A stretch of DNA of 32,000 nt from an uncultured Alphaproteobacteria bacterium (GTDB lineage Bacteria > Pseudomonadota > Alphaproteobacteria > Rs-D84). Shown piece by piece: positions 1 through 32,000 of this stretch. The stretch covers positions 900,001-932,000 of the forward strand of contig OZ007020.1 of the NCBI GenBank assembly GCA_963931495.1. The letters are read 5' to 3'. Positions within the stretch are counted from its first letter, which is position 1; the number at the start of each line of letters is the position of its first letter. Under the pieces are notes generated by a model. It saw only the letters and a list, made by a program, of their open reading frames with translations. It did not search any database and had not been told where the DNA came from. The position numbers were made by a program, and so were the translations under genes.

Positions 1-1447
1 ATTCAACCTGGGTTGATTTATAGGATGTTTACAATTACTACACCGGTATCTGTAACTAGGGCGCAACAATACAGAAACCTGACGCGCACGCCATAAAATA
101 TGGGTGCGATTCAACCATAGGTTGTATATTTTCATATTCACAATTATTGTAACGGCATATGCAAACATATTTACATCAGTGCCATAAAACGGTGAAAACA
201 CTATAAAATCGGGCCGTAATTCAACCTAGGGTTGAACAAAACGATGTTTGTATCCGGTAAGTCGTTATCTGTAATAATATGTAAAATATGCTACGTGCAC
301 CGCAAAATGTGAACATAATTCAACCATAGGTTGAATTTTGCGATGCTTGTAATTCGTAAATCGGCATTTATAATTGGGGTATAATAACTCAAAACATGCT
401 GCACACACTATAAAACATAGATGCAATTCAACCCCAGGTTAAATGCTGTAATGTTTACGATTGACGCGCTATCGCCAGCAAGAATATCAAAACACGTTGC
501 AGACGTTATAAATCTGGGACGCAATTCAACTATGGGTTGAACGTTGCGTTATTCACAACTGACGAACAGCCGTCAGCAACAATACAAAATATGGTGTATA
601 TACCGTAAAACATGGGCGAGATTCAATCATAGGTTGTATATCGTCATATTCACAATTACTGCGCCGACATCTATAACCAGGGCATAACAATGCAAAAAAC
701 ATGGCGCATAGGCTATAAAACATGGGTGCGATTCAACCACAGGTTGAACGACATCATATCAACAATCAGCATACTGTTGCATATAATAATATTAAAACTC
801 CTTATAGACATTGTAAATCGTGGGTACGATTCAACCTAAGGTTGAACAAAACGATGTTCGCAACTGGTAATTCGGCGCCTGTAATAATATATAAAATATG
901 CTGCACACACTATAAAACATAGACGCAATTCAACCCCAGGTTAAATGCTGTAATGTTTACGATTGACGCGCTATCGCCAGCAAGAATATCAAAACACGTT
1001 GCAGACGTTATAAATCTGGGACGCAATTCAACTATGGGTTGAACGTTGCGTTATTCACAACTGACGAACAGCCGTCAGCAACAATACAAAATATGGTGTA
1101 TATACCGTAAAACATGGGCGAGATTCAATCATAGGTTGTATATCGTCATATTCACAATTACTGCGCCGACATCTATAACCAGGGCATAACAATGCAAAAA
1201 ACATGGCGCATAGGCTATAAAACATGGGTGCGATTCAACCACAGGTTGAACGACATCATATCAACAATCAGCATACTGTTGCATATAATAATATTAAAAC
1301 TCCTTATAGACATTGTAAATCGTGGGTACGATTCAACCTAAGGTTGAATTATGTAAGTTTTACGATTAGTGTCCCATCGCCTGTCGCAACATCAAAACAC
1401 GCTGCACGCACGATAAACCATGGGTGTAATTCAACCATAGGTTGAAT
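1..1447. repeat. Tandem array of 15 diverged units of about 100 bp, each with a 16-19 bp palindrome (consensus ATTCAACC-N3-GGTTGAAT); truncated by the window edge
   Basis: Palindrome cores start at 1,109,219,318,426,524,621,731,829,928,1026,1123,1233,1331,1429 (spacing 97-110 bp). Perfect copies at 318-336 and 1429-1447. The left flank TATAAAAcATGGGTGCG is also conserved. Segments between palindromes are homologous to each other. Confidence 0.9.
396..1348. repeat. Higher-order duplication inside the array: 396-846 repeated at 898-1348 (offset 502 bp, five units)
   Basis: Base-by-base comparison shows a single mismatch (t at 421 vs c at 923) over about 451 bp, while neighbouring units are far more diverged. 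Confidence 0.9.
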
Positions 1448-1517
1448 ATCAATGTTTTTTACAATCGTTATAACAGCGGTATCAAATAAATTTCAGGTGA
1501 TTTTGGCCAAGTATTTA

Positions 1518-1546
1518 TTGATTTAATTGTCAATTTGTGATATAAT
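1518..1546 (+). promoter_or_regulatory. Sigma70-type promoter TTGATT-17 bp-TATAAT with TGn extended -10
   Basis: ttgatt 1518-1523, 17-nt spacer ending in tga, tataat 1541-1546. Confidence 0.55.
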
Positions 1547-1552
1547 GTGTGG

Positions 1553-1618
1553 CATCCAAGCACCATAATAATTATTTATATTTTTATATGCCCGACCATG
1601 TTTTATGGTCGGGTTTTT
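1553..1618 (+). ncRNA. Candidate short transcript of about 65 nt, or a terminated leader, between the array and the tail-fibre gene
   Basis: The predicted start about 7 nt after the -10 element runs into an intrinsic terminator. There is no ORF in this stretch. Confidence 0.3.
1591..1618 (+). terminator. Rho-independent terminator
   Basis: cccgaccat (1591-1599) pairs with atggtcggg (1605-1613), followed by ttttt (1614-1618). Confidence 0.6.
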
Positions 1619-1640
1619 CATTTGATTCAAAGGAGATTTT

Positions 1641-2615
1641 ATGAATAAATTTGATTTTGTCGCAGATGGGCACGTTACTGATTTTCATTTTACTTTCCCA
1701 TTTTTTTCAAAAAATGATGTTGTTGTAAAGCACAATTCCGCAGACGCCACAGGATATGATGTATTTTGTTACAGCGATGCAATAAATCCAGACTTTCCAT
1801 TTACTGGGGGTCGGGTACATTTCGCCATTGCGCCAAATCTTGGTGACGTTATCACAATTTCCAGAAAACTGGAATTAACGCGCACGGTGGATTACCAACC
1901 GACAATGCCGTTAAGCACGATGGCACTGAACCAAGACATGAATTTTATGTTGGAAGTATTAAAAGACATGAAAAACGAACTGATGGATTTTCATGACAAG
2001 TATTCTGAATTTACCGACAAGGATTCAACAAATGTATTATTAAATAAATTTGACGCCGTTTTATCGGAAACATCAAATGTGATTTCTGAAATAAATACAT
2101 TCCGGCAACAAATGAATGACATTGGTGATATAGGGTCCATTATCACAAATATTACGAATTTGAATAACACCATCACATCGTTAAACACATCGTTAACCAC
2201 GGCGAATTCAAATATTACAGATTTACAGGAATTCCAAGACGACGTATTGGATTATGTCGTGGCATCGCAAAATCCAACGGACGCGAATAGTTACACATGG
2301 TATCGGAAATATAAATCTGGGTGGGTGGAACAAGGCGGCCGTATGTTTTGCAGTGTTCCCGCAGACCAAGATACCGTACATACCCTGATTACATTACCCA
2401 TAGAAATGTCAGACGCAAATTACAATGTCCAAATTACCCAAGAACAAATAAAAGGCGCAATTAATCTGTCGGTTGCAAAGCGGTACCCGAATGCCACAAA
2501 AAATCCATCAACGTCCCAAACATTGTCCGTAATCGCGATGCACACGACAGCAGGACAGGCGTGGACAGACGACGTATATTACAGATGGATGGTATCCGGT
2601 ATGTCCAAACAGTAA
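1641..2615 (+). CDS. Phage tail-fibre protein: T7-tail-fibre-like N-terminal domain, coiled-coil middle, gp53-like C-terminal domain
   Basis: AGGAG RBS 8 nt upstream. The N-terminus (FVADGHVTDFHFTFPFF..DVVV...ISRKLELTRTVDYQ...LNQDMNF) follows the T7 gp17 N-terminal pattern. The middle is N/T/S-rich heptad-like. The C-terminus has the YTWYRKYKSGWVEQGG motif typical of prophage tail-fibre tips. Confidence 0.7.
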   Translation: MNKFDFVADGHVTDFHFTFPFFSKNDVVVKHNSADATGYDVFCYSDAINPDFPFTGGRVHFAIAPNLGDVITISRKLELTRTVDYQPTMPLSTMALNQDMNFMLEVLKDMKNELMDFHDKYSEFTDKDSTNVLLNKFDAVLSETSNVISEINTFRQQMNDIGDIGSIITNITNLNNTITSLNTSLTTANSNITDLQEFQDDVLDYVVASQNPTDANSYTWYRKYKSGWVEQGGRMFCSVPADQDTVHTLITLPIEMSDANYNVQITQEQIKGAINLSVAKRYPNATKNPSTSQTLSVIAMHTTAGQAWTDDVYYRWMVSGMSKQ

Positions 2616-2619
2616 TTTA

Positions 2620-3426
2620 TCAAGATTTTTTTGATACATTAAAAAATGGCTTTGACTTTTTTAATACCGCCAATGTTGCCCGGGCTTCTTGTTTAATTCG
2701 GTCGTATGCATCACGCCCCAAGATTATCCGACGGGGCGGATTCTGTTGTTGCGCCACATTAATCAGGTAAGATACCGCCAACGCAATGTCATTTTTATAG
2801 TGTCGTTTTATTTTATATGGAATTGGGGTCAGGTTTTCATATTCTGGGAATGTGTTTTCACGCATCATATCTTTTGATGCCATTCCGGTTGGGAACACCC
2901 CAAATTCCACAGCAATAACTTTACAGAATTTTTGTGTTTCGCACCACAGTGCCCCGGTTAATCCTTCTATGGCATATTTTGCCGAACAATACGCCGTGCC
3001 ATAAATTCGTGGGCACATTCCCAATTGCGAAGAAATATTTACGATTAATCCGTGTCCCTGGACACGAAACAGGGGCAATACTTCACGTATTGTATTTACA
3101 TATCCCCAAAAAGAAACATCCATTAATTTTCTGAATTCGTCATCTGTGGTGGATTCAAAAGTCTGCCATTGCCCCAGTCCACAGCAATTTACCAATGCAT
3201 CTATGTGCCCAAACTTATCAATTGCCGTTTTAATTGCGGCACGTATTGTCTGGGGCTGGGTCGCATCAACAGACAAACACAGCGCCCGATTATCTGTAAA
3301 ATCAGGGACGCGGCGCGCCACGGCAATGACATTCTTGTTTTTCGCCAATAATTGACGACAAATTTCATGACCAAAACCACTGGACGCACCAACAACCAAC
3401 CATGTTTTCAGTTTTTCATTATCCAT
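2620..3426 (-). CDS. Short-chain dehydrogenase/reductase (SDR)
   Basis: N-terminal VVGASSGFG Rossmann motif, catalytic YCSAKYA (YxxxK), length 268 aa. Its start overlaps the upstream gene by 8 nt. Confidence 0.85.
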   Translation of the reverse strand: MDNEKLKTWLVVGASSGFGHEICRQLLAKNKNVIAVARRVPDFTDNRALCLSVDATQPQTIRAAIKTAIDKFGHIDALVNCCGLGQWQTFESTTDDEFRKLMDVSFWGYVNTIREVLPLFRVQGHGLIVNISSQLGMCPRIYGTAYCSAKYAIEGLTGALWCETQKFCKVIAVEFGVFPTGMASKDMMRENTFPEYENLTPIPYKIKRHYKNDIALAVSYLINVAQQQNPPRRIILGRDAYDRIKQEARATLAVLKKSKPFFNVSKKS

Positions 3427-4813
3427 TATTTTTTGCCTTTATACTGTCTGATTTTAATGCGTGCATATATCGTGAAAAATCCATCTGGTAAGTATACGAA
3501 TTTGGCGCATCCAGCAAAACATTTTGTTCCCTGATTTTAATTGGATACATATTGGCCCGGCGTTTCAGTGAACGGGCCCATTTTGCCGTTGGAACGATAT
3601 GTGCGGCAATTTTATACATTGCGACAACCAAGGGTTCAAATGCAAATGCGTATACAGATTTACGATATCGTTTGTAAACATGTTTCTTTAATTTTTTGTA
3701 CCAGTATGATTTGCGTTCTGATTCAATCGTGTTGTCCAAAATATCGTGATAATACCAATACAGTTCCCGCGAAACGCTGTTAAATACTTTCTGTGTATCT
3801 TTCCAAATTGCTTTTTCAGATGGGACATGATTTATAAATGTTAATTCATGAACCCCATTGGCCCAGAAATTTAACACGGTTCGGGAACATTTGATACAAT
3901 GACCACAATTTACAGTATTTTTATAATCCGTGAAAAAGCATGTTATTAAATTTTTCATCACTATGGGTTCTGTGGCAATCAGTTTGCATTTTTGTGTTCT
4001 GGTGACATCAAAACCATCTTCTATGCAATTAAATGAACGTGATGCCAGGTAATCTGTAATCAATGGCGTTGATTCATCCGTTGTATATCTGGTGTCTTTT
4101 AGTAACAATCCACTACTGCCCAACAGTCCGTACGCATAATCACGGGTATTGGCAAACAAAAACAGCCCAGCACAAATATTAAATTTATATTGTGGAAATC
4201 CCTGGGTTTCACCAGGCATACTGATATGTACCGCCTCTATCCCGAAATGTTCCAATGTTTCTTTACAAATATTGAACTTATTTTGATATTTTTCATCATC
4301 ATTTGACAATATTTCCAGATTTTGAAAAATAATTGCTGTTTTAATATTTGTATTCCGTGGACCACGCAATCCGCGCACATGACTTAACAGCAGGTACGAC
4401 GCATCCACGCCACCTGAAAACGCAATAACAGAATCTTTGGACAATGGTTTATGTTCAACCGGAACTTCATGGGCGGGAACAATATTAATTTTATGATACA
4501 ACTTATCATCTGCATTAAATAATTGGTTATAATACTGATTGGCGGTGTACAGTCCCGCCAACAGCCCTTCGGATACTTTGCCATCAAAAAATGCCGTATC
4601 ACCATTATCTAACAATATTGACAACACGGGATATACGCGTAACAGCATTGCGTCATCATTTGGATTGTATTCACGGTCATTTGGGGCGTCCAGATATTTT
4701 ACAATTTCTGCACCATCAGGAAAAACAACACGCGCCGAAAAACGAATTATGTTTTTATCAGACAAGACTTCGCGGTTTACATAAACGTGTGCCGCATATT
4801 TATCATTTTGCAT
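3419..4813 (-). CDS. PP-loop ATP pyrophosphatase, QueC-like core with an unknown N-terminal domain of about 130 aa
   Basis: AFSGGVDAS PP-loop motif, and a C-terminal Cys cluster C-x11-CGHCIKC resembling the QueC zinc site. TAATG overlap with the upstream gene. Confidence 0.55.
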   Translation of the reverse strand: MQNDKYAAHVYVNREVLSDKNIIRFSARVVFPDGAEIVKYLDAPNDREYNPNDDAMLLRVYPVLSILLDNGDTAFFDGKVSEGLLAGLYTANQYYNQLFNADDKLYHKINIVPAHEVPVEHKPLSKDSVIAFSGGVDASYLLLSHVRGLRGPRNTNIKTAIIFQNLEILSNDDEKYQNKFNICKETLEHFGIEAVHISMPGETQGFPQYKFNICAGLFLFANTRDYAYGLLGSSGLLLKDTRYTTDESTPLITDYLASRSFNCIEDGFDVTRTQKCKLIATEPIVMKNLITCFFTDYKNTVNCGHCIKCSRTVLNFWANGVHELTFINHVPSEKAIWKDTQKVFNSVSRELYWYYHDILDNTIESERKSYWYKKLKKHVYKRYRKSVYAFAFEPLVVAMYKIAAHIVPTAKWARSLKRRANMYPIKIREQNVLLDAPNSYTYQMDFSRYMHALKSDSIKAKNNG

Positions 4814-6513
4814 TATTGTCCCCTTTTGAATAATTTCTTTACCATGTTCAATTTTGTTTTCTTTTTTTCGGTACCTGGTACAGTCGTTTTATTAAACGTC
4901 CGCATCATTTCCAGACCACGTTTTTCATCCGCATCTGTGGTAAATACTTCAAATAACACAGGTGCATCAAATTCACCGGTACAGAATGTCCGGATTTTAT
5001 CCAGAAATTCTGATTTATCTGACGCCGACATATAAACAAATCCGCATGATTTGGCCCATCCACATGCCCCGCCACGATTATGGCCAGATGCCGCAATGAT
5101 ATTATCAATCATTTCGCGTTTATCACGAAATTCTGGGTATAATCGGAATTCTTGGCCACCATTATTATTGATAACCAATATACGCAGATTTTTACCAATA
5201 TGGCGATTGCCCAATATATTCATGTCATAGAAAAATGCCAAATCCCCCAATTGGACAAAATATAATCTGTCTGGATTCATCAGCGAATGTCCAACCATTG
5301 TTGAAACACTGCCATCAATACCACAAACACCAACATTCAAAAATGTATCAATGCTGTTGTCCAGATTGAAAAAGTTCATATTTCTGCGACAATTAGATGT
5401 CAGGTGTATCGCCGAACCATGTGGCATGAATTCGGCCATTTTCTGGGAAATCAATGCATTAGACAGTGGCAAATCTGGATATTTTATGCCGTCCAGTAAT
5501 GTTTTTAATTGGCCATAATATGGCAATGTCTTTATATTTGCGGCCATCATGTGTTCAAAGAAAAATATCTCGGACATATCAAACAACTTGAATACAGGTG
5601 CATGAAAGCGACCACAATAATTACCATCCGGCGAAATACGCCAAATCTTTGTTCCCCAAAACAGTCGGCCCGATGAATACTCCGCCGAAACATTGCCAAT
5701 GTCAATCATAATGTCTGGACACTGGGGTAAATCCAGCATATCGGCAATTTGCGCCGTCAGTATTTTATTCTTGCCGTTGTACCGTGATGAATGGTCGCAA
5801 AATACAGGCGCATTAAACCGCTGGGCAAATCCAGAAATCGCATCCAGTTCACGTTCAGAAAATTTTTTGTGACTGCCGATAAAAATGCCGATGTTCTTGT
5901 CCGCCATTTGTTTGGCAATATCATTAACATTTAACGTATCACCGGTTATAACATCAACCGCATGCACATCATCAGGCAAGCGTTGTGTTGATATATTCAG
6001 TGCATCTGCCCAAACATTTGGCAAATTTATATGCACCGGTCCCCGACGCACAGATGTTAATGCCGCATGCATCAGTGACAGTGCCTTGAATTTATCTGAA
6101 TCATCTTTGATTACAGGTATATCAACACTGATAACCTTGACATCATTTTGCGTAACCGTTCTGTCAACGAATTGTGGTTCTTGGTTATATTTGTTTGAAA
6201 CATGTGTCCCAGTAATGGCGATTATTGGTAATTTTCGGTAAAACGCTTCGGTCATTGCGGGCAGATAATTCCGACTGCTGGTGGAACCAGTACATGTAAT
6301 CACCACCGGTTCACCGGTTTCTTCGGCGATACCAGTGGCCAGATATGCGGCACTGCGTTCATCTATGACAGAATAACACCGAAAAAAAGAATCTGAAAGT
6401 ACGCCGGCATTAAATGCGATATTTTGCCCACCGGGACTTGCAACAACGTACCGTATTCCATATGCTTTCAGCATGGCAATCATATATTGTGAATTCTTGT
6501 CATTTGAATACAT
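4813..6513 (-). CDS. Thiamine-diphosphate-dependent enzyme, MenD (SEPHCHC synthase)-like
   Basis: The motif VASPGGQNIAF...IDERSAAYLATGIAEETGEPVVITCTGSTSSRNYLPAMTEA matches the MenD N-terminal signature (DERSAA). Start placed at ATG 6513, preceded by GGAGA. The longer ORF to 6660 has no RBS and an implausible N-terminus. Confidence 0.7.
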   Translation of the reverse strand: MYSNDKNSQYMIAMLKAYGIRYVVASPGGQNIAFNAGVLSDSFFRCYSVIDERSAAYLATGIAEETGEPVVITCTGSTSSRNYLPAMTEAFYRKLPIIAITGTHVSNKYNQEPQFVDRTVTQNDVKVISVDIPVIKDDSDKFKALSLMHAALTSVRRGPVHINLPNVWADALNISTQRLPDDVHAVDVITGDTLNVNDIAKQMADKNIGIFIGSHKKFSERELDAISGFAQRFNAPVFCDHSSRYNGKNKILTAQIADMLDLPQCPDIMIDIGNVSAEYSSGRLFWGTKIWRISPDGNYCGRFHAPVFKLFDMSEIFFFEHMMAANIKTLPYYGQLKTLLDGIKYPDLPLSNALISQKMAEFMPHGSAIHLTSNCRRNMNFFNLDNSIDTFLNVGVCGIDGSVSTMVGHSLMNPDRLYFVQLGDLAFFYDMNILGNRHIGKNLRILVINNNGGQEFRLYPEFRDKREMIDNIIAASGHNRGGACGWAKSCGFVYMSASDKSEFLDKIRTFCTGEFDAPVLFEVFTTDADEKRGLEMMRTFNKTTVPGTEKKKTKLNMVKKLFKRGQ

Positions 6514-7101
6514 TTTTATCTCCGACGTTGCGGGTATCATTCCGCCATGTGGGTAAGATATCACAGCATATAAAACAAGTCCAGTTGAAATCAGGGGGCG
6601 TATACCCTGCCCCCACTGTGCACAAAACGTGCAACGGCGGCTGTGCGTTATGTCCCCCACCCCAAGGATTTTTTACATATTGTCCCGCCAGTCTGTTGTG
6701 CGATATACTGAACTGTGGAGAGAGAAAACATCCCCCGCCCCCCAGCAGTCAAAACTGTTTACACCCATGAACACGCCGATTTTTGTGGTGGACGGGGCGC
6801 TGTTTTTCAGAATTATGATTAATATCATTGACGAATGTACGTAAATACTTGTATTATTGTCATGCCTGTGTAGCAATACTGGGCCGACAAACTGTTAGTA
6901 GATAATGGGCTTAATCACCCGATATTACTGATGCACGTTTGCATTATTGACACTGTACAGTCCCGACATTTTTGTCGGGAAGTCGTTGTTATACAATACC
7001 GTTTCTGCGGAAAAGCAACGAGGTCTTTGTAATATCGGACTGATTAACTTCCCGACACCTGCTTTCAGTAGGTGTTTTTTGTTATCAAAAAGGATATTAC
7101 A

Positions 7102-7632
7102 ATGACAAAATTGGTTGTGGGCGCCATTGCTGTCATTGCGATTGCCAGTACAGGGTTCGGCGCACATGCCCGACCCGGCATAGAAGAAATTGGTGACGCA
7201 TTTCAAGTTATCGTACCGGCGTATGCGTTCGGTATGGCGGTTAATGAAAAAGACTGGGTTGGGGTCAAAGAATTCGCACATTCATTCTTGGCGATGGAAG
7301 CATCTGTCCAAGGGCTGAAACTGGTCATAGATGAACGCCGCCCCGACGGCAGTGATACAAATTCTTTCCCCAGCGGACATACCGCAGCGGCATTTTCCGG
7401 CGCAACATTTATACACAAACGATACGGCATAAAACGCGCAATTATACCTTACTTGATGGCGGCATTTACCGGTTATTCCCGGATTGCAGCCGACCGACAC
7501 TATTTTCACGACGTGTTGGCCGGGGCCGCAATCAGCAGTTTATTTACATGGATTTTCGTCAGCAAGTATGACGGTGTACAAGTCGCCGCCAGCCCAGATT
7601 CTGTGTCTGTGCGGTTTCATATGACATTTTAA
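7102..7632 (+). CDS. PAP2-family phosphatase (possible lipid A or undecaprenyl-PP phosphatase)
   Basis: Motifs KLVIDERRPDG, PSGHTAAAF and SRIAADRHYFHDVLAGA. Signal or TM N-terminus. AAGGA RBS before ATG 7102. Confidence 0.85.
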   Translation: MTKLVVGAIAVIAIASTGFGAHARPGIEEIGDAFQVIVPAYAFGMAVNEKDWVGVKEFAHSFLAMEASVQGLKLVIDERRPDGSDTNSFPSGHTAAAFSGATFIHKRYGIKRAIIPYLMAAFTGYSRIAADRHYFHDVLAGAAISSLFTWIFVSKYDGVQVAASPDSVSVRFHMTF

Positions 7633-7648
7633 TCAATGGTGAATAATT

Positions 7649-8200
7649 ATGAAAACTTGGAATTCTGTTTTAATAATATTAACATCTGTTATCGCATTAA
7701 CAATTGTTGCCAAAACTGCCGTTGCATCAGACAACAACACAAACATATTATTTGGTGATGCAAAACATCAAATATCGTTACATGGCGGTGTATCACTGCG
7801 TCACCAGTTTGAAAATCTGTATATGCTTGAAATTCAATACAGCCAGGCAAACACATTTTTCGGACTGGATGCACGCCAAAACATAGAATTAATTACGGCA
7901 CGTGGTTTTGGCGATGCCCAGAAATACAGCCAAGATATCATACTGGGGATTTCCGAAGACGCGATTATTTTTCATACCCAGCGTTTTTATATCGGGGCAA
8001 CACTGGGCGCATATATAAAATCACAGACCACAGACAGAATCAGTTCAAAATTTACATTCGGACAAAAGTTTTTCATCGGACTGAAATTCTTGCAAAACAG
8101 TGCCATTGAACTGTATGTTCGTCACTTTTCTAATGGCACACTGACCGAATTAAACGCCGGCCAAAATTTCATGGGATTAAGTTATACGATTAATTTCTGA
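7649..8200 (+). CDS. pagL: PagL-like lipid A 3-O-deacylase / acyloxyacyl hydrolase beta-barrel
   Basis: Signal peptide, beta-strand alternation, C-terminal VRHFSNG...NAGQNFMGLSYTINF (H-x-S-N catalytic motif, terminal F). Confidence 0.65.
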   Translation: MKTWNSVLIILTSVIALTIVAKTAVASDNNTNILFGDAKHQISLHGGVSLRHQFENLYMLEIQYSQANTFFGLDARQNIELITARGFGDAQKYSQDIILGISEDAIIFHTQRFYIGATLGAYIKSQTTDRISSKFTFGQKFFIGLKFLQNSAIELYVRHFSNGTLTELNAGQNFMGLSYTINF

Positions 8201-8245
8201 AAAATTATCTGGTTGATTTATCTGATAAATTTAATAGCATAACAA

Positions 8246-8836
8246 GTGATGTTTAATGATTCTGAACATATTGTTGCAATCTTTGCAATTGGTCCATACG
8301 ACACTATCGGCACAGATAATAAATTGCCGTGGCATTCTGATAAAGATTTTTATTTTTTCAAAAAAGCAACTATGAACCATCCGTGTATTTTTGGGACAAC
8401 AACTTTTTATAACTTGCCACATTACCCATTGTGCAGTCGGGGAAATATTGTATGCAGTCGCAAATTCCCAAAATTCCAACCAATGCCGACAGATAATGGA
8501 ACAAAATATATAAAAACAAACTCAATAGAAAACGCAATCAAAATCAGCCGCATAATATACCCATATAAAACAATATTTGTCTGTGGCGGTGCCAGTATTT
8601 ATAAATATGTAATTGATAAAAAAATTTCAGATGTGTTGTATGTATCTGAAATTTATTCAGACGCATTGGCAACAGATGTACAACATAATCCAGAAAAATA
8701 TACATATTTTCCGACGGATTTTCGTCAGGATTATGTTCAGTCTGATGTATTAAATGTAAATGGTGCGAACTGGCCACCAGAACACAATGACATTAATGTA
8801 AAAATATCGCGGTGGATACGCAAAAAATCCAGATAA
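8246..8836 (+). CDS. folA: Dihydrofolate reductase-like protein (divergent)
   Basis: IGTDNKLPWH...DFYFFKKAT...IFGTTTF...FVCGGASIYKYVI follows the DHFR pattern. The start is GTG 8246 or ATG 8249. Confidence 0.65.
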   Translation: MMFNDSEHIVAIFAIGPYDTIGTDNKLPWHSDKDFYFFKKATMNHPCIFGTTTFYNLPHYPLCSRGNIVCSRKFPKFQPMPTDNGTKYIKTNSIENAIKISRIIYPYKTIFVCGGASIYKYVIDKKISDVLYVSEIYSDALATDVQHNPEKYTYFPTDFRQDYVQSDVLNVNGANWPPEHNDINVKISRWIRKKSR

Positions 8837-8854
8837 ATATCGGCACACAAAAAC

Positions 8855-8883
8855 AAAAATCCCGCGGAAATCCGCGGGTTTAT
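8855..8883. terminator. Bidirectional intrinsic terminator (DHFR-like gene on +, tRNA-Lys on -)
   Basis: cccgcgg (8861-8867) pairs with ccgcggg (8872-8878), flanked by an A-run on the left and ttta on the right. Confidence 0.6.
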
Positions 8884-8885
8884 CG

Positions 8886-8961
8886 TGGTGGGGACACAGG
8901 GACTCGAACCCTGGACCCAATGATTAAAAGTCATTTGCTCTACCAACTGAGCTATGTCCCC
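8886..8961 (-). tRNA. tRNA-Lys (anticodon UUU), CCA encoded
   Basis: The reverse complement GGGGACATAGCTCAGTTGGTAGAGCAAATGACTTTTAATCATTGGGTCCAGGGTTCGAGTCCCTGTGTCCCCACCA folds into a canonical cloverleaf. Confidence 0.92.
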
Positions 8962-9165
8962 AAAACTGAACCGGAACAAAGAACCCAATGGGTTCTTTTT
9001 CCAAGGTTCGGGGCAAATTTTGCCATATAAAAAATAAAAAATCAAGAAAAAATGGATTTTTTCTGTTTTTTGGCCACTGTGTAAAAAATGCCATTGATTT
9101 TTATACCACGACGACAAATAATAGAAATGCTGTACCAGGGTCGGAAAACGCCAAAGCATAACATC

Positions 9166-9933
9166 ATGACGCGATATATTGATGCACATTGTCATTTGCA
9201 AAACAACACATCACAAAATGTCACAGACGTAATATCCAGTGCAGTTGCACAAAACATTGTTGGGTTTGTGTGCAATGCGACCAATCCAGACGATTGGGAT
9301 TCTGTATTAAATCTGGGGAAAATGTGCGCATCGGTATATGGATGCATTGGTATACATCCGTGGCACATTGATAATTTAACACCGAATTGGCACACCCGAA
9401 TGATTGAAATCTTGGCCCAGCATCCAGAATTAATGATTGGTGAAATCGGACTGGATAATTCGCGTCCGAATATAGATGCCCAGCAAAAAGTATTCATGGC
9501 CCAAATGGATATCGCACATATTATGGGACGCGTTGTGCATATTCATTGCGTTCATGCCATAGACAAGATGTTACACATATTCCGACATCGCCACGGAATG
9601 ATGCCACCGGCAATTGTTATGCATTCTTTTTCCGGCCCTGCGAATGTGATTGACCGATTAATAAATGAATATAATGCGTATTTTTCATATTCACCAATGA
9701 TACATGATTCGCGGCGACGTGGAATGCGCGCGGCATTATGCGCCACCCCAAACAACAGAATTTTGGCCGAAAGCGACTGTGAAAATCCGCTGCGCGTACT
9801 GGATGTCGTAAACACGATATCAGAAGTAAAATCCACAGATGTTGCACAAATGGCAGATATAATATACAGTAACACTCACCAGGCATTAAAAAATGGACCG
9901 ACTGAACCGAACACGTTTATTATTGGGAAATGA
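9166..9933 (+). CDS. TatD-family metal-dependent hydrolase/DNase
   Basis: N-terminal YIDAHCHL, plus GEIGLD and HIHCV motifs. Start moved to ATG 9166 so the protein begins just before the HxH motif. Confidence 0.8.
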   Translation: MTRYIDAHCHLQNNTSQNVTDVISSAVAQNIVGFVCNATNPDDWDSVLNLGKMCASVYGCIGIHPWHIDNLTPNWHTRMIEILAQHPELMIGEIGLDNSRPNIDAQQKVFMAQMDIAHIMGRVVHIHCVHAIDKMLHIFRHRHGMMPPAIVMHSFSGPANVIDRLINEYNAYFSYSPMIHDSRRRGMRAALCATPNNRILAESDCENPLRVLDVVNTISEVKSTDVAQMADIIYSNTHQALKNGPTEPNTFIIGK

Positions 9934-10570
9934 CGCGGTAAAAAAACTGGCCGATGCGACCGTAATGATTGTTGGTTGTGGCGCGGTTGGGTCTTTTTCC
10001 GCCGAAGCATTGGCACGCACCGGTGTCGGACACATGATACTGGTGGATTTTGATGTCATAGAAGAATCAAATATAAATCGGCAATTGTTTGCACTGGGAT
10101 CAACCATCGGCATGGCAAAGGTTGACGCTGCCGCCGCGCGAATTCGCGACATTAACCCAAAAGCGGATGTGACAACATTAAATTTATTTTGGGATAATGG
10201 AACCGATATTCCGCAAAGACCCGATTTTGTAATTGACGCAATTGATTCTGTGGATTCAAAAATCGCATTATATAAATGGTGTAATCGTTTCGGCATTCCG
10301 TTTATATCCAGCATGGGTGCCGCACGCCGGTGCGATATGTCCAATATTAAAATCGCACCAATATCAAAAACATCTGTGTGTCCGTTGGCGGCACGCATTC
10401 GCAAAATTGTGCGCACAGAAAATATACCTGAATTTGATGTTGTGTATTCAACCGTACCGCCCATGGCCGGAACAATGCCGGGACGTACGTTTGGGTCACT
10501 GGTTACTGTTACTGGGACATTCGGTTTAATGATGGCAAATTACATAATTAATAAAATAATACACCAATAA
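9893..10570 (+). CDS. tcdA: tRNA threonylcarbamoyladenosine dehydratase (TcdA/CsdL, ThiF family)
   Basis: RTRLLLG...VMIVGCGAVGSFSAEALARTGVGHMILVDFDVIEESNINRQ ThiF/E1-like Rossmann motif. Overlaps the TatD 3' end by 41 nt. Confidence 0.8.
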   Translation: MDRLNRTRLLLGNDAVKKLADATVMIVGCGAVGSFSAEALARTGVGHMILVDFDVIEESNINRQLFALGSTIGMAKVDAAAARIRDINPKADVTTLNLFWDNGTDIPQRPDFVIDAIDSVDSKIALYKWCNRFGIPFISSMGAARRCDMSNIKIAPISKTSVCPLAARIRKIVRTENIPEFDVVYSTVPPMAGTMPGRTFGSLVTVTGTFGLMMANYIINKIIHQ

Positions 10571-10656
10571 CATTTGCGGCAACGCACATGCGTATATATA
10601 CATAAAGCCCGCGGATTTTCAGCCCCAGGAACCTTTTCCTAATCCCGTTATTACAA

Positions 10657-10685
10657 TTGCAACCGGTAATAAAACCAGGTATAAT
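10657..10685 (+). promoter_or_regulatory. Sigma70-type promoter TTGCAA-17 bp-TATAAT
   Basis: ttgcaa 10657-10662, tataat 10680-10685, about 50 nt upstream of the DUF378 start. Confidence 0.5.
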
Positions 10686-10738
10686 TTATATTGTCTTGGA
10701 AAAGAGACAAATGTCAATCTTGGAAAAGGAGAAGAGAG

Positions 10739-10951
10739 ATGAGAGGACTGACAACATACTTGTTAATACCATTAACCGTTATCGGTGCCCTGAACTGGGG
10801 GCTGGTCGGGCTGTTTGGTTTTGACCTGGTTGCGTTCATATTTGGGCCAGCCACAATCGCCAGCAGTATCGTATACAGCCTTATCGGTATTGCGGCATTG
10901 GTGTGGGTTATCTGGATATTTATTGACAGATCATCACATCATGAACGTTAA
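10739..10951 (+). CDS. DUF378 small membrane protein
   Basis: IGALNWGLVGLFGFDLVAFIFG motif. AAGGAGAAG RBS before ATG 10739. Confidence 0.75.
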   Translation: MRGLTTYLLIPLTVIGALNWGLVGLFGFDLVAFIFGPATIASSIVYSLIGIAALVWVIWIFIDRSSHHER

Positions 10952-10985
10952 GCGATAAAACAATCGCACCAAAGATTCATGTCAT

Positions 10986-11011
10986 ACGCCCCAATCGGGG
11001 CGTGTTTTTTT
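10986..11011. terminator. Intrinsic terminator between convergent genes
   Basis: acgcccc (10986-10992), loop aatc, ggggcgt (10997-11003), followed by a T-run. Confidence 0.65.
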
Positions 11012-11027
11012 GTTCTGGGATACCACA

Positions 11028-13913
11028 TTAATCCACCGCGTGATACGTTTTGCCGTCATATTGGATGTTCAGTGTTCCCGCACCACTTTCCAATATGCCA
11101 TAGCATACACCACCACCAGTACCAATGTTCAACGATGGCGTGGATAATGCCGAACTGTACAACGGTATCGTCACACCATTGCCCGTACGCAGACTGGTCA
11201 CACCCAGTGTACATAACTGGCTGCACGTGTTCGTCCCCGTCAGATTATACCCATCGTCACAAACCGTCGTATATGTGCAACTGGCGGGATAATTGACACT
11301 ATCACTGACTGGGGTATTCACACCACCAACAATACTTTGACTGATGCAATTTTTTGCACACCCTGCTTCACTGGTTGCCGCCGGGCCATCACGATACCCG
11401 TCTGGGCACTGGGTCGGTGCGGTCGCCCCGGCCCCAGACCAATTGCCCGTCCCAACAGAAACACATAAATTGCTTTTCAAATCCGCCGCAGATGCCGCCC
11501 ATATCTGGTTATTTCCATTTGGGTTATAGTATGATGCAGCGCATACAGTGCCATTTACCACATTTGTGCACCAATCGTCACCACACCCATCTTTAACCCC
11601 ATAATCACCCTCGCAATATCCGCAGCTGTACGCATAACTGCCTGTTATTGCGGCTTCGGAAAAAGAAGCGCGACAACCATAAACCATATTATGCACATCA
11701 TCACTCGTCCAATACCAATAACTGGTTACCAACCCTGCATACTCTGTTGCGGTTGGACATTGCTTGCAACTGCTGGCGCCATCGGTATCTGAATATGTTG
11801 CGCCTGTGCACTTATTACAACTAGACGTGTTGCCATAGTACACGGTATGTGCCGGATTCCAATACCCCGCCGTACATGTTGATTGCGTTGAACTGTTTGC
11901 TGTCTTAATATAATTACCCGCAGATACATTAATATAACACGAACCAATGCCACCCGTTGTACCGTTCGCAGATGTATACCCCGTCGGGCATTTTTCACAA
12001 CTGTTACCGTTCTTGTAATATCCCGCCTGGCACGCCGATGCCACTACTGTTCCGCCACTGCACGAACCCCACGAACTGCACCCCGTGCATTGCGATGCAC
12101 TGGTTGCACCCGCCGGCCCACCGGTATGTTTACCAGTACATTTTTGCGTTGCACCACTGATTGTACCCGCCGTGGCGTGCGCGTTACTTAATTCCGTGCT
12201 GGTCGCACTGCGCGAACACGATTGTGATAAATCCGTCGCACTGATACTGGTACAAGATGAACAGCCCGTTGCCGCAGTCGCGCCATTATATGTTCCAGGG
12301 CTGCATGCCGTACAACTGGTCGCATAAGTATAACTGCCATCTTGTCCTGGTGCCTGACTGCCAATATTACCAACCTGGGCCGTATATGTTCCTGGACTGC
12401 ATGGTGTACATGAATTAGTAAATCCCGATCCCATAGATACAGATTGATTTATATAATACCCCGCATTACATTCAGAAAAATGTTTGTTGTTTTCACAATT
12501 ATTATAAACCTGGGTTGAACTGTCATAGTAGCACTTGCCAGGTACCCGATAAAAACCCTTGTATTGAAATTCAAATGTCCAATAATCATCCACATCGCTA
12601 TCCAAATAACACTGGGTTGCTGCACTGGCCCCCGCTGGACTGCGTAACACGGCCGCACCATTATACGAATAGAATTTAGATGACGATGTCGGGGGGCATG
12701 AATAACGTGTGCTGTTATTGCAATAATATCCACTTTCGCACAATTTGCACGAATTACCGTTCTTGTAATATCCCGCCGAACATGATGTAATGGTTAATGT
12801 GCCGCCACTGCACGTACCCCAACTGCTGCAACCCGTGCATTGCGATGCACTGGTTGCACCCGCCGGCCCACCGGTATGTTTACCAGTACACTGTTGCTTC
12901 GCACCGCTGATTGTACCCGCCGTGGCGTGCGCATTGCTTAATTCCGTGCTGGTTGGATTGCGTGAACATGATTGTGACAAGTCCGTCGCACTGACACCCG
13001 TACAGGCCGGACAGCTGCTGCCGCTTTTGTAATATCCTGAGTTACAAGATATGCTGATTGAACATGTGGATGACGCCGCACTGCACGAACCACCGTAATA
13101 TTGGGTACCACTGGTAGATGAACTGCCATGGCGACAGGTCGCATTTGGCGGACATATCTGTCGCGTACAGGATTTGGTACATGATCTATAGCATGCGCCC
13201 GCACCGTTGGAATTACCATTCGCAGATGACGTATAACCCAAACTGCTGCATGTTGCACAGCTGTTGCCGTTCTTGTAATATCCCGCCTGGCACGCCGATG
13301 CCACTACTGTTCCGCCACTGCACGAACCCCACGAACTGCAACCCGTGCATTGCGATGCACTGGTTGCGCCAACCGGCCCACTGGTATGTTTACCAGTACA
13401 CTGTTGCTTCGCGCCACTGATTGTACCCGCCGTGGCGTGTGCGTTGCTTAATTCCGTGCTGGTTGGATTGCGGGAACATGATTGTGATAAATCCGTCGCA
13501 CTGATACTGCTGCATGTTGAACAACTGTTACCGGCATCATAACCATTTAAGTAATACCCTGGCGAACATGATGTAATGGTTAATGTACCACCACTGCACG
13601 TACCCCAACTGCTGCACCCGGTGCACGACCCAGAGCCAGCTGTTCCGCCCGCACCACCGGTATGTTTACCAGTACACTGTTGCTTCGCACCACTGATTGT
13701 ACCCGCGTATGCGTGCGCATTGCTTAATTCCGTGCTGGTCGCACTGCGTGAACATGATTGTGACAAGTCCGTCGCACTGATACTGCTGCATGTTGAACAA
13801 CTGTTACCGGCACCAGTACCATTTAAGAAATACCCGGATTTGCACGATGTATATTTCTTGGCCGACGCAGAGCATGTATACCCCGCCCCATAACCATCAG
13901 GCACAATGCACAA
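11028..13913 (-). CDS. Large (961 aa as called) Cys/Gly/Ser/Thr-rich modular surface-type protein with eukaryote-like CxxC / GYYxNG / CxxCPxGTY repeats; 5' end unresolved
   Basis: Single long ORF. A module of about 77 aa (CSTCSSISATDLSQSCSR..TSTELSNAHA.AGTISGAKQQCTGKHTGG....CTGCSSWG.CSGGT) occurs four times. CTPCSPGTY and CTACSPGTY resemble ephrin-receptor/TNFR-like Cys repeats. The called start is TTG inside a hydrophobic stretch. Confidence 0.75.
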   Translation of the reverse strand: MCIVPDGYGAGYTCSASAKKYTSCKSGYFLNGTGAGNSCSTCSSISATDLSQSCSRSATSTELSNAHAYAGTISGAKQQCTGKHTGGAGGTAGSGSCTGCSSWGTCSGGTLTITSCSPGYYLNGYDAGNSCSTCSSISATDLSQSCSRNPTSTELSNAHATAGTISGAKQQCTGKHTSGPVGATSASQCTGCSSWGSCSGGTVVASACQAGYYKNGNSCATCSSLGYTSSANGNSNGAGACYRSCTKSCTRQICPPNATCRHGSSSTSGTQYYGGSCSAASSTCSISISCNSGYYKSGSSCPACTGVSATDLSQSCSRNPTSTELSNAHATAGTISGAKQQCTGKHTGGPAGATSASQCTGCSSWGTCSGGTLTITSCSAGYYKNGNSCKLCESGYYCNNSTRYSCPPTSSSKFYSYNGAAVLRSPAGASAATQCYLDSDVDDYWTFEFQYKGFYRVPGKCYYDSSTQVYNNCENNKHFSECNAGYYINQSVSMGSGFTNSCTPCSPGTYTAQVGNIGSQAPGQDGSYTYATSCTACSPGTYNGATAATGCSSCTSISATDLSQSCSRSATSTELSNAHATAGTISGATQKCTGKHTGGPAGATSASQCTGCSSWGSCSGGTVVASACQAGYYKNGNSCEKCPTGYTSANGTTGGIGSCYINVSAGNYIKTANSSTQSTCTAGYWNPAHTVYYGNTSSCNKCTGATYSDTDGASSCKQCPTATEYAGLVTSYWYWTSDDVHNMVYGCRASFSEAAITGSYAYSCGYCEGDYGVKDGCGDDWCTNVVNGTVCAASYYNPNGNNQIWAASAADLKSNLCVSVGTGNWSGAGATAPTQCPDGYRDGPAATSEAGCAKNCISQSIVGGVNTPVSDSVNYPASCTYTTVCDDGYNLTGTNTCSQLCTLGVTSLRTGNGVTIPLYSSALSTPSLNIGTGGGVCYGILESGAGTLNIQYDGKTYHAVD
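12033..13799. repeat. Four near-identical intragenic modules of about 230 bp (13569-13799, 13293-13523, 12783-13013, 12033-12263)
   Basis: The SATDLSQSCSR-coding segment recurs at 13746-13778, 13470-13502, 12960-12992 and 12210-12242, with long flanking nucleotide identity. Confidence 0.85.
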
Positions 13914-14131
13914 CAGTAGTAATAAAGAGAAAAAAAAGTGAACGTTTAGTTACGACAATATCGGAGGGACACAATGTCGCAGATTTTCGGGATTTTTAGA
14001 AATATTGCTAAAATAACCGTTCCTTTAGATTCGGCACGGTTTTTTGCCCTGCGTCCCTTGCAGGGATATGGATTTTTTCACCTTTTTACAAGTGATTTTT
14101 TTGACGATTTGTATCTGTACAAAAAATAGTG

Positions 14132-15487
14132 TTAAAACCGCTGTTGCAACGTCAATTCCACCGACCAACGATCATATTCACGTTGCCATATATTAGAATC
14201 ACGACGAGTATAACTGAGCACCAATGCCGGAACAAAACCCAGAAAATCAAATTTATTATTTGAAACAGATACCGAATAACGCTGGGTAAAATCACGTTCT
14301 GTCATGTATGTCGGCTGTTCGTTTTGAATCGTAAACTGTTCATCACCATAAAATTGCCAATAAAACATTGGTTCAGCATAAATATTAAATCCATATGGCA
14401 ATTCCGTACCAATGCCAATACTGATACTGGGTTGAAAATACGAGTATTCTGGACGAACGGTATCTTCATATGCCACCGCGCCACGCAGTACAGTATATAT
14501 GTTTGATGTTATTGAATAAAACATATGCACAGATGCAGAATATGTGTTGCCATCCAGATATGCGGCATAATAATCATACTGGTTACTGGTGTACAATAAC
14601 GATAACCCGCCTGATAATTTGCGTGTAAAATCATAGTTTGTGTTTAATCGCACACCCGCCGACCAATTATATGCATCCCATCCATACCAACGGCGGGACG
14701 CCACACCCGCCAACCATATATCGCCATCGGACCATATATAACGTGGACCTGTGCTGGCATACAAATACAGATCATCATAGTTATGCTTGTTATAAATATT
14801 AAAATACATGCCGGCATCTGATTTCCAACGCCAACTGTTGGTTAAACGAAATTCGTAATTTCCACCCAGTTGAAAATTATACCCAAACGCAGATTCCGGC
14901 ACCGGTAAATCACGGCACCACCGCCCAAACATTTCAACACATTCTGTTCCGCCCGCCGCATTATTTACGTTGTTGTCAGGCGCCGCACCAAAATTAAACC
15001 AAACATTCCAATTTTTATTCTGGCGAATGACAAATCGGTAAAAGTTCATCATCTGGCGAACATTTTCTGGCAAATCGTCACCCGCCATTGCCAAACGTAA
15101 TTGATAGTCTGCCCGATACCACTGTTCTGTCTTCATATAACATACCGCCAATTCAAAGCGGACCCGCGCCAAGTCTGGATGCGCGTCCAGAATTGTACGA
15201 TATATACTTATTGCAGAATCAAAATCACCACGAAATGCCGCAATTCGCCCCAGTAAAAACCAACGTTCCAGTTCCAGTGGCCCACCACCCAAATTCGGTA
15301 TTTTTGTTAATATTTGTTCCGCCGTATCCAGATTGCCAGAATCAACCATATCGCCAGCCATCTTTACCGCGTCCAGCGCAGACATCGTAATTTCCGTGGT
15401 ACCATCAGATTTTTTTACTGATGAAATTTCTGCCCGAACTATGCCGGGCAGAATCGCAATAATCAAAATCAATATTATCTGTTTCAA
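14132..15487 (-). CDS. Surface lipoprotein assembly modifier (Slam; TPR N-domain + DUF560 beta-barrel)
   Basis: Signal peptide MKQIILILIIAILPGIVRA, TPR-like helices (FRGDFDSAISIYRTILDAHPD), and a long aromatic-rich beta-barrel region ending LTLQQRF. TTG start 2 nt after the upstream stop. Confidence 0.65.
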   Translation of the reverse strand: MKQIILILIIAILPGIVRAEISSVKKSDGTTEITMSALDAVKMAGDMVDSGNLDTAEQILTKIPNLGGGPLELERWFLLGRIAAFRGDFDSAISIYRTILDAHPDLARVRFELAVCYMKTEQWYRADYQLRLAMAGDDLPENVRQMMNFYRFVIRQNKNWNVWFNFGAAPDNNVNNAAGGTECVEMFGRWCRDLPVPESAFGYNFQLGGNYEFRLTNSWRWKSDAGMYFNIYNKHNYDDLYLYASTGPRYIWSDGDIWLAGVASRRWYGWDAYNWSAGVRLNTNYDFTRKLSGGLSLLYTSNQYDYYAAYLDGNTYSASVHMFYSITSNIYTVLRGAVAYEDTVRPEYSYFQPSISIGIGTELPYGFNIYAEPMFYWQFYGDEQFTIQNEQPTYMTERDFTQRYSVSVSNNKFDFLGFVPALVLSYTRRDSNIWQREYDRWSVELTLQQRF

Positions 15488-15489
15488 TG

Positions 15490-16767
15490 TTAATGAACAC
15501 CAAACACCATATCCATTTTAACGCCATCCGCACCTTCGTCAAATGTAACGGTACCAATCGCCTCGGTCGGGGTGCCGGCGTTACCATATGGTCCATAATA
15601 TTGAACGTTCATTTTACCATCCGAAATTACCAAATTTCCCGTTTCATCTGGTTGCGTGGTTAACCGCATATCATATGCCCCATTTGGTTTATACTGGGTA
15701 AATTTCATATTTGTACCGTCCGCATTTTGTGTTACATTAACATCATACCAATTATTAAATTCGGCAAACAGGTTTGTTTCTTTGGCATCTGTATCAAATG
15801 TCAATGTTGCCAAACCATCCAATGTTAACCGACCGCCGCCATCCTTGCCAGATTTAACCAATCCAATCGCACGACCAGAAAAATTAACGTCAGTGGTCAC
15901 AGTGGCAATATTCTTGGATTCATATCCGCCAGTGAAAATCACATATGCGTTATCAGGGTCATCAACATAGACAATGTCGGGTAATGTCTGGTGCACAATG
16001 TTATAAAAACCAAAGTCAGAATACTGTAACCCCATGTCTTTACCGATGGAATTATATGTTAACTTTGACATGCGCCCGGCATCGGTATCGCTGTGCCAAA
16101 ACTGATACGAACCAGTTACGTACCCATCAGAATTATGTAATGTTTCGTACGTTGTGCCGTCATCAGAACCATCAGATATTGTAACCGATATAATATCGCC
16201 CAACGCATCAACACCAAATGTTAACTGTTTACCGTTTATATCGGTCATTTTGGCATCGGTTATATCCAACACATCCGCATTTTCTAATATTTCAGCAACA
16301 TTAACCGCGTATTGTAATCCGTCACGCCAATTTGTAAAACATGCCACAGTGGACGATGCGCTGGCCCCATTAAAGCAATTACCAAGTTCCTGGTTTATAA
16401 CAAACATTGCCGCGTGCAATACATCTGCGTCTTGTTCAAAAAATTCAGAAATTTGCTTGTCAGTGGCATTTGTTAATTGAACCGCCATCTGGGCAATATC
16501 CATATAATCATTCGTGGATATATTATCCGAACTGAATTTCTTTAACCGCGCCGTGATATATTTTTTTACCTGGTCATCGTTCTTGGTAATCATACCGGTA
16601 ATTTCAGCGTTTTCATCGGACACAGTGTCTTTATATGGCGTATCCTGGATTTGCGGGTAATAATCAGGGCGTTCCTTGTACGGGTCGTACGACAAACTGC
16701 CCCCGATGTTGCCATCACTGCACGCCGCAATCAACAACACAGGTAATAAATATAAAATATTTCTCAT
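15490..16767 (-). CDS. Surface lipoprotein with a TbpB/fHbp-like C-terminal beta-barrel (likely Slam substrate)
   Basis: Lipobox LLIAAC. The C-terminal pattern FSGRAIGLV...LTLDGLATLTFD...MNVQYYGPYGNAGTPTEAIGTVTF...MVFGVH resembles the TbpB-type lipoprotein barrel. AAGGAA RBS. Confidence 0.6.
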   Translation of the reverse strand: MRNILYLLPVLLIAACSDGNIGGSLSYDPYKERPDYYPQIQDTPYKDTVSDENAEITGMITKNDDQVKKYITARLKKFSSDNISTNDYMDIAQMAVQLTNATDKQISEFFEQDADVLHAAMFVINQELGNCFNGASASSTVACFTNWRDGLQYAVNVAEILENADVLDITDAKMTDINGKQLTFGVDALGDIISVTISDGSDDGTTYETLHNSDGYVTGSYQFWHSDTDAGRMSKLTYNSIGKDMGLQYSDFGFYNIVHQTLPDIVYVDDPDNAYVIFTGGYESKNIATVTTDVNFSGRAIGLVKSGKDGGGRLTLDGLATLTFDTDAKETNLFAEFNNWYDVNVTQNADGTNMKFTQYKPNGAYDMRLTTQPDETGNLVISDGKMNVQYYGPYGNAGTPTEAIGTVTFDEGADGVKMDMVFGVH

Positions 16768-16899
16768 GCTGGATTCCTTTCAAATGCAATGGTATAAACA
16801 TTACACGTGTTTATCAAGCGTAAAATATCATGGGTGCCAGCGCACATGGATGACCCAATGATTCAGACAATATATGTATTAAAATTTCCAACATGAAAA

Positions 16900-17637
16900 C
16901 TAGCGCGACTGGGATTGATACATCGCACGTTGACGCACCAATTTTTCCCGCGCACGTTTTATATCCGCCACAGATTTTTCCAGGTCTTGGATTTGTTGCA
17001 TCATGGATGCAATTCGGGCGTCGTGCGCATGAATCTTGTCATCCAATGCCGCAATATTTTTCGGATGATTCAGCATTGGCGCATCCAAATCAGACACATT
17101 AAAATCATTGCCAACCGTCGTTAATTGTGGCGCAACCAATCGCTGGGCCGAAAAAGTATCGCCAATCTGTTGAACACCACGCGCATCCAGTGCCCCAAAA
17201 TGACAATTGTTACCAATTCTGGTCGCACGTTCCAACAATACAGAAATGCCAGACGATACATTATCCGCAACAGATGGCGTAATAATACGTAACACAATCG
17301 GATTAGTCTTGGTTTTTGTGTCACCAATACGAACATTCTGGATCGGTTGCCGGGTTTCCAATTTCACTTGCCATAAACATGTATCTGAAATTCCATTTGC
17401 ATTCATAAAATCCACAGGAAATGGCACGTTCGGCAAAATTATCTTGATACACGGCACACCATCATGCCGCGACTGAAAATCACAATCAACAAACGCACCA
17501 AAGTTTGGATAGCATTGTTGTATCAATTCCGGCATTCCATCAATGGAATAAATCTGGTGTAATATCGGATTATCCGCAGGCTGTTTAATAATTCTGTCAC
17601 GATACATATGCATTAAATCCAGCATCTGAACCCCCAT
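16900..17637 (-). CDS. Hypothetical protein with a C-terminal coiled coil
   Basis: ORF with no recognisable family. Start moved to ATG 17637 (or 17625) because the longer ORF overlaps the upstream gene by 64 nt. Confidence 0.5.
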   Translation of the reverse strand: MGVQMLDLMHMYRDRIIKQPADNPILHQIYSIDGMPELIQQCYPNFGAFVDCDFQSRHDGVPCIKIILPNVPFPVDFMNANGISDTCLWQVKLETRQPIQNVRIGDTKTKTNPIVLRIITPSVADNVSSGISVLLERATRIGNNCHFGALDARGVQQIGDTFSAQRLVAPQLTTVGNDFNVSDLDAPMLNHPKNIAALDDKIHAHDARIASMMQQIQDLEKSVADIKRAREKLVRQRAMYQSQSR

Positions 17638-17695
17638 TCGGTCCGCAGTATATAGAAATTTAAGCACATGCGTCAATGGAAAAAATATTCTTTTT

Positions 17696-18382
17696 TTATT
17701 GCATGCTTTTTGTTTCTGCTGTGCCCAATAATTGCTGAAAGTGCATTGATGCAAATGCATCAGAATCCACCCATTCAGTTATATGATTAATTATATTTTC
17801 AATATATTTTGCAGCAATTTGCCGGTTACGACGATATTTATGTTCGTTTATCAACAATGATATCGTGTGTTCCAGATTGGTTAATGACTGTATCTGGGGC
17901 GCCGACAGTACCGATGTATTTGCACTGTGGTACACCAGCGCATCCAGTTCATCGTGACACCGACGCAGGTCAGTCAATAATTCTGGTGTAATCTTCATAG
18001 ACTGGGTGATTTTTGTTTTGCTGATATTAACCATCGTGTTCAATGACGCAAATGTCAGTGGACTGCGCAGCCCCAGCATTCGCCGGATGATAATTGTTAA
18101 TTCTAGCAATAATATATTTATTTTATCGGTCGTGCTGTCGGCCAGGGTCTTTTTTAATTGGCGTGATACACGGTAATTCGTATAATCGTACAGCAAAAAT
18201 ACCAATGGTATAGATAACAGTGATGCCGCAATATTATTTATTAAATCTGTTAAATTAGGGTTTTTAATATTGTCTGCGGTTACGATATATAATGTCACGC
18301 CACCTGCAATAGACATCAGATACGGAATCGTTTTTAATAAAAATTCACGCAGATTTATTGTCACGCGTATATTTTGACACAT
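17696..18382 (-). CDS. Hypothetical membrane protein (two N-terminal TM helices + helical soluble domain)
   Basis: Hydrophobic segments IPYLMSIAGGVTLYIVTA and INNIAASLLSIPLVFLLY. No family recognised. Confidence 0.55.
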   Translation of the reverse strand: MCQNIRVTINLREFLLKTIPYLMSIAGGVTLYIVTADNIKNPNLTDLINNIAASLLSIPLVFLLYDYTNYRVSRQLKKTLADSTTDKINILLLELTIIIRRMLGLRSPLTFASLNTMVNISKTKITQSMKITPELLTDLRRCHDELDALVYHSANTSVLSAPQIQSLTNLEHTISLLINEHKYRRNRQIAAKYIENIINHITEWVDSDAFASMHFQQLLGTAETKSMQ

Positions 18383-18406
18383 CCCATGCGCACATGGTAC
18401 AGGAAC

Positions 18407-19603
18407 CTATGCCTGGGCACGACTGATTGGGCGCACATCTTTTACGGATGTCGCACCCGGTGTTGATGATATAGCACACTTGTCACGAACAAACATTAAT
18501 GCCCACAATCCAACCATGATTAACAATATGCCTAAAACTATTAAACTGTAACGCCAACTGCCCAATGTACTGCCCAGTCCAATGATAAAACATGTTCCAA
18601 TATACACCAAATTATCGCCAATGCTGTACAGTGATAAAATTACCGAACGATAGCGCGGCGGCAAGAAATCTTGGAACCGGGAATACAGCAATACATTTAT
18701 CGCACTGAATAATATATATGATATCCCCAACGACCACAAACCACGAACGGAATAATCTGTGGCGAACACAATAAACATCGCACCCGCCACGCATATCGCA
18801 GCATACAAAATCCAATCACGCACACGTGAAAAACGATATGCAAATGTTTGCCCCAACACCGCACACCCCAGAACAAAAAATTGTATCAATCCGACAAATT
18901 CCACCGGCAAACCAATTTCAACACCAATCGGGCTTAGATAATCATCCAGGTATGCAATATTTGCCACAAATAAACTGATCAGCAACATCAATAATATACA
19001 CGGTGTGCGCGCACAAATTTTAGCACCTGTTTTGAACAATTTTATAAAATTTGTTTTTTTAACTGTTTTGGCCTTGTTAATACTGGCGCATACTTTTATT
19101 CGCATAATGCATATTGCCGCCACGGCCAATGCCACCAGTGACGCAAATGTTATCCATCCGTATCCGGCAAACATTAATAGTGACCCAAACGCAGACAGTG
19201 CGGTCCCAACCGCCTGGACATTATATCGCACCCCCAGAACACGCGCATACATACGCTGGTGCCGGCGCGCACGTAATTCATCATACAACAGACCTTCAAA
19301 CGCGACATTGTAAAACGCAATTTCCACGCCCCACAGCAACATACCAATTGAAAATCCAATAAATGTCGGCCAGACGTAAAACAATGTAAATGCAATCGCC
19401 TTTAAGCACATGCCGAAAATTATCGCACGCTTGGACCCCAGTTTGTTTGTAACCCACGTCACCGGAATCTGCATTAAAAACGTTCCGGCGGCACAAAGTA
19501 TAAACATTAATGACAGTTGTATATCTGTCAAACCGTGCGACTGCATAAACACGGCGTATACAGGCGTTAATAATATTAACTTGTTAAAAAAAACAATACC
19601 CAT
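18407..19603 (-). CDS. MFS transporter; the true start is probably ATG 19646, disrupted by a 1-nt frameshift in a T8 tract
   Basis: Multi-TM profile typical of MFS. ATG 19603 has no SD. The upstream ATG 19646 (AAGGA upstream) encodes MNKDSSLRRFLRNIYGYCFF and stops at the end of the T8 tract (plus-strand A8 at 19586-19593). Confidence 0.75.
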   Translation of the reverse strand: MGIVFFNKLILLTPVYAVFMQSHGLTDIQLSLMFILCAAGTFLMQIPVTWVTNKLGSKRAIIFGMCLKAIAFTLFYVWPTFIGFSIGMLLWGVEIAFYNVAFEGLLYDELRARRHQRMYARVLGVRYNVQAVGTALSAFGSLLMFAGYGWITFASLVALAVAAICIMRIKVCASINKAKTVKKTNFIKLFKTGAKICARTPCILLMLLISLFVANIAYLDDYLSPIGVEIGLPVEFVGLIQFFVLGCAVLGQTFAYRFSRVRDWILYAAICVAGAMFIVFATDYSVRGLWSLGISYILFSAINVLLYSRFQDFLPPRYRSVILSLYSIGDNLVYIGTCFIIGLGSTLGSWRYSLIVLGILLIMVGLWALMFVRDKCAISSTPGATSVKDVRPISRAQA

Positions 19604-19691
19604 AGATATTGCGCAAAAAGCGCCGCAATGATGAATCTTTATTCATGATTAATTTCCCATCCTTGGATTCCAGAACATTATACCGAAAATA

Positions 19692-19720
19692 TTGAAATTT
19701 TGTCAAAAAAATATTATAAT
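19692..19720 (+). promoter_or_regulatory. Sigma70-type promoter TTGAAA-17 bp-TATAAT
   Basis: ttgaaa 19692-19697, tataat 19715-19720. This makes the TTG 19692 ORF start impossible. Confidence 0.55.
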
Positions 19721-19736
19721 TGCCATGTTGGGTGTC

Positions 19737-21974
19737 ATGGCAAAAAAAACAAATGAATTTTTATTAGAGTATTTCAAACGGATGATTTTCCGTGAAATGC
19801 CGATTGAACAATTCGTTCATTATTGCGGTTTTGTCAAATCTGATGATATGGCCGGCAATATGAAGGAATGGCGTGACACATTGCTGGAAAAAGATTCATC
19901 GGGTAATTTGGTTAAAAATGCCGCCGGGTTGTATGTACCAAAGGAATTGCCGGACCCAGAATCTGGGGAATGGGAACTGGATTCCGCAGAATGGGAAAAA
20001 TTCTTTAACGCGTTTCAAAATGCGTTCCAGGCGATGGATGCCGACCGTAACAAATTCAAATATGATGACAAGGCAACAAAGTTCCTGAATAAATATTTCG
20101 GAAACGACGGACAACTGTTTTCATACACTACGGCCAACATCGCCGCAGAAAATAAAATTGATGAACTGAAAACATTGCTGACAACATATGCAGATAAATT
20201 AAAGCCTATGTTGCGGAATTACTTTTCAGACGATTTTTCATGGGACGATTTAATTGACGGATTAAATTCAAAAAAATATAACAAAGATCCAAAATTCCGC
20301 CAACGTATGACTGATATCGCCGAAGCGTTGGCGTATGATACACTCATTCCAGCAAATTCGGTTGTGTATTCGTTAATAAATCGTCAACTGGATTTCGCGG
20401 CAATTTCTGATGGATTTGGTGGTGGGACAATTAATCCGGTCAAAATGACCCATTTCAAATTGGTGTATTCGGATTTACTGAAAGAACTGTATACCAATAC
20501 CAAGGCGTTTGATGCATTTTCTGCATCTGATCCAACAAAAATTTCACGCCTGTTGAACGAGGCCAAAGGCCGTCTGGATTATAACAGTCCGGACAGTCCC
20601 GGATACATTTCACCCCAACGCGATGATCGGCTGACATTGCCCCAACGTGTGTCGGAATGGTGGTCTGATACATATTCAAATTATCTGGAAAAGTATGTTA
20701 AGTTAAGTGGCGACCGCATGTTCTTTTCGCCATTTGCCAAGGCGATTTTCAAAGAAATTGATAAAAAAGGAATAAAGCCAACCGATGGTTTACAGAAAAT
20801 CCTGGACAGCGCGGGCGACATTTCTGATGCACTGAAAAAGAAATTCAAAAAAGCCCCGGGACAGTTTGATTGGTTCGTCAAAACAATGACAGAAATGAAA
20901 AACACCATGAAATCAGGCAAGGCATTTGCCAAGGCACTGCAAAATGGTCGTTCTTTGAATCTGTTGGTGCAAAATGTTATTATCAAGGCCGTTCGCGAAA
21001 ATAAAATTGATGAAGCAAAAACAACACTTGAATTGTTATCTGTGTTGCGATACACATACACGTCCAGCAAAATTATGGATGCATTAAATAAATCTGATTT
21101 AACGATATTTTCTGATACTGGGTTGTCTTGGAATAAAACCGAAGGCGTCAGATTTATTACCGCCGCCATGGACAAAGGCATCAAAAAAGCATTACAATTA
21201 TTCGGGTATACCATAACCATCGCAGGCAATGTGATAAATCGCGCTGGGACAAAATTCAATGGCCGGTTGAACAAGATGGCTGATGCATATAACGACCAGA
21301 TGACCGGCGAACAAAATAAGTTAAACAATCTGCGTGATACGGTGAGAAACGTATACACCCCGATGCGGGACCAGGCCCGCACAGATTTCCGTACACTGGT
21401 CGCGCATCATGGTAATCCCAACGCGGTTCAGCGGAATGTCACCGCATACAGTGGCGCACGCGACGCCGCACAACAAGTTTTGAATAACCGAATTGATGAT
21501 TTGGCGGCATACGTAAACACTAATCCATATGCCACGGGCAACGTTAATATCCTGATTGCGAACGATATCTGGCAAAAACTGCAAGACAGTTCATTGGCCA
21601 TTGACCCACATATTATCGGCATGATTACGGATCCGGCATTACAAAATATTGTAACAAATATACAAACAGCCCAGGCAAATTATCAAAACGCATCAAATAC
21701 ACTGAATGCCGAACAAATAAAATACCAAGAATTGATTGATGCACGTGACACACTGAAAACATACAACGATTTAATTCATACCGCGCGTGATGAAATCGCA
21801 TCATGGGATGAAAACCATAACGATAAGTTCAAAGAATTAATGGCATATTGGGATATTTGCAATTCAGGCGTCACACATTCGTGGATTGGCAGTAAAGATA
21901 AACAACAAAAGAAATTTGACCAGGACAAAAATGCCGTACTGGAAGAATACATACGCAATTATATCATAAGATAG
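19737..21974 (+). CDS. Large hypothetical soluble protein (about 745 aa), helical, K/D/N-rich, no recognised domain
   Basis: Long uninterrupted ORF. Start set to the first ATG downstream of the predicted transcription start (MAKKTNEF). An A8 tract lies in codons 3-5 (19742-19749). Confidence 0.7.
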   Translation: MAKKTNEFLLEYFKRMIFREMPIEQFVHYCGFVKSDDMAGNMKEWRDTLLEKDSSGNLVKNAAGLYVPKELPDPESGEWELDSAEWEKFFNAFQNAFQAMDADRNKFKYDDKATKFLNKYFGNDGQLFSYTTANIAAENKIDELKTLLTTYADKLKPMLRNYFSDDFSWDDLIDGLNSKKYNKDPKFRQRMTDIAEALAYDTLIPANSVVYSLINRQLDFAAISDGFGGGTINPVKMTHFKLVYSDLLKELYTNTKAFDAFSASDPTKISRLLNEAKGRLDYNSPDSPGYISPQRDDRLTLPQRVSEWWSDTYSNYLEKYVKLSGDRMFFSPFAKAIFKEIDKKGIKPTDGLQKILDSAGDISDALKKKFKKAPGQFDWFVKTMTEMKNTMKSGKAFAKALQNGRSLNLLVQNVIIKAVRENKIDEAKTTLELLSVLRYTYTSSKIMDALNKSDLTIFSDTGLSWNKTEGVRFITAAMDKGIKKALQLFGYTITIAGNVINRAGTKFNGRLNKMADAYNDQMTGEQNKLNNLRDTVRNVYTPMRDQARTDFRTLVAHHGNPNAVQRNVTAYSGARDAAQQVLNNRIDDLAAYVNTNPYATGNVNILIANDIWQKLQDSSLAIDPHIIGMITDPALQNIVTNIQTAQANYQNASNTLNAEQIKYQELIDARDTLKTYNDLIHTARDEIASWDENHNDKFKELMAYWDICNSGVTHSWIGSKDKQQKKFDQDKNAVLEEYIRNYIIR

Positions 21975-22050
21975 CGATTTTGTGTGGCGCAATATTATAT
22001 TGACAATCATTTATTTTGTACTATATTATATCCCGATTAACTATACATAA

Positions 22051-22362
22051 ATGGGGTATAAAATGATGCATGACGAAAAAACACTATTGGGGCAAATTGA
22101 ATTTTTGAAAGAATGCAATGCGCGTTTATATCATGAAAACCGCCAAATGCAATCAGATATCAACCAGGCCACAGAAGCAATGAAAAAGCAGTCACAACAA
22201 ATATCAAAATTGAATTCAGAAATTGCACGCAGAGATAAAATAATATCAGAAAAAGATTCAGAAATTCGCGCAATACACCAAAGATTAGAAATCACCATGG
22301 AATATAATAAAAGATTAAGTGATAAAATTAATATGATGCGCGATATGCCGCATATACGCTAA
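22051..22362 (+). CDS. Small coiled-coil protein, unknown function
   Basis: 103-aa ORF with heptad-like charged sequence. The start may be 22051 or 22063. Confidence 0.45.
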   Translation: MGYKMMHDEKTLLGQIEFLKECNARLYHENRQMQSDINQATEAMKKQSQQISKLNSEIARRDKIISEKDSEIRAIHQRLEITMEYNKRLSDKINMMRDMPHIR

Positions 22363-22396
22363 AAAAAAGAGTGCCCCCGCCGTGGGAGTGGCGGGG
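22361..22396 (-). terminator. Intrinsic terminator for the minus-strand Cys-rich gene
   Basis: ccccgcc (22375-22381) pairs with ggcgggg (22390-22396). The A8 at 22361-22368 gives a U-tract on the minus-strand transcript. Confidence 0.6.
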
Positions 22397-22427
22397 ACAC
22401 GGGGCGTGGAAACACGTAAAAAATAGT

Positions 22428-22838
22428 TTAATTTTGGTAATACGCGGCGGATGTGCATGTCCAACTGCCGGTGCTGTCACTGCCGGTTAATTGGTTGGCG
22501 GGAACATAACATGATGTTATTCCGCCACTGCCGTCTTCGCTGGTCCCGGGAGCGGGGCAAGAATAACACCCGTTGTTATAGTAGTTACCGGCACCACAAC
22601 CTGCTTCGCATTCATAATATACACAAGTGGAATTTCCGATTTGATGCGATATGCGTCTGTAACCTGAATTACATGTGTCGCACGATGTGTATTTTAACCC
22701 GTTGTCACACACATACGATGTTTTTGCGCATGATCCGGCAGGTCCGACACCGTTGTTAACAGGGGTATCAAATGACGTGCACATACACCCCACCGGCGTC
22801 ACCGAAATTGCATTGGCGCAAAATGGAAATAACATCAT
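22428..22838 (-). CDS. Small Cys-rich secreted-type protein, compositional relative of the 961-aa protein
   Basis: CDTCNSGYRR, CGAGNYYNNGCYSCPAPGTS and similar motifs. The N-terminus is uncertain (ATG 22838/22835 vs 22928). Confidence 0.5.
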   Translation of the reverse strand: MMLFPFCANAISVTPVGCMCTSFDTPVNNGVGPAGSCAKTSYVCDNGLKYTSCDTCNSGYRRISHQIGNSTCVYYECEAGCGAGNYYNNGCYSCPAPGTSEDGSGGITSCYVPANQLTGSDSTGSWTCTSAAYYQN

Positions 22839-23060
22839 TGCTGAAAACAAACCTCCGTTTGGATTCGGCAAAAAGTGGGGGACAAAAATGCAGAATTCTG
22901 GGATTTTTACAAAAATAAAAACCGCCATTATAAACGTGGTTTAGATTAGGCATGTGTACATTATACAACCATACACGCGTGTGTTATAGCCTGGATGCAA
23001 TTTAATATCAATAAAAAATAAGTATTTGATTTTTTTATATACAGAACATAACATTCCAGT

Positions 23061-23549
23061 ATGAATAATTCATCTGTATTTATATCTGAATGCAACACCC
23101 CAATGGGGCATGTTACACTGGCGGCAAATGGGAACAAATTATGCGGGTTGTGGTTCGCCGGGCAAAAATATTTTCGCGCCGGAATCCCTGATGATGCACA
23201 AATTAAAAATGTTCCAATATTTGCCCAAACGATATTATGGTTGGATAAGTATTTTTCCGGGGCGCGCCCAGATATTTCCGAACTGGACATCGCACCACAT
23301 GGAACAGATTTTCAAAAACGTGTTTGGCGCGAACTGTGCAATATTCCATATGGACAAACAGTAACATACGGTCAAATTGCCGCCAAAATTGGCAATGCGC
23401 CACGTGCGGTCGGTGGCGCAATTGGACGAAATCCAATATCAATCATAATTCCGTGCCATCGCGTTATCGGGGTAAATCATAATCTGGTCGGATACGCCAG
23501 TGGCCCAGAAATAAAAAAACAACTGTTACAACACGAAGGTGCAATATGA
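23061..23549 (+). CDS. ogt: Methylated-DNA--protein-cysteine methyltransferase
   Basis: Active-site IPCHRVIG, plus the YGQIAAKIG...RAVGGAIGRNP motif. Confidence 0.88.
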   Translation: MNNSSVFISECNTPMGHVTLAANGNKLCGLWFAGQKYFRAGIPDDAQIKNVPIFAQTILWLDKYFSGARPDISELDIAPHGTDFQKRVWRELCNIPYGQTVTYGQIAAKIGNAPRAVGGAIGRNPISIIIPCHRVIGVNHNLVGYASGPEIKKQLLQHEGAI

Positions 23550-24148
23550 AACAGGATTGCGTATACCCTGATGGAAAATGTCGCTGTCACTGGGTCAATC
23601 CCAAAAACGAACGATATATCAGATATCACGATACAGAATGGGGAAACCCAACACATGACGATGCAAAACTGTTTGAAATGTTAATGCTGGAAACATTCCA
23701 GGCTGGATTGTCATGGGAATGCATTCTGAATAAACGCGACGCATTTCGTCGGGCGTTTGATAATTTTGATATCGCTGCAATATGCACGTATGATGATAAT
23801 AAACTGTCAGAACTGGCACAGGATACCGGAATTATTCGTAACGTACGAAAAATTGCCGCAACAATAAATAATGCACGGGTATTTTCTGAAATCGTAACAG
23901 AATATGGAACATTTGATAAATATCTGTGGCATTGGACGTGTGGGCGCACAATATATGAATTTGGAAAAACGAAATCTGGACTGTCGGACAAGATATCAGA
24001 TGATTTACGACGACGCGGAATGCGCTTTGTGGGGACAACAACAATTTATGCATACCTGCAATCCACAGGCGTAATTAATTCACACGAACCTGGTTGCTGG
24101 ATGTATAACAACCATAATACAGATGTCCATGAACACGATATTTTATAA
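23546..24148 (+). CDS. tag: DNA-3-methyladenine glycosylase I
   Basis: YHDTEWGNP..DD..LFEMLMLETFQAGLSWECILNKRDAFRRAF matches the Tag signature. ATGA overlap with ogt. Confidence 0.9.
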   Translation: MKQDCVYPDGKCRCHWVNPKNERYIRYHDTEWGNPTHDDAKLFEMLMLETFQAGLSWECILNKRDAFRRAFDNFDIAAICTYDDNKLSELAQDTGIIRNVRKIAATINNARVFSEIVTEYGTFDKYLWHWTCGRTIYEFGKTKSGLSDKISDDLRRRGMRFVGTTTIYAYLQSTGVINSHEPGCWMYNNHNTDVHEHDIL

Positions 24149-24255
24149 AATAATTTATTGTGAAAAAATGCGTCAAAGCATATTTCTTGTTGACTTATTT
24201 TTTCATATGGGATAGCGTTTATGGGTATTAATTCATATTTTTGTTAGGAGAAACA

Positions 24256-25098
24256 ATGAGAAACAAAATTGCACTGTTTGTGATTGCCGCAATGTTCGCG
24301 CCGTCGGCGTTCGCGGCGGAAATAACCCCGTATATCGGAATCAGTTTCTTGGCGGACAAGGCCGGAACATCGGCAAAACGTGTCGGATTTGACCCCAGCA
24401 AGTTGGGTTCGTTAATTCCACTGTTTACCGGCGGCGGTGGTGCGGGCGGTAATTTGGCCGAAATGGGTACCGTATTCGGTGACGCGATGGGCAGCGCTGT
24501 TATCATTAACGGTGGCGACAACATGAACTTTAACATGGCGTTTGCCGGGGAATTTACCGCTGGGTTAAAAATGGGTAATTTCCGTGGCGAACTAGAATTC
24601 GCAATACGCAGTGCATCCGAAGACGGATATGAATTATTCAGCGGTGATTTAATCAGCGCCGTAACAGGCCAGCCTGTCATCCCAGGAATGTCTGTTCCAA
24701 CAACACTGAAAACGTCAACCGCGGTGCGCCATAATTCATATATGGCTAATTTGTATTATGACTTTGATTTAAGCAATACACGTTGGACACCATATGTTGG
24801 TGCCGGTATCGGTATTGGTCAATATGTCCAAGAAGTATCTATTGACATTAATATTGATACATCTAAATTACCCCAGATTGGCGGTGGCAGTAACATGTTA
24901 AGTCAAATCCCCCAGGGCAGCATGGTTGTTGCTGATGATACACTGACCGAATTTGAATGGCAGATTGGACTGGGTGCCGTGTACAATTTTACCGAAACAT
25001 GGGCGTTAGATATCGGATATCGGTTTAATTCTGCAAATGTGTCTGGTGAATTTGTGTATGCACATGAAGTAAAACTGGGTGCGCGGTATTCTTTTTAA
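24256..25098 (+). CDS. Outer-membrane beta-barrel protein (OmpA-barrel/Omp25-like family)
   Basis: Signal peptide MRNKIALFVIAAMFAPSAFA, alternating beta-strand pattern, C-terminal KLGARYSF. AGGAGA RBS before ATG 24256. Confidence 0.75.
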   Translation: MRNKIALFVIAAMFAPSAFAAEITPYIGISFLADKAGTSAKRVGFDPSKLGSLIPLFTGGGGAGGNLAEMGTVFGDAMGSAVIINGGDNMNFNMAFAGEFTAGLKMGNFRGELEFAIRSASEDGYELFSGDLISAVTGQPVIPGMSVPTTLKTSTAVRHNSYMANLYYDFDLSNTRWTPYVGAGIGIGQYVQEVSIDINIDTSKLPQIGGGSNMLSQIPQGSMVVADDTLTEFEWQIGLGAVYNFTETWALDIGYRFNSANVSGEFVYAHEVKLGARYSF

Positions 25099-25126
25099 TA
25101 CCAAACAACGGTACAAAATAATAAAA

Positions 25127-25156
25127 ACGCCGTGGGAAACACCAGCGGCGTTTTTT
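25127..25156 (+). terminator. Rho-independent terminator
   Basis: acgccg (25127-25132) pairs with cggcgt (25146-25151), within a following T-run. Confidence 0.65.
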
Positions 25157-25170
25157 GATTTTTATCTGGA

Positions 25171-25199
25171 TTGACTTTTATAATTTTTTTTTGCATAAT
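25171..25199 (+). promoter_or_regulatory. Promoter TTGACT-17 bp-CATAAT with a T9 homopolymer filling the spacer
   Basis: ttgact 25171-25176, T9 at 25184-25192, cataat 25194-25199, about 55 nt upstream of the GT2 start. Confidence 0.5.
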
Positions 25200-25253
25200 T
25201 CAACAAAATCAGTCTTCTGCATTAAAATAAAATATATTGTCAAAGGATAATAA

Positions 25254-26357
25254 ATGACACAACAAAAATCACCCATGTTGTCTGTACTGGTTCCCTGTTA
25301 TAATGTTGAAAAATTTTTGGATCAATGTCTGGCCAGTATTGTCGGTCAAACTTTTCGTGATATGGAAATCATTTGTATAAACGACGGTTCCACAGACAAC
25401 ACACTGGATATAATCAAAAAATATGCCGCCCAAGATGACAGAATCAAAATTATTGACAAGGAAAATGAAGGCTATGGAAAATCTATGAATCGCGGGCTGG
25501 ATATGGCGCGTGGCAAATATATCGGGATTGTTGAATCAGATGATTGGATTGATTCTGACATGTATGAAAATCTGGTTTCAGTGGCAGAAAAATATAATCT
25601 TGATATTGTAAAAACAAACTTTTTTGAATATACCACATATAACGGTGAAAAAAACGAAAAATGCAGCATTTTACCCGAATGGGATTGTAACACGCCGTTT
25701 TGTCCGCGTGAAAAAGCGTCTATATTTTTCAGCCGGCCATGCATATGGGCCGCCATTTACAGACGTGATTTTTTGAATAAAAATAATATCAGATTCTTGG
25801 AATCACCCGGCGCCAGTTATCAAGACACTGGTTTTAATTTCAAAGTATGGTTAATGGCGGATCGGGTTATGTTACTGGACGCGGCATATTTGCATTACAG
25901 ATGCGACAACGAAAATGCGTCTGTGAAATCCAAAGGCAAAGTCTTTTGTATCACAGATGAATGGAATTCGGTTGAACAATATGTTCGTGAACACAATATC
26001 ATGAATGCGGATGTTAACAGACTGATTGCGCATGTAAAACTGGGCGGATATTTATGGAACGCAGAACGTCTGGATGGCGATGAACAACGCCGTTTCTTGG
26101 CGCAACTGTCCAAAGAATATAAAAAATATATCGCCGATAAAGTAATTGAAAAATTATATTTTGATGACAAGGCATGGAATAAATTGCTGTGTCGCATATA
26201 TCCAGATTCAAAAATTGCACGCGCCAGAAAGCATTTGTTTGATATAATTACACCAATATATAAAACACGCATGCGCTGTGGCTGGAAAAAATACTATCTG
26301 TTCGGATGTATTCCTGTTAATAAAAAGAAAGTCCCAGACATAAGGATTCAGTTATGA
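25254..26357 (+). CDS. Family 2 glycosyltransferase
   Basis: LSVLVPCYNVEKFLDQCLASIVGQTFRDMEIICINDGSTDNT and a DxD-type ESDD motif. Confidence 0.85.
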   Translation: MTQQKSPMLSVLVPCYNVEKFLDQCLASIVGQTFRDMEIICINDGSTDNTLDIIKKYAAQDDRIKIIDKENEGYGKSMNRGLDMARGKYIGIVESDDWIDSDMYENLVSVAEKYNLDIVKTNFFEYTTYNGEKNEKCSILPEWDCNTPFCPREKASIFFSRPCIWAAIYRRDFLNKNNIRFLESPGASYQDTGFNFKVWLMADRVMLLDAAYLHYRCDNENASVKSKGKVFCITDEWNSVEQYVREHNIMNADVNRLIAHVKLGGYLWNAERLDGDEQRRFLAQLSKEYKKYIADKVIEKLYFDDKAWNKLLCRIYPDSKIARARKHLFDIITPIYKTRMRCGWKKYYLFGCIPVNKKKVPDIRIQL

Positions 26358-27052
26358 AAAAAATAAATAAACTATTTATACGTATATTTGCATGTTTTAT
26401 CCCAAATCGGCAATTACGCGATTTTGTACGTCTTTGTCGCTTTGGTCGGTATAAAATCACAGGCGAAAATAATGTAATAATGTTTGCAGGTCATAAATTG
26501 CCAAGATTTTTGAAAATATCGGGGCTGAAAATTATAATAAATGGTCAAAATAATCTGATAACGATTGGTAAAAATTCAAAATTTTCAAATTGTTACTTTA
26601 TGTTGACGCACGATGCCCAGAATGTAAATATTTCTGTTGGCGATAATTGTGAATTGGTTTCTTCAATCGTGCTGTGCGCATGGTCGCGCGATACAACAGT
26701 ACATATTGGAAACAAATGTCATTTTTATGGCGCGCATATTTATGCCGGCGGTAATGACATACATGTGCATATTGGTAACGATGTCTTGATGGCAAATCCT
26801 GTATACATATGGGGTGGCGACGGTCATGCCGTCATAGATCGTGATACAAACATGGTTATTAATTGCAGTAAAAAGCCGCTGGTTATTTCAGATCATGTTT
26901 GGCTGGGCCAAGGTTCACGCGTTTTGAAAAATGGTAATTTACCGCCAAATACCGTTGTCGCCGCAGACGCGGTTGTCACAAAAACTTTTACCGAAGAATT
27001 TACTATACTGGCGGGGAATCCGGCCAAGGTTATAAAAAGAAATGTTATGTGA
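26354..27052 (+). CDS. Hexapeptide-repeat (left-handed beta-helix) acyl/acetyltransferase
   Basis: The repeated I/V-G-x pattern (IGNKCHF, IGNDVLM, VWLGQGSRVLKNGNLPPNTVVAADAVV) is typical of sugar O-acetyltransferases. ATGA overlap with the upstream GT2. Confidence 0.7.
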   Translation: MKKINKLFIRIFACFIPNRQLRDFVRLCRFGRYKITGENNVIMFAGHKLPRFLKISGLKIIINGQNNLITIGKNSKFSNCYFMLTHDAQNVNISVGDNCELVSSIVLCAWSRDTTVHIGNKCHFYGAHIYAGGNDIHVHIGNDVLMANPVYIWGGDGHAVIDRDTNMVINCSKKPLVISDHVWLGQGSRVLKNGNLPPNTVVAADAVVTKTFTEEFTILAGNPAKVIKRNVM

Positions 27053-27099
27053 GACGAAGTATCCCCATATTGGAAAGACCGTGAATTAAGGGGCGATGT

Positions 27100-28023
27100 A
27101 TGATGGGCAAACCTGAAATATCTGTAATTATACCGATATATAATGCCGAACCGTATTTGTATCGGTGTTTACGGATGCTGCAACGTCAAACATTGCGTAA
27201 TATTGAAATTATTTGTGTTGACGATTGCAGTACTGATAAATCAATAAACATTGCACAAGATTTTGCCGCCCACGACCCCAGATTTCACGTGTTGACCACG
27301 CCACAAAACAGTGGCCAGTCCGCGGCGCGTAATATCGGACTGGCACACGCCACCGCTGATAATATAATGTTTTGTGATGCTGATGACTTTTATACCCGCA
27401 ACATGTGTAAAAAAATGTTTCGCGCAATTTCTGAACCTGGCGCAGATATGGCAATGTGTGGCATTCGTATTAAATACGAAGCCAACCGTGAAATGAAACG
27501 CAGTGACAGGTCGTATTATAAAATTCACTTTCGCGGACTGACACCGGTGTCCCGTAAAATATTTGATAAATGCGACCTGTCGCCATGTAATAAAATTTTC
27601 AAGCGTGAAATTTTAACCGCAAATAACATCTCTTTCCCATGCGGATTAAGATATGAAGATGCATATTTTTGTACTGTATATTTTATGTGTGCAAAAAACA
27701 TTTACTTTATAAAAAATAAATTATACACGTATATTCGTCATAAAACGTCTACGATGGCACAAACATTTGATACAACCGCGGATTTCGCCATAGATCACCT
27801 GAAAATCGCGATAAAGTTATATGAATATATGCAAGAACATAATTTATATGATAATAACAGCGACCTGTTTTGGGATATATTTATAAAATTCTTTTATTTT
27901 TCATCAAATTATGCCAAAAACAAACAGGCTGTTTACGATATGGCACGCGAATTTATCAATACAATAAACGTGCCCGTCCCACAAAATGTAATTGATGTAA
28001 TACAAACCCAACACAACAGCTAG
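27100..28023 (+). CDS. Family 2 glycosyltransferase
   Basis: ISVIIPIYNAEPYLYRCLRMLQRQTLRNIEIICVDDCSTDKS and a DADD motif. Confidence 0.85.
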   Translation: MMGKPEISVIIPIYNAEPYLYRCLRMLQRQTLRNIEIICVDDCSTDKSINIAQDFAAHDPRFHVLTTPQNSGQSAARNIGLAHATADNIMFCDADDFYTRNMCKKMFRAISEPGADMAMCGIRIKYEANREMKRSDRSYYKIHFRGLTPVSRKIFDKCDLSPCNKIFKREILTANNISFPCGLRYEDAYFCTVYFMCAKNIYFIKNKLYTYIRHKTSTMAQTFDTTADFAIDHLKIAIKLYEYMQEHNLYDNNSDLFWDIFIKFFYFSSNYAKNKQAVYDMAREFINTINVPVPQNVIDVIQTQHNS

Positions 28024-28098
28024 ACATGCCCCGCAAAACATCAAAGATTTATACCGACATTGTGCATATTTGAAGTTGATTGAATTGTTTTCAAACGT

Positions 28099-28851
28099 AT
28101 GATATTTGATATGAAAACTGGTCTTATAATATTTATCGGTGCAGTTATTGTGTTCGCTGCACTGCTGATATTACGTATGGGACAGCGCAATCAAAAATGG
28201 GAATGGGAAGAACACACAAAGCATAATAGGCAGTTAATAGAAAGCGTAACCCAAATGAATCGTGGAACATGGTCGGAACGCGATTTAATTCTGGAATTAT
28301 TAAAAAATGGTTTTAATTCTGGCGCATTATTTCATGACTTGTATTTGAAAAAGTATAATGGCCGATATACCCAAATAGATTTAATATTGGCAACCAAAGT
28401 CGGACTAATCGTGTTTGAAGTAAAGGATTACGGCGGTTGGATTTTTGGCAAAGGGAACCAAAATCAATGGACACAAGTTTTAGCATACGGTCGCGATAAA
28501 TACCGATTTTATAATCCTGTACAGCAAAACGCTGGTCATATCAAGGAACTGCGCAAACAGTCTGAGCAATTTGGAAAACTGCCTATGTTTTCCGTAATCG
28601 TGTTTTACGGTGATTGCAATTTGCGAGATATAAGTTTTATTCCAAACGGAACATACGTTACAACCGCACACAGGGTACTGGATGTTGTTTATACAATTAT
28701 CAACAATAATCCACCTGCAAATTATGCAGACAAGCACGAAGTTATCCGAATTTTGGCGAATGCAGTGCAAAATGGCGCAGATGCAGAATCACGCAAACAT
28801 CACGCAGAATCTGTCAAAGATATGCTGGGCAAAGCACGTGTGTTTGATTAA
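28099..28851 (+). CDS. NERD (nuclease-related domain) protein with an N-terminal TM helix
   Basis: QIDLILATKVGLIVFEVKDYGGWIFG..QNQWTQ is the NERD core pattern. Confidence 0.7.
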   Translation: MIFDMKTGLIIFIGAVIVFAALLILRMGQRNQKWEWEEHTKHNRQLIESVTQMNRGTWSERDLILELLKNGFNSGALFHDLYLKKYNGRYTQIDLILATKVGLIVFEVKDYGGWIFGKGNQNQWTQVLAYGRDKYRFYNPVQQNAGHIKELRKQSEQFGKLPMFSVIVFYGDCNLRDISFIPNGTYVTTAHRVLDVVYTIINNNPPANYADKHEVIRILANAVQNGADAESRKHHAESVKDMLGKARVFD

Positions 28852-29086
28852 AAGCATATCTGTACACCGTACATACTTTTATTGATTTTATATATAAAAT
28901 ATAAATTCGTGTTAACCGTACCAAAAAACAAGTGACTCAAACTAAAACAGCCAAAATATATCATTTGCAAGCAAATAATGACATCAAAACAGAGCACGAA
29001 GATATTTGAAGCCATTATTAAGGGTATATCTAATAAGATTACGGCATCTATATTAAAAAACGCACCATACGCAGAACAGATAAAAC

Positions 29087-30745
29087 CTAACGTTCATTGG
29101 ATGTATCACGGCCGGGAACGTTTTGCTGGGCGATTTCTTGCGACCTGTTTTTTACAAGCATTCTTGCACGCCATAAATCATAAGATTTCTGAAGGTGTTC
29201 GGGCCATGTATTTTTATCTGACCTTTTTATTTCGCGCACGCCCGATAAATCTGTATTACTTAGCATAACTTCTTTCGTACGATTAAAATCTAATACTGGT
29301 GGTAAATTTTTACAAAAACTTAGGTTAATCTTTTTGGTTGGACCTTTTATTTCGCGCACGCCCGATAAATCTGTATTACTTAGCACAACTTCTTTTGTGC
29401 CGCAAAAATCCAATACCGGTAGTAAAATTTTAGATCCGCTTAAGTCAATCTTTTCAGTTGGCAATTTTATTTCGCGAACATCAGATAAATTTGTAAAACT
29501 TAAAGTAACCTCTTTTGTATGACTAAAATCCAATACTGGTGGTAAATTTTTACATCCGCCTAAGTCAATCTTTTCAGTTGGCCATTTTATTTCGCGCGCA
29601 CCCGATAAATCAGTATAACTTAAATCAACAGCCCTTGTACCGCTAAAATCCAATTTCGGGTGCAAATTCATGTTCTTTGCCCCGGTAAGATCTAAATTTC
29701 CCGTGACTTTTATATTCAAATTTATGTCAGACAAATCCATGCCAGACAAGTCCAAATCACCACGCACAACAAAACCGTTTGGCAAATCGTATATTGAATA
29801 ATATTTTCCATCCTGTTTTATCAATCCGATGTTTTTCATATCGTGTTTGATTTCCAGTTTTTGTGCCCCTATAAAATGTTGAACCGCTGGGATATACCTT
29901 TGTATCGGTGTCCTATTCCCCTTGCCTTTGCATTGAAATACATTTTGACCACGAACTTCAAGCGTCGCATGTGGTTCACCGTTGCTGTCCCTGATTGAAT
30001 ATATTTTTACACTGCCGTTTGTTACATCTTTATCATATCCGCCACGGCCAACACAATGCCCCATATATTCGCTTTCAAAATCCAATGCCTGGGGCGTTAT
30101 TAATTGATATGCACGCATACCGTTCGGCAAATCCATAATAAACTGCGTTCCGGCAAGCGACGCTTTATACATCTGTTCATTTTTTTCTTTCTTGGCGGCC
30201 AATTCAGCCATACGTTCGTGCCACTTTTCCGCCTGGACCAACGTTTTTTCAAACGTGCTGTATTCATTGCTGGTCTTCAGATAATCTAAACGCACCTTGG
30301 GTAACTTCTTTTTATCTTTTTGTATATTTTCTTTTATCGCGATGACGGTCTTGTCAACATAACTTTCCGCCGCAGAATATAAAAAATCCCTTATTGTTGT
30401 TAAATCATGACGCATTTGATCCGTCACCTTGGCGGCATCAAACAAATATACTTTCTGGCCCGCGTCCAACGCCCCGGTCGCCCAATCAGGTAAATCCGCA
30501 CGCTTTGATACAGGTGTTAAAAATGGACGCTCTTCACTTTCTGTTAAATAAGCCCTGATTCTGTGCTTAATATACTGCGTCAAGATAGAACGAACGATGG
30601 TATCTTTATTTTGCTCTATATAATTTGCGTCTTTCATGTTTTCTTGGGATTGACCGTCCAAAATAATCGGCATGCCGCGTTCACCCCAAACAAGATTAAT
30701 CAGGTAATTATTAAGTTCTTTGTCATTTAACAAATTAACAGACAT
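29087..30745 (-). CDS. PcfJ-like domain protein with C-terminal 40-aa tandem pentapeptide/LRR-like repeats
   Basis: EYMGHCVGRGGYDKDVTNGSVKIYSIRDSNGEPHATLEVRGQNVFQCKGKGNRTP matches the PcfJ-like pattern. The C-terminus has four repeats of LDFxxTKEVxLSxTDLSGVREIKxPTEKIDLxxxKNLPPV. Start set to ATG 30745 (AGGGG SD). Confidence 0.6.
   Translation of the reverse strand: MSVNLLNDKELNNYLINLVWGERGMPIILDGQSQENMKDANYIEQNKDTIVRSILTQYIKHRIRAYLTESEERPFLTPVSKRADLPDWATGALDAGQKVYLFDAAKVTDQMRHDLTTIRDFLYSAAESYVDKTVIAIKENIQKDKKKLPKVRLDYLKTSNEYSTFEKTLVQAEKWHERMAELAAKKEKNEQMYKASLAGTQFIMDLPNGMRAYQLITPQALDFESEYMGHCVGRGGYDKDVTNGSVKIYSIRDSNGEPHATLEVRGQNVFQCKGKGNRTPIQRYIPAVQHFIGAQKLEIKHDMKNIGLIKQDGKYYSIYDLPNGFVVRGDLDLSGMDLSDINLNIKVTGNLDLTGAKNMNLHPKLDFSGTRAVDLSYTDLSGAREIKWPTEKIDLGGCKNLPPVLDFSHTKEVTLSFTNLSDVREIKLPTEKIDLSGSKILLPVLDFCGTKEVVLSNTDLSGVREIKGPTKKINLSFCKNLPPVLDFNRTKEVMLSNTDLSGVREIKRSDKNTWPEHLQKSYDLWRARMLVKNRSQEIAQQNVPGRDTSNER
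29221..29700. repeat. Four tandem 120-bp repeats inside the PcfJ-like gene
   Basis: Units begin at 29221, 29341, 29461 and 29581. The first two are nearly identical at nucleotide level. Confidence 0.85.
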
Positions 30746-30765
30746 AAAATACCCCTGTTGCCCGC

Positions 30766-30794
30766 ATTGTATCACAAGCACTGAAAAATAACAA
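30766..30794 (-). promoter_or_regulatory. Promoter TTGTTA-17 bp-(TGa)TACAAT for the PcfJ-like gene
   Basis: On the minus strand, ttgtta is at 30794-30789 and tacaat at 30771-30766, with a TGn extended -10. Confidence 0.45.
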
Positions 30795-30845
30795 GCGGCG
30801 CAACCGATATACCGATGACCACTTTTGGCAGCATTTGGAATACTT

Positions 30846-30864
30846 TGTGTGTGTGGGGGGGGGG
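30846..30864. repeat. Simple-sequence tract (TG)5 followed by G10
   Basis: tgtgtgtgtg then G10 at 30855-30864 (C10 on the gene strand), about 60 nt upstream of the predicted -35. Confidence 0.9.
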
Positions 30865-31200
30865 ATAAATCTCTATTCTCAAACGCAATAAAAATCACAC
30901 CCATGTGCGCGATTATTTTCTGGCAGGGTGATAAGATTTGACGGTATTAGATATGATAAATACAGGTATTTGCAGTGAATTTTTATCTTTTTGTGGTCTC
31001 TATTTTCGCCCGCCACACCACAGTTCCGACACTTTTGCAAAAAATCCCACAAAAATAACAGGGAGTTTGATTTTCCCAAAACAGGGATTCTTCCTCACCA
31101 TATCAGGCAATAAATTTACCACATTCATCCCACTATACGTGCGCAATGATAACAATTGATAGTTGATTATGGGTATATTTCCCGGAATAATTATGACAAT

Positions 31201-31626
31201 ATGTCAAAGATATTCACAATCGGTTTTAGTGGTAAAAGCCCAGACGCGTTTATGGATGTGTTGAATGCGGTTCGTGTGCGTGCTGTTTGGGACATACGAC
31301 TGTGGCGCGCCAGCGCGTACGTTCCGTTTTACAGTGGTGAAAATTTGGCCACAGTATTTGGCACGCGTTACGAATATCACCCCGAATTTGCCCCAACCAC
31401 AGAAATATTGGATGGATATAAAAACGGCCGCATCACTTGGGCTGATTATGAAAAAATGTATCGTGAATTGCTTGCCCTGCGCTGGCCGACGGTTGGGACA
31501 GAACCTGCCACCTTTGACCGCATTTGCCTGTTATGCACTGAAAAATCCGCACTGCAATGTCACCGCCGCTTGGCCGCTGAATATATTGCATCGCAATTTC
31601 CCGACACCGACATTGTGCATTTATAA
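31201..31626 (+). CDS. DUF488-family protein
   Basis: IFTIGFSGKS...VWDIRLWR...LLCTEKSALQCHRRLAAEYI follows the DUF488 pattern. Start set to ATG 31201. Confidence 0.72.
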   Translation: MSKIFTIGFSGKSPDAFMDVLNAVRVRAVWDIRLWRASAYVPFYSGENLATVFGTRYEYHPEFAPTTEILDGYKNGRITWADYEKMYRELLALRWPTVGTEPATFDRICLLCTEKSALQCHRRLAAEYIASQFPDTDIVHL

Positions 31627-31652
31627 AAAACGCCCCGTTGGGGCGTGATTTA
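31625..31652. terminator. Bidirectional intrinsic terminator (DUF488 gene on +, tRNA-Ser on -)
   Basis: acgcccc (31630-31636), loop gtt, ggggcgt (31640-31646), with an A6 run on the left and a T-rich run on the right. Confidence 0.7.
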
Positions 31653-31657
31653 TTTCC

Positions 31658-31747
31658 TGGCGGATGGGGAGGGATTCGAACCCCCGGTGGAGTTGCCCCC
31701 ACAACGGTTTTCAAGACCGTCGCAATCGACCGCTCTGCCACCCATCC
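31658..31747 (-). tRNA. tRNA-Ser (anticodon UGA), long variable arm, CCA encoded
   Basis: The reverse complement GGATGGGTGGCAGAGCGGTCGATTGCGACGGTCTTGAAAACCGTTGTGGGGGCAACTCCACCGGGGGTTCGAATCCCTCCCCATCCGCCA folds into a cloverleaf with a long extra arm. Confidence 0.92.
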
Positions 31748-31870
31748 TAAACTGTTTTACCGACGGTCTCTCAACCTACGGTTTTGTTCGCTTGGCGCAC
31801 CTGACGGTGCTGCCCACCACTCGTTCGCGCGCGGCAGTGATTTTGTTCGCTGGCTGCGCCATATTTTACA

Positions 31871-32000
31871 TTATTTTTTACGGAATGCAATCGCAAAAAT
31901 TATCACGCCAACGATAAACAGTACATATGACAACAATTGCCCCATGGTCAGCCAATTTGTACCAAACAAAAAGCCTAGCTGGACATCTGGGGCACGGAAC
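31871..32000 (-). CDS. lgt: Prolipoprotein diacylglyceryl transferase, 3' fragment (5' end outside the window)
   Basis: The translation FRAPDVQLGFLFGTNWLTMGQLLSYVLFIVGVIIFAIAFRKK* matches the Lgt C-terminal pattern (FFRxPDxQ...MGQxLS). The fragment is too short to appear in the ORF track. Confidence 0.7.
   Translation of the reverse strand, partial: FRAPDVQLGFLFGTNWLTMGQLLSYVLFIVGVIIFAIAFRKK

Follow-up and report, generated by a model that had tools for sequence, protein, structure and literature searches.

The chromosome of an uncultured gut alphaproteobacterium carries a non-coding array of about 1.5 kb, built of diverged ~100-bp repeats that each contain a common 19-bp palindrome (Table 1). 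The reading that we prefer, at a probability of roughly 45%, is that this is a mosaic array of the NIME/BIME type, specific to one lineage and held at a single locus, whose palindromes are recombination crossover sites for a putative enzyme. Under this proposal, the palindromes (i) would serve as points of exchange for short DNA modules, which thereby undergo duplication, deletion, inversion or swapping; (ii) would also mark the joins of foreign gene blocks, namely restriction-modification (R-M)/toxin-antitoxin (TA) islands, integrase islands and CRISPR-Cas; and (iii) would be acted upon by a dedicated enzyme encoded elsewhere. The array opens the window, by which we mean the whole stretch of 32,000 nucleotides that was analyzed.

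An earlier note, made from the sequence alone, had counted 15 palindrome cores spaced 97-110 bp apart, and this count was confirmed: the pattern ATTCAACCNNNGGTTGAAT has 14 matches with up to 3 mismatches between positions 109 and 1447, where shuffled sequences lead to an expectation of 0.35 ± 0.56, and the fifteenth site, ATTCAACC-TG-GGTTGATT, is degenerate and has a 2-nt centre. The core form is ATTCAACC-N3-GGTTGAAT, with the same 97-110 bp from site to site. The suspicion that the array might run on past the window edge also proved right, by ~55 nt and on the left only: contig L006, which equals the window in sequence, continues leftward for that distance and there ends the array with a partial unit against a gene of the Eco57I family. 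Since all strains are collinear from window position 1476, and with the ~55 nt on the left, the array extends from about -55 to 1475.

Table 1. Features of the array and its right flank, in window coordinates
Feature	Position	Strand	Remark
Tandem array, ~100-bp diverged units	1..1475 (+ ~55 nt left of window)	+	
Degenerate palindrome ATTCAACC-TG-GGTTGATT	1..18	.	same sequence in L002
Palindrome ATTCAACC ATA GGTTGTAT, A-type (right arm GTAT)	109..127	.	
Palindrome ATTCAACC TAG GGTTGAAC	219..237	.	
Perfect palindrome ATTCAACC ATA GGTTGAAT	318..336	.	
451-nt near-exact internal duplicate, copy 1	396..846	+	sole mismatch at 422
Palindrome ATTCAACC CCA GGTTAAAT	426..444	.	
Palindrome ATTCAACT ATG GGTTGAAC	524..542	.	
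Two-unit module	620..834	+	again at 1122-1336; inverted in L002/L004/L005
Palindrome ATTCAATC ATA GGTTGTAT, A-type	621..639	.	left edge of module inverted in L002/L004/L005
Palindrome ATTCAACC ACA GGTTGAAC	731..749	.	
Palindrome ATTCAACC TAA GGTTGAAC	829..847	.	right edge of inverted module; near-exact duplicate stops at base 18
451-nt near-exact internal duplicate, copy 2	898..1348	+	
Palindrome, copy of 426 site	928..946	.	
Palindrome, copy of 524 site	1026..1044	.	
Palindrome, copy of 621 site	1123..1141	.	
Palindrome, copy of 731 site	1233..1251	.	
Perfect palindrome ATTCAACC TAA GGTTGAAT	1331..1349	.	equals 829 site through base 18, then different downstream body
Last palindrome, perfect	1429..1447	.	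followed by 28-nt partial unit 1448-1475
Conserved right flank, outside array	1476..1640	+	three unrelated left sequences meet its first base (GCGGTATCAAATAAA)
324-aa ORF, lineage-conserved hypothetical family	1641..2615	+	weak N-terminal likeness to phage tail proteins

The units are homologous and heavily diverged, with inter-palindrome identities of 0.47-0.71 against a shuffled-sequence baseline of 0.55. A centre-anchored profile bore out that conservation is highest in the palindrome and its left flank: about 35 nt of left flank are retained (AAAACA.G.TGCA.ACACTATAAAAC.TGGGTGCG), together with a second conserved block to the right of the palindrome (AT.TT.ACAATT). This left flank, on the + strand, sets the orientation, which is the same for all units in the window; extension of the palindrome beyond 19 bp is weak and the flanks are essentially asymmetric. 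The description of the array as non-coding and unlike CRISPR likewise stood: the longest stop-free stretch is at most 75 codons, the unit lengths of 97-110 bp leave no reading frame common to the units, and the segments between palindromes are homologous to one another. Because 396-846 recurs at 898-1348 with 1 mismatch, the number of independent units falls to about 10. Two short-read assemblies of the same strain (L003 and L007) lack the 502 bp from 423 to 924, probably through assembly collapse; the resulting 9 vs 14 units within one strain coincide with short-read vs long-read assemblies and were dropped as evidence.

The case for crossover at the palindromes is made by the modules that they bound, which the window contains in two copies and which different strains carry in opposite orientations. 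Window 620-834 corresponds to L005 9674-9460, inverted, and the homology decays at both bounding palindromes; this inverted module lies beside the same flanking gene in L002, L004 and L005, with 86% identity overall and ~93% inside. The 451-nt duplicate ends on its right at base 18 of a palindrome; in other arrays, blocks lie in either orientation and genes are embedded with palindromes on both sides; and the array junctions are re-used at the identical nucleotide between strains. Furthermore, each left arm travels with the sequence upstream of it and each right arm with the sequence downstream, which places the crossovers in the palindrome core. However, the left end of the 451-nt duplicate is not at a palindrome, and the junctions between array and flank lie 28 or 54 nt away from the nearest one. 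The linkers are mutually homologous, indicating tandem amplification, unlike the unrelated cassettes of integrons, and the centres differ between sites, so that classical two-strand tyrosine recombination would be blocked. A palindrome of 19 bp is, moreover, itself a short repeat in both inverted and direct orientation, so that slippage or RecA-dependent events would produce rearrangements with these same palindrome boundaries.

The array sits between a conserved gene of ~300 aa, at the head of a glycosyltransferase cluster, and a segment that varies by strain, holding an R-M/TA island, integrase islands or a type II-C CRISPR-Cas9 locus. Strains whose downstream gene is 100% identical have four different left neighbours, and genes against the array are cut off exactly at the array sequence. 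The copy-number variation that the earlier note had advised looking for in relatives was found, as both number and content of the units differ between strains (0, 15 or 22-28 sites). In strain L008, a type II-C CRISPR-Cas lies at the array's position, there are 0 palindromes, and the downstream gene is identical. This replacement, and the presence in two species of a palindrome 53 nt upstream of the trailer-end CRISPR repeat, could be taken to mean that the array is a remnant or accessory of a neighbouring CRISPR-Cas system, such as a region akin to a trailer or leader, or the termini of a mobile CRISPR-Cas module. We regard this as extremely unlikely: most arrays have no CRISPR within ±10 kb, L008 combines CRISPR-Cas with a lack of palindromes, the 53-nt segment on direct reading resembles an ordinary linker after B' sites, and the CRISPR spacers match neither the array nor the islands.

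The array is followed by the right flank, in which a promoter of the extended -10 type (1518-1546) precedes a strong terminator hairpin (1590-1614), and then by an ORF that had been called a tail-fibre gene; only its residues 5-86 weakly resemble a phage tail-protein family (E = 5e-7), and its ~300-aa family is present on long chromosomal contigs of related MAGs. There are no palindromes within ±10 kb of its distant homologues, so that the array is not tied to this gene. A 420-aa neighbour, considered as the cognate protein, had no Pfam, NCBIfam, PDB or meaningful PHROG match, and a 123-aa orphan ORF between palindromes had no family match (its relatives are often internally deleted, and its AlphaFold model has a pLDDT of 56). 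The only integrases nearby are P4-type (Arm-DNA-bind_3 + Phage_integrase), in 2/8 strains, and no tRNA attB adjoins the integrase islands. For the truncated serine-recombinase fragments at the array edge, a search for complementary halves found none, and they thus provide no evidence of inversion through the gene. No recombinase, RAYT, IS110 or GIY-YIG gene is consistently beside the arrays.

The earlier note had also proposed that promoters within the units launch RNAs of 50-65 nt ending in the hairpin. Sigma70-like pairs are indeed present at 347-374 and 759-787, but they are not enriched (13 vs 8.2 ± 3.3 in shuffles), the hairpin has neither a T-run nor covariation, and Rfam 15 gave no gathering-score match (best 26.7 vs 50 bits for the window and 29.4 vs 74 for L005). 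An array of tandem sRNA genes, or a processed RNA array with hairpin-ended sRNAs and type III antitoxin-like or CRISPR-like logic, would account for the directional conservation of the flank and for the few promoter-like pairs, and the palindrome clusters of L040 and L072 do adjoin type II-C CRISPR arrays. Nevertheless, such an array is very unlikely, given that the upstream motif conserved across unit families is AAAAC and not a -10 box, that unit blocks occur in both orientations, and that a CRISPR array would need less diverged repeats and less similar 'spacers'. Since the downstream gene is unchanged in the strain without an array, it is not a toxin that needs the repeats.

The element appears to be confined to one locus. 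In related species, arrays comprise 3-30 sites in one region per genome among the matches listed, a statement that rests on an estimated ~80% scan coverage and on an 81-kb local sample. Among the matches listed for our scan of a genome collection, arrays were present only in a few MAGs of related gut alphaproteobacteria, and the remaining ~110 matches were all single chance sites. The 81 kb of non-array sequence from the same species contain only two matches, each with 3 mismatches and neither convincing. A genome-wide dispersed REP/MITE-type repeat, which the earlier note had weighed as the contrary outcome, is therefore not what these matches and this sample reveal. Phage and plasmid databases had no DNA similarity to the array, and scans of viral and JGI metagenome sequences with a two-palindrome pattern returned chance matches only and no homologue. 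The array sequence matches no described family in the databases and patterns searched (phage, plasmid, Rfam, SRM/dRS3), in line with what had been surmised. Within the lineage, unit blocks are kept in a species whose Cas9 is only ~24% identical, and the site variants A, B and B' are also kept between otherwise very divergent species; this conservation argues for selection.

Classified by type, the sites number 74 S, 28 A, 32 B and 2 Z. Among the 23 pairs spaced 55-80 bp apart, A-then-B occurs 9 times and B-then-A once. The stems show no covariation, as pairing at positions 3/17 is below the expectation for independence (z = -2.9), and the bases flanking the centre avoid complementarity (z = -4.7). 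The long arrays are composed of 79-bp inverted doublets (for instance at L005 6693-6771 and 7256-7334) that, as single strands, are predicted to fold like attC/REPIN hairpins, with an outer stem of 7-8 bp, an internal loop of 4-5 nt and an inner stem of 12-19 bp (z down to -7.2); the predicted folds are symmetric, having no extrahelical bases and being alike on both strands, and no fold is predicted for the linker between sites. Alternating orientation of palindromic units, together with conserved linkers, is seen in the L005 and L002 arrays and not in the window array, and spacing in the other arrays is 48-250 bp and unphased.

The absence of covariation, the tolerance of asymmetric half-sites, the strict 8-N3-8 spacing, the richness of the centre in flexible YR steps (TGT/ACA/ATA/TAC) and the window spacing of ~10 helical turns would all suit duplex sites for a dimeric DNA-binding protein with a role in nucleoid structure, partition, silencing or insulation, whose nucleoprotein block, set at the edge of the variable region, would cause rearrangements as side-effects, for example through fork stalling. 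We consider this improbable. No ParB/SopB, HTH or RHH gene is consistently adjacent to the arrays; the spacing elsewhere is unphased; the conserved A-then-B doublets with their extended inner stem lack an obvious reason; and L008 does without an array while its flanking genes are identical. The more specific proposal of a sopC-like centromere or a prophage iteron or operator array is at odds with a chromosomal location where, in eight strains, the surrounding ±10 kb are free of phage and ParA/ParB/SopB genes.

The doublets, being REPIN-like A/B inverted pairs, also bear on whether the array is a selfish or neutral hairpin satellite of the REP/REPIN or MITE kind, amplified in place by slippage, unequal crossing-over or a single-strand enzyme of the RAYT/Ssn type, with no host function and with a passively variable neighbourhood. 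Homologous linkers and the 451-nt near-exact duplicate are what tandem amplification would leave, alternating orientation and two linker classes resemble BIME-2, and the architecture is like that of NTS/SRM hairpins with an oriented 5' flank (PMC11893778). Even so, we hold a satellite to be rather unlikely, because the array occupies one locus per genome among the matches listed and is not dispersed, the L005 doublets on direct reading have no target-site duplications, unit blocks and A/B/B' variants are kept across very divergent species, SRM and dRS3 patterns are absent, and neither a GIY-YIG nor a Y1 transposase gene was found within ±10 kb.

For palindromes acting as crossover sites, the core itself points to a candidate enzyme. 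It consists of two inverted 7-bp AAC boxes 5 bp apart (ATTCAAC / GTTGAAT) and fits RYYYAAC-N5-GTTRRRY; integron attC sites have the R-box consensus RYYYAAC / GTTRRRY, a 5-6 nt spacer and a length of 57-141 bp (PMC5027507). This match was noticed post hoc, and its chance probability after multiple comparisons is estimated to be of the order of 1e-2. On the basis of the AAC-box core and the attC-like layout of the doublets, the favoured candidate would be an integron/Xer-like tyrosine recombinase, and the second would be a RAYT- or Ssn-like enzyme that acts on single strands and is specific for hairpins. The 100-bp units of the window may then represent a minimal form, in which the outer arms are fused around the 3-nt centre. 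A bolder extension is that the arrays are the footprint of an undescribed integron- or shufflon-like site-specific recombination platform without a known integrase, in which the 19-bp core and the 79-bp doublets would be recombination substrates of a new enzyme and CRISPR-Cas9, R-M and toxin-antitoxin systems would be recruited and reshuffled at one chromosomal address beside a surface-polysaccharide cluster; we think this unlikely.

The locus is a compact, single-copy mosaic array in an uncultured gut lineage, exactly at the edge of a region in which defence systems are exchanged between strains. Should the palindromes prove to be genuine targets of a recombinase or nuclease, the locus would offer a one-array, one-address system for the origin and upkeep of defence-island hotspots, and attC-like geometry would then be known from sites other than those of integrons; as no more than a local satellite, it would still be cautionary for metagenome assembly and for CRISPR and repeat callers. 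Mosaic repeat arrays between genes, NIME and BIME among them, have a decades-long history, and their mechanism is only now coming within reach: in 2025, the Ssn nuclease was reportedly found to cut NTS hairpins.

Among known systems, NIME, E. coli BIME/REPIN clusters and integron attC arrays are closer analogues than sopC. In plasmid F, sopC comprises near-identical 43-bp units beside sopAB; it shares with our array the tandem units with an inverted repeat in each, whereas the units here are ~100 bp, diverged and mosaic, and lie on a chromosome with no ParA/ParB within ±10 kb. CRISPR arrays differ in that the repeats here are variable and the 'spacers' homologous, and the true CRISPR arrays of L008 and L040 look entirely different. 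From type III toxin-antitoxin (ToxI-like) arrays it is set apart by the divergence of its units and by the promoter and terminator that separate it from the downstream gene.

With integrons, including the integrase-less CALIN, the array shares a single strain-variable location per chromosome and small genes between sites, and the 79-bp doublets follow the attC layout R''-spacer-L''...L'-spacer-R', their spacer of 4-5 nt being unpaired and their length falling within 57-141 bp. In contrast to integrons, no intI, attI or Pc was found beside the array, the doublets lack both extrahelical bases and strand asymmetry, and the 'cassettes' are mostly 80-90-bp homologous non-coding linkers with few embedded ORFs; the window sites are minimal 19-bp palindromes, to which doublet criteria do not apply. 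REPs are scattered over the whole genome and go together with RAYT genes, whereas the array here is a single locus, has no RAYT/Y1_Tnp gene nearby and, in the window, has all units in one orientation. The likeness to BIME/REPIN (mentioned in PMC11893778) lies in imperfect palindromes alternating in orientation, two conserved linker classes and inverted doublets forming long hairpins.

The Neisserial comparison has differences as well. The 20-bp dRS3 palindrome ATTCCC-N8-GGGAAT has zero matches in the window, the stem here is AT-rich, and one locus per genome (among the matches listed) stands against the hundreds of copies of NIME. The SRM pattern HGTCWYN(0-2)YYVSBRHN(0-5)WNVSBRGN(0-2)RNCYNB likewise had zero matches in the window and 10 related loci, while the NTS positive control matched; neither the Neisseria DUS nor the Pasteurellaceae USS is present in the sequence, and a host among the Neisseriaceae, which Slam had at first suggested, was accordingly rejected. 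No ssnA-like GIY-YIG gene or Nf-phage recombinase was seen within ±10 kb, and the called genes in that range in 8 strains had no Pfam match to GIY-YIG (Ssn type, cd10448). However, as in the Neisseria intergenic mosaic elements (NIME), where dRS3/NTS palindromes flank RS elements of 50-150 bp, the palindromes are short, begin with ATTC and end with GAAT, and their stems surround a 3-nt centre as in NTS (PMC1797815, PMC11893778); between them lie repeat segments of 50-150 bp that belong to several families and vary among strains, and a conserved, oriented flank lies beside each palindrome. NIME arrays are dynamic, flank variable genes and have been proposed to be recombinase substrates (PMC1797815), and it is this pairing of a dynamic array with variable neighbouring genes that the present locus shares.

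The observation that opened this analysis, a non-coding array of diverged, palindrome-bearing units, was confirmed. Allowing up to three mismatches to ATTCAACCNNNGGTTGAAT, we detected 14 sites, spaced 97–110 bp apart, as well as a degenerate fifteenth with a 2-nt centre (see the table), as against 0.35 ± 0.56 matches per 32 kb in shuffled sequences, and the longest open frame in the array does not exceed 75 codons. The units are homologous yet strongly diverged (inter-palindrome identity 0.47–0.71; shuffled-sequence baseline 0.55), and a centre-anchored profile bore out the earlier note's claim that the palindrome and its left flank are conserved, the conserved parts being the palindrome, about 35 nt on its left and a short block on its right. 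Because one stretch of the array recurs with a single mismatch, only about ten units are independent. The window's left edge falls within the array; on the contig that carries the window (L006, ERZ21549405 tig00001934; identical across the 12 kb compared), only about 55 nt more of the array are present beyond that edge, a partial unit that runs up against an Eco57I-family gene. Collinearity of all strains begins at window position 1476.

The distal block of L002, from another strain, runs collinear with the left part of the window (84% identity), and one window segment, with its copy, matches L002, L004 and L005 in inverted orientation (86%). At the nucleotide level, identity within this inverted match is about 93%, and it drops to background on reaching the palindromes at 621 and 829. 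Since right-arm variants are linked to the downstream body (GTAT with at..tcatattcacaatt, GAAC with aaaacgatg) and left arms to the upstream flank, the exchanges are placed within the palindrome core. Blocks in both orientations also occur in other arrays, and palindromes there bracket genes: a 123-aa orphan and, within a duplicated module, an ADP-ribosylglycohydrolase fragment. Our preferred reading, to which we assign a probability of roughly 0.45, is that of a single-locus, NIME/BIME-like mosaic array that borders a defence-island hotspot and in which crossovers take place at the palindromes. The enzyme acting on them would be, at a first guess, an attC/Xer-type tyrosine recombinase and, as second candidate, a single-strand enzyme specific for hairpins.

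Eight contigs (L001–L008) encode an identical 324-aa protein, the ORF downstream of the array in the window; their right sides are syntenic and their left sides differ. An island with Eco57I-family, SocA/Panacea and methyltransferase genes is found in L001, L003, L006 and L007; two different P4-type integrase islands, with only a 5'-truncated serine-recombinase remnant in common, in L002 and L004; an apparently ancestral TetR-flavodoxin-DUF362-420-aa arrangement in L005 (and in L100 and L279); and in L008, where palindromes are entirely absent, a type II-C CRISPR-Cas9 locus comprising about 55 repeats and a tracrRNA. On the left, three sequences unrelated to one another abut the right flank at one same nucleotide; the array's distal end unit adjoins the 420-aa gene in L005 and L100, but resolvase codon 53 in L280. 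Site counts among strains are 0, 15 and 22–28. The nine-site contigs L003 and L007 are assigned to the same strain as the 14–15-site versions, because the array and 5 kb of flank agree without a single mismatch; what sets them apart from L001 and L006 is solely the lack of a 502-bp repeat block, seen only in short-read (k87) assemblies. This difference is probably a repeat-collapse artefact of assembly that mimics copy-number variation.

Over 136 unique sites, four arm variants were distinguished: S (ATTCAACC...GGTTGAAT, 74 sites), A (...GGTTGTAT, 28), B (ATACAACC..., 32) and Z, doubly changed but complementary (only 2). The centre is mostly TGT, ACA, ATA or TAC. Across these sites, arm complementarity is accounted for by conservation alone (z near 0), pairing at positions 3/17 is rarer than under independence (z = -2.9), and the centre-flanking bases avoid complementarity (14% vs 31%, z = -4.7). 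In long arrays, B, which is the reverse complement of A, stands exactly 60 bp beyond A, and the following A about 108 bp beyond B; over all arrays, 9 of 10 A/B pairs at 55–80 bp spacing have this order. As single strands, the 79-nt doublets fold into an outer stem of 7–8 bp, an internal loop of 4–5 x 4–5 nt and an inner stem of 12–19 bp (z of five doublets: -7.2, -3.7, -2.9, -2.3 and -1.7); no such folding is seen in the 88-nt linker (z = -0.45). The main rival to the mosaic-array reading, a selfish or neutral hairpin satellite amplified in place, we consider unlikely. Sites in the window have a minimal form, outer arms around a 3-nt centre, which, judging from sequence, a doublet would yield on losing 60 bp between its two CAACY repeats.

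When 185,579 species genomes were scanned for the exact palindrome, at least about 110 of the matches listed were chance singletons (about 139 expected for the whole collection). Among these listed matches, arrays occurred in related MAGs only (L024, L105, L092, L100, L072/L050 and L040), with one array region per array-bearing MAG; homologues of the 420-aa and 123-aa ORFs lie in synteny with these arrays. Non-array sequence of this species (81 kb) gave just two matches, at three mismatches. No sites lay within ±10 kb of downstream-gene homologues in more distant species (42–53% identical), and viral and JGI scans yielded chance matches only.

The prophage setting and downstream tail-fibre gene proposed in the earlier note were not upheld. 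The neighbourhood is chromosomal (SDR and TPP enzymes, PAP2, PagL, DHFR, TatD, ThiF, a Slam outer-membrane protein, glycosyltransferases and DNA-repair genes), and no phage or plasmid record matched the window. The 324-aa ORF has merely a weak N-terminal likeness to a phage tail-protein family and belongs to a family of about 300 aa with members on long chromosomal contigs. Within the conserved flank, the ORF has an extended -10 promoter of its own and a terminator hairpin, and this leader could be a conserved attenuator or small RNA. MAG titles and protein names identify the host as uncultured gut Alphaproteobacteria. Elsewhere in the window, the region around a GC-rich 961-aa ORF is a possible Slam-dependent surface lipoprotein locus, or else may have been acquired horizontally.

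Coordinates of features in the window and in related loci
Sequence	Position	Feature
Window	1-18	Degenerate site
Window	109-1447	14 sites
Window	396-846; 898-1348	Stretch and its repeat
Window	423-924	502-bp block
Window	620-834; 1122-1336	Inverted segment and copy (L002/L004/L005 9674-9460)
Window	1518-1620	324-aa gene leader: extended -10 promoter, then strong terminator hairpin, ahead of start codon
L284-L286	about 9850-10000	Distant homologues; 'tgatataat' and one or two terminator hairpins retained
Window	11028-16767	961-aa ORF, unusually high GC 0.49-0.50 (window 0.41); adjoins Slam (surface lipoprotein assembly modifier) gene and 425-aa ORF without family
Window	29225-29654	120-bp tandem repeat, 3.6 copies, 80% identity, within 605-aa PcfJ-like ORF (29087-30904, minus strand)
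L008	1148-9800	CRISPR-Cas9 exactly at position held by array in other strains; each repeat ends in TGATATAAT, a repeat-embedded promoter-like box; tracrRNA adjoins cas9
L280	3331-3582	Serine recombinase, N-terminal 53 codons, truncated exactly at start of array sequence
L002; L004	5468-6448; 5576-6457	Serine recombinase, C-terminal Recombinase and Zn-ribbon part, truncated likewise
L005	8753-9124	123-aa orphan (homologues P0001-P0007): lineage-restricted, basic, Cys-rich; between palindromes in six loci; internal deletions or frameshifts in 4/7 clusters, termini (N and C) invariant
L072; L040	5203-5310, 7570-7680; 2360-2467	Palindrome (AATCAACYTRTTGTAGAAT) 53 nt upstream of trailer-end CRISPR repeat in two species; in L072 a solitary repeat is left, directly upstream of 110-aa ORF and ADP-ribosylglycohydrolase fragment, whole 2,367-bp module duplicated

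Among known systems, the array lacks some defining feature of a centromere, of CRISPR, of a type III antitoxin and of sRNA genes, and neither the sopC-like centromere nor the sRNA promoters suggested earlier could be sustained. Integron attC sites are 57–141 bp long and carry R boxes RYYYAAC/GTTRRRY, with a 5–6 nt spacer that separates R from L boxes (PMC5027507); the ATTCAAC-CNNNG-GTTGAAT core and the 79-bp doublets fit these box, spacer and length features, but the array is without extrahelical bases, intI/attI and unrelated cassettes. Patterns for dRS3 and SRM gave zero matches, and no GIY-YIG gene was found near the arrays. In NIME arrays, which have been proposed as recombinase substrates, 20-bp dRS3 palindromes flank RS families of 50–150 bp, and the arrays are dynamic and lie beside variable genes (PMC1797815). 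About half of the dRS3 copies are part of a longer NTS hairpin (ATTCCCGCG-3 nt-CGCGGGAAT, with an oriented flank), which SsnA, a small GIY-YIG nuclease, cuts as single-stranded DNA (PMC11893778). To this NIME/NTS system the array described here is strikingly similar in design.

Follow-up and report, generated by a model that had tools for sequence, protein, structure and literature searches.

The window (the whole stretch of 32,000 nucleotides that was analysed) contains a gene for a cysteine-rich modular protein, with a short inverted cassette in front of it and genes for a Slam and a lipoprotein further upstream. The features of this locus, and a second cassette elsewhere in the window, are as follows.

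11028..13913, minus strand: Cys-rich modular protein gene (body), 961 codons if counted from a TTG, which is not its true start
11028-11030, minus strand: stop codon of the Cys-rich ORF
11031..11405, minus strand: conserved C-terminal region, the last 65-110 aa of which are a beta-rich, family-defining domain
11988..12263, minus strand: A module copy 4, aa 551-642
12264..12755, minus strand: non-repeat middle domain (..YWTFEFQYKGFYR..), about aa 387-550
12738..13013, minus strand: A module copy 3, aa 301-392
13248..13523, minus strand: A module copy 2, aa 131-222
13524..13799, minus strand: A module copy 1, aa 39-130
13886, minus strand: predicted mature N-terminus AGYTC; homologues have SPase-I-type cleavage just before AGYTC
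13930..13937, minus strand: T8 tract, in the signal-peptide h-region (FFF) and in the extended right repeat
13941..13948, minus strand: right inverted repeat core TAAACGTT; the extended repeat runs on into CACTTTT
13949..14013, plus strand: invertible cassette of 65 bp, OFF in the window; the ON segment of the paralogue locus L004 is its reverse complement
13963-13967, plus strand: GGAGG of the cassette, opposite to the strand of the gene (minus)
13974, plus strand: ATG of the cassette, followed by 13 codons MSQIFGIFRNIAKI, a signal-peptide n-region
14014..14021, minus strand: core of the left inverted repeat, AACGGTTA; beyond it the imperfect repeat extends into the leader (AAAGGAACGGTTA)
14022..14036, minus strand: leader motif TGCCGAATCTAAAGG, adjoining the left repeat
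14063..14091, minus strand: fixed sigma-70-type promoter, outside the cassette and upstream of it
14132-15487, minus strand: Slam (SlipAM, E 1.7e-34), upstream of the Cys-rich gene
15490-16767, minus strand: lipoprotein of 425 aa with leader LLIAAC, directly upstream on the same strand
22875..22930, plus strand: second, similar RBS and ATG cassette (MQNSGIFTKIKTAI..), OFF, before a small Cys-rich ORF (22428-22928, minus strand)

The original prediction had placed at 11028-13913 an ORF dominated by C, G, S, T and Y. We confirmed this ORF, on the minus strand and with 961 aa from TTG (958 aa in the gene callers' version, P0001), and its composition was borne out (S 16%, G 13%, T 12%, A 10%, C 8.3%, Y 6.6%), with alanine also abundant. 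The GYYKNG/GYYLNG and C(T/A)xCSPGTY motifs that had been described were both found in the translation. As assembled, the region 5' of the ORF lacks a Shine-Dalgarno sequence, an ATG and a signal-peptide n-region, and the reading frame at the 5' end is a stop followed by LNVHFFFSLLLLLCIVPDGYGAGYTC; the absent 5' part lies inverted at 13949-14013. As judged from its sequence, the gene is real, and OFF as found in the window. The inverted start-codon cassette is the main feature of the locus, and had previously been overlooked. We considered a frameshift at the T8 tract as the cause of the missing start, but the -1 shift leads to M(TTG)CPSDIVVTKRSLFFSLLLLLC with no Shine-Dalgarno sequence, and the inversion explains the data better. 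One T7-bearing contig (P0127) is annotated with this -1-frame start.

In silico flipping of the 65-bp segment yields MSQIFGIFRNIAKINVHFFFSLLLLLCIVPDGYG, directly followed by AGYTC and in frame, and the leader so restored (MSQIFGIFRNIAKINVHFFFSLLLLLCIVPDGYGAGYTC) is in frame and contains no stops. The ON segment itself is present in the paralogue locus L004 (the ClpP/MTase locus), and about 90 bp upstream of the cassette are common to the two loci. The right repeat core of the window has one mismatch relative to the left arm, whereas that of the paralogue is perfect (TAACCGTT). The T8 of the window is in frame after the flip, and the T7 or T6 found in some other assemblies of the locus would be out of frame. 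The promoter consists of TTGTAA (14091-14086), a 17-nt spacer and TATCCC (14068-14063); the -10 box is TATACT in other strains and in the paralogue, and TATAAT in other species, and a consensus promoter scan did not call the window variant. In other species, most of the switch-type loci surveyed keep the leader motif as TGCC(G/T)AATC(C/T)AA(A/T)GG, and it is a candidate accessory or recombinase-binding sequence. The leader had no match in Rfam, and a 22-mer of the cassette had none in a scan of the genome contigs and metagenome contigs. We found no recombinase domains among the window ORFs, and tblastn with Hin, XerD and FimB gave no match in 573 kb of related loci; the recombinase may be encoded elsewhere in the genome. 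The OFF state of the window forms a 6-bp hairpin followed by ATTTT, but a cwpV-like terminator in the OFF leader was rejected as a general mechanism, because L019 carries an identical junction sequence when ON.

The family is confined to MAGs of uncultured gut Alphaproteobacteria, probably of Rs-D84/Enterousia-like lineages whose genomes measure about 1 Mb. In species-representative genomes, 27 family loci were counted, all of them in alphaproteobacterial MAGs; six were ON, five were OFF and 16 had an ordinary signal peptide. The same cassette design was found in more than 10 independent MAGs, and the promoter lies outside the cassette at most of the switch-type loci surveyed. For the family, both orientations expected of an inverton were found at one and the same locus: L019 and L049/L050, from another species, differ by a 79-bp exact reverse complement between identical flanks, as do L048 and L028, from yet another species, by one of 71 bp. 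The window's own locus was found in the OFF orientation only. The in silico flip of L028 predicts an N-terminus that is exactly matched by that of a 922-aa ON protein in real contigs (P0292/P0296). Seven of the eight best-assembled OFF loci (the window, L005 and six in other species or at other loci) gave an intact, in-frame leader on flipping, and four collapsed, low-coverage assemblies of the window locus did not. The flips of the second cassette at 22875-22930 and of L017 were each 1 nt out of frame, which could be due to decay, homopolymer slippage or sequencing error. Across the loci compared, the flip switch is common to related uncultured gut Alphaproteobacteria and, by sequence logic, only the ON orientation would supply the Shine-Dalgarno sequence, ATG and n-region in frame.

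Repeat mis-assembly might be suspected behind the inverted segment, the module counts or the mosaic genes described below, given that short-read contigs of the window locus are collapsed (L007, L010-12) or broken at the gene (L013-15), and that contig L047 joins the flanks of two loci. The 5' region, however, is identical in assemblies with three contig-naming styles, suggestive of long-read assemblers, all with the same orientation and T8; a 65-bp inversion between unique flanks would be an atypical product of repeat collapse, and the design recurs in the independent MAGs with exact ON/OFF pairs. We consider an artefact of this kind scarcely credible. The very short gene in L007 and L010-12 was treated as repeat collapse and not as a deletion. 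We also rejected L047 (P0128) as the ON state of the Slam locus, since in it the DUF378/ThiF flank is fused to the MTase flank of the other locus, around a collapsed gene body; L047 would be either an assembly chimera or a true recombinant between the loci.

The A modules are direct repeats in register, with a best unit of 276 nt or 92 aa. Four such modules had been predicted, and four were confirmed, but they are less alike than the "nearly identical" first ascribed to them: identity is 77-91% over the spans of the original prediction and 72-91% over 276 nt, with longest identical runs of 26-74 nt. The proposal that module number can change agrees with the counts, which differ between alleles (A 0-4, B 0-2, D 0-6, E 0-6). 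The middle domain is kept across species and missing from the ON paralogue. For two alleles of the window locus, dN/dS over the 161 codons of this domain is 0.14, by which measure the window locus is under purifying selection; in a domain that the ON paralogue lacks, this argues that the window locus itself is translated at times.

The sequences additionally point to exchange between the two loci. At 9 residues, grouped in two patches, P0121 departs from P0001, and both patches are identical to the paralogue P0130; on comparison of the three proteins, this clearly suggests gene conversion, probably from the paralogue. P0130 is 1431 aa long with an ON-type N-terminus, and its longest contig, of 968,759 bp, has the same length as that of P0001; the ON paralogue very likely sits on the same 0.97-Mb contig as the window gene. 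The gene of L006, at the ClpP locus, is a mosaic of both loci, with a 3' half 97.5% identical to the window gene. Short reads underlie the assemblies of both mosaics, L006 and L047, which are possibly chimeric.

The window locus was OFF in every assembly seen (at least 14 contigs from at least seven samples), and the ClpP-locus paralogue was ON in every copy seen, which speaks against ready switching; reversibility at this locus and in this species is a presumption. The involvement of a recombinase is presumed as well. These constant orientations would also be expected if the Slam-locus gene were a silent archival copy, locked OFF by one old inversion and kept as a sequence reservoir that would give modules to the expressed MTase/ClpP paralogue, or take them from it, by gene conversion, resembling the donor cassettes of Anaplasma msp2, Borrelia vlsE and Neisseria pilS. 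A 26-bp leader deletion in two strains speaks for such a copy, as do the right-core mismatch, the weaker TATCCC -10 box and the variation of the T tract between strains (T7 or T6 in some), three features that also count against the switch favoured here. Also in its favour are the P0121 patches, which match P0130, and the L006 gene, which contains window-type sequence at the ClpP locus in a short-read assembly; both may reflect transfer of the msp2/vlsE/pilS type. Against an archival copy, neither the 961-codon ORF nor the inverted cassette is damaged or out of frame, the low dN/dS between strains falls in a domain missing from the ON paralogue, and the L019/L049 pair flips despite repeats that are equally imperfect. 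Furthermore, the minority orientation is rare in other species too (about 2 of 59 and 8 of 130 contigs), and the roughly 14 OFF contigs are therefore compatible with switching at the window locus. We regard an archival copy as unlikely, while giving it some weight.

For the fold, the proposed likeness to ephrin-receptor and TNFR-type Cys repeats held at the level of the family: Ephrin_rec_like (PF07699, formerly GCC2_GCC3) matches 9 of 39 members (E<=0.01; best E 5.7e-50), and TNFR_ELAPOR1_6th matches 10 of 39. In the window protein, the Ephrin_rec_like match (aa 692-723, 18.7 bits) is weak and below the gathering score of 23.1 bits, and that to TNFR_ELAPOR1 is also weak. An AF2 model has pLDDT >90 at aa 620-720 and low confidence over the four A modules and the middle domain. 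Its best Foldseek neighbours in the PDB are ELAPOR1 (prob 1.0, 65 columns, rmsd 3.8), OX40, 4-1BB, RANK, the EphA2 CRD and a Chlamydomonas mastigoneme, none of them significant (all E>=0.013), and a PDB sequence search gave no match. The family shares short disulfide-ladder modules, CxxC and GxY motifs and, presumably, the logic of a variable surface coat with Ephrin_rec_like/TNFR domains and Giardia VSPs, whereas no eukaryotic counterpart was detected for the A module, the middle domain or the C-terminal domain. Giardia VSPs are defined by a C-terminal transmembrane helix and a conserved CRGKA tail. The suggested VSP type does not apply here, as the protein ends in ..NIQYDGKTYHAVD with no hydrophobic helix and lacks this anchor.

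The C-terminal domain follows the pattern ..GYNLT..C.Q.C..G.T.L..G....PLY....P....CYG......YH... and was found in 601 representative clusters, in nearly all cases at the very end of the protein. A homologue search with the last 110 aa, narrowed by its word filter, gave a single hit. It has no Pfam match, and its model (pLDDT 88) has no significant structural match in the PDB, with TbpB at E 3.2. A smaller relative proposed at 22428-22838 is indeed similar, if weakly (BLASTP E 2e-4, 39% over 66 aa), but is without this domain.

The position of the gene downstream of a Slam/lipoprotein pair was predicted correctly, but a functional link to Slam found no support. As a cargo of type XI secretion, the Cys-rich protein would be a surface lipoprotein that has its lipobox in LLLLC and is moved by the neighbouring Slam, consistent with the immediate upstream position of both genes on the same strand and with a Cys after a Leu-rich stretch. 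The lipobox consensus is [LVI][ASTVI][GAS]C. Leu at -1 is thus atypical; the Cys is not conserved, homologues being without one at that position; and homologue signal peptides are of the SPase-I type with no lipobox, ending in AHA, ALA, AYA or GYG before AGYxC. Slam is linked to the family at the locus of the window species only, with neither Slam nor the lipoprotein within 6-8 kb at about 30 other family loci, and a 218-bp gap with its own promoter separates Slam from the Cys-rich gene. The C-terminal domain has no significant structural match that would point to the 8-stranded barrel of TbpB/HpuA-type C-termini, and the 425-aa lipoprotein beside Slam would make a more plausible cargo. The proximity of Slam is probably coincidental, and we hold the cargo explanation to be very improbable.

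We consider it likely, with some confidence, that the window gene encodes a Sec-exported, disulfide-rich protein behind an inverton of Shine-Dalgarno sequence, ATG and n-region, diversified further by recombination between modules and with a paralogue. Expression would be controlled after transcription starts, the fixed promoter reading into an invertible cassette of 65-85 bp that would provide a Shine-Dalgarno sequence, an ATG and a positively charged signal-peptide n-region. When ON, the cassette would be joined in frame to the h-region and then to the mature protein from AGYTC; when OFF, as in the window, the mRNA would have neither a ribosome-binding site nor a start codon, and would encode no export signal. 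Flipping between the short imperfect inverted repeats is presumably the work of a site-specific recombinase whose gene is not in the vicinity. Unequal recombination among the internal modules would add variation, as would gene conversion between the window gene and its ON paralogue (MTase/ClpP locus), and the T8 tract just after the switch may add slippage-based control of frame. The protein is most likely extracellular or surface-exposed, and might serve as an adhesin or in immune or phage evasion; the "antigenically variable coat or adhesin" of the original prediction fits the evidence and keeps the standing of a conjecture. More tentatively, and short of what we would call likely, these gut Alphaproteobacteria of reduced genome may have genome-wide antigenic variation, made up of many Cys-rich secreted protein genes, each behind a fixed promoter and a small inverton of its own for translation start and signal peptide; a homopolymer tract within one recombination arm; module shuffling together with conversion between paralogues; and the family-defining C-terminal domain for surface targeting or anchoring. 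A four-part design of this kind would, with the same reserve, be one not described before.

Inversion-based phase and antigenic variation is already known, and the cassette of start codon and signal peptide is a new version of it. In the mpl (P35) lipoproteins of Mycoplasma penetrans, reportedly studied by Horino et al. in 2003 and 2009, each gene is said to have one invertible element of about 100 bp. The resemblance would extend to a multigene variable surface family in a host-associated bacterium with a reduced genome, independent ON/OFF control of each gene, short inverted repeats flanking each element and a recombinase encoded elsewhere in the genome. The mpl element, however, carries the promoter, whereas here the promoter is fixed and the element holds the Shine-Dalgarno sequence, start codon and n-region; and the proteins here are unrelated, SPase-I-type and Cys-rich, in a diderm alphaproteobacterium, in place of lipoproteins. 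Clostridioides difficile cwpV likewise has a fixed promoter and an inverton before a large, repeat-containing cell-surface protein, with control after initiation (PMC2784873), but its OFF state depends on a leader terminator with the coding sequence outside the switch, whereas the cassette here includes the translation start and 13-18 codons; its recombinase, RecV, is known, and no candidate was found in the loci searched here. The "partial intergenic invertons" of PhaVa (Chanin et al., PMC10028968) similarly straddle a gene's 5' end and some of the adjoining intergenic sequence, in a catalogue drawn from isolate long-read data, in contrast to the 65-85-bp on/off cassette conserved here across an uncultured lineage. 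Finally, Ureaplasma MBA and Mycoplasma Vpma/Vsa (PMC3047005, PMC2268961) share inversions at or within the 5' signal-peptide coding region, and paralogue chimeras, but have one expression site among silent genes, whereas here each gene appears to have its own promoter and cassette.

With its genome of about 1 Mb, the lineage is regarded as a probable obligate symbiont or parasite (PMC12306168). Gene callers misread the family, giving truncated or odd N-termini (MPDGYG.., MHKITVG.., MCVICVP..) and leaving the phase-OFF state unflagged, and the surface-protein repertoires of this uncultured gut lineage are therefore mis-annotated. The switch appears unusually compact, and would act on translation initiation and export, not on the promoter; kept across many species, it offers a clean system for studying inverton evolution and for recombinase discovery. 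The C-terminal domain is new and worth characterising. A large, variable Cys-rich secreted family under ON/OFF control is a prime candidate for the attachment and evasion machinery of the lineage. If the four-part system is true, it would be a diderm functional counterpart of the variable-lipoprotein systems of mycoplasmas, and would offer a way to study how these bacteria, unculturable and probably dependent on a partner, adhere to host or partner cells.

In the window the Cys-rich gene is phase-OFF, with its start cassette inverted. The predicted ORF was borne out (11028-13913, minus strand; 961 codons counted from a TTG), and the frame upstream of this TTG reads a stop followed by LNVHFFFSLLLLLCIVPDGYGAGYTC, which corresponds to the second half of a signal peptide and lacks an ATG, a Shine-Dalgarno (SD) sequence and a charged n-region; the N-terminus of close homologues starts MSQIFGIFRNRNIAKITVYFFFSLLLLLCIVPDGYGAGYTC. 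We compared the 5' region with locus L004, where a 1431-aa paralogue (P0130) is flanked by clpP and a gene for a CcrM-like methyltransferase (the MTase/ClpP locus). About 90 bp of upstream sequence are common to both, and over the following 65-71 bp the window matches, in reverse complement, the L004 segment containing GGAGG, the ATG and the first codons. The features of this region are as follows.

Promoter TTGTAA-17-TATCCC, outside the cassette on its upstream side
13949-14013, inverted segment, bounded by AACGGTTA (14014-14021) and TAAACGTT (13941-13948)
13963-13999, plus strand, match to the RBS-ATG core; the gene is on the minus strand

Flipping 13949-14013 in silico yields MSQIFGIFRNIAKINVHFFFSLLLLLCIVPDGYGAGYTC.., in frame through a T8 tract and free of stops. 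The 5' sequence is identical across assemblies with three contig-naming styles, suggestive of hifiasm-meta, Flye and Canu. The -10 box, TATCCC in the window, reads TATACT in the paralogue and in other strains and TATAAT in other species. In the window box (14063-14068) CC replaces A, a change that also makes a 6-bp leader hairpin, GTCCCT/AGGGAT (14053-14067), both variants being found among strains at this locus.

At the window's locus, the cassette was OFF relative to the gene body in every copy retrieved (at least 7 samples and at least 14 contigs), and at the MTase/ClpP locus of the same species it was ON in every copy retrieved. The longest contigs carrying P0130 and the window protein (P0001) are both of 968,759 bp, and it is therefore very likely that a single genome carries one ON copy and one OFF copy. 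We identified 27 family loci in species-representative genomes, all of them uncultured alphaproteobacterial gut MAGs (human, mouse, wild mouse and roe deer). Their 5' ends split into two classes: class B genes encode an ordinary signal peptide (MSRFLR..ALA followed by AGYxC), and class A has a long leader, which is either ON or has the RBS, ATG and 15-18 codons on the opposite strand.

Class A family loci by orientation
ON: L021, L024, L025, L032, L034, L041
OFF: L020, L023, L027, L028, L033; also L017, retrieved separately from the survey
L038: switch-type leader read in frame; the contig ends at the start region, so that an ON start was not assigned

An in-silico flip gave an intact in-frame leader in seven of the eight best-assembled OFF loci (the window, its other-strain allele L005, and six in other species or loci), and in none of four collapsed low-coverage assemblies of the window's locus. 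Two same-species ON/OFF pairs were compared. Between L019 (ON) and L049/L050 (OFF) the flanks are identical and a 79-bp segment is the exact reverse complement, as is a 71-bp segment between L048 (ON) and L028 (OFF), again with identical flanks. The N-terminus of P0292/P0296 (922 aa, ON, from real contigs) is exactly that predicted by flipping L028. At the sequence level, these pairs settle for the family that this is a switch and not a one-off inversion. In L048, L049 and L050, from two other species, TcpQ-like and secretin genes (about 3200-5840) lie directly upstream of the family member. The L019 and L049 proteins fall in the same 90%-identity cluster and share downstream DnaJ and GyrB with different upstream flanks, which suggests large rearrangements with breakpoints at the common 5' regulatory module.

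Several features would fit a window copy that is locked, a silent archival donor: one mismatch in the right repeat core, the TATCCC box, a T7 or T6 tract in three low-coverage assemblies, and a 26-bp leader deletion in two strains. Such a copy is nonetheless unlikely. Between the window and L005 the middle domain (161 codons) has 18 synonymous and 10 non-synonymous differences (dN/dS 0.14), and this domain is missing from the ON paralogue, so that its conservation is hard to explain by conversion from that paralogue and argues that the window locus is translated at times; a third paralogue with the domain, not among the copies found, is a possible conversion source. The minority orientation is also rare elsewhere (about 8 of 130 and about 2 of 59 contigs, among the listed members of two protein clusters), and the OFF-only state of the window's locus is thus not proof of locking. 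We consider the window gene to be probably a functional member of an invertible-switch family.

A poly-T tract (13930-13937) lies just past the switch, within the extended right inverted repeat, and is T8, T7 or T6 among assemblies of the same locus (entries L010, L011, L012 and L017). Where T7 is combined with the OFF orientation, an alternative leader starting at a TTG, MCPSDIVVTKRSLFFSLLLLLC, is fused on, and this form is annotated as P0127. This variation may be a second, slippage-based control layer, or sequencing noise.

The window protein is rich in S (16%), G (13%), T (12%), A (10%), C (8.3%) and Y (6.6%), and the Cys-rich motifs originally listed are present in the translated ORF. A direct-repeat search of the window found one repeat family of four in-register copies.

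A modules of the window protein (276 nt each)
aa 39-130
aa 131-222
aa 301-392
aa 551-642

Four repeated modules had been predicted as nearly identical at the DNA level; their number stands and the identity was overstated, at 72-91% pairwise over 276 nt (77-91% over the 231-nt spans first proposed). The longest identical runs, of 26-74 nt, are long enough for homologous recombination, and allele comparison bore out the expected variation in module number.

Module content (A, B, D and E are internal repeat types)
Window: four A, one B
L005 allele: three A, two B
Paralogue: one A, two B, three D, six E
Variant of the paralogue: six D, four E

P0121, from the same gene on another long contig, has nine residues that differ from P0001; they fall into two patches, both identical to P0130, which would be a clean gene-conversion signature. 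In another sample the ClpP-locus gene (L006) has a mosaic structure: over the first 1254 nt it shares 98.3% identity with L004, and over the last 1227 nt 97.5% with the window gene. Both L006 and the flank-swapped L047 derive from short-read assemblies and may be chimeric. At the window's locus, collapse or a break at the gene is frequent in short-read contigs.

The window protein has no significant Pfam match and no match in a PDB sequence search. Among 39 family members, Ephrin_rec_like matches were found in nine (best E 5.7e-50) and TNFR_ELAPOR1_6th matches in ten. The full-length AF2 model has a mean pLDDT of 57, with confident regions at aa 20-40, 205-300, 620-720 and 850-960, and poor ones in the A modules and middle domain. 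Foldseek of this model against the PDB returned nothing at E<=1e-3; the top list, all at E>1e-3, is uniformly of Cys-rich ladder domains (Chlamydomonas mastigoneme, ELAPOR1, OX40, 4-1BB, RANK and the EphA2 CRD). The original prediction of a eukaryote-like Cys-repeat surface protein is partly supported, its underlying observation being partly confirmed.

Two conserved ends define the family, a mature N-terminus (AGYTC-x3-KKYTSC-xSGYYLNG) and a beta-rich C-terminal domain. A profile of the latter, built from 23 sequences, matched 601 representative clusters, 390 of them at E<=1e-10; the proteins range from 75 to >4000 aa, and the domain almost always forms their very C-terminal end. Modelled alone, this domain reaches pLDDT 88; it has no PDB neighbour (best E 0.84), and its weak BFVD matches (E 0.06, prob 1.0) are with uncharacterised proteins from uncultured gut phages. 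Given the restored Sec signal peptide, the window protein would be exported, with predicted cleavage before AGYTC, following the AHA/ALA/AYA/GYG endings in homologues; it would presumably form disulfides and be surface-exposed. In L004, a 345-aa ORF (19161-20198) is a fusion. Its front part corresponds to the N-terminal half of a phage major head protein (phrog_9953, E 6.7e-37), and its Cys-rich C-terminus is nearly the same as in a 197-aa secreted protein encoded nearby (1363-1956); the terminal motif of both resembles the family C-terminus (..LTVPSLNVQIGNTIYYG..).

The Slam gene and lipoprotein predicted upstream were found on the same strand (SlipAM, E 1.7e-34), at 14132-16767, the Slam (type XI secretion) having a TPR N-terminus and the 425-aa lipoprotein no Pfam match. 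The pair occurs at this species' locus only and is absent from about 30 other family loci. This absence, together with the gene's own promoter, the lack of a family lipobox and a C-terminal domain that is not TbpB-like, leads us to regard the adjacency as coincidental; the likely Slam cargo is the 425-aa lipoprotein. The pair sits in an apparently reduced-genome gut alphaproteobacterium.

The smaller relative proposed at 22428-22838 does show similarity, but it is weak (E 2e-4). This small Cys-rich ORF (22428-22928, minus strand) has the same switch layout at 22848-22968, with a TATAAT -10 box, leader motif TGCCTAATCTAAA and an inverted cassette with GGGGGA and ATG (MQNSGIFTKIKTAI..); the cassette is OFF, an in-silico flip misses the frame by 1 nt, and a second leader-motif copy (TGCCGAATCCAAACGG) lies on the opposite side. 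A 760-aa charged, apparently helical protein (19692-21974), with no Pfam or PHROG match, adjoins the window locus in all strains and is conserved. Near a tRNA-Ser (31658-31747), a tail-protein-like N-terminus (phrog_1640; 1641-2615), a NERD nuclease-related protein (28099-28851) and a PcfJ-like protein (29087-30904) look like mobile-element or prophage remnants.

All named homologues are "Alphaproteobacteria bacterium" gut MAGs, with one Candidatus Enterousia, and the window's contig is of 0.97 Mb at about 40% GC. Among the closest known designs is the mpl family of Mycoplasma penetrans, with one inverton per gene. Others are the C. difficile cwpV leader switch (PMC2784873) and Ureaplasma MBA, with its 5'-coding inversions (PMC3047005); inversion switches and "partial intergenic invertons" are already known (PMC10028968). 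Literature searches found no description of such a start-cassette design. The Rs-D84/Enterousia lineage, to which the window probably belongs, is described with genomes <1 Mb and a fermentative metabolism, and as a probable obligate symbiont or parasite (PMC12306168). What sets the present case apart from mpl, cwpV and MBA is a 65-85-bp cassette with the SD sequence, ATG and n-region of the signal peptide, placed downstream of a fixed promoter. One repeat arm includes the poly-T tract, and the arrangement, linked to a Cys-rich protein family not described before, is conserved in a lineage of uncultured diderm bacteria.
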